NCBI GenBank assembly: GCA_963767925.1
Contig: CAVYGB010000010.1
Coordinates: 288,001-352,000, forward strand
Direction: 5' to 3'
DNA from: an uncultured delta proteobacterium
GTDB lineage: Bacteria > Myxococcota_A > Polyangia > Fen-1088
DNA length: 64,000 nt
Part shown: piece by piece, positions 1-64,000 of the stretch
Layout of the letters: each line of letters opens with the position of its first letter
Numbering within the stretch: the stretch's first letter is position 1
Position numbers and translations under genes: made by a program
The notes under the pieces: generated by a model
What the model saw: only the letters and a program-made list of their open reading frames with translations
What the model was told of the DNA's origin: nothing
The model's database searches: none

Positions 1-2
1 TC

Positions 3-764
3 TTCCTGACCCACGGCCGCGTGAGCCGCGTGTACCCCTTCGCCTACATCTCGGAAGGGGACGAGCGGTACCCCCTGCTCACCGCCACCTCCCCGGGCCG
101 GCGAACCTTGCTGATCACGGCCGGCTTTCACGGGGACGAGGTGGCCGGGCCTCTGACCTTGCTCGAGCACTTCGCCGAGATCGAGGCCTACGCCCGCGAG
201 CGGGAGGTCGGCCTCCGGATCTACCCCTGCCTCAACCCGTCGGGCTTCGAGGACGGCACCCGCTACAACCGGAGCAAGGAAGCCCCCAACAACGACTTCC
301 TCCGCTACGAGCTGACGCCGGGAGTCTGGGCCGGCGAGCTCGGTCCCGGGCAGACCTTCATCAGTCACCGGGTGTTCACCGAAGGGCCCAAGGAGACGCG
401 GGCCCTGTCGGCGGAGCTCGAGACCTTGCCCACGCCCGACGCGGCCCTCGACATACACCAGGATCCCTACCTGCCGGACGCGTTGAGCTACGCCTACAGC
501 TTCGGGGACAACGCCCCCTACCGGCCGCTGCTCGCGGCGACCGATCGGGTGCTCCCGGTCGCCACCAGCTCGCTGGTCGACGACGACGTGGAGACCGACG
601 CGGAGGGGCTGGTCAAGCTCCACGACGGCAGCGTGACCGACTACTTCCACCGGCGCGGCGTCCCCTGGACGGTGGCGCTCGAGACCACCACCGCCTCGCC
701 CATGGAGGCCTGCCACGCCGTCAACCTGGTCTGGATCAAGGGCTTCATCGACCTGCTGAGCTGA
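3..764 (+). CDS. Succinylglutamate desuccinylase/aspartoacylase (M14-like) family metallohydrolase, probably 5'-truncated by the window edge
   Basis: Motifs AGFHGDE, LNPSGF, LDIHQD and a C-terminal LET. The frame is open from position 3 upstream of the GTG at 21. Confidence 0.75.
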   Translation, partial: FLTHGRVSRVYPFAYISEGDERYPLLTATSPGRRTLLITAGFHGDEVAGPLTLLEHFAEIEAYAREREVGLRIYPCLNPSGFEDGTRYNRSKEAPNNDFLRYELTPGVWAGELGPGQTFISHRVFTEGPKETRALSAELETLPTPDAALDIHQDPYLPDALSYAYSFGDNAPYRPLLAATDRVLPVATSSLVDDDVETDAEGLVKLHDGSVTDYFHRRGVPWTVALETTTASPMEACHAVNLVWIKGFIDLLS

Positions 765-770
765 GGGCGG

Positions 771-3233
771 TCACTCGGGCTGGAAGCGGGCCGCGCCCCG
801 GGCGCGGTCGGCTTCCAGGTCGAGGACGAAGCGGCCCGCGGTGGGGCCCTCCGGCTGCGGCCAGGTGAGCTTGCGGGTCTTGCCGCGCGCCACCAGCTCG
901 CGGAGCTGGGCGTCGGTCAGGCGCTTGCCAGCGGCCTCGAACCAGATCACGAAGCCGCAGCCGTCGCGCCAGCGGGTGCAGCCCCAGCCGCGCCGGCCGG
1001 CGAGGACCCGCCCCTCCTTGCAGCGCGGGCAGCCGAGGTCGTCGGCGGCAGGGGGCGGGGTTGTCGCTCCCGGCGCGGCCGGCGCCTTGCGCGGGCGCGC
1101 GCGCGGCGGGGACGGCGTGGCCGCCGGAGGAGCCGAGGACCGAGCGCTCCGGATCGCGGCCGGGGGCGAGGGCGACGAGCGGGGCGCCGGGCGCGAGGGC
1201 GGGCGGCGGTTGCCGGCGGGAGCGGCGGCCATGGCCGGGATGGCGGGCGTGGCGCGGATGGCGTCGACGATCTCGGCGACGTAGCGGGCGATGTCGCGCA
1301 TGAAGGCGTCGCGCCGGTCACCGCCGCGGGCGATGCGGGCCAGCCGCGCCTCCCAGCTCCCGGTCAGCTCGGCCGAGGCCAGGCTGGGCACCGGGAGCGC
1401 GTCGAGCAGGGCCATCCCGGTGGGCGTCGGGTGCAAGGTCTTGCCCTCGCGCCGGACGAAGGCCCGCTTGATGAGCGTCTCGATGGTGGCGGCGCGGGTG
1501 GCGGGGGTGCCGAGGCCGGTGTCTTTCATCGCCCGGCGCAGCTCCTCGTCCTCGATGCCGCGGCCGGCGGTCTCCATCGCCGACAGCAGGGTGGCCTCGC
1601 TGTAGCGAGGCGGCGGGCGGGTCTGCCCGGGCGCGCGGACGAAGGCCCCCTCGAGCCGCTGCCCCTCGGTCAGCGGGGGCAGGGCCGCCTCCCGGGGCGC
1701 CCGGTCACCCGCCTCCTCGGGCGGGCCGAACCCCGCCACCTCCTGCCAGCCCGCCGCCAGCCGCACCCGGCCCCGCGCCCGGAACCGGTCGGGCGGCGGC
1801 GGCAGCTTCTCGATGAGCGGCTCGTCGTCGGCGGCGTCGCCCTTCTCGAGCTTCCGCTCGGCGCCGGTGGGCGTCGCGGGGGCCGGCCCCTCGGGCGCCT
1901 TGTCGACCATCCCCTCCCCCTCCCCCGCCCGCCCCTCTCCCACCCGCACCATCGCCTCGGCGGAGGCGAACTCGGCGTCGGGGAAGAAGGCGCCCAGGAA
2001 GCGGCGGGCCACCAGGTCGAAGACGTTGCGCTCATCGCGGCCCAGCGCCGGCAGATCGACCCCCTTGCCGGTGGGGATGATGGCGTGGTGGTCCTCGACC
2101 TTGCTGTCGTCGAAGATGCGCCGGTTGCCGACCCCCGGCGGCTCGGGGGCCTGCAGCAGGCGGCTGGCGAAGGGGGCGTAGTCGGGCACGGCCGCCAGGG
2201 TCTGGAACAGCCGGGGCATGGTGGGCGCCAGGTCGCGGGTCAGGTACCGCGAATCGGTGCGCGGGTAGGTGAGGATCTTGTGGGTCTCGTACAGCGCCTG
2301 GGCGATCTCCAGGGTCCGGGAGGCCGACAGCCCGAAGCGGCGGTTGGCCGTCCGCTGCAACGAGGTCAGGTCGAACAGCAGCGGCGGCGGCTCGCGCAGG
2401 GTCTTCTGCTGCATGCGCTCGACCACCGGACCGGCCGGGTCGTCGCGGCCGGCGTGGCGGCCCAGCCGCTCCAGCAGCGCCTCGGCCTCGGCGGCGTCCG
2501 CGAGGCGGGTGCGGCGCGCGTGGGTGAAGGTCGCCTCGAAGCGTTCGCCCCCGGCGGTGGTGAAGGTGCCGCGCACCTCCCAGTAGTCCCGGGGGATGAA
2601 GCGCGCGATGGCCCTCTCTCGCCTGACCAGCAGGGCCAGGGTCGGCGTCTGCACCCGGCCGATGGAATAGAGGGGCGAATCGGGCCCGCTGCGGTGACGG
2701 ACGGTGACCGCCCGGGTGGCGTTCAGCCCCACCAGCCAGTCGGCCTCGGAGCGGCAGCGGGCGGCGTCACCGAGGGCGTCGTACTCCGCGCCCGCCCGGA
2801 GCTGGGCGAAGCCCCGGCGCACCGCCTCGTCGGTGAGCGAGGAGATCCAGAGGCGCCGCACCGGCAGGCGGCTGCCGCACAGGTCGTAGACGTAACGGAA
2901 GATGAGCTCGCCCTCCCGGCCGGCGTCGCAGGCGTTGACCACCTCCGTGAAGCGGCGGTCGCGCAGCAGGACCTTCAAGGCGGCGAGCTGGTCGCGGCCG
3001 CTCGCGACCGGGCGCAGCTTGAAGCGGGCGGGCAACATGGGGAGGGTGTCGAGGCGCCAGGCCTTCCAGCGCGGGTCGTAGGCCGCCGGCTCGTCCAGCT
3101 CGACGAGGTGGCCGACGCACCAGCTGATGACCCGCTCTTGCCCCTCGAAGGCCCCCCGCCCGGTCGGGCGCACGCCCAGCACGCGCGCGAGATCGCGCGC
3201 CACGGAGGGCTTCTCGGCCACGATGAGCTGCAT
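771..3233 (-). CDS. topB: DNA topoisomerase III (type IA)
   Basis: IVAEKPSVA Toprim start, NACDAGREGELIF, SIGRVQTPTL, catalytic TYPRTDS, GLGTPATRA and a C-terminal CPRC...GC...C zinc ribbon. Confidence 0.92.
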   Translation of the reverse strand: MQLIVAEKPSVARDLARVLGVRPTGRGAFEGQERVISWCVGHLVELDEPAAYDPRWKAWRLDTLPMLPARFKLRPVASGRDQLAALKVLLRDRRFTEVVNACDAGREGELIFRYVYDLCGSRLPVRRLWISSLTDEAVRRGFAQLRAGAEYDALGDAARCRSEADWLVGLNATRAVTVRHRSGPDSPLYSIGRVQTPTLALLVRRERAIARFIPRDYWEVRGTFTTAGGERFEATFTHARRTRLADAAEAEALLERLGRHAGRDDPAGPVVERMQQKTLREPPPLLFDLTSLQRTANRRFGLSASRTLEIAQALYETHKILTYPRTDSRYLTRDLAPTMPRLFQTLAAVPDYAPFASRLLQAPEPPGVGNRRIFDDSKVEDHHAIIPTGKGVDLPALGRDERNVFDLVARRFLGAFFPDAEFASAEAMVRVGEGRAGEGEGMVDKAPEGPAPATPTGAERKLEKGDAADDEPLIEKLPPPPDRFRARGRVRLAAGWQEVAGFGPPEEAGDRAPREAALPPLTEGQRLEGAFVRAPGQTRPPPRYSEATLLSAMETAGRGIEDEELRRAMKDTGLGTPATRAATIETLIKRAFVRREGKTLHPTPTGMALLDALPVPSLASAELTGSWEARLARIARGGDRRDAFMRDIARYVAEIVDAIRATPAIPAMAAAPAGNRRPPSRPAPRSSPSPPAAIRSARSSAPPAATPSPPRARPRKAPAAPGATTPPPAADDLGCPRCKEGRVLAGRRGWGCTRWRDGCGFVIWFEAAGKRLTDAQLRELVARGKTRKLTWPQPEGPTAGRFVLDLEADRARGAARFQPE

Positions 3234-3313
3234 GGGACGGCGGGGGCCAGTCTAGAACGACGCGAGCGGCCCGGGCCCTTCCTTATCGCCGCCTGGGCGC
3301 CGCCGGTTTCGCG

Positions 3314-5467
3314 TCAGTGCAGCAGGCCCACGCTGGGGACCACCAGGGCCACGGTGACGGGGGCGCTGCGCAGGAGGCGCTCGTTGTCCGCCCCGAAGTA
3401 GAGCCGGTTCTGGATGGCCCGGTTCTCGGCGCCGATCACCACCAGGTCGTAGGCCCCCGAGGCGGCCTCGTTGGCCAGGGCCCCCTCGTAGAGGTCGGCG
3501 CTGAGCTGCAGGAGCCGGGGACGGCGCTCGACCGTCGAGAGGATGGGGGTGATCCGGCGCAAGGCCTCGTCGTCGATGCCGCTCGAGGACTCCTCGGTGT
3601 CGCCGGCCGCGCCCCCCGGCAGGGCGCCGAGCACCGCCACCGTGAGGGCGGCCTGGGCGACGTCGGCGTAGCGGACGGCGAACTCCACCGCCACCCGGGA
3701 GAACACCCCCCCGTCGAAGCAGGCCAGGATGCGCTGGTACTTCTGCTCCTCGCCCCGGGTCTTGACGATGCAGACGTGGCAAGGCGCCTGGCGGACCACG
3801 TCCTCCAGCACCGCGCCCCCCAGCCAGCGTCCGTGGCTGGAGGCGCCGAGGACGATGAGGTCGAACCCCTTGCGGGCCTCCTGCACGATGGCCACCGCGA
3901 CGTCGCTGTGGTTCACCTCCCGCACCGAGCTGCGCAGGCCGGCGGTCGAGATGGTCCGGTGCAGGGCGCTGGGACGGTCGGTGTCCTCCTGGCGGCGCGA
4001 GGGATCGAAGAGCCGCAAGACGCGATCGAGCAAGGAGGTCGGCGCCTTCACGCTGAGCACCTCGACCGGGTGGGCGCTGCGCTGGGAGATGCCCGCCGCC
4101 AGGAGGATGGCCCCCGTGACGTTGGGGCCCCCCAGGGTGGGGACCAGCACCCGCACCCTGGCCGGATCGAAGGCCCCCTTGGAGCTCTCGGCCAGCATGC
4201 GCTTCTGCTCGTCTTCGGTCATGCGCACCTTGCGCATGGTGAGCCGCAGGCCCACCGGCGCCATGAAGGTTGTCACGACCGCCACCATCACGATTATGGA
4301 GAACATCTGCTGGTTGAGGATGCCCATCGACAGACCGATGGTGGCCACCACCAGCTCCATCGCCCCCCGGGCGTTCATGGCCACCGCGATGGAGAGCCCC
4401 TCCCAGAAGCGCAGGCCCCCCCAGATGCTGCCGAGGGTGCAGCCGACCAGCTTGCCGAGGCAGGCGATGGTGAGCACCAGGGCCAGCACCTTGCCGCTCT
4501 CGATGCTGCCCAGGTTCACCTTGAGGCCCACGGTGGCGAAGAACACCGGGGCCAGGATGGCGAAGACGAACGACTCGAGCCGGCGAACGGTGTCGGTGCT
4601 CAGCTCGGGGACCTGGCGGAACAGGGTGCCGGCGATGAAGGCCCCGAAGATGGCGTGGATCCCGATCCACTCGGTGGCGGCGCCACACAGCAGGGTCACC
4701 ACGATGAGCACCACCAGGTCGCTGTCGGGGGTGCGGAAGCGGCGGGTGATGGCGATGAGGCGCCGGGAGGCCGGGTAGATGACGAAGCCGACCGCCGCCA
4801 CGAAGCCGGCGGTCAGCAGCAGGGTGAACAGGAGCTGGCCCAGGCGCACCTGCCCGTGGGAGGCCAGGCCGGCGATGACCGACAGCACGAGCCAGCCCGC
4901 GGTGTCGTCGACGACGCCGGCCGAGAGGATGACCACGCCGATGTTGCGCCGGGTGAGGTCGAGGTCGTGCAGGATCTTGGCGATCACCGGCATGGCCGAG
5001 ATGGCCATCGCGGTGGCGAGAAAGAGGCTGAACAGGATGCGCCGGTCGGGCTGGGCCAGGTAGGCGTCGGGCATGAACAGGCCCAGCCCGAACCCGGTGG
5101 CGAAGGGGAACAACATGCCCATCGTGGAGGCGATGAGCGCGGCCCGACCGAGGTTGCGCAGCAGGCGCAGGTCGGTCTCGATCCCGGTCAGCAGCAGCAG
5201 CAGGACCATGCCCAGGGTCCCCACCGCGTCGAGGAGGAGGAACTGACCGGGGTTGGGCGGGAAGAGTCGGGAGAAGACCTGGGGCGCGAAGGCGCCCAGC
5301 ACGCTGGGGCCCAGCACGATGCCGGCCGACAGCTCACCGAGGACGGTCGGCAGCGACATGCGGCGGCACAGCTCGGCGCCCATGCGGGCCACCAGCAGCA
5401 ACACCGCCATCTGCAGCAGCAGCAGGAAGATGGAGTGTCCTGCAGGTGGGACCAGGGCGGCGGCCAT
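3314..5467 (-). CDS. Cation:proton antiporter (CPA2/Kef-like) with C-terminal universal-stress-protein domains
   Basis: About 12 hydrophobic segments with GELSAGIVLGPS, ISAMPVIAKIL, VVDD and MNARGAMELVV, then two USP-like repeats (DLIVLGAS, DLVVIGAE). Confidence 0.88.
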   Translation of the reverse strand: MAAALVPPAGHSIFLLLLQMAVLLLVARMGAELCRRMSLPTVLGELSAGIVLGPSVLGAFAPQVFSRLFPPNPGQFLLLDAVGTLGMVLLLLLTGIETDLRLLRNLGRAALIASTMGMLFPFATGFGLGLFMPDAYLAQPDRRILFSLFLATAMAISAMPVIAKILHDLDLTRRNIGVVILSAGVVDDTAGWLVLSVIAGLASHGQVRLGQLLFTLLLTAGFVAAVGFVIYPASRRLIAITRRFRTPDSDLVVLIVVTLLCGAATEWIGIHAIFGAFIAGTLFRQVPELSTDTVRRLESFVFAILAPVFFATVGLKVNLGSIESGKVLALVLTIACLGKLVGCTLGSIWGGLRFWEGLSIAVAMNARGAMELVVATIGLSMGILNQQMFSIIVMVAVVTTFMAPVGLRLTMRKVRMTEDEQKRMLAESSKGAFDPARVRVLVPTLGGPNVTGAILLAAGISQRSAHPVEVLSVKAPTSLLDRVLRLFDPSRRQEDTDRPSALHRTISTAGLRSSVREVNHSDVAVAIVQEARKGFDLIVLGASSHGRWLGGAVLEDVVRQAPCHVCIVKTRGEEQKYQRILACFDGGVFSRVAVEFAVRYADVAQAALTVAVLGALPGGAAGDTEESSSGIDDEALRRITPILSTVERRPRLLQLSADLYEGALANEAASGAYDLVVIGAENRAIQNRLYFGADNERLLRSAPVTVALVVPSVGLLH

Positions 5468-5606
5468 TTTGCGAACACGTTATCAGAGCCGGTGCGTCGC
5501 CGTCGCTGGCGCCGCGGTGGAGACCAGACCCGAGAGAGCAGGCGCGCTGTAGCGAGATCGGGGGGCAAGCGTGCACGGCGGGGCCGTGGTAGCCTTCGCA
5601 CCGCCT

Positions 5607-6344
5607 ATGTTCACTCTGATCCTTTCGTCGATCGTGGCGATCGCCCTCTTCACGGTCGGGGTGATCGCCTTCGACGTGATCTCCGGGCTGGCGCTGGGCC
5701 TGGTGCCCGCCGTCGCCCTCGCCGTGCTGCTGATGCGGCGCGGGCGCAAGCCGGTCGAGGCCGGCATGAAGGAGATCGAGGCGCACATGAAGAACCAGCG
5801 CTTCGAGAAGGCGATCGCCTCGCTCGAGGCGCTGCGCCCGCTGGCCCGCTGGCAGCCCGGCCTGGGCAGCTCGATCGACGCCCAGATCGGCATGGTCCGC
5901 TACGCCCACATGCGCGACTTCGAGGGCGCCCGCCCCAACCTCGAGCGGGCCCACCGCAAGATCTGGCAGGCCTCGGCCATGCTGGCGGCGGCTCACTTCA
6001 AGAAGGAGCGCTACGACGACATGCGGGCGGTGTTCGAGCGGGCGGTGTCCCGGAACAAGAAAGAGGCCATGCTCTGGCTGGTCTACGGCTACTGCGAGTG
6101 GAAGCGCGGCGCGCGCAACGAGGCCATCTCCGTCTTGACCCGGGCCCAGACCAGCTGCCCCGCAGACGAGCGGATCAAGAACCAGCTCGGCGCGCTCAAG
6201 AACGGCAAGAAGGTGAAGATGCCGCCCCACGACCCCGAGTGGCTGGCCCTGCACCTCGAGCGCACGATGCCGACCGGCGGGCAGGCCAAGCCGCGTTTCC
6301 TCCCTCCCGCCAAGCGGATCGGCGTCCGTTACACGCGCAGCTAG
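5607..6344 (+). CDS. Membrane-anchored TPR-like protein
   Basis: Two N-terminal TM segments followed by helical TPR-like repeats. Its TAG stop is the CTAG end of the repeat element at 6341. Confidence 0.6.
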   Translation: MFTLILSSIVAIALFTVGVIAFDVISGLALGLVPAVALAVLLMRRGRKPVEAGMKEIEAHMKNQRFEKAIASLEALRPLARWQPGLGSSIDAQIGMVRYAHMRDFEGARPNLERAHRKIWQASAMLAAAHFKKERYDDMRAVFERAVSRNKKEAMLWLVYGYCEWKRGARNEAISVLTRAQTSCPADERIKNQLGALKNGKKVKMPPHDPEWLALHLERTMPTGGQAKPRFLPPAKRIGVRYTRS

Positions 6345-6400
6345 TCCCCTGGAACAGTGAAGTCTCGCATATGTCGGCGAGGCTCTGTTCCAGAGGCCAG
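6341..6400. mobile_element. Internally deleted copy of a MITE-like inverted-repeat element
   Basis: CTAGTCCCCTGGAACAGTGAAGTCTCGCATATGTCGGCGAGGC matches the left arm at 60628-60670 and is followed directly by a degenerate right end CTGTTCCAGAGGCCAG. Confidence 0.7.
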
Positions 6401-6415
6401 AGCCGCGACGACGGC

Positions 6416-7420
6416 CTAGAAGGCCGCGACGCGCTCGAGGACCCAGAAGCAGGCCAGCGCGCCGACCGCGTAGGCGGTCACCAGCTTTCCCGGCAGGGGC
6501 CGCAGCCGGGGCAGCCGGGCCAGCAGGCGGGTGGCCAGCAGGACCACTGCCACGAACAGGAGCTGGCCGACCTCCACCCCCAGGTTGAAGGTCAGCAGGG
6601 CCAGGGGGACGTCGCCCTCGGGCAGGCCGACCTGGCCGAGGGCGCCGGCGAAGCCGAGGCCGTGCAGCAGGCCGAAGGCGAAGGCGACCGGCCAGGAGCG
6701 GCGCGCGCCGAGGCCGGGACGGCCCCGGGCGAGCAGCCAGAGCTCGCGCGCCACGAACACGATCGACAGGGCGATGACCGCCTCGACCGGGGCCGGCGGG
6801 ATCTGGACCAGCCCCAGGCTGGCCAGGGCCAGGGTCAGGCTGTGCGCGGCGGTGAAGGCGGTGATGGTCTTGACGAGCGCGGACAGCGAGGCCGCGAGCA
6901 GCGTCAAGGCCAGCACGAACAGCAGGTGATCGACGCCGGTGAGGATGTGCTCGACGCCGAGCCGCAGGTACGTGCCGGCCACCGCCAGGGCCCCGGGCGC
7001 CCGGGGCACCACGAAGCCACCCCGCCCGGGGACGATCCGACCGGTCACCGTGCGCCCATCGAGGGCGGCGATGCGCACCAGCACCTCGCCCGGCTTGCCG
7101 CCGGAGCCGGCCCGGCCCGCGCGCACGTCGAGGGTCCGGCCGGCCAGCCCGCCGGGGGCCCGCACCCGCAGGCGCTCGACCGCCATGTCCCCCACCTGCA
7201 TGCGCGCGGCCGCCCCCTCGGGCAGCACACCCGGCGGCCAGATGGGCGCGGGCGGGCCGGCCACCGTCAGCTCGATCGGGATCCGCCAGACCACCTCGTA
7301 AAGGCCCGGGGTCAGCTCGTCGAGCGACAGCAGCGAGGGCGTGAGCGGGTGACCCGCGGCCGCGCCCGGCAGCAGCGCCGTGGCGAAAACGCCGGCGAGC
7401 AGCGGGCCGGCGCACCTCAC
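6416..7420 (-). CDS. HupE/UreJ family membrane protein
   Basis: LGVEHILTGVDHLLFV, TAFTAAHSLTL, VEAVIALSI, FGLLHGLGFAG and FNLGVEVGQL; signal peptide ending AAAGH. Confidence 0.9.
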   Translation of the reverse strand: MRCAGPLLAGVFATALLPGAAAGHPLTPSLLSLDELTPGLYEVVWRIPIELTVAGPPAPIWPPGVLPEGAAARMQVGDMAVERLRVRAPGGLAGRTLDVRAGRAGSGGKPGEVLVRIAALDGRTVTGRIVPGRGGFVVPRAPGALAVAGTYLRLGVEHILTGVDHLLFVLALTLLAASLSALVKTITAFTAAHSLTLALASLGLVQIPPAPVEAVIALSIVFVARELWLLARGRPGLGARRSWPVAFAFGLLHGLGFAGALGQVGLPEGDVPLALLTFNLGVEVGQLLFVAVVLLATRLLARLPRLRPLPGKLVTAYAVGALACFWVLERVAAF

Positions 7421-8360
7421 GGGGCCGCTTGTCTCCCGAGCAGCGGCGCCAGGAGGGGCGCGCCGGAGAGGGCCTTGCGGGTCGGGGGGTCGAGCTCGAT
7501 GCGGTAGCGGGGCGCCAGGCGCTCGGCGGCCGCCCGCAGCCCGCGCGTCTCGCTGGTGAGCCAGTCGGCGCGCACGTGTTTGCGCGCCTCCTCGAAGGTC
7601 GGCACCCGCTCGGGCTCGCGCTGGCGGACGCGCACGAGGTGCACCCCGAAGCTGCTGGTCAGCGGCCCCGACCAGGTGGCGAGCGGCGCCCCGAACAGAC
7701 CGCCCGCGAAGGCCGAGCCATAGAGGTGCGCCACCTGGGTGTCGGTCCGCTCGGACATCTGGGCGGGCAACACGAAGCTGTCGCCCAGGCCGGGCGGGGG
7801 GGATCGGCCGGCCCGCGCTGGACCAGGGTGGCCAGCGCGGCCTGGGCGGCGGCGCGGGGGTCGCCCCGCAGCTTGGCGTCGAAGTAGAGCTGCTCGAACC
7901 AGATCCGCGCCGGCTGGCGGAAGCGGTGGCGGTAGACCTCGTACCAGCGCTGGAGCTGCGCCTCCGACGGCTCGCCCGGGGCGGCCTGGGGCCGGACCAG
8001 CACGGTCATCTTCTCGATGAGCCGGCGCCGCACCACCTCGTCGTCGACGTCGAGGCCCAGGGTGGTGGCCTCGCGGTAGAGGATCTCCTCGCTGAGGAAG
8101 GTCTGCGCCAGGTCAGCCAGTTCGGCCGGCGAAGGCTCGCGTTTCCAGGCGGCGGCGTAGCTGCCGCGCAGGGTCTCGATCTCGGCCGCGCCGAGCTGAA
8201 CCACCCGGGCGCGGGGCGCCGCCGCCACCGGAGTGGGGTCCGCTCGCACAAGCCCGTACAGCAAGAACAGGGCACCGCCCAGCAAGACGAAGTGGGTCAA
8301 GGGCTCGCGCAGCAGCCTGGCGAGCGCGGCCCTGCGCGTGGGGCGGGGAGATCGGGTCAT
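7417..8360 (-). CDS. PpiC/rotamase-type peptidyl-prolyl isomerase, frameshifted near 7796-7802
   Basis: N-half LLREPLTHFVLLG...EEILYREA..LGLD..DEVVRRRL and C-half WSGPLTSSFGVHLV. The halves join if one base is added to the 7-nt G/C run. Confidence 0.8.
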
Positions 8361-8611
8361 GGACGGCGCGAAGCCGCCGCCACAGTATCACGGGGCCAGC
8401 GCCGGTAACGCCGCGCAAGGGAACAGCGGCGGTGCGAGAGGCGCAACGTGGGATGCTGGCGGCCAACGCACGCAACGAACCCGCTGGGAGCCCCCCGGTC
8501 TCTCCTGGGGCGTTTGTGTGTGGTAAGCTGCATCTCTTCGATGCGGCCCGGCCCGTCCGCCAACGCTCACGCGACGAGAGATCCCGCCCGTCGTTCCATC
8601 AGGAGGTCGAG

Positions 8612-9484
8612 ATGACTACCGAGAGTTCCGTCGTGGTCGCGCTTCGCGAGGTTCGCCGCCTGGAGCTCGAACGGCAGCGACGGGAACAGGAGACCCGCAA
8701 GCGCGAGCACGACGAGGAACGGAGCCGGGCGGCGGAGAACGCGCAGCGGGCGTCGATCCAGTACGGACCCGGCGTCGCCCCCTATGTCAGCGGCCAGGGC
8801 TGGGGTGGTCAAGGGCAGGAAGCCGCGCACCCGCCCGAGGCCTACGCCCACCCGGTACGGCGTACCACCGAGGTCGTGCCCCTGGCCGCCCAGGCCTACG
8901 CCGAATCGCAGAGCGTCCCCGCCCCCCCGCCCGGCTGGCTGGAAGAGGGCGTCGCGTTTCGTCCGGCTCCCCGGCAAAAATCGCGCTTCGGCGCGGTGCT
9001 GGTGACCCTGCTGTTCAGCGCGACGGCGGCCGCCGCCGGGTACTGGAAGCTCAGCGGCGAGTGGCAGTCGTCCCTCGCCCGGGTGGAGGCGGAGCGGGAC
9101 CAGCTCGAGGAGCAGCGGAACGAGGCGGTCGCCGCCCGTTCCAAGACCGAGCAGGAGCTGAAGGTCCGGGTGGCCGACCTGCAGACCCGGCTGACCGTGG
9201 CCAACACGAAGAACCAGGCGGTCGAGTCGGCGCTGGCCGCGCGGGAAGAGGCCGAGGACGTAGGCATGGCGGCGGCGCCGCCCTTGCCGTCGAAGCGCTT
9301 CAACCGCATGGGCGGCCGGCGGGGCCGGGGGGCGGCGATGCGCAAATTTCCGCCGGCGGCCGGCAAGCCGGTCGAGCCCCAGATGAAGATGGGCCCCGGC
9401 CCGGGCGGAGAAGACCGGCCGAGCCCCCGGGTGGCGAAGAAGAAGAACCTCTCGGACGATCCGCTGGGCGGCCTGCGCCTCTAG
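8612..9484 (+). CDS. Hypothetical single-pass membrane coiled-coil protein
   Basis: AGGAGG RBS at 8601, charged coil, one TM segment (FGAVLVTLLFSATAAAAGYW), second coil, C-terminal DDPLGGL. Confidence 0.65.
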   Translation: MTTESSVVVALREVRRLELERQRREQETRKREHDEERSRAAENAQRASIQYGPGVAPYVSGQGWGGQGQEAAHPPEAYAHPVRRTTEVVPLAAQAYAESQSVPAPPPGWLEEGVAFRPAPRQKSRFGAVLVTLLFSATAAAAGYWKLSGEWQSSLARVEAERDQLEEQRNEAVAARSKTEQELKVRVADLQTRLTVANTKNQAVESALAAREEAEDVGMAAAPPLPSKRFNRMGGRRGRGAAMRKFPPAAGKPVEPQMKMGPGPGGEDRPSPRVAKKKNLSDDPLGGLRL

Positions 9485-9525
9485 CCCTCACCCCTCCCCT
9501 CTCCCCGCTGCCGCGGGGCGAGGGC
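9485..9525. repeat. REP-like palindrome between convergent genes
   Basis: CCCTCACCCCTCCCCTCTCCCCGC..GCGGGGCGAGGG is related to the units at 60820-60941. Confidence 0.55.
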
Positions 9526-9588
9526 GAACAGGCCGCGGGGCTCCGATATCCGCGCGACTCCCCCCGGATCGCCACTCGCTTGGCCGCG

Positions 9589-10332
9589 CTAGAAGTAGCG
9601 GCCGAGGACCCGGGCCACCCGGGACGCGGGGTCCGGGAACGTCTCCAGGTGCAGGTGGTCCCGGTGATCGGCGTCGTCGTCGGGGGTGATGATCACCCGG
9701 AAGGCGCTGTGGTGTTTCAGCCGGCAGGCGAGCTGGCGCAGCCGGCGGGCGGCCGCGCTGCGGGGACGGCCGACGCAGCCGTCGAGGTCGCCCTCTCGGG
9801 CGGAGAGTCCCCGCCAGCGGCCGGAGCCCATCTCGAAGTCCCGCTTCACGTCGAAGCTGCCCGCCGGTCCGGACAGCGAATGCACGTCGATGGCGAGCCC
9901 GAAGGCGTGGGCGGACATCTGGTCGGACCGCCGCCGCGTCCGGTAGTCGTAGGCGCCCGAGAACGAGAGCTCGTCGATCCCCGCCGCGCGCACGATGGGC
10001 GCGGCCTCGGATAGGGCACGGGCCAGCTCGCAGTCCATGAGGGCGGGTCGGCCCGCGCGCGGCTTGAGCCGGACACCCCCCAGCTCGCCGACGATCTGCA
10101 CCGGCGTGCGGATCCCCCGGGTGGGCGGGGCGGCGAGGAACGGCACGTTCAGGGTCCGCAGATGGCGCAGGCACTCCGTGTCGGGGCCCGCCGCCCCCCG
10201 CGGCGGTAGCTCGAGCCGGGGCGGTGCGACGCTCTCCTCCGCGCAGCTCGAGAGCAACGCGGCCAGCAGGACCGCCGCCAGACGCTCCGCTGTCGCCGAA
10301 GGGGGAAGGCACCGCACCGCGCGCATCGACAT
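9589..10332 (-). CDS. Extensin-like C-terminal domain lipoprotein
   Basis: Lipobox-like LLSSC; GAYDYR...MSAHAFGLAIDV and C-terminal TPDDDADHRDHLHLE. Confidence 0.75.
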   Translation of the reverse strand: MSMRAVRCLPPSATAERLAAVLLAALLSSCAEESVAPPRLELPPRGAAGPDTECLRHLRTLNVPFLAAPPTRGIRTPVQIVGELGGVRLKPRAGRPALMDCELARALSEAAPIVRAAGIDELSFSGAYDYRTRRRSDQMSAHAFGLAIDVHSLSGPAGSFDVKRDFEMGSGRWRGLSAREGDLDGCVGRPRSAAARRLRQLACRLKHHSAFRVIITPDDDADHRDHLHLETFPDPASRVARVLGRYF

Positions 10333-10574
10333 CGCAACCTTAAGACGGTCGAGGGGCCCGCGCCATCTTCGGGGAGGGTGCGTCCGTGGCCGCGATCGCC
10401 ACCGGCGGGAGGATCGGGCGAAGGAAAAAGATGCGGCCGCCGCGAGCGGGGAAAGCCCCCGATTTCCGCACCGGTAACACCGGTTACCGCACGGTCACGG
10501 CCGGTTGCAGGCTGCGGACGCGGCCAGCGGCTTCATCTCCAGCGATCTCGGTCAGTTGAAGGGGCCACCGGCCG

Positions 10575-10590
10575 TGGCACGTCGATTGAA
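10575..10590 (+). promoter_or_regulatory. Candidate sigma54 (-24/-12) promoter
   Basis: TGGCACGTCGATTGAA gives GG-N10-GA, a variant of GG-N10-GC. A palindrome CGGTAAC-N4-GTTACCG lies at 10472-10489. Confidence 0.5.
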
Positions 10591-10820
10591 TAACCTCGAG
10601 ACAAGAAAACTGAATAGCCAGGTGAATGGTCGTTCGAGGCTCCGAGGTAGGTCAGGGACGGGTTCCGGCGTGAAGGTGGGGTTGGTCGTGAGGCTGGAAA
10701 ACGTGGGGCGTGGGAGTGAGCCCGCGGGAGGGGGTCGTCGCGCGGTGTTTCAGGGGCGATTGCCCGTAACGACCATCGGGGTTCCCGGATCGGCGAGGTG
10801 CATCTCGGCGGAGGGCGTCG

Positions 10821-11747
10821 TTGGGGTGGGAAGATGCGCAGGACGGCATCGTGGAGATTCGGGACCCCGCACCTGGGACGCTCGCTATCCTTGGGTGGAT
10901 GGCGCTCAGGCGCTCTGAGCTCGAGGAAATCCAAGCTCGTCTGCTCCGCCTCCGGGCGGCGATCGACGAGCGCTTGCAGATCCAGCGGCGGTTGCAGCAG
11001 GAGCGCGACCGGCTCTCCGCGCTGGAAGCGCGGGTGGGGACCGGCCGGCGGCTGTCCTCACCGGCGGCGCGCGCGCCCGGTCGCAAGCTGGTTGTCGAGC
11101 GCGACGCCTGCGAGGAGCTGTGCCGGACGCTGGAGGCGCGCCTGCGCGAGCTCGACGGCGCGCCCGAGGCGCTCATGGTCGCGGCGGTGGAGAAGGAGGC
11201 CTGGGTGCGCTCGCACGACCCCGCGGGGGCGGCCGAGCTGGACCGGCTGGCCGAGGGGCACGCCACCGCGGCGATGATCCGCCGGCGGGTGGAGGCGGCG
11301 GCCTCGGCGGCCGAGGGCGCGCTGGCCGCGCTGGCCGACACCGAGCGGAGCTGGAGCCGGGCCCGGGGCTGGCAACGCCGGACGCTGGCGGCCGGACGCC
11401 TGGTGGCGGTCATGGTGGGCAAGACCCGCCGGGACGAGGCCCGGCACGGCGCCATCGCCGCCAAGTCGGCCCTCGAGCGGTTCACCCACGCTTGCGATGG
11501 CCTCCCGCCCGAGGACGATCACACGTCCCCGCGGGTGGGCGCCCTGGCCCGCTCGGCCGAGCGCTGGTTCGCGCGGGCCCTCATCGAGAGCGCCCAGCGG
11601 GGGGTCAGCGATCGGGTCAAACACGCCCTGGCGGGCGCGCACCACGGGATCGGGGCGGCCCTGGATCGGCTGTCGGCCTGGCGGCGCGCCCTGTCCGCTC
11701 GCGAAGGGGAATACGAGGCCCACTACCGGCTCATCGTCGGCATGTGA
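10821..11747 (+). CDS. Hypothetical alpha-helical/coiled-coil protein
   Basis: Long ORF with heptad-like L/E/R/A composition; the start codon is uncertain. Confidence 0.5.
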   Translation: MGWEDAQDGIVEIRDPAPGTLAILGWMALRRSELEEIQARLLRLRAAIDERLQIQRRLQQERDRLSALEARVGTGRRLSSPAARAPGRKLVVERDACEELCRTLEARLRELDGAPEALMVAAVEKEAWVRSHDPAGAAELDRLAEGHATAAMIRRRVEAAASAAEGALAALADTERSWSRARGWQRRTLAAGRLVAVMVGKTRRDEARHGAIAAKSALERFTHACDGLPPEDDHTSPRVGALARSAERWFARALIESAQRGVSDRVKHALAGAHHGIGAALDRLSAWRRALSAREGEYEAHYRLIVGM

Positions 11748-12964
11748 GCGGGGTCGAGCGCCGGGAGGACCACCTTGACGCTTTGGCCGCCCCCCTCCCC
11801 CGCCGCCACCTCGATGCTGCCGCCATAAGAGCCGAGGATGCTCCGGCAGATGGCCAGGCAGAGCGCCTTGTCGGTGCGAGGCTCGAGAGCCCAGGACGCT
11901 GCCTCGGCGGCGGCCGCGGCCGCCGCGGCGTAGGCCGGCACCGCGCTGGCTTCCGCCTGGGCGTCGACCTCCTCGACCAGCTCGACCACCGCCTTCTGAT
12001 CGGCGCCGTAGACGCTCACCCGGATCTGGCGCGCGGCGACCGGAGTGGGCTGGGCGGGCAAGGTCACGTTGACCAGCAGGCCCAGGAACACCTGGAGCAG
12101 GCGGGTCTCGTCGCCGCTGACCGGGGGGGGATCGCGGAAGTCGCACACCAGGCGGGCCCGCCGCCGGAGCTGGCCGCTCACCAGCCGGACGGCGGCCTCC
12201 AGCAGCGGCACCAGGGCGACCGCCGCGCGCCGCTCGGTGCGCGCGCGGGCCATCTTCCCCATCGCCTCGAGGATGTCGTAGATGCGATCAGCCCCGATGC
12301 GGGTGTCGTGGACCATGGCGCCCAGCTCGACGACCAGGTGCTCGACCTCGTCGCAGGTCCGTTGCACGACCGGATCCGGGCTGCTGCGCCGGGCGGCCTG
12401 CAGCACCGCCCGGATCTGGGGCGCCGTCTCGTCGGCGAGCTGGGTGTTCGTCACCAAGCAGGCCAGCGGGTTGCGCAGCTCGTGCTCGATGCTGGCGGTG
12501 AGGGCGCCCAGCAGGCCCAGGCGGTAGACGTTTTCGATCTCCTCGGCGGGCTTCCAGCAGCCGCGCTCGACGAGCACGCGATCGACGGTGTCGAGCAGGT
12601 CGGAGGCCCGCACCGGTTTGTGCAGGAAGGCGTCGGCGTGAATGGCGGAGGCCTTGGGGCTGCTGTCGGCGGAGATCGCGATGACGGGGATCTTGGCCAG
12701 CTCCGAGTCGGCCCGCTGGCGCGAGCGAAACTCCCAGCCGTCCATGCGGGGCAACATCAGATCGAGGATCATGAGGTCGGGCAGGGGCTCGCGGTGGATC
12801 AGCTCCCAGGCCTGGCCCCCGTCGCCGCAGGACTCGACCTCGTAGCCCTCGTCCTCGAGCAACATCTCGATCGACTCGCGCACGTCGGGGTCGTCGTCCA
12901 CCACCAGCACGCGGCCACGCGCCCGCCTGGGCTCACCAGGTTCCGGCAGCCGAGGCCCTTGCAC
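11723..12964 (-). CDS. Receiver-HisKA hybrid with a degenerate HATPase domain
   Basis: REC (VLVVDDD, LDLMLPRMDG, KP) and H-box IEHELRNPL; the ATP-binding boxes are eroded. Confidence 0.8.
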   Translation of the reverse strand: MQGPRLPEPGEPRRARGRVLVVDDDPDVRESIEMLLEDEGYEVESCGDGGQAWELIHREPLPDLMILDLMLPRMDGWEFRSRQRADSELAKIPVIAISADSSPKASAIHADAFLHKPVRASDLLDTVDRVLVERGCWKPAEEIENVYRLGLLGALTASIEHELRNPLACLVTNTQLADETAPQIRAVLQAARRSSPDPVVQRTCDEVEHLVVELGAMVHDTRIGADRIYDILEAMGKMARARTERRAAVALVPLLEAAVRLVSGQLRRRARLVCDFRDPPPVSGDETRLLQVFLGLLVNVTLPAQPTPVAARQIRVSVYGADQKAVVELVEEVDAQAEASAVPAYAAAAAAAAEAASWALEPRTDKALCLAICRSILGSYGGSIEVAAGEGGGQSVKVVLPALDPAHMPTMSR

Positions 12965-13145
12965 GCGATCATCTTACACGGCTTGCCCGCTGAGGGGACG
13001 GCCCGTAACGGGATGGTGTCGCCGCCGGTGTTGCGCACCCTGGACGCTCAGGGTGGCTCAGGGGCCTCGTTACCAGGAACTTACGCACGTTTAACCCTCT
13101 CGCTGCCGCTTTGCCGGTACCAAAGAAGAGTCAAAGGAGGCGATC

Positions 13146-13361
13146 ATGCTCAAATCCGAGGCACGAGGCGGGCGCGGCAGGCAGCAGGTCGAGTGGGAGT
13201 GGCGGCAGGCCTGGGGCGGCGACCTGGACGAGGATGCGACAGCGCAGGAGCCCCAACGGGAGATGCTGTGGGAGGCGGAGATGTGGGCGGTCTGGCAGAA
13301 GGAGGCGCGCCGCTCCCGGCTCGAGCAGCGCAAGGCGCACGACCGGAGCGAACGGCCCTAG
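13146..13361 (+). CDS. Small Trp/Glu-rich hypothetical protein
   Basis: Strong RBS AAAGGAGG at 13133-13140 before the ATG; fits an intergenic gap. Confidence 0.5.
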   Translation: MLKSEARGGRGRQQVEWEWRQAWGGDLDEDATAQEPQREMLWEAEMWAVWQKEARRSRLEQRKAHDRSERP

Positions 13362-13389
13362 CAGCCAGCGCGCTCCGCGCCTACGCCCC

Positions 13390-14700
13390 TCAGAGGGCGG
13401 AGGCGCCCGGCTCGACGAGCAGGGCGTAGGGACGGTCGGTCGCCCCTGGGCAGGAGTGGGGGTCGAGGGGCCGCGCGCAGGTCCAGGCCAGGGGCCAGCG
13501 CAGGAAGCTGCCGCGTTCCGCGGGCAGGACGACCTGCCCGGTCCAGCGGTGGATCCGAGGCGGCATCAGCCAGCTCGCCCGCGCGGCGGGCTGCAGGGGC
13601 GGCCGATCCTGGCCCAGCACCTGGTAGCCAGGTGGGTTGGTGTGGACCGACCGCTGGCCGGCGTAAAACGGCAGGCGCAGCCAGGAGAGCTCCGGGGAGC
13701 GGCGGGCGTCGAGCCGCTCGGGCTCGGGCAACACGATCACCCGGAACTCGTGGGCGGCGATGAAACGCGCCGGCGGCGGGATCTCCTCGTCGGGACCGAA
13801 GGGGCCGATCACCGAGCCGGCCTCGGTGTAACGGGCGGGCAGCGGATAGCTGGCGCCGCTGAACACGCCCGACCAGGCCAGCACGCGGCCCTGGCCGCCA
13901 ACGTAGACCAGCGGGTGATCCTCGCGCGGATCGGCCGGATCTTTGCCGGCCAGGCGCACCACCTGATCGGGCTCGCTGTAACGGCCGTGAAAGAAGTACT
14001 GGTGTCCCACCGGGACGAAGGTCGCCTCGGGGGTCAGCCGTGCCGGGCCGCGCAGGATGACCTGGATCCGTTCCCAGTCGCCCTCGTGGCGGTTCACCCA
14101 CTCGTTGAAGGGGTAATAGAACCAGTATGAGATTGCCAGCAGCCCGCGGGCCCGGTTGAACCAGTAGACGTGGGCGTATTGCGTCGGCGGATAGGGGCTG
14201 ACGGCGGGCGGAGCGTCCAGGCCCCCCGGCTGCACGATCTGGCGCCAGCGTTGCCGCCAGCGACTGAGCGCGTGCGGGCCAGCGGGGCGGTCGTCGCCAG
14301 GGGCATCGACGTAATAGCGGATCGCCCGACCGGCGGGCGTCTGGTGGGGCAGACCCGACCAGTCCAGCTTGCCGAGCGAGGAGCCGGGCATGGCGACGTA
14401 GCTGTCGGCGCCGTCGACGTCCGCCACCAGGTCGGCTCCGTCGTGCCAGGCGTAGCGCACCTCGACCGGCCAGATGTCGGCGATGGGAAAGGCCATCGCC
14501 GGATTGAAACGGCGGGCCAGCTCGGCGGGCACCGGGCCCTCCGCCTCCTGCGCGTCGAGCGTCGCGGGGACGGCCAGGTCGGCGAAGCGCGAACGCGAGC
14601 TCGGCGGCGTCGGGCCACCCAGCGAGACCGGCGAGGTCGTGTGGTACGTCGTGGTGAGCACGACCAGGCCGGTGAGCAACGAAGAGCGGGCCCCTGCCAA
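13390..14700 (-). CDS. Hypothetical protein with an NPP1/Vps62-like motif
   Basis: LARRFNP and ISYWFYYPFNEWVNRHEGDWERIQV motifs. The start (TTG at 14700) is uncertain, and the upstream part of the 779-aa ORF is shadow of the vWA gene. Confidence 0.6.
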   Translation of the reverse strand: MAGARSSLLTGLVVLTTTYHTTSPVSLGGPTPPSSRSRFADLAVPATLDAQEAEGPVPAELARRFNPAMAFPIADIWPVEVRYAWHDGADLVADVDGADSYVAMPGSSLGKLDWSGLPHQTPAGRAIRYYVDAPGDDRPAGPHALSRWRQRWRQIVQPGGLDAPPAVSPYPPTQYAHVYWFNRARGLLAISYWFYYPFNEWVNRHEGDWERIQVILRGPARLTPEATFVPVGHQYFFHGRYSEPDQVVRLAGKDPADPREDHPLVYVGGQGRVLAWSGVFSGASYPLPARYTEAGSVIGPFGPDEEIPPPARFIAAHEFRVIVLPEPERLDARRSPELSWLRLPFYAGQRSVHTNPPGYQVLGQDRPPLQPAARASWLMPPRIHRWTGQVVLPAERGSFLRWPLAWTCARPLDPHSCPGATDRPYALLVEPGASAL

Positions 14701-14772
14701 GCATCCGAGGAGTTCGGCGGGATCGGTGGAAAACCTAATGCGGCGTCGCCAACCGCCGATAGCTGAACACAG

Positions 14773-15852
14773 ATGTTCCGGGGGGCGGTGGGGCGGGCGG
14801 TGGTGTTGCTGGCGGCGCTGGGGTGTGGACATCCCAGCCTCGAGATCGACTACGACGGCGAAGGTGGGGCGCCGCCGCCCGGCGCCGGACCAGGCATCTT
14901 CGAGCCCGACGGGCCCCCGGGCAGCAGCGACGGCGGGATCGACGCGCGCGGGCCGACCGAGAGCATGAACTGCGGCAACAAGAAGGTGGAGCTGCAGCGC
15001 CGGCCAGCGGACGTCGTCCTCGTCCTCGATCGCTCGGGATCGATGTTGCAGAACCTGCGCGACACCGGGAGCGGCCGCTTCGTGCAAAAGTGGGCCGAGG
15101 TGGTGGGCGCCATCGGCGGCGTCATCCAGACCACCCAGAGCGGCGTGGCCTGGGGGCTGAAGCTCTACCCCCATCCCGACGCCTGCGCCGTCCCGGAAGG
15201 GCTCACCGTGCCGGTCGGCCCGACCAACCATGCCGCGATCCTCGCCGCGATCGGGGACGACCCGCCCTTCGAGGGGACCGGCTCCAGCCCGACCGGAGAG
15301 GCCCTCCGCAAGGCGGGAGACGCCCTGCGCGCGCTGGCCTCCGGGAGCAGCAAATACCTGATCCTGGCGACCGACGGCCTGCCCACCTGTCGCCCCGACG
15401 GCAGGAGCAGCGACGACGACCGGGCGGGGGCCATCGCGGCGGTGTCCGCGCTGAACGCGGCCGGCATCCCGGTGTTCGTCGTGGGCATCGCCACCGAGAC
15501 CAGCGAGGCGCACGGCATCCTCAACGAGATGGCCCAGCGGGGGGGACGGCCCCGGGCCGCCGCCACCCGTTATTACCCGGTGAGCGGACGGGCCGACCTG
15601 GTGGCGGCGCTGGAGGACGTCACCGGGCAGATCTTCGCCTGCACCTTCCGGCTCGATCAGATGCCGCCCGATCCCGACAACGTCGCGGTCGAGCTGGACG
15701 GCGTCTCCCTGCCGCGCGATGCCGCCCACCAGGAGGGCTGGGACTACGGCGAGGGGAACTCGATCGTGCTGTTCGGATCGGCCTGCGGGCGCCTGGCCAG
15801 CGGCGAAGCCAGCAAGGTCCAGATCCTGTACGGCTGCGCCGCCCGCCGCTGA
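14773..15852 (+). CDS. von Willebrand factor A domain lipoprotein
   Basis: Lipobox AALGC, MIDAS LVLDRSGS, SPT and LATDG, and a Cys-containing C-terminal tail typical of myxobacterial vWA lipoproteins. Confidence 0.85.
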   Translation: MFRGAVGRAVVLLAALGCGHPSLEIDYDGEGGAPPPGAGPGIFEPDGPPGSSDGGIDARGPTESMNCGNKKVELQRRPADVVLVLDRSGSMLQNLRDTGSGRFVQKWAEVVGAIGGVIQTTQSGVAWGLKLYPHPDACAVPEGLTVPVGPTNHAAILAAIGDDPPFEGTGSSPTGEALRKAGDALRALASGSSKYLILATDGLPTCRPDGRSSDDDRAGAIAAVSALNAAGIPVFVVGIATETSEAHGILNEMAQRGGRPRAAATRYYPVSGRADLVAALEDVTGQIFACTFRLDQMPPDPDNVAVELDGVSLPRDAAHQEGWDYGEGNSIVLFGSACGRLASGEASKVQILYGCAARR

Positions 15853-15868
15853 CGCATCGCCGGGCCGC

Positions 15869-16600
15869 TCAGGGCGCGGGCGGGCCGAGATCGATCTGGG
15901 CCACCACCGGCAAGTGATCGGAGGCCCAGCGGCTCGAGGCGGTGGTGTGCACCCGGAAGTGGACGAGGGCGGAGGTGGGCTTGACCCAGACGCGATCCAG
16001 GGAGAGGAAGGGGAACCGCGCGGGGAAGCTGCGGCCGCTGCCGCCCCGACCGAAGCGGGCGTGCAACCAGCGCAGCGGCCGGCCCAGGATCAACCACTCG
16101 TTGATGTCCCCCAGCAGCACCGTGACCTCCTCGTCCCCCTCCTCGACCAGCTCGAGGATGCGCTGGACCTGGTAGCGCCGCTCGCTCGGCATCAGGCCGA
16201 GGTGGGTGGCGATCACGCGCAGCTTGCGGCCGCCCGCCGACAGCTCGACGTCGAGCGCGCCGCGCGGCTCGCGCCGGTAGACCGTCAGGTCGAGCTTGCG
16301 CACCTCGAGGATGGGCAGGCGGGTCAACAGCACGTTGCCGTAGTGCCCGTCCTGCCGCTCGATGGTGGGGCCGGAGATGGCGTGCAGGCCGGCGCTGTGC
16401 GCGAGGAACTCCATCTGCACCGACTCGGTCCCCGCCCCGGGCCAGGAGTCCACCTCCTGCAGCGCCACCACGTCCGCCGCCAGCTCGCGCAGGACGTCCG
16501 CGATGCGCTGCGGATCCCGGCGGCCGTCGTTGCCGACGCAGCGGTGGATGTTGTACGAGGCGACGACGACGCGTGGGGGCTGACCGGGCTGCATCGACAT
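15869..16600 (-). CDS. Endonuclease/exonuclease/phosphatase family protein
   Basis: SYNIH, DVVALQEV, GNVLL, THLGL, GDINEW, LDRVW and ASDHLP. Confidence 0.9.
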   Translation of the reverse strand: MSMQPGQPPRVVVASYNIHRCVGNDGRRDPQRIADVLRELAADVVALQEVDSWPGAGTESVQMEFLAHSAGLHAISGPTIERQDGHYGNVLLTRLPILEVRKLDLTVYRREPRGALDVELSAGGRKLRVIATHLGLMPSERRYQVQRILELVEEGDEEVTVLLGDINEWLILGRPLRWLHARFGRGGSGRSFPARFPFLSLDRVWVKPTSALVHFRVHTTASSRWASDHLPVVAQIDLGPPAP

Positions 16601-16630
16601 CTAGCGATATGCGGCCGCTCCCCGCCCCGG

Positions 16631-17148
16631 TCAACCGGGGGAGGCCGCCGCCACCGTCGGCCCAGCCAGAACGCCGCCGGGATCCTCCTGGACCACCACC
16701 TGGTCGCGGCCGCTGCGTTTGGCCCGGTACAGGGCCGCGTCGGCGGCGCGCAGGAGATCCTCGGCCCGCCGCCCGTGCTGGGGAAAGCAAGCCACCCCCA
16801 GCGAGATCGTCACCGCCCCCAGGTGGGTGACCTGGAGCCGCTTGACCGTGCAGCGGAGGCCTCGTCGATGCCCCGGCAAGCCTGTGGGAGCTCGACGAGG
16901 CTGAGGTGAAGGTGGAGCTCCCGCAGGCAGGCATCGTCCAGCTCGCGGCGCTCGGTGATGTCCCGGGAGATGCCGACGATGCCGATGATGTTCGAATCGG
17001 GGTCCCGGTAGGGTCCCTTGGTGGTCAGGAAGGCGCGGGTGACGCCCGCCGATGGGCGCCACTCCTCCAGGGAGCGGGAGACGATGCTCGAGTCGAGCTG
17101 ACATTCCGGGTCAGCCGCGGGCCGGGCGCGCGGCTTGCCGTGGCTCAC
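16631..17148 (-). pseudogene. Remnant of a PAS/PAC-diguanylate cyclase gene
   Basis: PAC piece FLTTKGPYRD..NIIGIVGISRDITERR in one frame and the GGDEF-domain tail VTISLGVA..AEDLLRAADAALYRAKRSGRDQV in another. The catalytic GGDEF core is missing. Confidence 0.7.
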
Positions 17149-17161
17149 GCCCGGGGCCGGT

Positions 17162-17551
17162 TCAGGGCGCGGGGGTGTGGCAGCAGGCCTCGATGTTGTG
17201 CCCGTCGGGGTCGAGCACGAACGCTCCGTAGTAGTCCTTGTGGTAATGGGGCCGCAGGCCGGGGGGGCCGTTGTCCTTGCCTCCGGCGGCGATGGCCGCG
17301 CGATAAAACGCGTCGACGAGCGCGCGGCTGTCGGCGCGGAAGGCGATGTGCAGCGGCGGCTTCTGGGGCGTGGCCTGGTGGAGCCAGAAGTCGGGCTTCG
17401 GCGGTACCCCCATCCCCAGCACCATCACCCCGCCCGTGAACTCGACCGGCACCTCCATCAGCACCTGGTAGCCGAGGGGGGCCAGCGCCTCCTGGTAGAA
17501 GCGACGGCTGCGGACAGGGTCACTCACGGCGAGGCCGGTGTGGTCGATCAT
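17162..17551 (-). CDS. VOC/glyoxalase family protein
   Basis: MIDHTGL, HIAFRA, GGKDNGPPGLRPHY and YYGAFVLDPDGHNIEA. Confidence 0.9.
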   Translation of the reverse strand: MIDHTGLAVSDPVRSRRFYQEALAPLGYQVLMEVPVEFTGGVMVLGMGVPPKPDFWLHQATPQKPPLHIAFRADSRALVDAFYRAAIAAGGKDNGPPGLRPHYHKDYYGAFVLDPDGHNIEACCHTPAP

Positions 17552-17585
17552 GCCGCCGTCCTAACACGGCGGAGGGCCCCGGCGA

Positions 17586-17912
17586 TCAGGCCTTGACGGC
17601 TTCGTCCACCGTGCCGAAGACCGAGAAGATGCGGCTCAGGCGGGTGATGCGCAGCAGGCCGCTGACGCTGTCGTTGACCCCGCTCAGGTGGAGCCGCCCG
17701 CCCGGGGCGAGCTCCCGTAGAACCGCGACGAGGGTCCCCAGCCCGGAGCTGTCGATGAACGCGACGGCGGTGAGGTCCACGACCACCCGGGAGGCCCCCT
17801 TGGCCCGGGCGCCGAGGACCCGCCGGAACTCGGGCGCTACCAGCGCGTCTATCCGGGCCTGATTGGGTCGGAAGATGACGGCGCCCTCTCGCTCGGTGAC
17901 CGTGACATCCAT
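17586..17912 (-). CDS. STAS-domain anti-sigma factor antagonist
   Basis: VVVDLTAVAFIDSSGLG with the phospho-acceptor Ser. Confidence 0.88.
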   Translation of the reverse strand: MDVTVTEREGAVIFRPNQARIDALVAPEFRRVLGARAKGASRVVVDLTAVAFIDSSGLGTLVAVLRELAPGGRLHLSGVNDSVSGLLRITRLSRIFSVFGTVDEAVKA

Positions 17913-18007
17913 GGTGAGAGGCCTCCGTGTCCCGGATCGGCTCCCGGGCGAAAAAACTTGAGCCCGACCCTCAAGCGTCACCCGCGGCGGGCCGATGAGC
18001 AGGGCGT

Positions 18008-19216
18008 ATGGACGCGCCCTCTCCCGGTCTTCCCGCCAATCGGGGGAATGCGGCCAAGGCGTCCATCCTGCTCGTCGACGACGGGCCGGAGAATCGGATG
18101 TTGCTGCGCGCCCTGCTGGACCGGGCCGGCTACCGGGTGGTCGTGGCCGACAGCGGGCCGGCCGGGCTGGACCTGCTGCAGCGGGAGGACGTCGAGCTGA
18201 TCGTGCTCGACTACATGATGCCGGGCATGGACGGCCCCGAGGTCGCCCGCCGGGTCCGCCGCGACGGACGCACCGGGCAGATCCCGATCATCATGCTGAC
18301 CGCCTCACAAGAGGAGGTCCACATCGAGGAGGCCTTCGCCGCGGGGGCCAGCGACTACATCACCAAGCCGGTGGATCGGCGCATCCTGCTGGCCCGGGTG
18401 GCGGCCGTGATCCAGGCGGCCGGCGATCAGAAGCGGGCCAAGGAGGCGGCCGAGTTCGAGTGGGAGCGCGAGTCCCTGCTCACCGAGATGAAAGAGGCGG
18501 CCCGCATCCAGCAGGCCAGGCTGCCGAAGCTGCCCGTCATCACGGGCGGCTGGGCCCTGGCGGGGGCGCTGGTGCCCAGCCGGCACATCGGGGGCGACAT
18601 GCTCGATGTCATGGCCGATGGCCAGGGCGGCCTGGTCCTGGCGCTGGTCGACGTCTCGGGGCACGGGCTGGCGGCGGCGCTGGTGGCCGCCTCGGTCTGC
18701 ACCGAGCTGCGCAACCTCGTGTCGACCCACCCGCTGGCCGAGGCGGTAGCCGGGCTCAACCGCGAGCTGTGTCGCGAGCGCGAGGGGAAATACGCCTGCG
18801 TGGCGGTGATGTTGCTCGAGGCGGACCGCACCGTGGTGGTCAACGCCGGCTTGCCCCCCATCTGCTTGATCCGGGGTGGGGTCTGCGTGCAGCGCTTCGA
18901 TGGTTCGGGCACCCCCCCGGGGCTCATGCGCGACGAGGTGTACCAGGCCCAGAGCTGCGACGTGTTGCCCGGCGATCGCCTGGTGCTGATGAGCGACGGC
19001 CTCACCGAGCCCTTCGGCAGCGCCGATTCGGTCGACCCGGCCCTCGACGCCATGGGGCTGCGCGACCCCGCCCTGCAGGTCGAGCGCCTCGGCTCGTCGA
19101 TCCTCTCCGAGCGGATCGTCGAGCTCCTGCACCGGGCCGGGGCGGGCGAGCCGGACGACGCGACCTTGCTGGTGGCGCACCGGCTGGATGGCCCGGGCGG
19201 CGCCTGGGAATCCTGA
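18008..19216 (+). CDS. Receiver + PP2C (SpoIIE/RsbU-type) phosphatase
   Basis: REC (ILLVDD, LDYMMPGMDG, DYITKP), then AARIQ..LP, IGGD, DVSGHG, NAG, SDGLTE and DDATLL. Confidence 0.9.
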   Translation: MDAPSPGLPANRGNAAKASILLVDDGPENRMLLRALLDRAGYRVVVADSGPAGLDLLQREDVELIVLDYMMPGMDGPEVARRVRRDGRTGQIPIIMLTASQEEVHIEEAFAAGASDYITKPVDRRILLARVAAVIQAAGDQKRAKEAAEFEWERESLLTEMKEAARIQQARLPKLPVITGGWALAGALVPSRHIGGDMLDVMADGQGGLVLALVDVSGHGLAAALVAASVCTELRNLVSTHPLAEAVAGLNRELCREREGKYACVAVMLLEADRTVVVNAGLPPICLIRGGVCVQRFDGSGTPPGLMRDEVYQAQSCDVLPGDRLVLMSDGLTEPFGSADSVDPALDAMGLRDPALQVERLGSSILSERIVELLHRAGAGEPDDATLLVAHRLDGPGGAWES

Positions 19217-19236
19217 AGCCGGAGGGAGCACTTCCG

Positions 19237-19593
19237 ATGAACCTCGTCGAACACGTCCAGCAGGGCATCACCATCATCAAGGTGGGCGCCACCCGCATCG
19301 ACGCGGCCTCGGCGGGGGAGTTTCGCAAGTCCATCAGCGCGCTGTCGAGCCGGGGGGTCTCCCGCTTCGTGCTCGATCTGTCGGGCGTCGCGCTGATCGA
19401 CAGCACCGGGCTGGGCGCGCTGGTGGCGGCCCTCAAGGCCTCCGGCCGGCCCGGCAGCGTGGTGGTGTCGGGCGCCCGGGACGCGGTGGCCACCCTGTTC
19501 AGGCTGACCCGGATGGATCGGGTCTTCCGCCAGTACCCCAGCGAGATCGAGGCAGCGGCGGCGCTGGCTCGGGAGTCGGACGCGGCGCCGTGA
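19237..19593 (+). CDS. STAS-domain anti-sigma factor antagonist
   Basis: GGAGGGAG RBS; VLDLSGVALIDSTGLGALV. Confidence 0.88.
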   Translation: MNLVEHVQQGITIIKVGATRIDAASAGEFRKSISALSSRGVSRFVLDLSGVALIDSTGLGALVAALKASGRPGSVVVSGARDAVATLFRLTRMDRVFRQYPSEIEAAAALARESDAAP

Positions 19594-20019
19594 GCCCCCC
19601 GCCGGTCTCCTGGCAAATCGCCAGCCGGCTCGAGTGTGTCGCCCCGCTGGGCGAGGAGCTGCGGGTTGCCTGCGCCGGCTTCGGCCTCAGCAGCGACGCC
19701 GCCGGCGAGGTGGAGCTGTGTGTGGTGGAGATGGTCAACAACTCCATCGAACACGGCTACCGCCTGGACGCGTCCGGCTGGGTCGAGGTGCGGCTGGAGA
19801 GCGATGGCAGCCGGCTGCACATCGAGGTGTGCGACGGCGGGCGGGCGATGCCGCCAGAGACGCTGGCCCAAGCGGTGATGCCGCCCGTCGATCCCGACGA
19901 CCTCCCCTCGCTGCCCGAGGGGGGCATGGGCCTGTCGATCGTCAAGGAGCTGATGGACGACGTCCGCTACGAGAGCACCGCCCTCCGCAACGTCCTCACG
20001 ATGGAGCGCCGGATCGACC

Positions 20020-20030
<11 letters not shown>
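19590..20030 (+). CDS. RsbW-type anti-sigma factor / Ser kinase
   Basis: ELCVVEMVNNSIEHGY, DGG and EGGMGLSIVKELMDDV; GTGA overlap with the upstream STAS gene. Confidence 0.88.
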
Positions 20031-23493
<3,463 letters not shown>

Positions 23494-23597
23494 TGGCGCG
23501 GGGGGTGGGCGCCTGGCGGTACGCCACCCACTGGCCGCGCCAGGAACCTGTCGGCATGGGACTTGAAACGAAAGGGGTAGAGCGGAGGAGAGTCAGA

Positions 23598-24071
23598 ATG
23601 TTGGATCGCGCGCCCTCGTTGCTGTTCCCGGCCACCGTCCGCCGTCACGTGCATCAACAGCACGCCGGCCTGCGGGCGCTGCTGCGGCGGGCCCTGGATC
23701 AGACGACCCGCGCGCTGCGCGGCGAAGGGGGCGGGCTGGAGGAGCTGGTCGCCGCCACGCGCGAGCTGCACCGTCTCTTCCTGGCGCACCTCAACTACGA
23801 GGAGCGGGCCCTGGCCCCGATCCTCCTGATCCTGGACCTGTGGGGGCTCGATCGCGTGACCGAGCTGCAGGAGGAACATGCCCGCCAGCGGGCCCAGCTC
23901 AACACCATCCTCGAAGGCCTCGAGAGCGGCTGGGATCTGCCCCGGCTCGCGCTAACCCTGCGCAGCCTCGCCACCGATCTGCTGTCCGACATGGAGGAAG
24001 AGGAGAAGGGTTGCCTCGAGGCGCCGGCGCTGCGCGAGGAGCTGCTGGGGCACGATCGCCTTCTTTACTGA
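23598..24071 (+). CDS. Hemerythrin-like (HHE) domain protein
   Basis: GGAGGAG RBS; QQH, AHLNYEE, EEH and DMEEEE spaced as in four-helix HHE proteins. Confidence 0.65.
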   Translation: MLDRAPSLLFPATVRRHVHQQHAGLRALLRRALDQTTRALRGEGGGLEELVAATRELHRLFLAHLNYEERALAPILLILDLWGLDRVTELQEEHARQRAQLNTILEGLESGWDLPRLALTLRSLATDLLSDMEEEEKGCLEAPALREELLGHDRLLY

Positions 24072-24379
24072 GGACCGACGGAAGGACAGTCGCGATGGCC
24101 GCACGCCCGGGGCCCGGGCTGACGGGGGCCAGCGCCGGTCGGGCTGGCCGGGGCGCCGGCTCGGACCCAGCTTGACGCTTGCGGTTGGGACCTCTGGGCC
24201 TGGGGGTCCAGGGCGGGCCGCAGGAGATCAAGGCCCTGGCGTCCGGCTTTCCAGGGGCTCACCGGGACGTTTCGGGTTGTTCGCCCGGAATGAGGGACGA
24301 AGGTGCGACTGTTGGGCGGGCGAACCGGTTCCCGGCACACCTTGCGGGGGAGACGGGCCTTGCCCCGGAAGGACGGAAC

Positions 24380-25393
24380 ATGCAGCTCGGAATGATCGGC
24401 CTCGGTCGGATGGGTGCCAACATGGTGCGGCGGCTGCTGCGCGGCGGGCACCGCTGCGTGGTGCACGACCGGAGCGCGGAGGCGGTGGCGGCGATGGTCC
24501 GGGAGGGGGCCCAGGGCGCCGCCTCGGCGGCCGAGCTGATCGCGGCCCTGGAGGCCCCCCGCACCATCTGCCTGATGGTGCCGGCGGCGGTCGTCGACGG
24601 GGTGATCGGGGAGCTGGCGCCCCGGCTCGCCCGGGGTGACACGCTGATCGACGGCGGCAACTCGCACTACCAGGACGACCTCGCCCGCAGCCGCCGCCTC
24701 GGGGAGCAGGGCATCCACCTCATCGACATGGGCACCAGCGGCGGCGTGTGGGGGCTCGAGCGGGGCTATTGCCTCATGATCGGCGGCGACGGCGAGGTGG
24801 TGCAGCGCCTGGATCCGATCTTCGCCACCCTGGCGCCCGGACGGGGGGACATCCCGCGTACGCCGGGGCGGGAAGCGCGCGGCGGGACGGCCGAACAGGG
24901 GTACCTGCACTGCGGGGCCAGCGGCGCCGGGCACTTCGTGAAGATGGTCCACAACGGCATCGAATACGCGCTGATGGCGTCTTACGCCGAGGGGCTCAAC
25001 GTCCTCAAGAAGGCCAACGTGGGCAAGCAGACCCACGCCGCCGATGCCGAGACCACTCCCCTGCGCCACCCCGAGCACTACCAGTACGACTTCGACCTCG
25101 CCGAGATCGCCGAGCTGTGGCGGCGGGGCAGCGTCGTTTCCTCCTGGCTGCTCGACCTCACCGCCGGGGCCCTGCTGGGCGACCCCGCGCTCGGGCGCTT
25201 CGGCGGGCGGGTGGCCGATTCGGGCGAGGGGCGCTGGACGCTGGCCGCGGCCAACGACGAGGCGGTGCCGGCCCACGTGCTCGCGGCGGCGCTGTTCGAG
25301 CGCTTCGCCTCGCGCGGGGAGGACGACTTCCAGAACCGGGTGCTCTCGGCGATGCGCCTCGGGTTCGGCGGGCACGTGGAGAAGGCGGAATGA
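24380..25393 (+). CDS. gnd: Decarboxylating 6-phosphogluconate dehydrogenase (short type)
   Basis: [43 protein letters not shown] and FGGH. Confidence 0.95.
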
Positions 25394-26800
25394 CCCGCCC
25401 GGCAGCGGGGGGACAACCTCCGCCGGCGCAGTCCGACGCCCTCGTCTTCTTCGGGGCCACCGGGGATCTGGCCTACAAGAAGATCTTCCCCGCCCTGCAG
25501 GCCCTGGTGGCCCGGGGCCGGCTCGACGTCCCGGTGATCGGGGTGGCCAAGTCGGGCTGGCGACGCGACGACCTGATCGCCCGGGCCCGGGCCAGCCTGG
25601 TCGAGGCCAAGACCCTGGAGAGGCCGGCCTTCGAGAAGCTCGTGTCGCTGCTCCGCTACGTCGACGGGGACTACAACGATCCGGAGACCTTTCGCCAGCT
25701 CGGGGTGGAGCTCGGCGCCGCCCGGCGGCCCGCCTTCTACCTGGCCATCCCCCCCAGCCTGTTTCCCCTCGTGGTCGACCGGCTGGCCGGGCTGCCGGGC
25801 GCCGGGCAGGCGCGGGTCATCCTCGAGAAGCCCTTCGGCCGCGACCTGGCCTCGGCCCGGGCCCTCAACGAGACCTTGCTGCGCGCGTTCCCCGAGCCGT
25901 CCATCTTCCGCATCGACCACTACCTCGGCAAAGAGCCGGTGCAGAACATCCTCTACTTCCGCTTCGCCAACAGCTTCCTCGAGCCGATCTGGAACCGGTC
26001 CTACGTGGAGAACGTCCAGGTCACGATGGCCGAATCATTCGGGGTCAAGGGCCGGGGCAAGTTCTACGACGAGACCGGGATCCTGCGCGACGTCGTGGAG
26101 AACCACCTCCTGCAGGTCATCAGTTACCTGGCCATGGAGGCGCCCTCGACCGGCTACCCCGAGGCGATCCGGGACGAGCAGGCCCAGATCCTGCGCAACA
26201 TCCGCCCGCTCCACCCCGACGAGCTGGTGCAGGGACAGTTCCGAGGCTACCGCCAGGAGCCGGGCGTGGCCCCCGACTCCCGGGTGGCCACCTTCGCGGC
26301 CCTGCGCCTGCACATCGATTCCTGGCGCTGGCACGGTGTCCCCTTCTACGTCCGGGCCGGCAAGCAGCTTCCGGTGACCTGCACCGAGGTGATCGTGGAG
26401 CTGAAGCGGCCGCCGCCGGTGGTGTTTCCCGAGGAGGTGACGGCCGGCGGCAACTACCTGCGCTTCCGGCTGAGCCCCCAGGTGGCGATCGCCCTCGGCG
26501 CCCGGGCCAAGCGGCCCGGCGAGGCCATGGCAGGGTGACCCAGTCGAGCTGAAGGTGATGGAAGAGACCCTGGAGGCCCACGGCCAGCACATGGACGCCT
26601 ACCAGCGGCTGCTGGGCGACGCGATGGCCGGGGACCCCACCCTGTTCGCCCGGCAAGACGTCGTCGAGGCGGCCTGGGCGGTCGTCGATCCGGTGCTGCG
26701 AGCCTCCGGCCCCCTGCACGTCTACGAGCCGGGCTCCTGGGGGCCACCGGAGGCCGACGCGCTCGTGCATGAGGTGGGTGGCTGGAACACGCCCGCCTGA
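25390..26800 (+). CDS. zwf: Glucose-6-phosphate 1-dehydrogenase, frameshifted near 26533
   Basis: [22 protein letters not shown] and [12 protein letters not shown]. The C-terminus ([22 protein letters not shown]) continues in another frame after one extra G. Confidence 0.92.
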
Positions 26801-26849
26801 TCCGGGCGCCCGCTCAAGCTGTCCGGGGGACCTGACGAATGCAGGCAGA

Positions 26850-28118
26850 ATGTACTCAGGCCCGGTGGAAGCGCTGCTCGCCGCAATTCAGGAGTTGTCC
26901 CGACTCAAGGAATTGCCCGACGTGATGGCGGCGGTCGAGCGGGCGGCCCGCGCGCTCACGGGCGCGGACGGCGTCACCTTCGTCCTGCGCGAGGGGGAGA
27001 ACGTCTTTTACGCCCACGAGGACGCCATCGGCCCGCTCTGGAAGGGCCGCCGCTTCCCGGCGAAGGACTGCGTGTCCGGCTGGGCGATGGCCCACCGGGA
27101 GTCGGTCGTCATCGAGGACATCTTCGCCGACCAGCGGGTGCCCCTCGACGCCTACCGCCCGACCTTCGTGAAGAGCCTGGCCATGGTGCCCATCCGCAAG
27201 GAGGACCCGATCGGGGCCATCGGCGCCTACTGGGCCACCCGCCGGATGCCCACCGCGGCCGAGGTGGAGCGGCTGGAGTGCCTGGCCGCCTCGGCGGCGG
27301 TGGCGGTGGCCAACGCCGAGCTGCTGCGCGATCTGCAGCGGCGAGAGGACGATCTCAAGGTCGCGCTGGTGAGCGAGCAGGCCGCCCGGGCGCAGGCCGA
27401 GACGGCTCTGCAGCAGCGGGACGAGTTCCTCAGCATCGCCTCGCACGAGCTGCGCACGCCCTTGACCTCGCTCCAGCTCGACGTGGCGATGTTCACCCGG
27501 GCCAGACGGGAGCAGGTCGGCGAGGCCGAGCGCCAGCGCCTTTCCCGGATGGAGGGCCAGGTCCAGAAGCTCGACAACCTCATCGAGCAGCTCCTCGACG
27601 TCTCGCGCATCATGTTGCGCCGGCTGAACATCGAGCCGGGCGCCGTCGACGGCGCCGAGGTCGTCGCGGCGGTGGTGGACCGCTTCCAGGAGCTGGCCCG
27701 GGTCGCCCCGGCCTCCGCGATAACGCTGGTGGGAGAGGGGCCGGCGCCGGGGCACTGGGACCGGGCCCGGCTCGAGCAGGTGCTGGCCATCTTGCTGTCG
27801 AACGCCCTCAAATACGGGGGCGCCGAGCCGGTCACGGTGCGCTTCGCCGCCGACCCGCGCACCTTGCGGATCGAGGTGCGGGACGCCGGCATCGGCATCC
27901 CGCCCGCCGACCAGCCCCGCATCTTCGACCGCTTCTTCCGGGGGGCGCCGGCCAGCAACCTGCCCGGGCTGGGGCTCGGGCTCTGGATCGCCCGGGAGAT
28001 CGTCACCGCCCACGGGGGAACCATCTCGGTCGAGAGCGCGGTCGGACAGGGCTCGACCTTCCGGCTCGAGCTGCCCCGCGAGCTGGGCGCCCTGCCCACC
28101 CGCCCGCTCGCGAGCTGA
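26850..28118 (+). CDS. GAF-domain sensor histidine kinase
   Basis: GAF (ADGVTFVLR..SLAMVPI), FLSIASHELRTPL, NALKY, DAGIGI and GLGLGL. Confidence 0.9.
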   Translation: MYSGPVEALLAAIQELSRLKELPDVMAAVERAARALTGADGVTFVLREGENVFYAHEDAIGPLWKGRRFPAKDCVSGWAMAHRESVVIEDIFADQRVPLDAYRPTFVKSLAMVPIRKEDPIGAIGAYWATRRMPTAAEVERLECLAASAAVAVANAELLRDLQRREDDLKVALVSEQAARAQAETALQQRDEFLSIASHELRTPLTSLQLDVAMFTRARREQVGEAERQRLSRMEGQVQKLDNLIEQLLDVSRIMLRRLNIEPGAVDGAEVVAAVVDRFQELARVAPASAITLVGEGPAPGHWDRARLEQVLAILLSNALKYGGAEPVTVRFAADPRTLRIEVRDAGIGIPPADQPRIFDRFFRGAPASNLPGLGLGLWIAREIVTAHGGTISVESAVGQGSTFRLELPRELGALPTRPLAS

Positions 28119-28469
28119 GCGGCACCGCCGGCCCGCTGACGGACCGGCGCGCGCGTCGTCGCCGGGAACGTTGGATATGTCGAGCGCCGCTGCGCGGGTC
28201 TCCGCGCGTCCGTGATCGAGGGCACGATGGTGTGCGCGGTTGTCGCGCAATATCGTCCTGTGGTTTCGCAGCCATAGCGTCAGGGCAGGCCACCCAGGCC
28301 GCCGGTTCGGGCCGCCCTTGCGAGCGGAATTGTCAAACCAACCGGGGGCTCACCGGGAATCGCTGGTGGACAAATACCCTCTAAGGGTTGTTAGCTACAC
28401 AGAGCGACGGCCATGTGCGCCTCAAGCAGGGCCGATACAACGCCTCCGTCACGAACAGAGGGCACCTCA

Positions 28470-31400
28470 ATGAGCAAGGTCGCGGGTTTCGCGCGAGGTC
28501 TTCTGGCTGCTGCTGCGCTCCTCAGCCTGAGCTGTAGCACCAAGGCCTTCAACACCAAAGCAGTCGGCACCAGCGCCGGCGCCGACGCGGGCGTCCGTCC
28601 GCCCGGCGGGTCGACCGGGGAAAACGGGGATGGCAAGGACCCCTCGGCCCCGCTCTGCCCCAGCGAGGTCGCCTCGCCGAAGGCGGTCGGCCAGACCTGC
28701 GCCTGCGACATCGAATGCGCCACCGGCACCTGCCTCGGTCGCGTCTGTTGCGCGGGCAGCGCCTGTACCCCCTTGAGCCCGCTCGGCGCGGTCTGCGAGG
28801 ACGACGCCGAGTGCCAGTCGAGCTTCTGCGCGGACGGCGTCTGTTGCAACGTGGCCTGTTCGGGGGCCTGCGTCTCCTGCAACCAGGCCGAGCAGATGGG
28901 CGAATGTACGCCCATCCCCGCGGGCGGCGAGGACATCCACAACGTCTGCCGGCGCGATTCGCCCGATAGCTGCGGCCAGAGCGGGTTCTGCAACGGCCAG
29001 GGCGGCTGCGCCAAATACGCCGCCGGGACCACCTGCCAGCTCGCCTCCTGCGAGGGCGGGGGCAAGGAGAGCTTCATCCCGGCCAGCCTCTGCGACGGCG
29101 AGGGCACCTGCATCAACGGCTCGGCCATCTCCTGCTCGCCCTCGACCTGCGAGGGGGGGGCCTGTCGCAGCAGCTGCACCAGCACCGCCGACTGCATGAC
29201 GCCCAACAGCTGCGTGAGCGGGAGCTGCGGCCCCAAGGGCCCCGGCCAGGACTGCACCAGCAACAACCAGTGCGCCTCGAACTTCTGCGTGGACGGGGTC
29301 TGTTGCGAGAGCGCCTGCAACACCCCCTGCACCTTCTGCGCGAACCCGGACGCCCGGGGCAAGTGCGTGCCGGTGCGAGCCGGCAGCATCGACCAGCGGA
29401 CCGCGCGCGGGGAACGCGACCCGGCCCGGGCCTGCCAGGACGAGGGCCCCACGAGCTGCGGCAACGACGGCCGCTGCAACGGCCAGGGCGGCTGCCAGAA
29501 GTACCGCGAGGGCACGGTCTGCCGCGACCCGCGCTGCGACTCGGCCGCCAACACCGAGACCCGGGCCGGCACCTGCATGGGCGGATCTTGCCGGGTGCCC
29601 CAGCCCCAGACCTGCGGGCCCTACAAGGGCTGCTCGGGCAGCGCCTGCCGGGGGAGCTGCGGCAGCGACTCGCAGTGTGTGAGCCCCAACGTCTGCATCA
29701 GCGGCGACTGCGGTCGCAAGCCGACCGGCGCCGTGTGCAGCCGGGCGGCGGAGTGCATGAGCAACGTCTGCGCCCAGGGGCGCTGCTGCTCTGCCGCCTG
29801 CGGCGGCACCTGCAAGTCGTGCGCGCTGCCCGGCCGGGAAGGCACCTGCTCGAACGTGGGCGCGGGCGGGGCCGACCCCACCGGCACCTGCCGCGACGAC
29901 GCCTGCTCGAACGGGTGCGACGGCAACGGCGGCTGCCGGCGGGAGATCGCCGGCACCACCTGCGGCGGGGCCACCTGCAGCGGCAACGCCCGGGTCACCC
30001 GCACCTGCAACGCCAGCGGCTCCTGCCAGACGGCGAACTTCGCCTGCGGCGCCGGGTTCACCTGCAACGGCGGGAGCTGCGTCGCCGCCCCGAAGCAGAA
30101 CGGCGACCCCTGCGTGTCGGCGGCCGAGTGCGCCTCCAACCTTTGCACGAACAACGTCTGCTGCGCCGGGGCGTGCGGCGGCGCCTGCAAGGAGTGCCAG
30201 CGGGGCACCGGGGCCTGCGTCAATCGGGTCGGCGGCTGCGGCAGCGGCGGCACCTGCATGACCGGCACCTGCTGCCAGGGGGGCCAGACCAACTGCGGCG
30301 GGGCCTGCCGCAACCTCGACAGCGACGAGGCCAACTGCGGCCGCTGCGGCGGCGCCTGCGCCCCCGGCCTGACCTGCGTGAACGGGGCCTGCACCCTGGT
30401 CTGCAATCCGCCCGAGCGGGTGTGCGGCGGCGACTGCGTGGACGTCACCTCCGACATCCGCCACTGCGGCGACTGCAACAACCCCTGCCCGGCCGGCTCG
30501 ACCTGCACCCGGGGCGCTTGCACCTGCAGCGGCGGGCGCACGTTGTGCGGGAACACCTGCGTGGACACCGGCAGCACCGAGGCCCACTGCGGGGGCTGCA
30601 ACCGGCCCTGCGGGCCGGGACAGCTCTGCGTGGGCGGGTCCTGTCAGGCCACCTGCAACACCGTCATGTGCGGGGCGACCTGCTGCGCCCCCGGGCAGGT
30701 CTGCTCGTCGGGTCGCTGCTGCCCGGCCGGTCAGGCGAGCTGCGGCGGCGCCTGCCGGGACCTCGACGAGGACGAGGCCTTCTGCGGTGCCTGCAACAAG
30801 CGCTGCGGCGTGGGCGAGACCTGCTGCGGCGGCACCTGCAAGAACCTCGGCAACGACGCCGCCAACTGCGGCACCTGCGGCAGCGCCTGCGCCATGGGCC
30901 AGCGCTGCGTCGCCGGGGACTGCAGCGCGATCTGCGAGGGCACGCCCTGCGGTGAGCAGTGCTGCCAGGGCGCCACGCCGGTCTGCTCGGACGAGCGCTG
31001 TTGCCCGACCGGCCAGGCCAACTGCGGCGGCGCCTGCCGCAACTTCAACAACGACGAGGCCAACTGCGGCGCCTGCGGCCGGGCCTGCGGCGCCGGACAG
31101 ACCTGCTGCAGCGGGGTGTGCCGGAGCCTGCAGAGCGACGAGAGCCACTGCGGGACCTGCGGCCGGGCCTGCGGGGCCAACCAGTCCTGCGAGGGGGGCG
31201 CCTGCAACGTGAACTGCCCGCCCGGACAGACGAACTGCGGCGGGAGCTGCCAGAACCTGCAGAACGACGGATCCAACTGCGGCATGTGCGGCCGGGCCTG
31301 CGGGGCCAACCAGACCTGCTGCGGCGGCACCTGCAAGAGCCTGGAGACCGACCCGGCCAACTGCGGGATGTGCGGCCGGACCTGCGGAGCCAACCAGATG

Positions 31401-34148
31401 TGCGGGGGAGGCTCCTGCAACGTGAGCTGCCCCGGGGGGCAGACCAACTGCGGGGGGACCTGCCGCAACCTCGGCAACGACGAGGCCAACTGCGGGGCCT
31501 GCGGGACCACCTGCGGCGCCAACCAGACCTGCTGTGGCGGGGCCTGCCGCAACCTCCAGAACGACGGGACCAACTGCGGCTCCTGCGGCACGAGCTGCGG
31601 CTCCAACCAGACCTGCCAGGGCGGCGCCTGCGTGATCAACTGCGGGCCCGGGCAGACCGCCTGCAGCGGCACCTGTCGCGACCTGCAGGACGACGAGGCC
31701 AACTGCGGGATGTGCGGCCGGGCCTGCGGGCCCAGCCAGTCCTGCTGCGGCGGCACCTGCCGCAACCTCAACAACGACGAGGCCAACTGTGGCGGCTGCG
31801 GGACCACCTGCTCCGGCACCCAGACCTGCATGGGGGGCACCTGCGTCGTCAACTGCCCGCCGGGGCAGACCAACTGCGGCGGCACCTGCCGCAGCTTGCA
31901 GGACGACGAGGCCAACTGCGGCTTCTGCGGCACCACCTGCGGGGGCAATCAGAGCTGCTGCGGCGGGGTCTGCCGCAACCTGCAGGAGGACGAGAACCAC
32001 TGCGGATCCTGCGGCACCGGCTGCGGGGCCAACCGGATCTGCATGGGCGGGTCCTGCATGGCCACCTGCCCGGCCGGCCAGACCGTGTGCAGCGGGGTCT
32101 GCCGCAACCTCGGCAACGACGAGGCCAACTGCGGGGCCTGCGGTACGGTCTGCCCGGCGGGCAAGGTCTGCACCGGTGGGAGCTGCGCCTGCCCGGGCAA
32201 CCAGACCGACTGCAACGGGGTCTGCCGCAACCTCAACAACGACGCCGCCAATTGCGGCACGTGTGGCAACGCCTGCGGCCAGGGTCGCACCTGCATGGGC
32301 GGGACCTGCTCCTGCCCGGGCAACCAGACCCTGTGTGGCGGCGTCTGCGCCAACCTGCAGAACGACGAGGCCAACTGCGGGATGTGTGGCAACGCCTGCG
32401 GCCAGGGCCAGACCTGCACCGGCGGGAGCTGCGCCTGCCCGGGCAACCAGACGAGCTGCAACGGCGTCTGCCGGAACCTCGCCAACGATCCCAACAACTG
32501 CGGCATGTGTGGCAACTCCTGCGGCATGGGTCGCACCTGCGCCGGCGGGGCCTGCTCTTGCCCGGGTAACCAGACCGACTGCGGGGGGACCTGCCGCAAC
32601 CTGCAGAACGACGAGGCCAACTGCGGCGCCTGCGGGAACGCCTGCGCGGCCGGCCAGGCCTGCAACGGCGGAGCCTGCGTGAGCCTGTGCCCGCCCGACC
32701 GGCAGTGCGGCGCCGCCTGCTGCGGCCCCAACCAGTCCTGCACCGGCGGCGCGTGTTGCCCGATGGCCCGGGCCTGCGGCAACCAGTGCTGCGCGGCCGG
32801 GGAGATGTGCCAGGGCGGCGCCTGCGTCCCCCAGTGCCCGATGCCCCGCCAGTGCGGGAGCCAGTGCTGCGCCCCGAACCAGATGTGTCAGGACGGCAAC
32901 TGCGTCGCCCAGTGCCCGGGACCGCGCCAGTGCGGCGCCCAGTGCTGCCCGCCCGGACAGACCTGCCAGGAAGGCGCCTGCGCCGTCCCCTGCCCGTCCG
33001 CCCGCCAGTGCGGCGATCAGTGCTGCGCAGCCAACCAGATGTGCCAGGACGGCGCCTGCGTCGCCCAGTGCCCGGCCCCGCGCCAGTGCGGCGCCGCCTG
33101 CTGCAACCCCAACCAGACCTGCACCGGCGGCGCGTGCTGCCCGATGGCCCGCGCGTGTGGCAACCAGTGCTGCGACCAGGGCCAGATGTGCCAGGACGGC
33201 GCCTGCGTCGCCCAGTGCCCGGGACCGCGCCAGTGCGGCGCCGCCTGCTGCCCGCCCGGGCAGACCTGCCAGGACGGCGCCTGCGCCGTCCCCTGCCCGC
33301 CCGCCCGTCGCTGCGGCGATCAGTGCTGCAACCCCGGCCAGATGTGCCAGGACGGCGCCTGCGTCGCCGCCTGCCCCATGCCCCGCCAGTGCGGCGCCCA
33401 GTGCTGTCCACCGGGCCAGACCTGCCAGGAAGGCGCCTGCGCCGTCCCCTGCCCGGGGCCACGCCAGTGTGGCGCCCAGTGCTGCCCGCCCGGGCAGACC
33501 TGCCAGGACGGCGCCTGCGCCGTCCCTTGCCCGCCCGCCCGTCGCTGCGACGACCAATGCTGCAACCAGGGTCAGATGTGTCAGGACGGCGCCTGCGTCG
33601 CCGCCTGCCCCATGCCCCGCCAGTGCGGCGCCCAGTGCTGCCCACCGGGTCAGACGTGCCAGGGTGGCGCCTGCGCCGCCCCTTGCCCGGGGCCGCGCCA
33701 GTGTGGCGCCCAGTGCTGTGACCAGGGCCAGATGTGCCAGGGTGGCGCCTGCGTCGCCGCCTGCCCGGTCCCCCGCCGCTGCGGCGATCAGTGCTGCGAC
33801 CAGGGCCAGATGTGCCAGGACGGCGGCTGCGTCGCCGCCTGCCCGGTCCCCCGCCGCTGCGGCGACCAGTGCTGCCCGCAAGGACAGACCTGCCAGGATG
33901 GGGCCTGCGCGGCTCCCTGCCCGGGGCCCCGCCAGTGCGGCGACACCTGCTGCCCGCAAGGACAGACCTGCCAGGACGGGGCCTGCGCCGCTCCCTGCCC
34001 GGGGCCCCGCCAGTGCGGCGACACCTGCTGCGACGCCGGCTCCCGCTGTGCCGGGGGGCAGTGTTGCCCCAACGGCCGGGCTTGCGGCGACCAGTGCTGC
34101 ATGCCCAAGCAGCAATGTGGCGAGGGCAACGTCTGCGTGACCATGTAG
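28470..34148 (+). CDS. Giant cysteine-rich repeat lipoprotein with STIG1-like repeats (~1,890 aa)
   Basis: Lipobox LSLSC. Three repeat zones: CxDGVCCxxAC units, CRNLxNDEANCGxCGxxC units, and ~22-aa CPxPRQCGxQCCxxGQxCQxGAC units. Confidence 0.85.
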   Translation: MSKVAGFARGLLAAAALLSLSCSTKAFNTKAVGTSAGADAGVRPPGGSTGENGDGKDPSAPLCPSEVASPKAVGQTCACDIECATGTCLGRVCCAGSACTPLSPLGAVCEDDAECQSSFCADGVCCNVACSGACVSCNQAEQMGECTPIPAGGEDIHNVCRRDSPDSCGQSGFCNGQGGCAKYAAGTTCQLASCEGGGKESFIPASLCDGEGTCINGSAISCSPSTCEGGACRSSCTSTADCMTPNSCVSGSCGPKGPGQDCTSNNQCASNFCVDGVCCESACNTPCTFCANPDARGKCVPVRAGSIDQRTARGERDPARACQDEGPTSCGNDGRCNGQGGCQKYREGTVCRDPRCDSAANTETRAGTCMGGSCRVPQPQTCGPYKGCSGSACRGSCGSDSQCVSPNVCISGDCGRKPTGAVCSRAAECMSNVCAQGRCCSAACGGTCKSCALPGREGTCSNVGAGGADPTGTCRDDACSNGCDGNGGCRREIAGTTCGGATCSGNARVTRTCNASGSCQTANFACGAGFTCNGGSCVAAPKQNGDPCVSAAECASNLCTNNVCCAGACGGACKECQRGTGACVNRVGGCGSGGTCMTGTCCQGGQTNCGGACRNLDSDEANCGRCGGACAPGLTCVNGACTLVCNPPERVCGGDCVDVTSDIRHCGDCNNPCPAGSTCTRGACTCSGGRTLCGNTCVDTGSTEAHCGGCNRPCGPGQLCVGGSCQATCNTVMCGATCCAPGQVCSSGRCCPAGQASCGGACRDLDEDEAFCGACNKRCGVGETCCGGTCKNLGNDAANCGTCGSACAMGQRCVAGDCSAICEGTPCGEQCCQGATPVCSDERCCPTGQANCGGACRNFNNDEANCGACGRACGAGQTCCSGVCRSLQSDESHCGTCGRACGANQSCEGGACNVNCPPGQTNCGGSCQNLQNDGSNCGMCGRACGANQTCCGGTCKSLETDPANCGMCGRTCGANQMCGGGSCNVSCPGGQTNCGGTCRNLGNDEANCGACGTTCGANQTCCGGACRNLQNDGTNCGSCGTSCGSNQTCQGGACVINCGPGQTACSGTCRDLQDDEANCGMCGRACGPSQSCCGGTCRNLNNDEANCGGCGTTCSGTQTCMGGTCVVNCPPGQTNCGGTCRSLQDDEANCGFCGTTCGGNQSCCGGVCRNLQEDENHCGSCGTGCGANRICMGGSCMATCPAGQTVCSGVCRNLGNDEANCGACGTVCPAGKVCTGGSCACPGNQTDCNGVCRNLNNDAANCGTCGNACGQGRTCMGGTCSCPGNQTLCGGVCANLQNDEANCGMCGNACGQGQTCTGGSCACPGNQTSCNGVCRNLANDPNNCGMCGNSCGMGRTCAGGACSCPGNQTDCGGTCRNLQNDEANCGACGNACAAGQACNGGACVSLCPPDRQCGAACCGPNQSCTGGACCPMARACGNQCCAAGEMCQGGACVPQCPMPRQCGSQCCAPNQMCQDGNCVAQCPGPRQCGAQCCPPGQTCQEGACAVPCPSARQCGDQCCAANQMCQDGACVAQCPAPRQCGAACCNPNQTCTGGACCPMARACGNQCCDQGQMCQDGACVAQCPGPRQCGAACCPPGQTCQDGACAVPCPPARRCGDQCCNPGQMCQDGACVAACPMPRQCGAQCCPPGQTCQEGACAVPCPGPRQCGAQCCPPGQTCQDGACAVPCPPARRCDDQCCNQGQMCQDGACVAACPMPRQCGAQCCPPGQTCQGGACAAPCPGPRQCGAQCCDQGQMCQGGACVAACPVPRRCGDQCCDQGQMCQDGGCVAACPVPRRCGDQCCPQGQTCQDGACAAPCPGPRQCGDTCCPQGQTCQDGACAAPCPGPRQCGDTCCDAGSRCAGGQCCPNGRACGDQCCMPKQQCGEGNVCVTM

Positions 34149-34165
34149 GGGGCGCCGGCCGCCAG

Positions 34166-35011
34166 ATGGAGTTCGTCAAGTACCACGCCCTGGGGAACGA
34201 CTACCTCGTCATCGCGCCGGGCGCGCCCGGCGGCGCGGCTCCCTCGGGCGATCGGATCCGGGCCATCTGCCACCGGAACTACGGGGTGGGCAGCGACGGG
34301 ATCTTGTGGGGCCCGCTGCCGGCCCCCAGCGGGTCGTTCGGCCTGCGCATCTTCAACCCCGACGGCAGCGAGGCGGAGAAGAGCGGCAACGGCGTGCGCA
34401 TCTTCTGCCGGTTCCTGTGGGACCGGGGCCAGGTGCGGGAGGAGCCCTTCACCGTGCTGACCCCCGGTGGGCCGGTGCGGGCGACCGCCCTCGACGGAGG
34501 GCGCTCCTTCCGGCTCGACATGGGGCGGGTGCGCTTCGGCAGCGAGGAGATCCCCCTGCGCGGCCAGCCCCACGAGGTGCTGAACGAGACCCTGGTTGCG
34601 GGCGACCGCACGTTCACCTTCTGCGCCGCCACCGTGGGCAACCCCCACTGCGTCGTGCTGCTGCCCGAGGTGGACGAGGCCCTGGCCCGCCGCTACGGCC
34701 CGCTCATCGAGCGCGACCCCCGCTTCCCCAACCGGACCAACGTCCAGTTCATGCGGGTCCGGGACCGAAACAACATCGAGATCGAGATCTGGGAGCGGGG
34801 GGCCGGCTACACCCTGGCCTCCGGCACCAGCGCCAGCGCCGCGGCCGGGGTGGCCCGGCGCCTGGGCCTCGTCGACGCCGACGTCCAGGTGCACGCGCCC
34901 GGCGGGGCGCTGGAGGTCAAGCTGGACGAGCAGTACCGGGTCGAGCTCACCGGTCCGGTGACCCGGGTGGCCTCCGGGGTGATCGATCCGGAGATCCTCG
35001 GGCCCGGCTGA
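34166..35011 (+). CDS. dapF: Diaminopimelate epimerase family protein (Ser-for-Cys active-site variant)
   Basis: KYHALGNDY, GVGSDG, IFNPDGSEAEKSGNG, VGNPHCV, FPNRTNVQF and WERGAGYTLASGT. Confidence 0.85.
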   Translation: MEFVKYHALGNDYLVIAPGAPGGAAPSGDRIRAICHRNYGVGSDGILWGPLPAPSGSFGLRIFNPDGSEAEKSGNGVRIFCRFLWDRGQVREEPFTVLTPGGPVRATALDGGRSFRLDMGRVRFGSEEIPLRGQPHEVLNETLVAGDRTFTFCAATVGNPHCVVLLPEVDEALARRYGPLIERDPRFPNRTNVQFMRVRDRNNIEIEIWERGAGYTLASGTSASAAAGVARRLGLVDADVQVHAPGGALEVKLDEQYRVELTGPVTRVASGVIDPEILGPG

Positions 35012-35117
35012 CCGGCCGGCCCCCGCCCCACCCCGGGGCTCCCCGATCTCGGAGTCCTCCCTTGATCGGCGGCGCGGCGGTGCGCAAAGTGGAGAGGATG
35101 CGCGCAGCGGAGGTTTC

Positions 35118-37019
35118 GTGAACGAGCCGGGGCTCACCCCCTTCGACTTTCACCTGCTGGCCGAGGGGACCCACGGCAACCTCCACGACAAGCTGGGCGC
35201 CCACCTCGTGGGAGAAGGTGACCGGGCCGGGACGCGCTTCGCGGTCTGGGCCCCCAACGCCGAGGCGGTGGAGGTTGTCGGGGACTTCAGCGGCTGGCGC
35301 ACGGGCGGGATCGCGCTCGAGCCGGTGGCGCTGACCGGCGTCTGGCAGGGGTTCGCCCCCGGCGTCGGCGCCGGGCAACGTTACAAGTACCGGATCCGCT
35401 CCCGGCACCGGGGCTACACGGTGGACAAGGCCGACCCCTTCGCCTTCGCCGCCGAGACGCCCCCCGCCACCGCCTCGGTGGTCTGGGCGCCCGACCACGT
35501 CTGGCAAGACGACGACTGGATGCGCATCCGACGGGCGCGCAACGCGCTGGACGCGCCCATCTCGATCTACGAGGTGCACCTCGGCTCCTGGATGCGCGAC
35601 CCGGAGCAGCCCGAGCGCTTCCTCGGCTACCGGGCCCTGGCTCCCCTGCTGGTGGACCATGTCCAGCGCACCGGCTTCACGCACGTCGAGCTGATGCCGG
35701 TGATGGAGCACCCGTTTTACGGCTCCTGGGGCTACCAGGTGACGTCGTTCTTCGCCCCCAGCGCCCGCTTCGGATCGCCCTCGGACTTCATGTTCCTGGT
35801 CGACACCCTCCACCGCAACGGCATCGGCGTGATCCTCGACTGGACCCCGGCCCACTTTCCCACCGACGAGCACGGGCTCATGTACTTCGACGGCACCCAC
35901 CTCTACGAACACGCCGACCCCCGCCAGGGCATTCACGCCCACTGGGGCAGCGCCCTGTTCAACTACGACCGCAACGAGGTGCGGAGCTTCCTCATCTCGA
36001 ACGCCAACTTCTGGCTCGAGCGCTACCACGCCGACGGGCTGCGGGTGGACGCCGTCGCCTCGATGCTCTACCTCGACTACGGCCGCAAGGAGGGCGAGTG
36101 GATCCCCAACCGCCACGGGGGCCGGGAGGACCTGGCGGCGGTGGACTTCTTGCGCACCTGCAACGAGTCCATCTACCGCGCCCACCCCGACGTGCACAGC
36201 ATGGCCGAGGAGTCGACCTCCTGGCCCATGGTGACCCGCCCGACCTATCTGGGAGGCCTCGGCTTCGGCATGAAGTGGGACATGGGCTGGATGCACGACA
36301 CGCTCGAATACGCCGCTATCGATCCCCTGTTTCGCCGGCACCACCACCACAAGCTCACCTTCCGGGGCATGTACGCCGCCTCGGAGAACTTCATCTTGCC
36401 GCTCTCGCACGACGAGGTGGTGCACGGCAAGGGTTCGCTCTCGACAAGATGCCGGGCGACACCTGGCAGAAGTTCGCCTCGCTGCGCCTGCTGTATTCCT
36501 ACATGTGGGCGGTGCCGGGCAAGAAGCTGCTGTTCATGGGGGGCGAGTTCGGCCAGTGGCGGGAGTGGAGCCACGAGCGCAGCCTGGACTGGCACCTGCT
36601 GCAGGAGTCGGCCCCGCACGGGCAGCTGCAGCAGCTGGTGCGCGAGCTCAACCGCCTGCTGCGGGCCGAGCCGAGCCTGCACGAGCTGGACTTCGATCGG
36701 GCCGGGTTCGAGTGGATCGCCGCCGATGACGTCGAGAACAGCGTCTACGCCTTCGTGCGCAAGGGGCGCGACCCCGACGCGTCCCTGGTGTGTGTCTTCA
36801 ACTTCACCCCCGTCCCGCGCTATCGACTACCACCTCGGCCTGCCCCGGGAAGGGACCTGGATCGAGGCGCTGAATAGCGACGCCGCGCCTTTTGGCGGCA
36901 GCAATTTGGGGAACCTGGGGGGTGTGACGGCGGCGGCTATTCCGTCCCACGGGCGTGCGTTCTCGGCCCGTCTGACGTTGCCGCCGCTGGCGGCGCTCTT
37001 CTTGAAGCACCGGGACTGA
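35118..37019 (+). CDS. glgB: 1,4-alpha-glucan branching enzyme, two compensating frameshifts (~36440, ~36823)
   Basis: [42 protein letters not shown] and [11 protein letters not shown]. The segment [20 protein letters not shown] sits in the alternative frame. Confidence 0.93.
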
Positions 37020-37045
37020 CGTTCACGTTCACGTGCTCCGTCAGA

Positions 37046-37178
<133 letters not shown>

Positions 37179-37256
37179 GACGTGAACGGAAGACGTGAAC
37201 GGAAGACGTGAACGGAAGACGTGATCGGAAGACGTGAACGGAAGACGTGATCGGAA
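37179..37256. repeat. 13-bp tandem repeat GACGTGA(A/T)CGGAA x6
   Basis: Read directly; abuts the hexamer run and has no spacers. Confidence 0.9.
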
Positions 37257-37366
37257 GACGTCAGACGTGCACGTCTCTCGTGCTCGTCGTCGTTCACGGG
37301 ACCCGTCAGACGTGCACGTCTCAGGTGCTCGTGCTCGTGCACGCAAGACGTGCACGGATTTCAGAC

Positions 37367-38038
37367 CTAAGGCCCGGCTTCGTACCCGTCGTGAAGCTTC
37401 ACCGTCAACGCGTCCCCGGGCTGGACCCCCTCGAACGCGTAGCTGGCTCGGCCCGCGCCCCGGATCGCCTGCAGGGGAGCCGATCCCAGCTTCACGTAGC
37501 CGTAGACCTGATCGCCGTCGGGATCGCTCACCTGGACGGTGACGACCACCTTGCCCATCTCCAGGGCGGGGGCCCCCTTGACCTCGTAGACCGGCTTGCG
37601 GTTGGGGCCCCGCTTGGCGCAGCTCGCGGCGCTGGCCATTGCCCAGCGATCGAGCACCGTCGCCTCGTACTCCGAGAGAGGGCTGGCCGGCGGCGGCGGC
37701 ATCCGCAGGATGTCCGGGGCGCCCGGGCCGGTCTGGATCGAGATGGCCCCAGCCGCCGAGGCGGCGCCCCCCACAACGGGGTTCCCCGCCGTGTCGGTGC
37801 CGAGGATCCAGAGCTTCTCGGCGGTGAAGGCGGCGTTGAACGGCGCCGAAGTGCAGATGTCGTAGCGGGTGGTCGGCGCGATCTCGCTGCCGGCCGTGGA
37901 CCCGTGGCAGTGGCTGCAGCTCCCGCGCAAGATGGGGTAGACGTCGAGGTCCCAGCTCGGGGTGGCGGGGGGCTCGGGCGCGCCGCAGGCGACCGAGCCG
38001 ATCGTCGCCAGACACACCGCCGCCATCGTCCGTCCCAT
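37367..38038 (-). CDS. Lipoprotein with a single CxxCH (putative c-type heme) motif
   Basis: MGRTMAAVCLATIGSVAC lipobox; PSWDLDVYPILRGSCSHCH and RMPP..LS..E...LDRW. Confidence 0.7.
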   Translation of the reverse strand: MGRTMAAVCLATIGSVACGAPEPPATPSWDLDVYPILRGSCSHCHGSTAGSEIAPTTRYDICTSAPFNAAFTAEKLWILGTDTAGNPVVGGAASAAGAISIQTGPGAPDILRMPPPPASPLSEYEATVLDRWAMASAASCAKRGPNRKPVYEVKGAPALEMGKVVVTVQVSDPDGDQVYGYVKLGSAPLQAIRGAGRASYAFEGVQPGDALTVKLHDGYEAGP

Positions 38039-38433
38039 CTTCACCCCCTGGTAAGTAAAGCAGACGGTCAGGTCCGGGGCAAAGCCCCCGGGCTGACCAG
38101 GGTGCCCCCCGGCTGGCCGGGTTGAAAGATCGGGCCGACCGAGCGTCTCTACAGATGGGAGCCGGGAGGAGGGGGGGGCAGCGGATGTCAGGCGGCGCGG
38201 AAGCAAAGATGCTGGAGCGACGCTGCCCATCCGGTCTCCACTCGGCGGACGATTTCCAGGGCAGACCCCGGCAATAGAGACGTCACGACGTTGTCCGGCG
38301 AGCGACGGGTTGCACCTGTGGCCCGCCGGAGATCGAGGAGAAGCAGCCGATCGCCGCGGAGACGGGCCGGGGGGCCTCTTCGGCGCACGGCTGTGCCAAG
38401 CGCCGCGCGAGCGGCAGAACAAGGAGAACGCGT

Positions 38434-38589
38434 ATGGAGAGCAATGTGGCCGTGTTTCCGATGGAGTCCGCCGTTCAGGCCTTCGAGTCCGCGGTGCAGC
38501 CGTTCGAGTCGGCCGTGCAGCCGCTCGAGTCCGCGGTGCAGCCGTTCGAGTCGGCCGTGCAGCCGTTCGAATCGGCGGTGCGCGGATAG
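38434..38589 (+). CDS. Putative repeat-cassette RiPP precursor peptide, 51 aa (MESNVAVFPMESAVQAFESAVQPFESAVQPLESAVQPFESAVQPFESAVRG)
   Basis: RBS AAGGAGA at 38421, ATG 38434, TAG 38587-38589. Much of the variation between the 21-nt repeats is synonymous in this frame (TCC/TCG, GCC/GCG, GTT/GTG, GAG/GAA). It is the first gene of the YcaO operon. Confidence 0.85.
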   Translation: MESNVAVFPMESAVQAFESAVQPFESAVQPLESAVQPFESAVQPFESAVRG

Positions 38590-38624
38590 GCCCGAAGATC
38601 GTTCGGCGTAAGCGTTGTTGAAAG

Positions 38625-38664
38625 GCGGGAGGAGGTGGCCGGCACCTCGACCACCTCCTCCCGC
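38625..38664 (+). promoter_or_regulatory. Perfect 14-bp stem-loop between the precursor and the modification genes
   Basis: GCGGGAGGAGGTGG-N12-CCACCTCCTCCCGC with no U-tract. Confidence 0.7.
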
Positions 38665-38683
38665 TCGTGAAGGGAACACGACG

Positions 38684-39484
38684 ATGACCAGCACGGCCCA
38701 GTACTTCGATGCCCGCGCCACACGCTACGACGAGGAGTTCTCCGACGGCAGCGTCTGGAGCATCGCCCATCGGATCGCCTGGCGGCTGGTCCAGCCCCAC
38801 CTGCCGCGCGGGCGGGCCCTCGAGGTCCTCGACGCCGGCTGCGGTACCGGCAAGTGGGGCCGGCCCTTCTCGGCGGAGGGGCAGGCCGTCACCTACAGCG
38901 ATCTGTCCCCGAAGATGGTGGAGCAGGCGCTGGCCCTGGCCCGCGCGGCCAACCCGCGGGCCCCCAGCGAGGGGGCCACCCTCTCGGTCGACGCGCTCGA
39001 TGGGCTGCCCGACGCCCGCTTCGACCTCGCCCTGTGCATGGGCGATCCCCTCTCGTACGCCGCGGACCCACCGCGCGGGATCCGCGAGCTGACCCGGGTC
39101 ACCCGGTCGGGCGGCCTCATCCTGGTCAGCGTCGACAGCCGCCTCGGCTACCTGCGGGTGTTCAAGGAGCGCGACGGCTACGACCTCGATGCCCTGGCCC
39201 GCTTCCTCGAGACCGGAGATCTGCCCCGCTCCTGGGAGGGGTTGCCCCTGCACGCCTTCACCCCGGAGGAGCTACGGCGCGCGTTCGATCGAGCCGGGGC
39301 GGACACCGTCGCGGTCTGGTCGCTCCCCACCGTCTCGGCATACTTCCTCTTCGATCCGGCCTTCCGCGCCCGCCTGACCGATCCCGGCTTCGTCGACCGC
39401 CTGGTCGAGCTGGAGCTGGGGGCCCTGGGGCTGGGAGGCGCGCCGGGCACCCACCATCTGTATGGGGTCTTTCGACGGCGATGA
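38684..39484 (+). CDS. Class I SAM-dependent methyltransferase
   Basis: VLDAGCGTG, DLSPKMV, RFDLALC and RVTRSGG. Confidence 0.9.
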   Translation: MTSTAQYFDARATRYDEEFSDGSVWSIAHRIAWRLVQPHLPRGRALEVLDAGCGTGKWGRPFSAEGQAVTYSDLSPKMVEQALALARAANPRAPSEGATLSVDALDGLPDARFDLALCMGDPLSYAADPPRGIRELTRVTRSGGLILVSVDSRLGYLRVFKERDGYDLDALARFLETGDLPRSWEGLPLHAFTPEELRRAFDRAGADTVAVWSLPTVSAYFLFDPAFRARLTDPGFVDRLVELELGALGLGGAPGTHHLYGVFRRR

Positions 39485-40335
39485 GCGCGAACCCTGCCAC
39501 CAGACCAGGCGCGCCGATCGACCCGCCCCCCGCGCGGGAGGTCCCCGAAACACGCGCCTTCCCCACCTCCGACGCTTCCCCCGCCCCCCTTGCCTTCCTC
39601 GACTTCCTGGGCGCGGTCCGGACCGTGCGCCACTTCGCGCCGGAGCCCGTTCCCCAGGCGGTGATCGATCGGGCCATCGCCGCCGGCCAGCGCGCCCCGA
39701 GCGCCTCGAACAACCAGCTCTATTCGGTCATCCAGATCGACGATCCCGCCCTGCGCACGTGCATCGCCGACGCCATGGTGACCCAGGACTTCGTGCGGGC
39801 GGCGCCGACCTGGCTCATGGTCTGCGTCGACTGGAGCCGCCAGGACGCGGTGGGGCGCACGCTGGGCCTCCGCACGAAGCTCAACCGCGAGGCCCGGCGC
39901 TTCACCGGGATCGTCGACGCCAGCATCTTCGCCCACCACCTCGGGCTGGCGCTGATGGCCCAGGGGATCGGGTCCTGCCTCATCGCCAGCCCCTGGACCG
40001 CGCTCCGCAAGCTGGCGCGCCTGCTGGCCATTCCCGAGCGCTCGGCCATGCCGCTGCACCTGCTCATCGCCGGTTTCCCCGCCGAGCAGCCGGCCGCCCG
40101 GCCCCGCTACCCGGCCGCCATGATCGTCAGCCAGGACCGCTTCCGGGCGCCCGACCCGGCGGAGGTGGCCCGCTACCTCGACGAGGGCGACCGGCTGCTG
40201 CGGGGCCAGGGCTACTTCGCCTCGGCCGACACCGGCGTCCACTCCTGGCACGAGCTTTACCGCGTGCGCTACAGCGGGGTCGCGCGGCGCCGCACCTGGA
40301 CCCCCCTGCGGAGGGACCTTGCGCGCTTCCTGTGA
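39481..40335 (+). CDS. Nitroreductase-family flavoprotein (NfsA/FRP-like)
   Basis: RTVRHF, RAPSASNNQ, VDASI..H..LA...QGIGSC and GFPAEQP..RPRYP; ATGA overlap with the methyltransferase. Confidence 0.85.
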   Translation: MSANPATRPGAPIDPPPAREVPETRAFPTSDASPAPLAFLDFLGAVRTVRHFAPEPVPQAVIDRAIAAGQRAPSASNNQLYSVIQIDDPALRTCIADAMVTQDFVRAAPTWLMVCVDWSRQDAVGRTLGLRTKLNREARRFTGIVDASIFAHHLGLALMAQGIGSCLIASPWTALRKLARLLAIPERSAMPLHLLIAGFPAEQPAARPRYPAAMIVSQDRFRAPDPAEVARYLDEGDRLLRGQGYFASADTGVHSWHELYRVRYSGVARRRTWTPLRRDLARFL

Positions 40336-42541
40336 CCGCCTGCTGCGCACGGTGGATGCGGCCTGGCTGGGAGCAACCAGCTACGGCCTGTTTGCCGCCG
40401 ACGGCGCGTCGGTGCGGCGCTGGGTTGTCGCGGGGACGCCGCAGGAGCGGGCCCGCTGGTGTGCCCTCTTCCGGCGGGGCATCTCGATCGCCGACCTGCT
40501 GCTCCTCGAGCCGCGCTGGCGGCGCCGGGACATGCGGGCCTTGCTGCGGAGCTGGCTGCACAGCGGCTGGCTCGACGGAGCCGTCCTTCCGGCCGAGCCG
40601 GCCGATGGGGGTGCGGGGTCCGCGCCGGCGGGGGAGCCGGCGCCGGCGCCGGGCGGGGTGATCACCTTCGGCGACGCGCCCGCGCTCCGCCTGCTGCTGC
40701 CGGGGACCAGCCACCGGCCGCGCCAGGGAGGATCCACCGCCTGGATGCGGTCCCTGCTCGCGGCGGCTGCCCCGCGGCTGGTGATCTACGACGCGCAGGC
40801 GATGCAGTGGTCGGGGCTCTCGGTGTTGCACCGGCAGGTGGTCGGGCGGGTCGACCTCCTCGCGCTGTTCCGGCTGGGCGGCTGCTTCGCCGCGGTCGCC
40901 CTCCCCGCCGGATCGGAGGCCTGCCTGGGCTGCGCCGAGCGCTGGCTGATCGGCTCGTCCCCCTTCCCCCGGGAGATCGGCGCCTGGCTGCAGGGGCTGA
41001 TCACCGAGGCCACCGGACAGGTCGAGCCGCTGCCGCTGCCCTGGGCGCGCGAGCTGGCCGACCTCGCCGCGGGCCTGGGGCACGGGCAAGCAGGGACCGC
41101 CAGCGTCACGGTGGCGACCAGCGGCGAGCCGCCGCAGCGGGCGCGCCTGCGGCAGCACCCCTCCTGCCCCGGCCGCCATCGCCCGCCCCCCCTGCCGGCG
41201 CGACCCGGGTCGGCGGCACCGGCGGCGGTAGCGCCGCTGCCGGCGGTGCCGCCGCGCGCGCCAGGCGAGGAGCGCACGTCGGGGGTGCTCGCGCGGTGTC
41301 TGTCCGAGCTGGCCGGGCCGGCCGGGCTGTTCCGCGGCCTGCAGGTGGAGGACGTCGGCGAGCCCGGCGGCCCGAGCTACTACTTCGCCCGGGCGGCGTT
41401 CAACACCGGCTTTCGCACCCACCACGGCGACCCGGTCCACTGCTTCGGCGACGGCGAGGACGCCGCGCTGGCCTCGCTCCGCTGCGCCGCCGAGTGCCTC
41501 GAGCGCTTCTGCACTTTCCACTTCGACAGCCGGTCCTGGCGCCGGGCCACCTGGGCGGAGCTCGGCGACCACGCCGTCGCCCCGCCGAGCCTGACGCTCT
41601 ACTCGGAGGCGCAATATCAGACGCAGGGCTTCCCCTTCCCCCGGTTCGATCCCCACCGCCCGGGCGACTGGCTGCGCGGGCACGCGCTGGCCAGCGGGCG
41701 CGAGGTGTGGGTGCCGGCCGAGCTGGTCTTCGTCGGCTACTCGGCGCCGGCCGCCCTGACCATCGAGACCTCGGCCGGCGCCGCCACCCAGCAGAGCTTC
41801 GAGGCCGCCGCCGCCGCCGGCCTGCTCGAGGTGCTCGAGCGCGACGCCCTGGCCGTCACCTTCCTCGCCGGGCACGCCCCGCCGCGCCTGTCCCTCCCCG
41901 CCGAAGGCGAGACGAGCGACCGGGTGCGGCTCATGCGCGACAGCGGCTACCAGGTCGTCGCGCTCGACCTGACCCTCGATCTGGAGATCTCCGTCGTCCT
42001 GGTGCTGGCGCTGCGGCCCGGCGGCCCGGGTCCGCTCCTCCTCAAGGGCGCCGGCTCGTCCTTCCGGCGCGAGCGCGCCCTGGCTCAGGCCATGCGGGAG
42101 CTGTGGCGCAGCTTCCTCTACTATCGCCGGCACCCCGAGGCGGCGACCGTCGCCCGCAGCGCCCACCCCTGGAGCCTCGAATATGGGCTGGCCTACTACC
42201 AGCGCCCGGAGGCCCTCGCGACCCTCCGCTTCCTCCTGCAGGGGCCAGAGGCCCCGGCGAGCGCGAGCACCGCCGAGCCCGACACGCTCCCGCGGCTGGT
42301 CGAAGCCTGCGCCCGGGCCCAGCTCGAGCCCATCGCCGTCGACTGCACCCTGCCGATGCTGCGCGAGGTCGGCCTGCACTGCGTGCGGGTGCTGGTGCCG
42401 GGCCTGCAACCGCTCAGCGTGGGCGAGGCGCCCTGGCGCCTGGGTGGACAGCGGGTGCTCGACCTGCCCCGGCGGCTCGGGTGGCGCGACAGGCCCTTGA
42501 CCGAGGGGGAGCTCCACCGCGCTCCGCACTTTTTCACATGA
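40319..42541 (+). CDS. YcaO-family enzyme with N-terminal putative RRE and E1/ThiF-like region
   Basis: YcaO ATP/Mg motifs AECLER, TSAGAA and LLEVLERDA, plus VWVPAELVF, VRVLVPGLQP and C-terminal PHFFT. N-terminal ACLGC and HPSCP resemble fused TOMM cyclodehydratases. The start codon is uncertain. Confidence 0.88.
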   Translation: MRASCDRLLRTVDAAWLGATSYGLFAADGASVRRWVVAGTPQERARWCALFRRGISIADLLLLEPRWRRRDMRALLRSWLHSGWLDGAVLPAEPADGGAGSAPAGEPAPAPGGVITFGDAPALRLLLPGTSHRPRQGGSTAWMRSLLAAAAPRLVIYDAQAMQWSGLSVLHRQVVGRVDLLALFRLGGCFAAVALPAGSEACLGCAERWLIGSSPFPREIGAWLQGLITEATGQVEPLPLPWARELADLAAGLGHGQAGTASVTVATSGEPPQRARLRQHPSCPGRHRPPPLPARPGSAAPAAVAPLPAVPPRAPGEERTSGVLARCLSELAGPAGLFRGLQVEDVGEPGGPSYYFARAAFNTGFRTHHGDPVHCFGDGEDAALASLRCAAECLERFCTFHFDSRSWRRATWAELGDHAVAPPSLTLYSEAQYQTQGFPFPRFDPHRPGDWLRGHALASGREVWVPAELVFVGYSAPAALTIETSAGAATQQSFEAAAAAGLLEVLERDALAVTFLAGHAPPRLSLPAEGETSDRVRLMRDSGYQVVALDLTLDLEISVVLVLALRPGGPGPLLLKGAGSSFRRERALAQAMRELWRSFLYYRRHPEAATVARSAHPWSLEYGLAYYQRPEALATLRFLLQGPEAPASASTAEPDTLPRLVEACARAQLEPIAVDCTLPMLREVGLHCVRVLVPGLQPLSVGEAPWRLGGQRVLDLPRRLGWRDRPLTEGELHRAPHFFT

Positions 42542-43806
42542 GCGGCGCGGTCGACAGCCTCCTGCCCGGGTCGCCGGCGGTGCCGGGACCGGCGGCGCGG
42601 CCTGGCCCGACCGCCGGCGCGCTCGCCCCCCTGCCGGCGCGGGCCGCGGACCACGGGCGCGGGCTGCGGCTGCGGGCCTGGCGCGAGAAGTTCCACCGCC
42701 TCCCGGGCCGGTCGGGGCAGGAGGCCGAGACCGAGGCGGCCATCCTCGGCGAGCTGGCCGGGCTCGGGCTTCCCTTTCACCTCGAGGGCCGGCGCCCGGG
42801 GCTGGTGGTCACCCTCGCCGGGAGCGACGGCCCGACCCTCACCGTGAGGGCGCCCATCGACGCCCTCCCCGTCCAGGAGGAGACCGGACTGGCCTGCGCC
42901 TCCACGGTCCCCGGCGTGATGCACGCCTGTGGCCACGACGCCAACATCGCCGTTCAGCTCGAGCTGGCCCGGGCCTTCGCCGCCGACCCGCCCGCCCGGG
43001 GCCACCTGCGGCTCCTGTTCCAGCCCGAGGAGGAGACCCTCACCGGTGCCCGCCACATGCTCGACAGCGGCACCCTGGCGCTGGGTCCCCAGGACGCCCT
43101 GTGCAGCTTTCACCTCAGCCCATCGCTGCCGCTCGGGCGGGTGGGGCTGGCCGAGCCGGTCGCCCTGGCGTCGGTGGACGACTTCACCCTCGAGCTGACC
43201 GGGGGGGGCGGCCACGCCGGCTCGCCCCAGGCGGCGTCCGACCCGATCCTCGCGGCCAGCGAGCTGATCGGCCGCCTGCCCGGGCTGATCCGCCGCCGCC
43301 TCGATCCCCGCGACGTCGTCACCTGGACCATCGGCCGGCTCGAGGCGGGCACCGTCCGCAACGTTGTGGCGCCGCGCGCCCGGCTGGAGGGCACCCTCCG
43401 CTACTTCGAGGAGGCCGCCGCCGCCGCGGTCCGGGCGGCGCTGATCGGCGAGCTGCAGGCGGTGGCCGTGGCCCACGGCCTGGGGGCCGCTCACCAGTTC
43501 CGGACGGTGGTCCCCTCGCTGCGCAACGATCCGGCGCTGGGCGGCCTCTTCCTCGAGACCGCCGCGGCCCGCCTGGGGGCCGCGCAGGTCGATCGCCTGC
43601 GGCCCTCGCTGGCCGCCGACGACGCCGCGTACCTGCACGACCGGGCGCCCGGCGTCTACTGGCTGGTCGGCTGCGCCGCTCCGGAGGGCCCCACCCCACC
43701 ACTGCACAGCAGCCGCTTCGACTTTCCCGAGCCGACGCTGGAGATCGCCTTCGAGCTGCTGCGCGACTTCACCGACCGCTTCTTTGCAAGGAGAGCCCAC
43801 CCATGA
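42538..43806 (+). CDS. M20 (ACY1/hippuricase-like) amidohydrolase
   Basis: RAPIDALP, MHACGHD, LFQPEEE, GGGGHAG.P and LHSSRFD; ATGA overlap with the YcaO gene. Confidence 0.9.
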   Translation: MSGAVDSLLPGSPAVPGPAARPGPTAGALAPLPARAADHGRGLRLRAWREKFHRLPGRSGQEAETEAAILGELAGLGLPFHLEGRRPGLVVTLAGSDGPTLTVRAPIDALPVQEETGLACASTVPGVMHACGHDANIAVQLELARAFAADPPARGHLRLLFQPEEETLTGARHMLDSGTLALGPQDALCSFHLSPSLPLGRVGLAEPVALASVDDFTLELTGGGGHAGSPQAASDPILAASELIGRLPGLIRRRLDPRDVVTWTIGRLEAGTVRNVVAPRARLEGTLRYFEEAAAAAVRAALIGELQAVAVAHGLGAAHQFRTVVPSLRNDPALGGLFLETAAARLGAAQVDRLRPSLAADDAAYLHDRAPGVYWLVGCAAPEGPTPPLHSSRFDFPEPTLEIAFELLRDFTDRFFARRAHP

Positions 43807-44690
43807 CCCGCATTCTCGATGGCTGCTTCGTTGCCCTCGCCACCCCGTTCCGGGGCGGCGCCTTCGACGCCGACACCTACCGCCTCCACTGCGAGGCGGT
43901 CCTCGCCGGCGGGGTCGACGGCCTGGTCCCCTGCGGCACCACCGGAGAGGCCCCCACCTTGACCCGGGAGGAGTGGGCCGAGAACGTCCGCATCGCCGTG
44001 CGCGCCGCCGCCGGCAAGCCGGTCATCGCCGGCGCCGGGGCCTACGCCACCGCCGAGGCCATCGAGCTGGTGACCGTCGCCCGGGAGCTCGGCGCGCAGG
44101 CCGCCCTGGTTGTCACGCCCTACTACAACCGGCCCTCCCAGGACGGGCTGGTCGCTCACTTCGCCGCCATCGCCCGGGCCGTGCCCGGCTTTCCCCTGGT
44201 CGCCTACAACGTGCCCTTCCGGACGGGGATCGATCTGCTGGCCGCCAGCTACCCGAAGCTGGCCGAGGTCCGCGAGGTGGTGGCGGTCAAGGAGGCCACC
44301 AGCAACATGGCCCGGGTCACCGAGATCCGACAGCTCGTCGGCGAGCGGTTCGCGCTGCTGGCGGGCGACGACCTCACCATGTTGCCTTTCCTGGCGGCGG
44401 GGGGCCAGGGGGTCATCAGCGTCTCGGCCAACCTGGCGCCCCGGAAGGTGAGCGCCCTCATCCAGGCCGCGCGCGCCGGCGACTACCGCGCCGCCGGCGC
44501 CCTCAACGACGAGCTGGCGCCCCTGCACCTGGCCCTCGCCGAGGGCAACCCGGTGCCGGTCAAGGCGGCGCTGCACCTGCTGGGCCGCTTCGCCGACGAG
44601 CTGCGCCTGCCCCTGCTGCCGGCCGGCCCCGCGACCCGCGACCGCCTGGCCCGGGCCCTGGCCCGGCTGAACCTGACCCCGAAACAGTGA
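43803..44690 (+). CDS. dapA: 4-hydroxy-tetrahydrodipicolinate synthase
   Basis: ALATPF, GTTGE, TPYYNRP, YNVPFRTG, Schiff-base KEA, GDD and NPVPVK; ATGA overlap. Confidence 0.88.
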   Translation: MTRILDGCFVALATPFRGGAFDADTYRLHCEAVLAGGVDGLVPCGTTGEAPTLTREEWAENVRIAVRAAAGKPVIAGAGAYATAEAIELVTVARELGAQAALVVTPYYNRPSQDGLVAHFAAIARAVPGFPLVAYNVPFRTGIDLLAASYPKLAEVREVVAVKEATSNMARVTEIRQLVGERFALLAGDDLTMLPFLAAGGQGVISVSANLAPRKVSALIQAARAGDYRAAGALNDELAPLHLALAEGNPVPVKAALHLLGRFADELRLPLLPAGPATRDRLARALARLNLTPKQ

Positions 44691-44703
44691 GGAGGACCGG
44701 AAG

Positions 44704-46155
44704 ATGCGCACCTGGCATGGGCTCCCCGAGAGCGACGACCGCTTCGTGACCGACTACTTGCGGGTCACCGACGCCTTCTACGAAGGGCGGATGACCGACG
44801 CCGACTGGCGGGCCTGGTACGACCAGCGGCTCGCGGTGGTGCTTCGCCACGTCACCGCCCGTTCGGCCTTCTACCAGCGGCACTTCGCCGGGATCGACGT
44901 CGGCTCGATCGACCTGACCTCGCTGGCCCGCCTCCCCTTCACCACCAAGGACGACCTGCAGGCGGCCCGCTACGACATCCTGAGCGGCAGCATCCGCGAC
45001 GCCCAGTTCTTCTACGCCACCACCGGCACCACCGGGCCCTCCACCCCCTGCCCCCGCGACAAGAAGGACCTGTTCACAACGAACCATCAGATCGCCATGG
45101 GCATGCGGCGGATCCTGGAGGCCCACCTCCCCGGGCAAAAGCCCCTGCTGGCGGTGATGGCCCCCAACGAGCTGCACTCCATCTGCAACACCTTCGCCTC
45201 GGTCGCCTTCGAGCTGGGCATCTGCAAGCTCGATCCTTACCCCGCCTCCCTGGTGATCGGCTTCGAGAAGTGCGTGAAGCTGCTGCAGGAGCTGCAGGTC
45301 GAGATCGTGCTGGGCACGCCCGGGCTGGCCCTCATCCTGGCCCAGATCTGCGAGATGTACGGCCTCGATCCCAGACGCGACCTGGCCCTCAAGCTGTTCT
45401 TCTCCACCGGCGAGATCTGCACCCCCGCCATGGAGCGCAACATCGAGCGCATCTACGGCTGCAAGGTCTACAACTTCATCTACGCCTCGCAGGAGTCGGC
45501 CACCATGGCCCTGGCCTCGCCGGCCAACACCTATTACCCCACCCTGCCGAACTACATCTTCGAGGTCGTCGACCCGGACGGCAGCGCGTCTTACGGGCTC
45601 ACCGGGACCGGCGAGCTGTGCGTGACGATGCTGGTCGACGGGATCAAGCCCCTCATCCGTTACCGCACCGGCGACCTCGTCACAATCCGGGAGGAGGCCG
45701 GGGCGACCGGCCCCTACCGCCACAGCCTGCAGGTGCTCGGCCGGCGCAAGGACACCGTCGCCCTCGGCGGCCGCCCGGTGGCCGCCCGCGAGCTCGAGCA
45801 GCTCATCATGGAGGAGGTGCACTCCTGCCTCGGCTACCAGATCGTGATCGCCAGCGCGGGCGGGGCCGACACCCTGGAGGTCAAGCTGCAGGTCCAGCAC
45901 GGGGCCGACGTCTACAAGGACGAGGTGCGGGCGCGCCTGGCGGCCAAGCTGGCCCAGCGGCTGGGGGTGGCGAGCACCGTCAGCTTCGTCCTGCAGCTCG
46001 ACGACATCGTGAACACGGGCGGCTGGATCAGCTGGAAGGCGGCCCGGGTTGTCGACCGGCGCCAGGACAGCGACAAGCGCACCGCCGAGGCGATGGCCCT
46101 GGAAAAACACATGGCGCGCCACCTGGCCAGCGGCGCCGATCCGCTGGTCCTTTGA
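44704..46155 (+). CDS. Phenylacetate-CoA ligase (PaaK)/F390 synthetase-like adenylate-forming enzyme
   Basis: LPFTTKDDL, P-loop TTGTTG, TGE, YASQE, RYRTGD and LGRRKD. Confidence 0.85.
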   Translation: MRTWHGLPESDDRFVTDYLRVTDAFYEGRMTDADWRAWYDQRLAVVLRHVTARSAFYQRHFAGIDVGSIDLTSLARLPFTTKDDLQAARYDILSGSIRDAQFFYATTGTTGPSTPCPRDKKDLFTTNHQIAMGMRRILEAHLPGQKPLLAVMAPNELHSICNTFASVAFELGICKLDPYPASLVIGFEKCVKLLQELQVEIVLGTPGLALILAQICEMYGLDPRRDLALKLFFSTGEICTPAMERNIERIYGCKVYNFIYASQESATMALASPANTYYPTLPNYIFEVVDPDGSASYGLTGTGELCVTMLVDGIKPLIRYRTGDLVTIREEAGATGPYRHSLQVLGRRKDTVALGGRPVAARELEQLIMEEVHSCLGYQIVIASAGGADTLEVKLQVQHGADVYKDEVRARLAAKLAQRLGVASTVSFVLQLDDIVNTGGWISWKAARVVDRRQDSDKRTAEAMALEKHMARHLASGADPLVL

Positions 46156-46181
46156 GACGACGAAAAACGGGAGGGGAGCAC

Positions 46182-47387
46182 ATGAAGACATTTGCGGTCA
46201 CCGGGGCGACGGGCCTGCTGGGTAGCAACCTCGTTCTGCACATCCTCAAGGAGCACCTCGACGCGCTCGACGGGATCCGGATCTTCGTCATCGGGCGGGG
46301 CGGGTCGCTCGAGGTCCACCAGCGGGTCGCGGCCCAGATCCGCAAGACCGGCTGGCCGGCGCTGATGGCCGCGCGCGACGAGGCGCTGCTCGACCGGGCT
46401 TGCGCGGTGCTGGCCCCCATCGAGCTCGACGTCACCGACGACCGGGCCGCGCTGAGCCCGACCGCCGCCGCCGCCATCGGCCCCGGCGGCGTCGACGAGC
46501 TTTACCACATCGCCGCCCTCACCGACTTTCGCCGCCAGAGCCACGTGGAAGAGCGGCTGCGCCAGACCAACGTGGGGGGGACCCGAAACGTGCTCCGCCT
46601 GGTCGACGCGATCCCGGGCGGGGTCCGGAAGCTGGCCTTCGTGGGCTCGGCCTACGCCTGCGGCAAGACGGTCGGCTCGATCGCCCCCGACTACACGAAC
46701 ATCGAGCAGGAGTTCCGCAACCCCTACGAGCGGAGCAAGCTGGAGTCCGAGGTCCTGGCCCGGCGCTCTTGCCAGGAGCGGTCGATCCCCTGCAAGGTGT
46801 TCCGTCCGTCCACCATCGGCGGTCGCCTGCTGGCCCCCCCGATCGGCCACGTCACCAAGTGCGACGTGTACCTCGGCTGGCTGTATTTCTTCCTCCGCCT
46901 GAAATCGAAGATCCTCAACACCAGCAACTGGGCGGAGATCTGCGCCACCCCGGTCGAGATCCCCATCCGGATCCAGGCCAACCTCGAGGTGGGTCTCAAC
47001 ATCGTGGGCGCCGACGTCGCCGCCGCCGCCATGTACTCGGCCATGCAAGAGGACGACGTCTCCCGCAGCTACCACCTCGTCAGCGAGCGGGACCTCCCGG
47101 TCGGCCCGATGCTCGATCACATGTTGACCGCGGCCGGGGTCACCGGCTGGTCTATCGTCCGCCAGCGCCCCCAGTCCGAGATCAACCGCTTCGAGCGCAT
47201 CTACTACGCCAGCGTGGGCGACATCTACACCCCCTACGTCATCCACGAGCGCAACATGGACTTCGAGCACAGCGCCACGATCCGCGCCTGGAACGGCCAC
47301 GGCCCCCTCGTCTCGGTCGACACCGTCGGCACCTTCGCGAAGCTGGTCCGGTACGCCTTCGACAAGAAGTTCGACATGGCCGACTGA
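46182..47387 (+). CDS. Extended SDR, thioester-reductase/fatty-acyl-CoA-reductase-like
   Basis: VTGATGLLG, HIAALTDF, NVGGT, YERSK and FRPSTIGG. Confidence 0.82.
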   Translation: MKTFAVTGATGLLGSNLVLHILKEHLDALDGIRIFVIGRGGSLEVHQRVAAQIRKTGWPALMAARDEALLDRACAVLAPIELDVTDDRAALSPTAAAAIGPGGVDELYHIAALTDFRRQSHVEERLRQTNVGGTRNVLRLVDAIPGGVRKLAFVGSAYACGKTVGSIAPDYTNIEQEFRNPYERSKLESEVLARRSCQERSIPCKVFRPSTIGGRLLAPPIGHVTKCDVYLGWLYFFLRLKSKILNTSNWAEICATPVEIPIRIQANLEVGLNIVGADVAAAAMYSAMQEDDVSRSYHLVSERDLPVGPMLDHMLTAAGVTGWSIVRQRPQSEINRFERIYYASVGDIYTPYVIHERNMDFEHSATIRAWNGHGPLVSVDTVGTFAKLVRYAFDKKFDMAD

Positions 47388-47399
47388 TCCGCGGTCCCC

Positions 47400-47753
47400 T
47401 CAACCGCCGAGGAACGGCGCGAAGCCCCCGAAGAACATCCGCTTGCCGTCGAAGGGGAAGGTCGAGGGGTCCATCTTCATGCGGGGATCGGCCATCACCT
47501 TGGCCATGACCTCGTCGCGGTGGGCCCGCGAGTTGTAGAGGATCCAGGAGACGAAGACGGTCTCGCCCGGTTCGAGCTTCACGGCCTGGGGGAAGGAGGT
47601 CACCGCACCCGGCTTCACGTCGTCGGCGATCCACTCCCGGTATTCGAGGGCGCCATGTTCGCGCCAGACCGTCTCCGAGAGCTTGGCCAGCTCCCGGTAC
47701 TTCTCGATGTTCTTGCTGGGGACCGGCACCACGAGACAATCCGCGTACGCCAT
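47400..47753 (-). CDS. DUF1428 (YbaA-like) family protein
   Basis: WREHGALEYRE, TSFPQAVK, ETVFVSWI, VMADPRM and PFDGKRMFFGGF. Confidence 0.9.
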   Translation of the reverse strand: MAYADCLVVPVPSKNIEKYRELAKLSETVWREHGALEYREWIADDVKPGAVTSFPQAVKLEPGETVFVSWILYNSRAHRDEVMAKVMADPRMKMDPSTFPFDGKRMFFGGFAPFLGG

Positions 47754-47881
47754 CGAGCACCTCGTTTCCTGAAATGTTCGCCGCAAAGGTGGGTCGCCCA
47801 TCGCGTCGGTCAAGGGCGAGGCCTTCCTCCGGGATTTTCTCGGGGGGTGACGAGAAGGCCGCCTCGAGCGGAGGGCCCGGT

Positions 47882-48175
47882 TCACCCCCCGGCGGGGGCG
47901 GGGGCGAGGGCGCGGGCGATGCGGTCGCGGGTCTCGAGGAGGGCGGCGTCGGCGTTTCCGAAGACCTTCACGGCGATGGCGGCCTTCCGGGCCAGGGTGA
48001 CCATCCCGGCGGGCGTGCGCAGGCGGACCTCGACCCAGCCCGGCGGCACCGGGGCGCCCGGGAGGGTGAGCTGCCCGTCCACCATGACCACCGGGTAGAC
48101 GTGGCCCGCGGCGGCCAGCGCGCTGAGCGCTTCGGCCAGGGGCCGTGGGTTGTCGACGACGGTCTCGAGGCCCAT
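47882..48175 (-). CDS. Small hypothetical protein
   Basis: Globular-looking sequence (MVDGQLTLP..WVEVRLRTPAGMVTL..VFGNAD) directly downstream of the VOC gene. Confidence 0.6.
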   Translation of the reverse strand: MGLETVVDNPRPLAEALSALAAAGHVYPVVMVDGQLTLPGAPVPPGWVEVRLRTPAGMVTLARKAAIAVKVFGNADAALLETRDRIARALAPAPAGG

Positions 48176-48180
48176 GGCGG

Positions 48181-48645
48181 TCAGTGCTCGGTGCTGGTGG
48201 CGAAGCGCAGGACGTGCCCGTCGAGATCCGACACGTGCATCTCGCGCAGCCCCCAGGGCATGTTCCGCGGCGGCATCAGGATGCGGGCCTTGTTGCGGGC
48301 GAACTGGCGGTGCAGGTCGTCCACGTCCTCGGCGAACAGCATCACCCAGGCGCCCGGCTGTCCCTGACACTGCTGGCACATGAACAGGACGCCGTGCCCG
48401 CGGCTGACCGAGCCGAAGTCCGGCGGCTCGCCGTGTTCCCAGTCGACCTTGAAGCCGAGGACGTCCCGGTAATAACGCTGGCTCGCCTTCAGGTCGCGCA
48501 CGTTGAGGATCGGTCGCGCGCAGGACAGCTCGTCGGGATCGTGCGCGCAGGCCCGCGCCGCCTCCATCAGGGGCGACCGCCCTCCCCCCTTGCACCCCAG
48601 CACCCCCAGAACCAGGAACGCGACCGCGGCGATCTTGCTGCCCAT
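48181..48645 (-). CDS. Glyoxalase/bleomycin-resistance family protein with a lipoprotein-like N-terminus
   Basis: YYRDVLGFK, DVDDLH and MPWGLREMHVSDLDGHVLRF; N-terminal LGVLGC. Confidence 0.8.
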   Translation of the reverse strand: MGSKIAAVAFLVLGVLGCKGGGRSPLMEAARACAHDPDELSCARPILNVRDLKASQRYYRDVLGFKVDWEHGEPPDFGSVSRGHGVLFMCQQCQGQPGAWVMLFAEDVDDLHRQFARNKARILMPPRNMPWGLREMHVSDLDGHVLRFATSTEH

Positions 48646-48734
48646 CGGCGGACGATACCACCGGTCCAGCCCCGGGGTGGCGGGGGCGGCGGGGAGACCG
48701 CCACGACCACGACGCCCGCAGCGTCGGGGCCCAG

Positions 48735-49087
48735 ATGTTCGCGGACTGGGCCCAGGCCCGCGCGGGGCGGGACGTCGGCGTGGTGCGGGCGGGCCTGGCG
48801 CGGGCGCGCGAGCAGGTCCCGGGCGTCGCTGCGGCTCCCGCGCTCGGCGGGACGGTGTTCGTCCGCTACGAGCCCGCCCGGCGCCCGGTGCTGCTGGCGC
48901 TGTCCACGCCGCTGCTCGAGGCGGGCGGGCGGCCCCTGGTCCGCGACGTCGAGGTGGCCTTGCGCCGGCAGGATCGGGTCTGGCTCGCCGGCGACCAGGT
49001 CACCGGAAAGAGCACCCTCGGCAGCGCGCTGGTAGCGCCAGCACCTTGCCCGAGGACAAGCTGCTGTGGGTGGTCGGAGTGCGCTGA
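48735..49087 (+). pseudogene. Remnant of an ABC ATP-binding (ABC-F-like) gene
   Basis: LEAGGRPLVRDVEVALRRQDRVWLAGDQVTGKSTL is a decayed Walker A region. No signature or Walker B motif follows. Confidence 0.5.
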
Positions 49088-49207
49088 CACGAAAAAGGGC
49101 GTTGCGCTCCCCCCGACCAGGCCGGGGCTCCACAATACCCGCGATTTCGAGGCTCCCCCTGGTCGGCGGCTCTGGCCAACGTAGCGAACCGGTACCACCT
49201 ACGGGAT

Positions 49208-50074
49208 ATGCCCGACACCTCGGCCAGCCAAAAATCCTCCTTGCCTTCGCCACGCTTTCAGCCTGCGCCTCGCGCGCGGCGCTGGGTCTCCCGGCGCTCG
49301 GCCCTCCTGCCCGCCGTCACCCTGGCCACCGTGCTGGCGGCAGCGCCGGCGTTCGCGGATTCCTACGTCCATCGTCCGATCACCCGCCCCGCCGGCGAGT
49401 GGGCGTTGGGGGTAGGCCTGGGGATCGGCCACGACGATCGGCCGTCTCCCCTCGACGACATCACCGGTCTGGGGCTCAACCTCGAGCTGCACGGGGGCCT
49501 GGCGCCCGACCTGGAGTTCGGCGTCCGCACGGGCATCCGGATCAAGTCCGAAGGCCGCGCCACCCAGGCGGACCGCTACGGCCGCACCTTCGAGACGGAG
49601 ACCTACGGCACCGGCTACGAGACCCTCGCCAACCCGGAGATCTCCCTGCGGTATGCGCTCCTCCGGGGCGTCTCGGCGGCGCTGGCCCTCGAGGGCCGGC
49701 TCTACATCCCGATCGAGGACGGGACCGAGCTCGGGATCATGATCGCCCTGCCTCTCCACCTGCACCTCGCCGACCTGGTGCGCCTCGACACCGGCATCTA
49801 CGTGCCGATCTTCTTCACCGACCCGACCAGCCGGGTGGTCAGCTTTCCGTTTCACGTCTGGCTCCAGGTGGGGCCCGACCTGGCGCTCGGCGTGCTGACC
49901 GGCCTGCGCCTGTACCGCCCCGGCGGCGGCGAGGCGGTGCCGTTCGGAGTGGGGGCCAACTACGAGCTGTCGAGCGACACCGACCTGCGCACCTGGTTCC
50001 TGTTCCCCAACGTCAAGGGCAGCGGCGCGACCGACGACTTCGGCTTCGGCTTCGGCTTCGAAGCGCGCTACTGA
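49208..50074 (+). CDS. Putative outer-membrane beta-barrel protein
   Basis: Signal peptide ending APAFA, alternating amphipathic strands and C-terminal GFGFEARY. Confidence 0.65.
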   Translation: MPDTSASQKSSLPSPRFQPAPRARRWVSRRSALLPAVTLATVLAAAPAFADSYVHRPITRPAGEWALGVGLGIGHDDRPSPLDDITGLGLNLELHGGLAPDLEFGVRTGIRIKSEGRATQADRYGRTFETETYGTGYETLANPEISLRYALLRGVSAALALEGRLYIPIEDGTELGIMIALPLHLHLADLVRLDTGIYVPIFFTDPTSRVVSFPFHVWLQVGPDLALGVLTGLRLYRPGGGEAVPFGVGANYELSSDTDLRTWFLFPNVKGSGATDDFGFGFGFEARY

Positions 50075-50342
50075 CCGCTCCAGTCGGTGGATCTCGCCTT
50101 CTGGGCGCGGCTGACCCCGCCCGCTCGAATTTCCGCCGGGTGCGGTCGTTCGAGCGGCGGCGGCTCCCACACTCCCTCCGCGACCGAACCTGGGCCAGGC
50201 GCCGGTCAACGCGAGCACCGGCGGGGGGCGCTGACAACGGCGCTGGCCAGCCGCCTCGGGCATTGAGCAATTCGTTCAGACAGTTCGTTCAAAGCGCGAC
50301 CGATTCACCGCGCTACGCCCGCGCGCGCAGGGCGCGCGGCAG

Positions 50343-50356
50343 GGCACGTTTGTTGC
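50343..50356 (+). promoter_or_regulatory. Candidate sigma54 promoter for the small peptide gene
   Basis: GGCACGTTTGTTGC is exactly GG-N10-GC. A direct repeat TTCGTTCA lies upstream at 50271 and 50284. Confidence 0.65.
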
Positions 50357-50413
50357 CTGAGTGACCAGCACCGCCGGCTCGAACCGGCAGCGGCAACCAA
50401 GGAGAAACAAACG

Positions 50414-50542
50414 ATGAAGAAGCGCGGCGAGAAGCCAGAAACCAAGGAGCTGGTCGAGCTGAGCAGCGAGGAGCTGGAGGCCGTCAGCGGCGGTCGCGAC
50501 GGCAAGAACCGCCCTCCGCGCACCGGCAACCGCCCCCGCTGA
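50414..50542 (+). CDS. Double-glycine-leader peptide, 42 aa (MKKRGEKPETKELVELSSEELEAVSGG-RDGKNRPPRTGNRPR)
   Basis: RBS AAGGAGA at 50399, canonical ELSxEELxxVxGG leader; below the ORF-track size cutoff. Confidence 0.82.
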   Translation: MKKRGEKPETKELVELSSEELEAVSGGRDGKNRPPRTGNRPR

Positions 50543-50598
50543 GGAGGCCCCGCAGCCGGGCGCGCGGCACCGCCTCGCGCCCGGCCGACCATCCCGGG

Positions 50599-51843
50599 TC
50601 AGCGCTGGGCGCCGCGGGCGACAAGCAGGGCCATCGCCGCCGGGTTGACGAAGTCCTGGTCGTGGAAGGTGAGGCCCCAGGACCGGGGGGTAACGTCGCG
50701 GTATTCGTGCAGGCTCTCGTCGGGGGCGCCGCGCAGCTCCTTGCGCAGGGACGCCCGCAGGTTCGGGTCAGCGCCCCGCTCGAGCAGGAGGCGGGCCATG
50801 TCGTCGCCCTCGCGCCCGTTGCGGTAGGGCTGCGACACCACGCAGCCGAACAGGGCGCTGTGGCCGCCGAAGCCGTCGGCGTCGACGGCGGCGCGGGCAT
50901 CGGCAGCAGCGCCCCGCTCGAGCATCCAGCGCGCCAGCTCCAGCTCGTCGTTGTCGACGCACAGGTGGAGCAGCGTGCCGCCGGCGAGGGGGGTCGCGTG
51001 GAGGGCCTGGGTGGGGTCGGCGTGGCAGCCCAGCTCGAGCGGGTAGATCTCGTGGTGGGCGAACCTCCGGGAGAACAGGCCGGGGTCGCGGCGCAGGTGG
51101 GGCTCCAGCAGATCGAGGCGGCCGCGGTGAACCGCCATGACCGGCGTATCGGGCAGGGTCACGCCGGCGCCGGCGAGCAGCTCGAGGCAGGCGTGTTTGC
51201 CGGCCGGGCTGCGCCCGTAGGTCTCGAGCACCATCGCCACCGGGGCCAGGCGGTTGCCGTGGCCGTCGCCGAGCGCGGCGCCGAGATCGAGCAGGAAGGC
51301 CATCCCCTCGGCGCTCTGGGTCTCGGCCGGACCCATGAGCGCGTCGGGCGCCGGGCGGGCGCCCATGGCGTGGAGCTGGCGAGCCACCTCGAGCTGCCCC
51401 TGCAGGCAGGCCCGGTCGAAGGCGAACTGCAGGTCGATGGCCCCGCGCTCGCGCAACATGGCGATGATGCGGCCCCGGCCCAGGTTGGCGGCGTAGGACA
51501 TCGGCGGGCCCCAGTTACCCCGGACGCCCCGGGCGTCCTCGTGGAGCAGGACGGGGTGGCGCGTGACGAGCGCCCGCACGGCCTCGAGGTCGTCGGTCCA
51601 GATCGCGTCGATGATCCGGCAGGCCAGCACCAGGCGGGGCCAGCTCGCCACCCCGTAGCTGCGGGCCAGGGTGAGCTGGGCATCGGCCAGCCGGACGCGG
51701 GCGACCTCGGGCGGCCGCGGGTGGTTGCGGGCCAGCTCTCCCAGGGCGGCGGGCTCGCCCCGCCGGATGGCCTTGAGAAGATCCTTGGCCTGGTGGCGGA
51801 GCTGGGTCAGGTCGGGACGGACGGGGACATCGCGCTCGGGCAT
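50599..51843 (-). CDS. Ankyrin-repeat protein
   Basis: AGGAGG RBS; N-terminal PDLTQLRHQAKDLL..AQLTLARSYG..SW, then ankyrin-like GGTLLH..LERGA and GHSALF..LLERGADPN. Confidence 0.85.
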   Translation of the reverse strand: MPERDVPVRPDLTQLRHQAKDLLKAIRRGEPAALGELARNHPRPPEVARVRLADAQLTLARSYGVASWPRLVLACRIIDAIWTDDLEAVRALVTRHPVLLHEDARGVRGNWGPPMSYAANLGRGRIIAMLRERGAIDLQFAFDRACLQGQLEVARQLHAMGARPAPDALMGPAETQSAEGMAFLLDLGAALGDGHGNRLAPVAMVLETYGRSPAGKHACLELLAGAGVTLPDTPVMAVHRGRLDLLEPHLRRDPGLFSRRFAHHEIYPLELGCHADPTQALHATPLAGGTLLHLCVDNDELELARWMLERGAAADARAAVDADGFGGHSALFGCVVSQPYRNGREGDDMARLLLERGADPNLRASLRKELRGAPDESLHEYRDVTPRSWGLTFHDQDFVNPAAMALLVARGAQR

Positions 51844-51849
51844 GGACGG

Positions 51850-51960
51850 ACCTCCTGTGACGAGCCCGTATCCGCTGTTCGGGCGAGAGGAGGTTCGTGT
51901 GAACCCGGTCGTCGGTCGCTTTGCGCCAGGTGGACTCGGTCCTTCCCGCGGACAGGTGGC
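51850..51960 (-). promoter_or_regulatory. Structured 5' leader that sequesters the RBS of the ankyrin gene
   Basis: ACCUCCU pairs with the SD AGGAGGU and encloses a GCCCG/CGGGC hairpin. Confidence 0.5.
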
Positions 51961-52129
51961 GCCCTGCAACGCCGCCGCCAAGGATAACGCGAGCGCCGCC
52001 CCCGGGACAAGGGATTGCCGCGGCCCCGGTGGCATCGAAGCATCCACGCGCAGGTGAAAGCCGCCGCCCGGGCACCGACCCGACGCCGTCGGGCGTCCGC
52101 TGTTCGGAGCTCTTCGCAATCGGTCGGTC

Positions 52130-52955
52130 CTGGTTGCTGCCCGCAGCCGCGCTTCTGGACCAGCCTCGAGCTGAACGGCAACCCACCTTACGTGCTCGAC
52201 TCTTACGTGGAGCTCCAGCCGGTCAAGGCGTTCGGCGCGCGCATCGGCCAGCAATACACCCTGATCTCACGCCACGAACAGTTCGGCCCGCAGCAGATCC
52301 TGTTTCCCGAGTGGTCGCTGGTCGCCGAATACTTCTGGACCGGGCGGGACAAGGGCGTCACCTTGTGGGGCTTCGTCGCCGACGACCGCTTCGAATATTA
52401 CGCCGGCGCCTACACCGGCTCGCCGCCGCGCCAATCCGCAGCCTGGCCGGCAACTACGTGTTCGAGGCCCGGGTCGTGTGGAACCCGCTGGGCGCCACCG
52501 GCACCACCGAGTTCCCTTACATCGCCGACGAGAAGGGGCCCTTCCGGATCTCGGGCTCGCTGCAGGGGTACTTCGGCAAGGTCCAGTTCGCCGAGGAGAC
52601 TTCAATCCCTCCAGCTTCCGCTTCGACGTCATGCCGACCGGCGAGGTGCAAAAGCAGCTCTGTGGGGTCGCCGACCTCTGGATCCAGGGGCCCTGGTTCG
52701 CCACCACGGCCGAGGCCTACCTGCGGGCCACCGATCCCGACGGTGACCCCGCCCGCTACACCTCCCGGGGCGTGTGGGGTCAGATCGGGTTCCTGTTGCT
52801 GCCGCGTACGCTCGACTTCGGCTTTCGCGTCAACTACCTCGACCCGAGCCAGGACCTGGACAACGACACCTTCCTCTCCGGTGAAGCCCAGCTCGCCTAC
52901 TACGTGACCCAGTCGCAGAACCGGGCCGGCACGTCACCTTATCCACGGGCTGCTG
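52130..52955 (+). pseudogene. Fragment of a phosphate-selective (OprO/OprP-like) porin gene
   Basis: VLDSYVE..ARIGQ..TGRDKGVTLWG..EYYAG, continuing across two frameshifts. It has no start or signal peptide and ends at the repeat element. Confidence 0.6.
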
Positions 52956-52997
52956 CTAGTCCCCTGGAACAGTGAAGTCCCCGGCGGGCCGATGACT

Positions 52998-53000
<3 letters not shown>
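52956..53000. mobile_element. Partial copy (left end) of the MITE-like element
   Basis: CTAGTCCCCTGGAACAGTGAAGTC is identical over 24 nt to 6341-6364. Confidence 0.65.
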
Positions 53001-53153
<153 letters not shown>

Positions 53154-54038
53154 CTAGCGACGCGTGGCGACCCGCTCGGCGAACGTGGCCAGCTCGGCGG
53201 CGCAGAGGGCCGGATCCTCCCAGTGAAACGCGTGTCCACCCCCCAGGTGAACCAGCAGACGCGAGCCGGCGATGGCGGCGGTGAAGGCGTCCTGATCGCT
53301 GCGAGGGCAAAACGCGTCCGCGTCACCCCACAGAATCAGGGTGGGCAGGTCGATGCGCGGGAGCTGGTCGGCGTGCTCACCCGCGACGAGCCCGGCGAGC
53401 ACGGCCTGCCAGACCCGCGCGGGCAGCTTCAGGCTCTCCTGCACCACCGCCGCGAGGTAGTCGGGCGGGATCGGCCTGGCCAGCGTGCTCTGCTGGAACT
53501 CCCGGGCAAACCCGGGATCTACCGGGTCGGTCAAGCCGGCTACCGCCGCCACCAGCTCGGCTGCGGGCGCGTTGCCCTCGAACCGGAAGAAGGATCCCAG
53601 CAGGGCGATCCCCAGGGCGCGCCCCGGATGGTCCAGGGCGAACCGCTGCGCGATGTGGCTGCCCATGGAGTGTCCGGCGACCACGGCCCGCTCGAGGCCC
53701 AGGGCATCGAGGAAGGCGGCCAGGTCCCCGGCGAGATCGCTCGGCGAGTAGCCGGTCGGGGGACGCTCGGAGTCTCCGTGACCGCGCTGGGACAGGGCGA
53801 AGGCGTGGATGGAGGGCGGCAGGTGCGGCAGCACCAGCTCGAACGAGCGCCAGGAGTCGGTGTACCCGTGCAGCAGCACCAGCGGAATGCCGGAGGGGTC
53901 TCCGCGCTCGGCGTACTGGAGCCGGACCCGTCCGGGAAGTTCGAGGCTCTTCAGGACGGCAGCCGGCCGGCGCCCGGCGGTGGCGACCGGTCGCCCGCTC
54001 CCGGTCCGGTCCTCGAGAGAGCTCGCGGTATCGTTCAT
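53154..54038 (-). CDS. Alpha/beta-fold hydrolase
   Basis: LVLLHGYTDS, RGHGDS, nucleophile elbow GHSMGS, LILWGDAD and GHAFHWE. Confidence 0.9.
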   Translation of the reverse strand: MNDTASSLEDRTGSGRPVATAGRRPAAVLKSLELPGRVRLQYAERGDPSGIPLVLLHGYTDSWRSFELVLPHLPPSIHAFALSQRGHGDSERPPTGYSPSDLAGDLAAFLDALGLERAVVAGHSMGSHIAQRFALDHPGRALGIALLGSFFRFEGNAPAAELVAAVAGLTDPVDPGFAREFQQSTLARPIPPDYLAAVVQESLKLPARVWQAVLAGLVAGEHADQLPRIDLPTLILWGDADAFCPRSDQDAFTAAIAGSRLLVHLGGGHAFHWEDPALCAAELATFAERVATRR

Positions 54039-54163
54039 CTGTACACACCCTTTCTGCGGCACGGCGCCGCCCTTTGCAGAAGAGGCGTGACCGCGGGAGT
54101 CACAGCGTGACCGGCCGGCGGGGGGCGCGCCGGCGCGCGCCGGGCCAGCGGCGTTGCCTCTCC

Positions 54164-54574
54164 TCAGGGGCCCGGGTCGACGACGGTCTCGATCTGGACG
54201 TCGGTCGTCGTCATCAGCTTGTGCACGGGGCAGGCGGAGACCGCCCGGGCGAGGGTGGTCCGCTGCTCGTCGCTGAGCGGCCCGTGAAACGCCAGGCGCA
54301 CCCGCAGCCGGTAGGTGCCGGCGCGCTCGTCGCTGTCGTCGCGCTCGACGTGGGACTCGACCCGCTCGAGCGGGATGCCCTTGCGCTTCGCGTACCACAT
54401 CGCGGTGACCGTCTTGCAGGCCGCCAGAGCCGCGTCGAAGTAGTCGTGCGCGCCGGGCGCCGAGTCCTCCCCGCCCGAAGCCACGCTGGCGTCGGTCCGC
54501 AGGGTGTGGGCCCGGATCCGCAGGACCTGGGGAAACCCGCCCGGCTGCTCCGTTTCGCAGTCGATGATGTTCAT
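54164..54574 (-). CDS. OsmC family protein
   Basis: GGEDSAPG..ALAAC and CPVHKLM; AAAAGGAGG RBS. Confidence 0.88.
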   Translation of the reverse strand: MNIIDCETEQPGGFPQVLRIRAHTLRTDASVASGGEDSAPGAHDYFDAALAACKTVTAMWYAKRKGIPLERVESHVERDDSDERAGTYRLRVRLAFHGPLSDEQRTTLARAVSACPVHKLMTTTDVQIETVVDPGP

Positions 54575-54769
54575 GCCTCCTTTTACTCCGGTCCCCTCGC
54601 CCGGGGGGGAGCGTGATCGGCGTGCTCCCCCGCTCGCCTGGAGGCCTACCAGCCCTCCTTCCTCCCGAAGTGGGTGGATCGAACGGAGACCTGACAGCCC
54701 TCCCGGTCCCCTCGCCCTCCGGGTCGGTCGCTTCCCGCCGGTCGCCCCGCGGCGGGCCCCGGCGCCCGC

Positions 54770-56596
54770 TCAGGGAAGGGCCGTCCGGCGGATCTCCTTC
54801 GTCACCTGGAACCGCGTGGCGGCGATCCAGGCGCCGTCGGGGGAGACCTGGGGATGCAGCAGGTTGGCGGCGTCGTCGGACAGGCGGCGGGGGCTGCCGC
54901 CCGCGCGCGGGATCGAGAAGAGCTGCAAGCGGCCCCCCGCGCGGGCGGCGTAGACCAGGGTCTCCCCGTCGGGGGACCAGTCCAGGCCGCCGTAGGTCTC
55001 GACGGGGTGCTCGGTGAGGCGCTCGCCGGTCGATCCATCGGCCGCGATTCGCCAGAGCGCGTGCCGATCTCCTGGCAACTTCTCCTCGAGCGCGATCTCG
55101 CCGCCGCCCGGCGACCAGGCGAGCCACTCGGCGTTTGCGATGGGGGCGGGCAAGGGAAGGCGGGCGGGGCCGCTGGGCAGCCCCGTCTGCGGGTCGATTG
55201 TCACGATCCAGGGGAGCCCCGCGAAGACCGTCCCGCCGCGCTCCCAGGAGGAGAAGACCAGCCGCCGCCCGTCGGGCGCCCAGTCGGCCATCCCCACCTC
55301 GAGGCCGAAGTCGGTCAGACGGATCTCCGGGCCGCCGGGGGTGGCTGCGCGCAGGTAGACGTCGTCGGTGCTCCCCGGGCTGTAGTAGCTGGCCACCGGG
55401 GTGGCCGAGCGGTGCGAGTGGTAGGCCAGCCACTTGCCGTCGGGCGACCAGACGGGGGTGAAGTCCTCGTGGTAGCCGGTGACGATCGGACGCGGCGGCG
55501 ACACCGGCCGGGCGTCGCCGTCGACGTCGATGACGGCGGCGTCGAGGTTGAGGGCCCAGTCGGCGATGCGCCAGCCCCCGTAGGTGAAGGCGATCTGGCG
55601 CCCGCCGGGCGCCCAGGAGGGCAACTCGCCCCGCTCGGCAACCAGCCGCGCCGGCCCACCCGCGGCGGGGATGACCACCACCGACTCGTGGATGTCGTTG
55701 CGGGTGAAGTGGAGCTGCCCCCCGGCCACCACCGGCCCGAAGTCGTCTCCCGGTCCCTGCACGATCGGGCGGCGGTCGCCGCTCGCCAGGTCGATCTCGT
55801 AGATGTCGAGATCCCGGTCGGCGTCGGGCTGGTGGCGGGCGACCCCGGGTGGCCGATCGCTCGCGCTGGCCAGGGCGAGGTACACCCGCTGCCCGTCGGG
55901 CGAGGTGCTCAACCTGGCGTCGAAGGGCTCGGCGTCCAGCCCCTCGACCACCGGCTGCAGCTCCGCCGATCCGTCCGCCAGCCGCAGCAGAGTGGACAGC
56001 CCCCGGGTGTCGTCCCAGACCGTCAGGTACAGGGCCTGGCCATCCCCGGACCAGGTCAGGCCGGTGATGCGGCCGGTGACGTCGTGGCGGGCGGGGCTGT
56101 CCAGCGGCCCCACGAACAGGGCGGCGACGCCCTGGCGGCGAAAGGCGACCCGATCGCCCCCGGGCGACCACTGCGGGCTGGCGTCGGCGGGGAGGCTCAC
56201 CAGCCGGAGGGCGCCGCCCTCGTCGACGAACCAGCCGCGCTGCTCGCCCAGGCGTCCGAGGCGCACGAGGTCGGACTCGCCCCGGAAGACCGCACGCGAG
56301 ACCTCATCCAGGCCGGCCAGGAGGCGCGCCCGGTCCTCCTGACCGGTCTGCAGATCGATCAGCTTCGGATGGCCCGCCCGGCCGAGGAGCGCCCACCGTC
56401 CATCCCGGGAGATCTGGGCCGAGGTCCCGATGTCCTCGAACCAGGTCGCGGGGCGATCGACATACAGGCGCTCCTTCCGCGGGCCCCCGCAGGCGCCCCG
56501 ATCGAACGCCAGCGTCGCCAGCACCAGAACGCCGAGACCGAGGGGGCCGATCAGCCGGCCCGCCGAGCGGGGAAGGTGGTTCGTCATGTTCGTCAT
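54770..56596 (-). CDS. Secreted TolB/PD40-type beta-propeller protein
   Basis: Signal peptide and repeated WSPDG/WAPDG blades. Confidence 0.82.
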   Translation of the reverse strand: MTNMTNHLPRSAGRLIGPLGLGVLVLATLAFDRGACGGPRKERLYVDRPATWFEDIGTSAQISRDGRWALLGRAGHPKLIDLQTGQEDRARLLAGLDEVSRAVFRGESDLVRLGRLGEQRGWFVDEGGALRLVSLPADASPQWSPGGDRVAFRRQGVAALFVGPLDSPARHDVTGRITGLTWSGDGQALYLTVWDDTRGLSTLLRLADGSAELQPVVEGLDAEPFDARLSTSPDGQRVYLALASASDRPPGVARHQPDADRDLDIYEIDLASGDRRPIVQGPGDDFGPVVAGGQLHFTRNDIHESVVVIPAAGGPARLVAERGELPSWAPGGRQIAFTYGGWRIADWALNLDAAVIDVDGDARPVSPPRPIVTGYHEDFTPVWSPDGKWLAYHSHRSATPVASYYSPGSTDDVYLRAATPGGPEIRLTDFGLEVGMADWAPDGRRLVFSSWERGGTVFAGLPWIVTIDPQTGLPSGPARLPLPAPIANAEWLAWSPGGGEIALEEKLPGDRHALWRIAADGSTGERLTEHPVETYGGLDWSPDGETLVYAARAGGRLQLFSIPRAGGSPRRLSDDAANLLHPQVSPDGAWIAATRFQVTKEIRRTALP

Positions 56597-57175
56597 GCTG
56601 GATGCGCCTCCTGATCACGGGATCAACGAACCGGCCCCCCGATCTGACAAAGAGTGGTCGCCGCCGGTCCATCAATGCAGAACCTCCCGGAGGCCCGAGC
56701 CCCCATCCCGGCCATCGCCGCCCTGATCGAGCCGACGGTGGTGGGGCTCGACCGGAGTCCCGGGAGGACCGCTGACGCGGCGACGACGGTCACCCGCTGC
56801 CGCCCGTGGCGAGCAGCAGGCGGTCGACCCCGATCGCCCAGCCGATCCCCTCGGCGTAACGGCCGCCTCCGGCGATCTGCTTGCCCGTCCCCAGCCCGGG
56901 CGCCGTCGCCTCGAAGCCCTCCTCCACGTAATACCCGAGCCCACGCGCGACCCGGGCGTCGAAGCGAATAGCGCAGGGTTGGAAACAGGGAGTCGGGAGT
57001 TTCGGACCGGGCAGCGGAGCCTGCTGGTTTCTCCGGATGACCGCCTCGCCGGCGCCGGGAGGTTCCCGGATCAGGGGCGTGGGTCTTCAGGTTTTGCCGA
57101 GGCACCGCTCAAGAGCCGGGCACAATGGGCCGAATATCGGCTCACGAGCACGCAAAGGGCGCTTCGAGCTGAAAG

Positions 57176-57778
57176 ATGTCACCCCAACCAACGCTCCGCT
57201 CGGTCTGTCGCGTGGCGATCGTCACCGCGGCCCTGGGATCCATGTCGGCCGGCGCGCAGCCGCCGGTCCCGGCGGATGGGTGGGCGCAGGTCGAAGGGAT
57301 GGTGCACCTCAAGATCCTCTCGTACGACCGCAACGCCCGGGCACGTCCCCGGGGCAAGATCTCGATCGGCGTCCTCTACCTGCCCGGTGACGGGACCTCG
57401 GAGAAGGCGCGGGCGGAGATGGTGGCGGCGTTCCGCGCGCTGGCGGCCAAGATGACCGTGCTGGGGATCGTCCCCACCGTCGTAGCGATCGCCTTCGAAG
57501 CCAGCCGCTGGCCGGCCCCGCTCGAGGCGCAGGGGATCACCGTCCTGTATCTGACGCCCGGTCTCGGGGACCAGGCGGCGGCCATCACGTCGGCCGCGGA
57601 GCGCCTCCGGATCCCGACGCTCACCCGCGATCGCAACGTCGTCCTCCGGGGCGGCGCCATGGCCAGCGTGAGCGAAAACGGCAACCGGGCCGCCATCACC
57701 ATCAACCTGCGCGAGGCGCGGGCCGTGGGGGTCGACTTCGAGATGGCCCTGCTCCGGATGGCCGAGGTGGTCCGCTGA
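57176..57778 (+). CDS. YfiR/HmsC (DUF4154)-like periplasmic protein
   Basis: Signal peptide, LKILSYDRN and C-terminal ITINLREARAVGVDF..ALLRMAEVV. Confidence 0.75.
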   Translation: MSPQPTLRSVCRVAIVTAALGSMSAGAQPPVPADGWAQVEGMVHLKILSYDRNARARPRGKISIGVLYLPGDGTSEKARAEMVAAFRALAAKMTVLGIVPTVVAIAFEASRWPAPLEAQGITVLYLTPGLGDQAAAITSAAERLRIPTLTRDRNVVLRGGAMASVSENGNRAAITINLREARAVGVDFEMALLRMAEVVR

Positions 57779-57803
57779 GTGGATCCCCGACGACCGGTCG
57801 ACT

Positions 57804-57851
57804 GAATCGACGAATCGACGAATCGACGAATCGACGAATCGACGAATCGAC
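57804..57851. repeat. Octamer tandem repeat (GAATCGAC)x6
   Basis: Read directly; intergenic, 23 nt upstream of the next ATG. Confidence 0.95.
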
Positions 57852-57874
57852 AACGAAGGATTTTCGAGTCGGAC

Positions 57875-59119
57875 ATGACAACACACCGCTGGCCTCGCGT
57901 CCTTGACACCCTGCTGTTCCTGCTGGCTGCACAGGTGGCCCTTTCGGCCACCTCCGCCTACGCCCAGGACGCCGAGCCCGCTGCCCCTCCGGCGCCGGCC
58001 CCCGAGCCGCCAGCGCCCCGCAAGTCCATCGATCTCGAGCGCGTCCAGATCGACCACCTGCTGGAGGAGGTCCATTCGGCCGACGCCAGGCTCGTTCAGG
58101 CCGGCGAGGCGGGGGGCCTGGCGGCCCAGCTCGCCGGAAGCGGGGCCCGCACCTACGTCCGCCTGCTGGCGGCGTTCTCGGCCCGGGTGGCGACCGAGGG
58201 CGGGGAGCTGGAGGAGGAGCATCCCGTCCTCCTGGGCGTGGACGAGTTCGAGATCCTCGTGGGCGCCGACGTCTTCGGCATCCTGACCGGGGAGCTCCGC
58301 CTCGACGCCGAGCCGGAGGGTCTCGAGCTGGAGGTGGCGCAGATAGATGCCAGGCTCGGCAAGGCGCTCTTGGTGCGGGGCGGCCTGTTCGCTTTGCCCG
58401 TGGGTGCGGTGAACGAGTACCTCTACCCCGAGCACACCGCCCTCGTCCCGCGGGTCGGCATCTCCCGGGTCTTCGGGGCCATCGTGCCGGTCGAGTGGCG
58501 GGGCGCCGGCCTCCAGGTGCGCGGGCGTTTCACCGGGTCCGGTGGCCACGCTCTGAGCTACGCGGCCTACCTGACCAGTCGGCTGTTGGTCGACGACGAG
58601 CTGCTGGAGCTGTCGACCGAGGGCGATATGCCCCCGGATCCCGCGGCCCCCGAGGACGAGGAGGAACCCAGCTACGCCTTCGGCGGCCAGGTGGGCTACT
58701 CGTTCGAGGACCAGCTTCATCTCGGCCTCTCCGCCATCAACGGCCCGCACCGGCTGTACGCCAACGAGCGCGCCACGGTGATCGACCTGCACGGCCAGCT
58801 TCACCTGGGACGGCTCGAGCTGCGCAGCGAAAACGCGGCCCTGGTCCTGGAGGACGGCACGTCCTGGGGCGTGAGCGCGTCGGCCGGGTACCTCCTGCGT
58901 CCCTGGCTGCAGCCGGCGCTCGGCTTCGAGATCTACGACGCCGATCAGAGCGTGGTTGGCGAGGGCACCCTGCTGCTGCAGTCCCTCAACTTCCGTCCGC
59001 TGGGCGAGCGCTACGCGCGGTTCATCGTGCGGGCCGCGACCTGGCAGCGCTTCGAGCGCGCGGCCAACGGCAACACGAAGGATTTCGGCGGCCTCCTGCA
59101 GATGGCGGCCGGCTTCTGA
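57875..59119 (+). CDS. Putative outer-membrane beta-barrel/porin
   Basis: Signal peptide (AYA-Q), amphipathic strands, VRGGLFALPVG and a C-terminal Phe. Confidence 0.7.
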   Translation: MTTHRWPRVLDTLLFLLAAQVALSATSAYAQDAEPAAPPAPAPEPPAPRKSIDLERVQIDHLLEEVHSADARLVQAGEAGGLAAQLAGSGARTYVRLLAAFSARVATEGGELEEEHPVLLGVDEFEILVGADVFGILTGELRLDAEPEGLELEVAQIDARLGKALLVRGGLFALPVGAVNEYLYPEHTALVPRVGISRVFGAIVPVEWRGAGLQVRGRFTGSGGHALSYAAYLTSRLLVDDELLELSTEGDMPPDPAAPEDEEEPSYAFGGQVGYSFEDQLHLGLSAINGPHRLYANERATVIDLHGQLHLGRLELRSENAALVLEDGTSWGVSASAGYLLRPWLQPALGFEIYDADQSVVGEGTLLLQSLNFRPLGERYARFIVRAATWQRFERAANGNTKDFGGLLQMAAGF

Positions 59120-59272
59120 ACGCCTGGACGGGGCCAACCCCGGCCCCGACCAGATACGCGCGCCGGTGCCCACAGGGCGGCGCTCTCACGGCAAGGAGGG
59201 CGTGCCGGTGGGGGAGCGCGGGATTAAAGACCGCGCTCGTTACCCTCGATACGAACCCGGGGGGGGCCGCGG

Positions 59273-60568
59273 ATGTCGGGGAGGTGGGTGGGGTCCGTGA
59301 TCGCGCTGGCGATCTCGGCCGGGGACGGGGTGGCCTGGGGGCAGTCGCTGGCGGTGCGCCTGGATCACTCGGGTGAAGGGTGCGTCGCGCAGGGGTGGCG
59401 GTGGGACCTGGCCAGCAGGACCTGCACGATGACGGGCGATCTGGTCCGCAAGCAGCTCGTCCTCGCGGACGATGGCATCACCCTGGACTGTGCCGGGCGG
59501 CGGATCTGCTGGCCGCTTCCGGGCGGGGACTGCAGCGGGCCGGTCAACACGAGCTTCGGGGGTGACTTCCCGGAGAGTCGCCACGGGATCCTGGCGGTCG
59601 GGCACAGCGACATCGCGATCGTCGGCTGCGAGGTGATCGGCTTTCAGGACGCGAGCCTGGCGATCCACGGCGCGGGCGGCGCGGACGTGACCGGCATCCG
59701 CGTGAGGGGGTTCCGGGCCCGGGGCGGCTCGTACCACTACAACTCCGATCCCCTGAGCAACGGCCGCACGAAGGTCCCCGCGGACGGGCTGAACCTGAAG
59801 GACGTGCGCGCCAGCGTCTTCCAGGACATCGAGGTCTCGGGCTGGTCGGACCGCGCCGTCCACGTCACCGGCAACTACCGGCACAACGTGATGCGGAACC
59901 TCTGGCTGCACGACGGCCTCGACACCGGGGTGGCGGTGTTCAGCGACGTCAGCGGCGGCGTCGCCCACGACAACCTCTACGACACCCTCACCCACGAGTG
60001 GGCGGTGGACCGCGACCTGCAGGGGGTCGCCTTCACCATCAACGACGGCACCCGCAGCGTGCTCCGCCGCCTGCGCGCCTACCCCAAGTCGGGGCCGGGC
60101 ATCCGCTACTTCACCGGGCTGAGTGTCCGGGGCGACCACATCACCATCGTGGACTCCGAGTTCGTCGACCCGCAGCTCGTCGGCATCTCCCTGGCCTCCC
60201 CCGCCACCAACGTCACCGTGATCGGCAACCGCGTCCTGGGGGGCGGCGGCGGCATCTTCCTGCCCCGCCTGGGCCCGGCGCTCCTGCTGGGAAACCGCTT
60301 CTGCACCGATTTTCCGGCGGTCTTCGGCGCGGGGATGGTGATGTCCGACGTCGTCCGCATCCCACCGCCCGCCCCGGCCCTCGCCGCCCCCGTTGTCGGG
60401 ATCGGCAACACCTGCCGCACGACCACCGCCTGCACGTTCGAGCCCCCGGCGACCTACACCTGCACCGCCAACCCCGGCACCGCCGCCTACCGGGACCTCC
60501 AGACACCCGGAAATCCCTGCACCTTCACCTGCCCGGCCAGGCCCGCGGACGGGAGCCCCGAGCGCTAG
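59273..60568 (+). CDS. Secreted right-handed beta-helix repeat protein
   Basis: Signal peptide, DGITLDCAG, repeating short strands (DIAIVGCEVIGF, HITIVDSEF, NVTVIGNRV) and a Cys-rich tail. Confidence 0.65.
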   Translation: MSGRWVGSVIALAISAGDGVAWGQSLAVRLDHSGEGCVAQGWRWDLASRTCTMTGDLVRKQLVLADDGITLDCAGRRICWPLPGGDCSGPVNTSFGGDFPESRHGILAVGHSDIAIVGCEVIGFQDASLAIHGAGGADVTGIRVRGFRARGGSYHYNSDPLSNGRTKVPADGLNLKDVRASVFQDIEVSGWSDRAVHVTGNYRHNVMRNLWLHDGLDTGVAVFSDVSGGVAHDNLYDTLTHEWAVDRDLQGVAFTINDGTRSVLRRLRAYPKSGPGIRYFTGLSVRGDHITIVDSEFVDPQLVGISLASPATNVTVIGNRVLGGGGGIFLPRLGPALLLGNRFCTDFPAVFGAGMVMSDVVRIPPPAPALAAPVVGIGNTCRTTTACTFEPPATYTCTANPGTAAYRDLQTPGNPCTFTCPARPADGSPER

Positions 60569-60627
60569 ACGCGCGCCTTCGAGGCGGCGAGTCGCGGTGG
60601 CCGAGGCGGCCTGCCGCCAACCGTCCG

Positions 60628-60790
60628 CAAGTCCCCTGGAACAGGGAAGTCTTGCATATGTCGGCGAGGCATCTTCGTTCCTGGCAAGGCGCGAGGATGG
60701 CGAATACCTGGCGTATTTACCGACGAGCAAGGCAGCCAGGGACGAAGAGGACCGGCGACATATGCAGGACTTCCCTGTTCCAGGGACTAG
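60628..60790. mobile_element. Full-length ~163-bp MITE-like element with long imperfect terminal inverted repeats
   Basis: Left arm AGTCCCCTGGAACAGGGAAGTCTTGCATATGTCG and right arm CGACATATGCAGGACTTCCCTGTTCCAGGGACTAG. Pairing extends inward (TCTTCGTTCCTGGC/GCCAGGGACGAAGA). Confidence 0.8.
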
Positions 60791-60819
60791 ACCCAATGTG
60801 GTTCGGTTAGCTCTGTGAA

Positions 60820-60941
60820 CCCTCTCCCCGCGGTCCGCCGTGGGGAGAGGGCAGGGTGAGGGGCGGTTGCCAGGCCGGAGGCCCCTCACCCGTCGCGCAG
60901 ACGCGCCGACCTCTCCCCACGGCAGACCGCGGGGAGAGGTG
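60820..60941. repeat. Inverted pair of REP-like palindromes
   Basis: CCTCTCCCC...GGGGAGAGG hairpins x2, linked by GGGTGAGGGG/CCCCTCACCC. Confidence 0.7.
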
Positions 60942-60998
60942 ATTTCGCCCCGCCCATTGCGGGGGTGAACCCTCCGCCCAACCCCCACGGCATTGCCG

Positions 60999-62252
60999 CT
61001 AATCGGGGATCAAACGCTGGTGGGCGGCGCGGAGGAGGGGGGCCAGGCGGGTGGCCCAGGTGGCCTGGGCGGGCTCGTCGGCGATCAGGTCCTGGCGCAG
61101 CTCGAGCTCGACGTGGAGGAGGCCGCGGCGTTCGCCGTGCTCGACAATGGAGTAGTCGGTGGCGTCGCTGGCGGCGTAGGGCTCGTTGTCGCCGACCACC
61201 AGGTCGGGCTGCTGTCGCAGCAGGTCCAGCAGCAGGTGGGCCAGGCGGGTGTCGCGCAGGTGCAGGACCCCCACCTGCCAGATGCGGGTCCGGCCGTCGC
61301 CGAGGGCGGGGGTGAAGCTGTGCAAGGAGACCAGCACGGTGGTCCGCCCCGCCCGGAGCCGCTGGTCGAGCTCGGCGCGGATCCGGTCGTGGTAGGGGTG
61401 AAAGATCTCGCGCGCCCGGCGCTCGGCCTCGGCGGCGGAGATCCCCTGGTTGCCCGGGATCACCGTGCCATCGCTGGTGGCGAGGATCGACTCGGGCGTC
61501 CCCGGTGGGCGGTTGGCGTCGATGGCGAGCCGCGAGTAGGTCTGCAAGATGGCGACGGCGTCGAGCTGATCGGCGAGCCGGCGGGCCACGCCCGCCACCC
61601 CGAGGTCCCAGGCGATGTGGCGGTCGAGATCCCGCTCCGAGAGCCCCAGCGTGCCGAGGCGGGCGGGCAGCCGGCGCCCGGCGTGGTCACAGGTGATGAG
61701 GAAAGGCGACTTGCCCGCCGGGCGCTCCACCCGGAAGGGGGGCGGGTCGCCGACCGGGGCCCCGGCGTTGCCCGCGTCCTCGCTCGCGCCGCCGTCCCCG
61801 CCGCTGGCCCGCCCGTCGGGGGCAAGGCCTTCCGCCGGGGCCGGCGGGAGGTCGGGCAGGCGCCGGGGGCGGCCCCAGACCAGCCGGCCCTCCATGAACA
61901 CGGCGGTGACCATCGCCGGCTCGAGGGTCATGCGCCGGCGGCGCTCCGGGGAGAGCTGGTGCTCGGGGTGCAGCTCCCGCACCCGGCGGAAGCAGAGCTG
62001 ACCGTTCTCGATACCGACGAAGCGCATGCCGCCGAAGCCAACCCGGGCCGCGCCGGCCGCGTCCTCCGCCAGCACGATCTGATCGGTCGGCAGCGGCACC
62101 CGGCGCCCCCCGGCGAAGGTCACGAAGGTGCCGGGCGGGCCGTTGCCCACCACGGGCAGCCCGGGCACGAAGGCCGGCTCCCGCTGGACGCGACTGCCCG
62201 GCACCAGCTCGACCAGGCAATAGGGGAGCGGTGGCTGGTCGTCGGTCGTCAT
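60999..62252 (-). CDS. N-formylglutamate amidohydrolase fused to an unknown N-terminal domain
   Basis: ITCDHAG, HIAWDLG, YSRLAIDANR, PYH, SLHSFTP, GDNEPY and ELRQDLI. A ~120-aa extra domain precedes a Pro/Gly/Ala linker. Confidence 0.85.
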   Translation of the reverse strand: MTTDDQPPLPYCLVELVPGSRVQREPAFVPGLPVVGNGPPGTFVTFAGGRRVPLPTDQIVLAEDAAGAARVGFGGMRFVGIENGQLCFRRVRELHPEHQLSPERRRRMTLEPAMVTAVFMEGRLVWGRPRRLPDLPPAPAEGLAPDGRASGGDGGASEDAGNAGAPVGDPPPFRVERPAGKSPFLITCDHAGRRLPARLGTLGLSERDLDRHIAWDLGVAGVARRLADQLDAVAILQTYSRLAIDANRPPGTPESILATSDGTVIPGNQGISAAEAERRAREIFHPYHDRIRAELDQRLRAGRTTVLVSLHSFTPALGDGRTRIWQVGVLHLRDTRLAHLLLDLLRQQPDLVVGDNEPYAASDATDYSIVEHGERRGLLHVELELRQDLIADEPAQATWATRLAPLLRAAHQRLIPD

Positions 62253-62558
62253 GGGCCTGCCCGCGCAGCCTAGCGCACCCGCCGCCCGGCCGTCGGAGTC
62301 AGCGCGATGCAGCCCCTACGGGCACCCTTGACCGGCGGCCGAAGATCGCCTGTACTTGGAGGGCTCGCGCGCTGCTCGCGCGAAGCCCGGGAGGTCAGCC
62401 CATGCCTGATCCGACAGGGCAAAGGGGAGTCCTCTCCTCGAGCAGCGTGACAGTCGTCCGTCTTCCTCTATCCGCGCCGCGCGGGGTGCATGGGCCCGAA
62501 CGCGCGACGCTCGGAGGGAAGCCATGACTGTGAAACGCGACCTGAAGAAGGTGGCCCC

Positions 62559-64000
62559 GTGAGGCGCGCCCGCACCATCCCGGCAATCCTCTGTCTGGCC
62601 GGGCTGGGCCACCCGGGCGCGGCGGCCGCCGCGGTGGAGCGCTTCGCGGTCGTCGTCGGCAACAACACCGGCCGGGCCTCCGAAACGCCGCTGCGTTATG
62701 CCGAGACCGACGCCGACCGGATCTACGACACCCTCAAGGGCGTCGGAGGCTTCGCGCCGGAGAACATCCTGCTGCTCAAGGGGGAGCGGGCGCCCGCCCT
62801 CACCCGGGCGCTCATCGCCACCAACGACCGGGTCCGGGCGGCGATCAGCCGTCCCGGCGCGCAGGTCATGCTGTTCGTCTATTTCTCTGGCCACGCCGAC
62901 AACACCGCGATCCACCTGGGGGCGACCGACCTCGAGCTGCGCACGCTGGAGCAGCTCGTCCGCTCGTCGGCGGCGTCGTTCCGGGTGCTCGTGCTCGACG
63001 CCTGCCGCTCCGGCGCGGTGACCCGGACCAAGGGGGGCGTCCCCGGGCCGCCGTTCCTGGCGGCGATCACGGCCCCGCTCGACAGCGAGGGGGTGGTCTT
63101 CCTGACCTCGAGCGCCTCCAGCGAGGACGCGCAGGAGTCCGACGAGATCCGCGGGTCGTTCTTCACCCACTATCTCACCTCGGCGCTGCTGGGGGCCGGC
63201 GACGGCGACGGCGACGGTCGGGTCACGCTGGAAGAGGCCTACCGCTACGCCTATGGCTGGACCCTCTCGGCCTCCTCGCGGACCCGCGCCGGGCTCCAGC
63301 ACCCGACCTTCGAATACGACGTCCGCGGTCAGGGCGGGATCGTCATCACCGAACCGGGCGCCTACTCGGACAGCCGCGCCACCCTCGTGTTTCCCGCGGG
63401 CCGGGACTACCTGCTGACCCACCCCGAGTCGGGCGGCGCGGTGGTCGGCGAGGTGCCCGCCGGGGCGGCCTCCCGGAGGCTGGCGGTCAAGCCCGGGCGC
63501 TACTTCGTGCGCGGGCGGGCCCGGGACTTCCTCCTCGAGGGCGAGGTGGCGGCCGAGGTGCAACGGACGATCGAGGTGCGCGACGAGGGGCTGCGCCGGG
63601 TGGAATACGCCCGGCTGGTCCGCAAGGGCGGGGACGCGCCGCCAGCCCGGAGCCTCCAGGTCGGATACAGCTTTCACACCCCCCTCCGGAACGCCGACTC
63701 GCTCTGCCACGGCGGGTTCCTCGGCTACGCCCTGGCCTCGTCTTGGCTCGACCTCGGCGCGCGCCTCGAGGGCTGCCGGGCTGGCTTTCACAACGACTAC
63801 GTGCGCGCGGGGAACACGGAGCTGGCGGCGAGCCTGACCGCCGGCCTGACCCACGATCTGAGGCGGGTGTCGGTGAGCGGCGGCCTCTCGGGGGGCGTGG
63901 CCCTCCTGCGGCAGGCGTTCCGGACGCCCGGCGTGGCCCCGCCCCGCACCTCCCTGGCGCCGCACTTCGGGCTCTTCGCCGGCCTGAGCACGGACCTGGG
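62559..64000 (+). CDS. Secreted caspase-family (peptidase C14) protein, runs off the window end
   Basis: Hand-translated from GTG 62559: signal peptide, RFAVVVGNN, LRYAETDA, catalytic YFSGH and LDACRSG, AQESDEIRGSFFTHYL. It is absent from the ORF track because there is no stop in the window. Confidence 0.9.
   Translation, partial: MRRARTIPAILCLAGLGHPGAAAAAVERFAVVVGNNTGRASETPLRYAETDADRIYDTLKGVGGFAPENILLLKGERAPALTRALIATNDRVRAAISRPGAQVMLFVYFSGHADNTAIHLGATDLELRTLEQLVRSSAASFRVLVLDACRSGAVTRTKGGVPGPPFLAAITAPLDSEGVVFLTSSASSEDAQESDEIRGSFFTHYLTSALLGAGDGDGDGRVTLEEAYRYAYGWTLSASSRTRAGLQHPTFEYDVRGQGGIVITEPGAYSDSRATLVFPAGRDYLLTHPESGGAVVGEVPAGAASRRLAVKPGRYFVRGRARDFLLEGEVAAEVQRTIEVRDEGLRRVEYARLVRKGGDAPPARSLQVGYSFHTPLRNADSLCHGGFLGYALASSWLDLGARLEGCRAGFHNDYVRAGNTELAASLTAGLTHDLRRVSVSGGLSGGVALLRQAFRTPGVAPPRTSLAPHFGLFAGLSTDL

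Follow-up and report, generated by a model that had tools for sequence, protein, structure and literature searches.

To our knowledge, nearly all described fused-type YcaO cyclodehydratases are steered by a leader peptide, and in the known fused cyclodehydratases an N-terminal recognition domain binds the leader on which the enzyme relies. McbA joins a leader to Gly/Ser/Cys-rich cores, and in the muscoride precursor a leader is combined with a C-terminal recognition sequence. PatE-type precursors of the cyanobactins carry several cores each, as PMC6511847 also notes; the same paper reports that the VarA family of thiovarsolin precursors ranges from non-repeating members to members with five repeats. 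For MusD, a section of the review PMC10885120 describes ATP-dependent backbone activation that hydrolyses the C-terminal recognition sequence.

Here we describe a locus in a 64,000-nucleotide stretch of DNA (the window) from an uncultured delta proteobacterium, where a short repetitive open reading frame (ORF) heads a tightly coupled operon that encodes a methyltransferase, a nitroreductase-fold protein, an E1-like/YcaO fusion, an M20 protein, a dihydrodipicolinate synthase (DHDPS) paralogue, a PaaK-like ligase and a reductase. With moderate confidence, we read this ORF as the translated, leaderless multi-core precursor of a RiPP-type module with an uncharacterised azoline-forming YcaO, in which the Ser of each unit would be converted to an oxazol(in)e.

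The ORF, an unannotated gene of 51 codons at 38434-38589 on the plus strand, translates to MESNVAVFPMESAVQAFESAVQPFESAVQPLESAVQPFESAVQPFESAVRG followed by a stop. The nine residues MESNVAVFP are succeeded by six seven-residue units of the form (M/F/L)ESAV(QA/QP/RG). A Shine-Dalgarno-like AAGGAGA (38421..38427, plus strand), read directly from the letters, lies 6 nt 5' of the ATG. Since 38434 is the first ATG, GTG or TTG downstream of the preceding in-frame stop, a longer canonical ORF hiding a leader is ruled out; GC3 in the stop-to-stop frame that includes the ORF (38278-38589) is 0.84. The units correspond to six in-register 21-bp repeats at 38461..38586 (plus strand), called by Tandem Repeats Finder at 38464-38581 with a period of 21 (5.6 copies, 85% matches, score 159) and also with a period of 42 (2.8 copies, 89% matches, score 187). 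The initial annotation had read the ORF as six ESAV-type cassettes and had placed a 21-bp tandem repeat behind AAGGAGA; the exact translation of 38434-38589 on the plus strand confirms the former, and the repeat coincides with the ORF, with the Tandem Repeats Finder call and the ribosome-binding site in agreement.

Across the six 21-bp units, 11 of the 21 columns vary, and 7 of these 11 are third codon positions. Among the twelve columns that encode E-S-A-V only four vary, all of them third positions and all synonymous (GAG/GAA, TCC/TCG, GCC/GCG and GTT/GTG). Between units, the encoded amino acids differ only at residue 1 (M/F/L) and, in the first and last units, at the two C-terminal residues. 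Because a 42-bp super-period makes unit 3 equal to unit 5 and leaves units 2 and 4 one base apart, the independent synonymous events within ESAV number about four or five, not dozens. The degenerate first unit, MESNV, encodes its Ser with AGC. The motif is also concentrated in this one place: of the 127,996 six-frame positions in the window, 7 carry E-S-A-[VI] and six of these fall inside the ORF, and the repeat DNA matches the 9.3-Mb genome once, at its own position. A paired-motif pattern search of the same genome returned five matches, all inside the ORF, and a reversed-pattern control returned 0 there and 0 in the genome of the comparison locus described below. Further tandem repeats are present at 37046-37261, 1.2 kb upstream of the array, and the array itself sits in DNA of 72% GC, with five of six frames open across it.

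The sole homologous locus compared at the DNA level, L007, belongs to an Actinomycetota MAG and has the same gene order of peptide, methyltransferase, nitroreductase and YcaO, with start and stop codons of the module genes overlapping or abutting at both loci. The encoded enzymes are 54% (methyltransferase, 144/267), 48% (nitroreductase, 117/244) and 38% (YcaO) identical; with one comparative locus with DNA, conservation of motif and order stands at n = 2. In the same place, orientation and frame as the window ORF, L007 carries an ORF of 25 codons, MSAAVL-TESAVRP-MESAIL-MESAVL, with AGGAGG 8 nt before its ATG and a stop directly after its last unit. Its three x-E-S-A-[VI] units, of lengths 7, 6 and 6, use the Ser codons TCC, AGC and TCC, and the TCC/TCG and AGC families are at least two substitutions apart. 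All that is conserved across the units of both loci is hydrophobic-E-S-A-[VI]. The multi-core reading draws on this pattern, since copy number (seven, as six perfect and one degenerate, versus three) and unit length (7 versus 6-7) vary while the short motif stays constant.

These comparisons also bear on whether the 21-bp array could be non-coding tandem-repeat DNA, such as iterons or a slippage-prone satellite, with an accidental open frame. Such an account could call on the upstream repeats, on the five open frames in GC-rich DNA and on the GAGTCCGCGGT core, which is identical in DNA between the window and L007. It is nevertheless hardly credible, as ribosome-binding site, start and stop frame the array precisely at both loci, the amino-acid motif is kept although the period is 21 bp in one and 18-21 bp in the other, the AGC/TCC switch in Ser codons is preserved, and the variable sites of ESAV are all synonymous. 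Several proposals of the initial annotation can be judged by the same data. Selection on the protein in the named frame gains support from the four synonymous ESAV columns and from L007, which keeps the frame; homologous repeats that abandoned this frame had been named as grounds for refutation, and the 25-codon ORF preserves it, since it carries ESA[VI] units in the same frame with both TCC and AGC Ser codons. The repeat was likewise to be doubted if scattered genome-wide; all five matches in the window's genome fall in the ORF, as do two of the three in the L007 genome, where the third is an ETAV...ETAV pair on another contig. The YcaO gene expected nearby is found in the same operon, with its domain matched by both PF02624 and TIGR03604, and the proposed lack of a conventional leader is strengthened, because just MSAAVL precedes the first L007 unit. 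Cleavage after Pro, by contrast, loses its footing, as Pro is missing from two of the three L007 units (MESAIL and MESAVL) and unit lengths differ.

Between the stop of the precursor ORF and the methyltransferase start lies a GC-rich hairpin of 17 pairs (15 + 2) at 38624..38665 (plus strand), which has no U tail. The fold of this 105-nt stretch reaches -49.1 kcal/mol (z = -3.4), a stability that none of 200 shuffles equalled. Together with the few codons that dominate the ORF, this hairpin could suggest a regulatory upstream ORF or attenuation leader, in which translation and the hairpin tune the operon and the peptide is no enzyme substrate. We judge this very improbable: the U tail is absent, the hairpin has no counterpart in L007, whose precursor and methyltransferase genes are 26 nt apart, and conservation lies in a four-residue peptide motif with a switch of Ser codon family rather than in a single-codon run. 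In a scan of 36900-38800, Rfam models matched the hairpin only below threshold and were rejected (Chloroflexi-1, with 24.4 bits where the gathering score is 80, and miRNA models), and a promoter scan of 37900-38800 gave no sigma-70-like site.

Homologue searches in a collection of 5.8 billion protein clusters, covering lengths of 28-90 residues with 505 word-sharing candidates each, gave no match at E <= 0.01 or at E <= 10; with this length range, 25-residue peptides like that of L007 could not surface. The precursor ORF is itself absent from the collection and is thus invisible to gene callers. Pfam and NCBIfam give no precursor family; the only NCBIfam matches, to XseB, stayed below threshold (22.2 bits, with the cut-off at 94) and were dismissed as compositional. 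The motif strings were not found in the literature searched.

The 740-residue fusion protein (40319..42541, plus strand) comprises an N-terminal domain, an E1-like domain and a YcaO cyclodehydratase domain. PF02624 is matched with 206.9 bits against a cut-off of 25.7 (E 6e-61), and the SagD-type TOMM model TIGR03604 with 242.5 bits against 219.25. Profile matches to LynD/TruD-type heterocyclases reach E 1e-33 to 9e-38, at an identity of only about 17-22%. In the predicted structure (pLDDT 77), LynD, MusD and TruD align over residues 105-740 with Z of 32-35 (for MusD, Z 34.5 and rmsd 4.4 over 545 residues, with about 18% identity), whereas McbD gives Z 28.9 and McbB Z 10.1; the E1-like part, residues ~110-290, aligns with ThiF, MoeB, MccB, McbB and E1 enzymes at Z 9.4-10.8. 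A CxxC...HPSC set (C202, C205, H280 and C283) is invariant in all eight clade members and aligns with the CxxC...CPxC of TruD, and the conserved motifs AECxER and LLEVxERD align with motifs of TruD and LynD. For the N-terminal domain, where a winged-helix leader-recognition domain (RRE) would be expected, the assignment is less clear. Residues 8-88 of the full-length model form four strands, three helices and one strand at a pLDDT of about 60-84, and rigid alignments to LynD begin at residue 105. Folded alone, the domain reached a pLDDT of 53, and a fold search with this low-confidence model gave no match at E <= 0.001. A complex prediction of the YcaO protein with the peptide, made without controls, scored 0.00 against a mark of 0.32 and speaks neither for nor against binding.

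Directly upstream of the fusion, the operon encodes a class I SAM methyltransferase of 266 residues (38684..39484, plus strand; Pfam Methyltransf_25, E 1.9e-15), whose nearest solved chain is 2avn (E 9e-15), and a nitroreductase-fold flavoprotein (39481..40335, plus strand; PF00881, E 4e-17), whose ATG overlaps the methyltransferase stop. The nearest relatives of the flavoprotein are of the NfsA/Frp type. Its PDB matches include NfsA, Frp and NfrA, with no McbC chain among the 24, and NCBIfam gave NfsA, BluB, FbiB and others at E <= 0.01 with no SagB-type model. An azoline oxidation step is therefore weakly founded, as the protein is closest to NADPH flavin reductases of the NfsA/Frp type and leaves the SagB-type model unmatched; it may all the same oxidise azolines.

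On the multi-core reading, the YcaO protein would spend ATP on activating the backbone amide between Glu and Ser of every hydrophobic-E-S-A-[V/I] unit, and the Ser side chain would close onto the activated amide to form an oxazoline. The flavoprotein would probably oxidise the oxazoline to an oxazole, and the methyltransferase would add a methyl group at an unspecified site. The precursor would be a string of cores with no separate leader, so that each translation product could give rise to a short modified unit several times over, the units presumably being released by the co-transcribed M20 amidohydrolase in the window genome or by general peptidases. Translation, Ser modification, azoline or azole chemistry, unit excision and the role of the methyltransferase are all inferred steps. 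Among the features that count against this reading, with one Ser per 6-7 residues and neither Cys nor Thr in the window peptide, the core would be sparse for a TOMM, and the peptide has no leader where known fused cyclodehydratases depend on one.

The same protein data admit a different chemistry, in which the peptide is the substrate and YcaO performs a non-azoline reaction, such as MusD-like ATP-dependent cleavage between units, or amidine formation or some other activation of the backbone, with the flavoprotein acting as a reductase. The place of MusD among the top structural matches and a flavoprotein that resembles NfsA/Frp and not SagB are consistent with this. Yet the YcaO protein scores above the cut-off of the azoline-forming SagD-type model, every unit has an invariant Ser beside an invariant Glu, and no TfuA domain was found among the window operon genes or the L007 neighbours scanned; we consider such chemistry unlikely.

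The M20 amidohydrolase/carboxypeptidase-like gene (42538..43806, plus strand) starts in an ATGA overlap with the YcaO stop, and this translational coupling of a peptidase to YcaO favours the multi-core reading. The gene is part of the operon in the window genome, yet it is not conserved. The M20 gene at L007 lies 1.9 kb downstream of the YcaO gene and its product is only 26% identical (E 3e-4) to that of the window; because the two are not orthologous, unit excision would proceed through no conserved enzyme. Pfam searches found no PatA/PatG-type subtilisin domains among 11 + 16 window proteins and 15 L007 proteins. With the same precursor and enzymes, the product could instead be one intact linear azol(in)e peptide that undergoes neither leader removal nor unit excision, with about 51 residues and up to seven oxazol(in)es in the window and 25 residues and three in L007. 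The two loci share no conserved protease, the four-gene module of L007 ends at a convergent P450 gene, and a methyltransferase that decorates a full-length linear azole peptide has a precedent in plantazolicin, as passages of PMC4603692 describe. A two-fold difference in length and unit number with only a short motif kept would, however, be unusual for one folded or target-binding entity, and the window genome does have a peptidase gene, in overlap with the YcaO stop. We give the intact peptide a minor but appreciable share of our belief.

The remaining genes of the operon suggest a bolder, rather doubtful extension of the multi-core reading. A DHDPS-family aldolase, a second dapA-like paralogue (43803..44690, plus strand), starts in an ATGA overlap with the M20 stop; a better dapA lies elsewhere on the same contig (363.6 versus 269.3 bits). 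It is followed by a PaaK-like adenylate-forming ligase (44704..46155, plus strand; Pfam and NCBIfam matches), for which no match at E <= 1e-30 was obtained among 25 relatives, and by a NAD_binding_4/thioester-reductase-like SDR (46152..47387, plus strand; start TTG 46152 or ATG 46182). The peptide could act as a leaderless 'cassette tape', recognised on its repeat and cut into many identical Glu-Ser-derived oxazole blocks for small-molecule enzymes. In such a scheme the unit could be set free by the M20 amidohydrolase, a carboxylate (perhaps the one on the invariant Glu) could be converted to an aldehyde by the PaaK-like ligase together with the SDR, and the second DHDPS paralogue could condense the aldehyde with pyruvate. 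At L007 the four-gene module is surrounded by genes for a carrier protein and a FemAB-like protein and for an adenylating enzyme, a thioesterase, an ATP-grasp amino-acid ligase, an aminotransferase and a P450. If true, this would be a ribosomal-peptide-to-small-molecule hybrid pathway and a new route.

This clade of enzymes is a rare one. In a set of 1.84 billion cluster representatives, five match the YcaO protein from within its first 25 residues and two more from about residue 150, and identity exceeds 40% in one of the seven; the closest relative, P0003, from a JGI contig, is 63-65% identical. Metagenome scans for a YcaO relative found none. A genome-collection scan with a four-row alignment gave three loci, of which L007 is the only full-length relative; two archaeal loci were set aside, as they match the YcaO domain only, at 26-28% identity. 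Closer to home, four of 41 relatives' genomes, the window's own included, gave any match to the YcaO protein, the best foreign one at 33% and in the YcaO domain only, and a same-genus genome (86% complete) gave no match. Profile searches found no methyltransferase orthologue in 401 genomes of the window's phylum, nor in 113 genomes of the class and 401 of the phylum of L007. The three next-best methyltransferase loci (96-111 bits, versus 534-550 for true members) were rejected, tblastn showing no homologue of YcaO or of the nitroreductase within 14 kb of them. A plasmid search gave no match.

A substrate made up solely of abutting units of 6-7 residues would be a minimal system for leader-independent or repeat-encoded recognition and, with so short a unit, would be an easily engineered one. 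The precursor also illustrates how clusters come to be annotated without their substrate.

Set beside known systems, the fusion resembles the PatD-type enzymes LynD and TruD in its three-part build, in which an N-terminal domain is followed by an E1-like domain that holds a Cys-rich Zn site and by the YcaO domain. The operon departs from the cyanobactin pathways in several ways: there is no PatA/PatG-type protease or macrocyclase, the units abut directly with no long leader, spacers or flanking recognition sequences, the partner flavoprotein is free-standing and NfsA-like, and the host is not a cyanobacterium, L007 being from Actinomycetota. MusD of the muscoride pathway (PDB 7u58), the top-ranking structural relative, provides a precedent for a fused YcaO that cuts a backbone with ATP, according to the part of PMC10885120 that treats it. 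The muscoride pathway differs in its prenyltransferase, none of which was found by Pfam among the window operon genes scanned. Microcin B17 McbBCD shares the E1-like scaffold, the YcaO and the nitroreductase-fold flavoprotein, in principle the same three activities, but distributes them over separate subunits where the window has a fusion, and its dehydrogenase is of the McbC type, not NfsA-like. Relative to TOMM systems as a whole, the peptide stands out for its one Ser per unit and for having no leader, with nine residues before the first unit in the window and six in L007. Streptamidine precursors were considered as a repetitive parallel and discarded, the word 'repeat' occurring 0 times in PMC8442711. 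The thiovarsolin system differs in its YcaO, which stands alone with TfuA and makes a thioamide where that of the window is E1-fused and SagD-type, and in the leader predicted for VarA in PMC6511847, where the window peptide has none. As described in that paper, it shares a short precursor built from imperfect core repeats in tandem, in numbers that differ from cluster to cluster, adjoining ATP-grasp and NRPS-type genes as at L007, and, on the multi-core reading, very short peptide products from each repeat with no dedicated protease in the cluster; this like pattern of varying repeats in VarA favours the multi-core reading of the precursor described here.

The precursor ORF lies on the forward strand at 38434-38589, in a window of 72% G+C, and its 51 codons translate as MESNVAVFP-MESAVQA-FESAVQP-FESAVQP-LESAVQP-FESAVQP-FESAVRG-stop, identical to the translation given in the initial annotation. 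An AAGGAGA ribosome-binding site (RBS; 38421-38427, forward strand) is placed 6 bases 5' of the ATG. Since ATG 38434 is the first ATG, GTG or TTG past the preceding in-frame stop, a longer canonical ORF has no room for a leader. A 21-bp array (38464-38581; 5.6 copies, 85% matches, score 159) was detected with Tandem Repeats Finder, along with a 42-bp super-period (2.8 copies, 89% matches). With the six 21-bp units aligned in register, 11 of the 21 columns vary, seven of them at third codon positions; among the 12 columns encoding E-S-A-V, four vary, all at third positions and all synonymously, and amino-acid differences are confined to residue 1 (M/F/L) and, in the first and the final unit, to the two C-terminal residues. 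The super-period implies that some units are recent copies of each other, leaving about 4-5 independent synonymous events inside ESAV; taken alone, the synonymous pattern is suggestive evidence for coding, short of decisive. The repeat DNA has a single match in the 9.3-Mb genome, itself, and of 127,996 six-frame positions in the window, seven read E-S-A-[VI], six of them inside the ORF. That the array is simply non-coding repeat DNA is an unlikely alternative.

Comparison at the DNA level covers two loci, the window and L007, an Actinomycetota MAG locus with the same gene order and coupling: small ORF, methyltransferase, nitroreductase, YcaO. The L007 small ORF (8194-8271) begins 8 bases behind AGGAGG and reads MSAAVL-TESAVRP-MESAIL-MESAVL-stop. 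It is followed by the methyltransferase (8298-9104; 54% identical to its counterpart in the window, 144/267), the nitroreductase (9101-9901; GTGA overlap; 48% identical, 117/244) and the directly abutting YcaO gene (9902-11974; 38% identical). Importantly, its three E-S-A-[VI] units keep the same frame relative to RBS, start and stop, so the homologous repeat preserves the reading frame that the initial annotation had proposed. Their Ser codons are TCC, AGC and TCC, and the degenerate first unit of the window (MESNV) likewise uses AGC; as at least two substitutions separate TCC from AGC, the switch of codon family argues that selection acts on the amino acid and not on a DNA motif. We also scanned both genomes with a degenerate pattern of two ESAV-type units 2-3 codons apart, using the reversed pattern as control. 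All five matches in the window's genome fall inside the precursor ORF and two of three in the L007 genome inside its small ORF, the third being an ETAV...ETAV elsewhere; the reversed pattern gave none in either genome. This near-confinement, too, favors the ORF over repeats scattered through the genome. Taken together, we consider it likely that the ORF is a real coding precursor of the module.

Seven forward-strand genes, assigned with Pfam and NCBIfam, follow the precursor ORF with overlapping or nearly abutting start and stop codons: a SAM methyltransferase (38684-39484); a nitroreductase-fold protein (39481-40335; ATGA overlap); the 740-residue YcaO protein (40319-42541; 17-base overlap); an M20 amidohydrolase (42538-43806; ATGA overlap); a DHDPS-family protein (43803-44690; ATGA overlap); a PaaK-like adenylate-forming ligase (44704-46155; 13-base gap after the DHDPS stop); and an NAD_binding_4/thioester-reductase-like SDR (46152 or 46182-47387; 4-base overlap if it starts at TTG 46152). 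The DHDPS gene passes the dapA model (269 bits), and a better dapA elsewhere on the contig (363.6 bits) marks the operon copy as a paralogue. In 25 relatives, a same-genus genome included, nothing matched the PaaK-like ligase at E <= 1e-30, which indicates that the downstream genes are accessory too and not a conserved housekeeping block. In L007 the operon ends with YcaO, followed by a convergent P450 gene, and a nearby M20 gene shares only 26% identity (E 3e-4) with that of the window; thus, the conserved module comprises four genes. The L007 flanks (2556-7976 and 11978-18541) encode an ATP-grasp L-amino-acid ligase, a FemAB-like protein, an MFS transporter, an FMN-dependent dehydrogenase, a free-standing carrier protein, a P450, a class IV aminotransferase, an M20 peptidase, an adenylating enzyme and a thioesterase, and may form a hybrid cluster with the module; ATP-grasp and NRPS genes also adjoin thiovarsolin-type clusters (PMC6511847).

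Between the precursor ORF and the methyltransferase gene lies a G+C-rich forward-strand hairpin of 17 pairs (GGCGGGAGGAGGUGG...CCACCUCCUCCCGCU, 38624-38665; z = -3.4, 0 of 200 shuffles as stable), which lacks a U tail and gave only sub-threshold Rfam matches. It may stabilize the precursor transcript or attenuate read-through. Attenuation would suit the unlikely alternative that the precursor is a regulatory upstream ORF; the hairpin has no counterpart in L007, where the corresponding gap is 26 nt. On the 5' side, a divergent intergenic region of 395 bp extends to an unannotated-looking lipoprotein-like gene (37367-38038, reverse strand; 223 codons, signal peptide MGRTMAAVCLATIGSVAC... ending ...GSVAC, GC3 0.93); an ORF overlapping it in a different frame has no Pfam family.

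Further upstream, two adjoining tandem arrays occupy 37046-37261, between convergent genes and just past a glgB-like stop (37019): (ACGAGC) x 22.2 with 100% matches and, following it, 6.5 copies of a 13-mer (AGACGTGAACGGA) with 95%, more imperfect copies continuing to ~37340. Upstream of glgB and outside the precursor operon, a 425-residue protein (33734-35011, forward strand) carries two DAP_epimerase stretches in Pfam, the best at residues 298-411; typical DapF is shorter. None of four consecutive reverse-strand ORFs at 28391-32887 (410, 341, 406 and 313 codons; GC3 0.90-0.97) matches a Pfam family, and the 1,911-codon forward-strand open frame shadowing them (28413-34148) looks like a GC-rich artefact.

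Against TIGR03604, the SagD-type model for thiazole/oxazole formation, the YcaO protein scores 242.5 bits, above the curated cut-off of 219.25. We built an AlphaFold2 model from an 8-sequence alignment (mean pLDDT 77.3), for which the top Foldseek matches are LynD and TruD, both cyanobactin heterocyclases, and MusD of the muscoride pathway (E 1e-32 to 1e-24). In VIA-align, residues 105-740 match these at Z 32-35 (LynD 4v1u_B 35.4, with rmsd 4.4 Å over 544 residues; MusD 34.5; TruD 33.3), the C-terminal half matches stand-alone YcaOs and McbD at Z 28-29, and residues 110-290 match E1, ThiF, MoeB, MccB and McbB at Z ~9.4-10.8. By sequence profile, the TruD match (E 8.6e-38) extends from the CxxC motif through the C-terminus. 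Two Glu-rich motifs, AECxER and LLEVxERD, which we take to be the Mg/ATP-binding motifs of YcaO enzymes, align with counterparts in TruD and LynD, and C202, C205, H280 and C283 are invariant in 8 of 8 clade members. The first ~100 residues form four strands, three helices and one strand (pLDDT ~60-84 in the full-length model), an order that, in the model, resembles a peptide-recognition winged helix; folded alone, this domain reaches a pLDDT of only 53 and its fold search returns chance-level rows. The closest relatives of the flavoprotein are NADPH flavin reductases of the NfsA/Frp type (NCBIfam 98.5 bits; PDB 1f5v, E 3.6e-19), and it gave no match to a SagB-type model in NCBIfam or to McbC in the PDB. 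Two more YcaO-domain genes lie on contig C2 of the genome (1950005-1950967, 283.9 bits; 534656-535612, 223.7 bits; both reverse strand), and the whole-genome pattern scan found no ESAV pattern near either.

We searched 1.84 billion cluster representatives in full with HMMER and recovered 5,917 YcaO relatives at E <= 1e-3. Matches starting within the first 25 residues are limited to five representatives, P0003 (65% identity) and P0004, P0005, P0007 and P0008 (34-39%); those to P0006 and P0009 begin near residue 150, and a word-indexed search recovered P0003 and the query, and no others. P0005 is the YcaO relative at L007, the one locus besides the window with DNA for comparison. Four of 41 relatives' genomes, the window's own included, contain any match to the YcaO protein, the best foreign one being 33% identical over the YcaO domain only. 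Profile searches found no methyltransferase orthologue in a sample of 401 genomes of the window's phylum, nor in samples of 113 and 401 genomes from the class and phylum of L007; no YcaO or nitroreductase homologue lies within 14 kb of the next-best methyltransferase loci, and plasmids yielded no match.

The ORF, the conservation of the ORF and the folds of the enzymes are observed; beyond these, family membership suggests how the module might work. The precursor would be translated from its own RBS, and the fused cyclodehydratase, with ATP, would activate the Glu-Ser amide of each unit so that Ser O-gamma forms an oxazoline. Oxidation to the oxazole by the flavoprotein is a more tentative step, because this protein is NfsA-like. 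The module's methyltransferase would then methylate the product, and units would be released by the coupled M20 enzyme (in the window) or by housekeeping peptidases. The repeat itself may serve as recognition element for an enzyme of a leader-dependent class. The loci differ in unit number (6 + 1 in the window vs 3), unit length (7 residues vs 7, 6 and 6) and Pro after the unit (4 of 6 vs only 1 of 3); given the last of these, the cleavage after Pro that the initial annotation had envisioned is no conserved feature. A less likely reading is that the product stays one intact poly-oxazole peptide. Less likely still is non-azoline YcaO chemistry, such as the ATP-dependent backbone cleavage that a review reports for MusD (PMC10885120); the TIGR03604 score speaks against it. 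Overall, we regard the combined proposal of a coding precursor whose Ser residues become azolines and whose units serve as multiple cores as moderately probable.

Within the openly accessible literature searched, no paper contains the precursor's motif strings, and keyword searches listed none describing a fused YcaO whose precursor consists of repeats and lacks a leader. The system works like TOMM/linear azole peptide and cyanobactin heterocyclisation systems, although the usual leader peptide and SagB-type dehydrogenase of TOMMs are absent, and it shares with cyanobactins and thiovarsolins the idea of repeating cores; extensively repeating precursors have been described as rare (PMC6511847). 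It is not a cyanobactin system, having neither PatA/PatG proteases nor a PatE-type precursor, nor is it of thiovarsolin type, having no TfuA. It represents a rare, uncharacterised YcaO clade whose unusual trait is a predicted leaderless substrate made of repeats only.

Follow-up and report, generated by a model that had tools for sequence, protein, structure and literature searches.

Gene organisation of the locus

The window analysed here, a 64,000-nt stretch of a 9.3-Mb MAG (G000; GC content of 72% for both), carries eight co-oriented, tightly coupled ORFs on the + strand at 38434-47387 (Table 1). Re-reading of the ORF coordinates and overlaps from the sequence bore out the genes, junctions and order given in a preliminary description of this DNA. 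ATGA overlaps of 4 nt occur at three junctions (methyltransferase/flavoprotein, YcaO/M20 and M20/DapA), the flavoprotein and YcaO genes overlap by 17 nt, and gaps of 13 nt and 26 nt precede the genes of the PaaK-like ligase and the SDR, respectively. The small ORF at the head of the operon is separated from the methyltransferase gene by 94 nt. GC3 ranges from 0.90 to 0.96 across all eight ORFs.

Table 1. Features of the repeat peptide/YcaO locus, with positions in the window.
Feature	Position	Strand	Basis
Candidate precursor peptide, 51 aa	38434..38589	+	AAGGAG 8 nt before ATG
21-nt tandem repeat, cassette-coding	38464..38581	+	Tandem Repeats Finder
Stem-loop between precursor ORF and methyltransferase	38624..38665	+	Folding vs shuffles
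Class I SAM-dependent methyltransferase, 266 aa	38684..39484	+	Methyltransf_25, E 1.6e-15
Nitroreductase-superfamily flavoprotein, NfsA/FRP-like, 284 aa	39481..40335	+	Nitroreductase, E 2.9e-17
N-terminal RRE-like + E1-like + YcaO (SagD-type) fusion, 740 aa, TTG start	40319..42541	+	YcaO, E 6.4e-61
M20 amidohydrolase, 422 aa	42538..43806	+	Peptidase_M20 + M20_dimer; TIGR01891 228.6 vs cut-off 153.75
DapA paralogue (4-hydroxy-tetrahydrodipicolinate synthase family), 295 aa	43803..44690	+	DHDPS, E 1.8e-75; TIGR00674 269.6 vs cut-off 206
PaaK-like adenylate-forming ligase, 483 aa	44704..46155	+	AMP-binding/AMP-binding_C_2, weak
Extended SDR, NAD_binding_4/thioester-reductase type, 401 aa	46182..47387	+	NAD_binding_4, E 9.3e-25

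Pfam and TIGRFAM profile matches likewise upheld the enzyme families that had been assigned to these genes. No transporter, TfuA or protease was matched by Pfam in the cluster or in the flanking ORFs scanned, in agreement with the earlier statement that the cluster lacks a TfuA, a transporter and a dedicated endoprotease; several of the flanking ORFs had no Pfam match of any kind. The source genome has two TfuA genes, which lie on contig C2 next to the other two YcaO genes and away from this cluster. The stem-loop downstream of the small ORF possesses a 15-bp G+C-rich stem, and the 106-nt stretch containing it folds at -49.1 kcal/mol (z = -3.59; 0/200 shuffles fold as well). This hairpin may stabilise the mRNA or act in attenuation.

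The repeat peptide and its counterpart in a second phylum

The 51-aa peptide consists of MESNVAVFPM followed by ESAVQAF/ESAVQPF/ESAVQPL/ESAVQPF/ESAVQPF/ESAVRG, with no recognisable leader. A missing leader is atypical for RRE-dependent heterocyclases. Tandem Repeats Finder resolved the repeat as 5.6 copies of a 21-nt unit or, by alternative scoring, 2.8 copies of a 42-nt unit. Among the cassettes, the ESAV codons show 28 pairwise synonymous codon differences and no non-synonymous ones, while every variation in the three tail codons alters the residue; as the ESAV codons vary synonymously only, selection on the peptide is indicated. Single ESA[VIL] motifs number 441 in the 18,673,934 codons of the source genome. 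Pairs of the motif within 12 residues (ESA[VIL]...ESA[VIL]) gave five overlapping matches in six frames of this genome, all at this locus, and across 1.54 Mb of stored loci the pair was found only in the window and in the locus described below (L010). A search of the protein collection for small-protein homologues of the peptide returned none.

Conservation of the peptide was assessed in a single comparison (n = 1) because only one homologous locus was readable: L010, from an Actinomycetota MAG, held the only full-length YcaO match (residues 34-739) among the 80 loci kept from genome contigs. Just upstream of its methyltransferase gene, and in the same orientation, lies an ORF of 25 aa comprising three ESA(V/I) units (MSAAVLTESAVRPMESAILMESAVL), which is preceded by AGGAGG, uses both TCC and AGC as Ser codons and ends only 26 nt before the methyltransferase gene. 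The methyltransferase, flavoprotein and YcaO genes then follow in the same order as in the window, with identities of 54%, 47-48% and 36%, respectively. It had been asked whether homologous YcaO loci lack a similar small ORF, and at this one locus such an ORF is present; the comparison, with a locus from another phylum, supports the small repeat ORF as a conserved partner of the YcaO family.

The retention of the motif at the same position in two phyla, with other codons and another repeat number, argues against a reading in which the small ORF is a leader peptide with a regulatory role, or a DNA repeat that is open by chance, followed by an attenuator hairpin, while the target of the YcaO enzyme lies elsewhere. 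So do the short gap to the methyltransferase gene in L010, the uniqueness of the motif pair in the source genome and the fused RRE/E1-like architecture of the enzyme, which is that of peptide-modifying heterocyclases. This reading is considered highly improbable, even with the strong hairpin 3' of the ORF, the lack of a small-protein homologue and the existence of YcaO enzymes acting on full-size proteins (PMC13063428) in its favour.

A further ORF, of 82 aa, runs through the same repeat on the opposite strand (38475-38723, -). Its C-terminal half contains TADSNGC four times, which would present a YcaO enzyme with the classic cyclisable residues Cys, Ser and Thr, and its long N-terminal part could be a leader. 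This ORF shares its third codon positions with the sense frame, so neither GC3 nor the synonymous pattern can separate the two. The counterpart frame in L010 has a stop codon right before the first TADS with no start codon ahead of it, possesses no Cys in the repeat region and reads IALS instead of TADS in the middle unit, whereas the sense frame keeps ESAI/ESAV. Shine-Dalgarno sequences precede the sense ORFs in both loci, and the antisense ORF, which runs against the direction of the eight genes, overlaps both the methyltransferase start and the hairpin. That it encodes the true precursor is considered extremely improbable.

The YcaO enzyme and related systems

The YcaO protein scored 242.5 bits against the SagD/TOMM model TIGR03604 (cut-off 219), and a profile of its family matched TruD (8.6e-38, from profile position 188), LynD and MusD. 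The AF2 model (pLDDT 77.3, pTM 0.79) aligned with LynD, TruD and MusD over the full length (about 690-850 alignment columns), with identities to the cyanobactin heterocyclases of only 16-19% in these structural alignments, and its N-terminal part also matched McbB, ThiF and MccB. The E1-like/YcaO fusion recognised earlier is, by family profile and AF2 fold matches, of the cyanobactin heterocyclase type: as in PatD, TruD, LynD and MusD, which are its best profile and fold matches, one polypeptide combines an N-terminal peptide-binding part with E1-like and YcaO parts. The family is very rare: of the best 150 matches from 1.84 billion representatives, seven were relatives aligned over the full length or nearly so. 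Azoline-forming YcaO enzymes carry a Pro-rich C-terminal motif, and this motif is missing from the C-terminus of the present family, PHFF[ST]. A Glu at position -1 of a cyclised Ser is unusual.

Cyanobactin precursors may contain several cassettes, as is the case here, and cyanobactin-type products are short, the linear ones being capped at their termini. The cluster differs from those of cyanobactins in having no PatA/PatG-type proteases, PatE-like leader or prenyltransferase, in its hosts, which are not cyanobacteria, and in the partners of the YcaO gene (NfsA-like flavoprotein, DapA paralogue, M20, PaaK-like ligase and SDR). With SagD-family (TOMM) systems it shares the YcaO model match, the coupling to a nitroreductase-superfamily flavoprotein and a methyltransferase, and a Ser nucleophile. 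Unlike those systems, it possesses a leaderless precursor made wholly of repeats, a flavoprotein that is NfsA/FRP-like rather than SagB/McbC-like, and DapA, M20, PaaK-like and SDR genes, none of which was found described with a YcaO gene in the literature searched. This search likewise found no description of the whole enzyme set, in keeping with the preliminary view that no characterised RiPP class is known to contain it.

The thiovarsolins of Streptomyces varsoviensis (VarA/VarY/VarT) are YcaO-dependent RiPPs in which an imperfect-repeat precursor gives rise to several copies of a tripeptide-size product from a cluster with no dedicated protease, and related clusters adjoin ATP-grasp and non-ribosomal genes (PMC6511847). 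Similar neighbours are found in L010. Thiovarsolins are, however, TfuA-requiring thioamides, whereas no TfuA gene is adjacent here and the YcaO protein is a fused SagD-type enzyme; VarA also has a leader, which the 51-aa peptide does not.

MusD, the YcaO enzyme of the muscoride pathway, has been described to take off C-terminal residues by ATP-dependent activation, cleaving the backbone with no protease (PMC10885120). By structure and by profile it ranks with the best matches of the present enzyme, whose cluster contains no protease. The YcaO protein could be chiefly an ATP-dependent backbone-cleaving enzyme, or one that forms a product other than an azoline, with cuts between ES and AV releasing AVQPF-ES-type cassettes whose product core is the variable middle residues and not ESAV. 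Invariant E-S-A-V surrounds variable QPF, QAF and QPL in the window and RPM and LM in L010, like recognition sequences flanking cores, and both peptides end soon after the last ES-AV. Such cores would measure only two to three variable residues, however, and the TIGR03604 membership and the invariant Ser are equally consistent with ordinary cyclodehydration, which cannot be distinguished from cleavage on sequence; this alternative is regarded as unlikely. The conserved E-S-A-V element may be the product, or else a junction or processing signal between cassettes.

Tailoring enzymes and proposed pathway

The earlier suggestion that the flavoprotein could oxidise azolines was not supported by its family. 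The protein is NfsA/FRP-like and not of the SagB/McbC type, and SagB-type dehydrogenase models gave no match to it even at E<=10; azoline oxidation is therefore an analogy and not a family assignment, leaving azole formation unsupported. The M20 amidohydrolase belongs to the TIGR01891 subfamily, its closest solved structures being YxeP, ILR1-like and N-acyl-glutamine aminoacylase. Of the six DHDPS-family genes in the source genome, the DapA paralogue ranks second by score; the best-scoring copy, presumed to be the housekeeping DapA, lies elsewhere and is 49% identical to it. As in the DapA of lysine/diaminopimelate synthesis, it scores above the equivalog cut-off and retains the catalytic motifs GTTGE, YNVPxRTG and K-E-A-T; it differs in being an extra copy inside a specialised operon, with a second extra copy found by the YcaO gene of L010. 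The genome of L010 (G436) contains two DHDPS-family genes, a distance of 3.4 kb separates one of these from the YcaO gene, and the chance of such proximity by position alone is estimated at roughly 0.5%. Judging from its residues, which are those of a bona fide aspartate-semialdehyde enzyme, the paralogue may supply a primary-metabolism-like intermediate.

The proposal that the partner genes are co-conserved was borne out in part. The peptide, methyltransferase, flavoprotein, YcaO and a nearby DapA paralogue are co-conserved in the second phylum, but L010 lacks the PaaK-like ligase and the SDR, carrying AMP-binding, PCP, TE, P450, aminotransferase and ATP-grasp ligase genes instead, and its M20 protein is distant (30% identity over 165 residues). 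The transcript could accordingly hold two modules, a self-contained RiPP unit (precursor, methyltransferase, flavoprotein and YcaO) and M20/DapA/PaaK-like/SDR genes by which an unrelated small molecule, for instance a dipicolinate/lysine-branch derivative, is made or salvaged with the peptide left untouched. This is doubtful. In its favour, only the first four genes keep their order in L010, the M20 protein there is of a different subfamily, the DapA paralogue has true-DapA motifs, and PaaK-like homologues at 43-44% identity adjoin anthranilate-synthase genes on plasmids, as in aryl-acid pathways. Yet the ATGA overlaps at YcaO/M20 and M20/DapA couple both halves translationally, and a second DapA copy lies close to the YcaO gene in another phylum. 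In addition, a PaaK-like homologue (P0154, 79% identical) seems to accompany the closest YcaO relative (P0002, 65% identical); we infer co-location of these two JGI proteins from the equal size of their contigs (41,857 bp).

The locus is probably an orphan RiPP-type biosynthetic operon, with the 51-aa ORF encoding a leaderless, cassette-only precursor. The missing leader, the Glu before the Ser, the C-terminus of the YcaO family, the type of flavoprotein and the lack of PaaK-like and SDR genes in L010 count against this reading. It is a very rare, uncharacterised cluster in which a small peptide made almost wholly of Glu-Ser-Ala-Val repeats stands ahead of a cyanobactin-type YcaO gene and an unusual tailoring set, and this combination makes it a good place to look for a new natural product of peptide origin. 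The cassettes may be modified, excised, methylated, acylated and reduced, as first proposed. The RRE-like/E1-like N-terminal part of the YcaO protein would bind the peptide, and the enzyme would ATP-activate the backbone amide between Glu and Ser in each unit, allowing the hydroxyl of Ser to close an oxazoline, which the co-translated NfsA-like flavoprotein may convert to an oxazole; the methyltransferase would add a methyl group. Units could be released without a dedicated endoprotease, either by housekeeping peptidases acting with the M20 amidohydrolase or, in the manner of MusD, by the YcaO enzyme itself. The fragment would then be elaborated by a lineage-variable module, with the DapA paralogue common to both loci and an adenylate-forming part that varies (PaaK-like ligase and thioester-reductase-like SDR here; AMP-binding, PCP and TE in L010). 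This module may convert a carboxylate to an activated acyl group and on to an aldehyde, or else attach an acid derived from DapA. Most likely, each precursor yields several copies of a small modified peptide as the end product. Structure matches of the SDR include the MxaA terminal reductase (PDB).

Gene layout and the conserved core

The cluster consists of eight intact ORFs on one strand of contig C10 of a 9.3-Mb MAG (13 contigs, 83.8% complete), in a window with a G+C content of 72%. The enzyme labels of the preliminary description agree with the Pfam and NCBIfam assignments, and the gene junctions were found as it gave them: ATGA overlaps join the methyltransferase gene to the nitroreductase-family gene, the YcaO gene to the M20 gene and the M20 gene to that of DapA, the nitroreductase-family and YcaO genes overlap by 17 nt, and the last two gaps measure 13 and 26 nt. 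GC3 is 0.90-0.96 in each of the eight ORFs.

Genes of the candidate RiPP cluster (window positions)
Feature	Position	Strand	Basis
51-aa ORF	38434-38589	+	ORF call
Class I methyltransferase	38684-39484	+	ORF call, Pfam/NCBIfam
Nitroreductase-superfamily protein	39481-40335	+	ORF call, Pfam/NCBIfam
YcaO protein (740 aa, TTG start)	40319-42541	+	ORF call, Pfam/NCBIfam
M20 amidohydrolase	42538-43806	+	ORF call, Pfam/NCBIfam
DapA-family protein	43803-44690	+	ORF call, Pfam/NCBIfam
PaaK-like ligase	44704-46155	+	ORF call, Pfam/NCBIfam
NAD_binding_4 SDR	46182-47387	+	ORF call, Pfam/NCBIfam

A divergent 223-aa ORF without a Pfam match borders the cluster upstream, and convergent genes for DUF1428 and glyoxalase-family proteins border it downstream. 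As had been claimed, no transporter, TfuA or dedicated endoprotease was seen in the cluster with Pfam, M20 being its sole protease family, and none of the flanking ORFs scanned matched a transporter, protease or TfuA. A scan of positions 37900-38800 found neither a sigma-70-like site nor a canonical forward-strand terminator. The glyoxalase/bleomycin-resistance-family gene (48181-48645, reverse strand), located 0.8 kb downstream of the cluster, encodes a protein with a lipoprotein-like N-terminus and may serve in self-resistance or have no connection with the cluster. A perfect hexanucleotide microsatellite (ACGAGC, 22.2 copies) and, directly after it, a 13-nt repeat (6.5 copies) are present at 37046-37261, in the intergenic region that separates glgB from the 223-aa ORF.

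The glycogen-branching-enzyme gene (35118-37019 and 36098-36877, both forward strand) shows two apparent frame switches, with CBM_48, part of the alpha-amylase domain and the C-terminal domain in one frame and the middle in another; either the gene is broken or the assembly carries indels. What look like further frameshifted genes, hinting at indel errors in the MAG, are a 6-phosphogluconate-dehydrogenase ORF (24179-25393, forward) whose match to the C-terminal domain is limited to the first 30 positions and an 81-aa ORF (26555-26800, forward) matching only the last part of G6PD_C. Since these neighbouring genes look frameshifted, the assembly may carry indel errors; all eight cluster ORFs are intact.

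Locus L010, a homologous YcaO locus in an Actinomycetota MAG, encodes a YcaO protein of 690 aa; upstream of its gene, co-oriented and coupled as in the window, lie genes for a methyltransferase (54% identity) and a nitroreductase-family protein (48%). A small ORF, with AGGAGG before its ATG, ends 26 nt upstream of the methyltransferase gene and encodes a 25-aa peptide (MSAAVLT followed by ESAVRPM, ESAILM and ESAVL), in which E-S-A-(V/I) occurs three times; the ORF thus has an equivalent position in a different phylum, with spacers and a repeat number that differ from those of the window. The preliminary description had held that its proposal would suffer if homologous YcaO loci lacked a similar small ORF; the one locus compared (n = 1) has such an ORF. 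Its expectation that the partner genes are co-conserved is borne out in part: the methyltransferase, the flavoprotein and an extra DapA recur at L010, the PaaK-like ligase and SDR are absent there, and M20 is only distantly alike (30% identity over just 165 residues). Comparison with this single locus shows a conserved four-gene core of candidate peptide, methyltransferase, flavoprotein and YcaO protein, plus a dedicated DapA copy.

The repeat peptide

The 51-aa ORF is preceded by AAGGAG, 8 nt ahead of its ATG, and encodes MESNVAVFPM followed by the units ESAVQAF, ESAVQPF, ESAVQPL, ESAVQPF, ESAVQPF and ESAVRG; just 10 residues stand ahead of the first full cassette, and Ser is present in every cassette. 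The underlying DNA is a 21-nt repeat of 5.6 copies. Over the six units the ESAV codons show 28 pairwise differences, all of them synonymous, and the differences in the three tail codons are all non-synonymous; as units 2+3 and 4+5 represent a recent 42-nt duplication, these counts are not of independent events. In the repeats of L010 the Ser codons are AGC (once) and TCC (twice).

As a control, the six frames of the 9.3-Mb genome were searched for ESA[VIL]: single motifs occur 441 times in 18.67 million codons, and a pair within 12 residues occurs only at the cluster (5 overlapping hits). Within 1.54 Mb of loci around other YcaO genes, such a pair was found only in the window and at L010. The 51-aa peptide has no Pfam match and only spurious, sub-threshold NCBIfam matches, and no homologue was found at E<=1 among the 28-90-aa proteins of a 5.8-billion protein collection. 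Complex prediction of the YcaO protein with the peptide gave a score of 0.00, which carries no weight for or against binding.

The repeat can also be read on the opposite strand, where an 82-aa ORF (38475-38723, reverse) with four copies of TADSNGC would be the precursor. Sense and antisense ORFs have their wobble positions in common, and neither GC3 nor the synonymous pattern therefore discriminates between them. At L010, however, the antisense frame has a stop directly ahead of the first TADS, lacks Cys and reads IALS in its middle unit, all of which favours the sense ORF and makes an antisense precursor unlikely. A role of the sense peptide as an amino-group carrier resembling LysW was rejected, as the peptide lacks any globular or zinc-finger part.

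Between the 51-aa ORF and the methyltransferase gene lies a 15-bp G+C-rich hairpin; the folding energy of this stretch is -49.1 kcal/mol (z = -3.59), and none of 200 shuffled sequences folds as well. Ribosome-mediated attenuation was rejected because the gap between the peptide ORF and the methyltransferase gene is only 26 nt at L010. No RNA run is listed among the sequencing runs with the window sequence. One soil DNA run with 6% of the sampled words gave only short fragments, of which some match the window exactly and most are less than 90% alike; none lies over the precursor ORF, and the run is uninformative.

The YcaO protein and its partner enzymes

The YcaO protein matches PF02624 with 206.9 bits (profile positions 2-324 of 325) and passes the cut-off of TIGR03604 (SagD/TOMM; 242.5 against 219.25 bits). 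A profile built from eight family members matches TruD (from profile position 188), LynD and MusD. The AlphaFold2 model (pLDDT 77.3, pTM 0.79) has a small beta/three-helix part at its N-terminus, followed by an E1-like region and the YcaO domain; Foldseek ranked LynD, TruD and MusD highest (approximately 690-850 aligned columns), and the N-terminal half also matches McbB, ThiF and MccB. The full-length fold match and the E1-like N-terminal matches, together with the family profile, support the label of E1-like/YcaO fusion that had been given to this protein. Two ExxE pairs (E392/E395 and E504/E507), presumably the acidic ATP/Mg-binding (nucleotide-binding) residues, are invariant in the sequences of all eight family members, and a CxxC...HPSC pattern is kept in the E1-like part across the family. 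A C-terminal Pro-rich (PxPxP-type) motif is a feature of azoline-forming YcaO proteins. That motif is absent from the family, whose C-terminus is (P)HFF[ST], with H737, F738 and F739 invariant and only one Pro.

Judged by the database searches, this YcaO family is very rare. HMMER analysis of 1.84 billion representatives gave 5,917 matches at E<=0.001, and seven of the best 150 also cover the N-terminal half, namely P0002 (65% identity) and P0005-P0010 (33-39%); the alignment starts at or before residue 23 in five of them and near residue 150 in the other two. Among relatives of the window's genome, 4 of 41 genomes were matched, and in its phylum 4 of 401 at E<=1e-30; only the window's own genome is matched at full length, the other three in the phylum matching from profile position 342 onward. 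For the L010 genome, 8 of the 401 genomes of its phylum were matched at E<=1e-40, again with itself as the only full-length case, and it was the single match among 86 genomes of its order. When 185,579 species genomes were scanned by pattern, at least 361 confirmed YcaO relatives were obtained; L010, recovered with a five-sequence YcaO alignment as query, was the only match over residues 34-739 among 80 of these. No locus of YcaO relatives was found in two metagenome scans or in the first scan of genome contigs, and tblastn against plasmids gave only two half-length matches.

The flavoprotein clearly belongs to the conserved core. Its best NCBIfam match is the NfsA equivalog (98.9 bits in the window and 109.2 at L010, against a cut-off of 223), and its PDB matches are NfsA, FRP, YcnD and NfrA; no NCBIfam model of SagB type matched it even at E<=10. 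The azoline oxidiser envisaged in the preliminary description would thus fall outside the classical azoline-dehydrogenase family. An AlphaFold2 model of the flavoprotein from a two-row alignment (pLDDT 42.7) was too poor for structure search. The methyltransferase matched only generic class I methyltransferases in the PDB. Two TfuA genes were identified in the genome, none of them in the window: both lie on contig C2, beside the two remaining YcaO genes of the genome (about 534108-535612 and about 1949406-1950967; loci L108-L111), with which they form candidate thioamide-forming pairs. The presence of TfuA only beside these two genes fits a TfuA-independent, non-thioamide role of the cluster YcaO protein.

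The DapA protein matches TIGR00674 (269.6 bits, cut-off 206.15), can be aligned over its entire length with solved DapA structures and keeps GTTGE, PYYNRP, YNVPFRTG and AVKEAT (K-E-A-T), which we take to be the catalytic Lys and substrate-binding motifs. The genome encodes a better-scoring DapA elsewhere and four more distant DHDPS-family members. With these motifs kept and 49% identity to the better-scoring copy, the protein appears to be a functional pyruvate/aspartate-semialdehyde-type enzyme that has been recruited as an additional copy. The DHDPS-family gene of L010 lies 3.4 kb from its YcaO gene (34% identity to the window DapA; 206.7 bits, Pfam), and its genome has only one other such gene, which scores better and is presumed to be housekeeping. 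A gene for DapF (diaminopimelate epimerase; 33734-35011, forward), noteworthy beside a cluster with its own DapA copy, is located 3.4 kb upstream of the cluster and is probably a housekeeping gene.

M20 belongs to the N-acyl-amino-acid amidohydrolase subfamily. The ligase is PaaK-like, below equivalog level (TIGR02155, 102.7 bits against 646.3). Its homologues on Pseudomonas syringae and Streptomyces plasmids (43-44% identity) adjoin anthranilate-synthase and flavodoxin genes, one collection entry among its homologues is named after the benzoxazolinate ligase SgcD5, and its closest annotated relatives lie in aryl-acid clusters; the anthranilate-synthase neighbours and the SgcD5-named entry suggest that this subfamily usually activates aromatic or heteroaromatic acids. 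A closer homologue (P0154, 79%) and the YcaO relative P0002 (65%) are JGI proteins, the sole contig of each being 41,857 bp, and we infer that their genes are co-located. The SDR, to judge from its profile matches, is probably of the thioester/acyl-CoA reductase type (NAD_binding_4, 87.7 bits against a Pfam cut-off of 20.1; TIGR01746, 52.5 against 213), with MxaA reductase as a weak PDB match.

A possible pathway and its relation to known systems

In the proposed pathway, the YcaO protein would use ATP to activate the Glu-Ser amide in each unit, with Ser closing an oxazoline that the flavoprotein may oxidise, and the methyltransferase would add a methyl group. Fragments could be released by general peptidases and M20, or by the YcaO protein itself, with E-S-A-V either forming the product or marking the boundary between AVQPF-ES-type cassettes. 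Release of fragments by MusD itself is reported (PMC10885120), and for the thiovarsolins a YcaO pathway turns a repeat precursor into many tripeptide copies without a protease of its own (PMC6511847). A variable back end of adenylate-forming enzyme and DapA would then elaborate the fragment. The PaaK-like ligase and the reductase-type SDR are a plausible acid-to-thioester-to-aldehyde pair, whose aldehyde a DapA-type aldolase could use; alternatively, DapA could supply a dihydrodipicolinate-like acid to be activated by the ligase.

By its architecture, the cluster would work like a cyanobactin/LAP heterocyclase system, yet it fails defining features of each class. The fused heterocyclase of PatD/TruD type is shared with cyanobactins; in contrast to these, which have the PatA/PatG subtilisin-like proteases/macrocyclase and a PatE-like precursor with leader and recognition sequences, the cluster and scanned flanks have no peptidase_S8, only M20, and its peptide has no such leader. 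The flavoprotein is NfsA-like, unlike the SagB/McbC-type FMN dehydrogenase of LAPs, and TfuA, which adjoins YcaO in thioamidated RiPPs (YcaO-TfuA), is missing from the cluster. Searches of openly available full-text papers found no description of a cluster with this enzyme set.

A new RiPP class or RiPP/non-ribosomal hybrid is conceivable, though we regard it as rather unlikely: a leaderless, cassette-only peptide would be recognised via its ES-AV junctions, heterocyclised and cut by the YcaO protein, and its azol(in)e fragments joined to or extended by a DapA-derived (dihydrodipicolinate/dipicolinate-like) unit via the adenylate-forming enzyme. Were this reading correct, the product could be a small heterocycle-rich molecule, e.g. 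a metal chelator, of which each translation event would give five or six copies.

Should the proposed pathway described first hold, a leaderless, repeats-only precursor type would be added to YcaO/heterocyclase chemistry, cyanobactin-type fused heterocyclases would be in use outside cyanobacteria, and a RiPP core would for the first time be linked to a dedicated DapA paralogue with carboxylate-activating and reducing enzymes. As the self-contained system spans just 9 kb and eight genes, these predictions are directly testable by heterologous expression and with a synthetic 51-mer in vitro, and the conserved ES-AV element is a simple handle to mine more members.

L010 (2556-18532) contains a larger gene set: an ATP-grasp amino-acid ligase, a FemAB-like protein, an FMN-dependent dehydrogenase, a carrier protein, a P450, a class IV aminotransferase, M20, DapA, an AMP-binding enzyme and a thioesterase. 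This composition suggests a RiPP/non-ribosomal hybrid at that locus. Elsewhere in the window, a 42-aa ORF (50414-50542, forward; MKKRGEKPETKELVELSSEELEAVSGGRDGKNRPPRTGNRPR) without a Pfam match contains an ELSxEELExVxGG stretch, which in our view resembles a double-glycine-type leader; its neighbours are an uncharacterised 288-aa ORF and an ankyrin-repeat protein.
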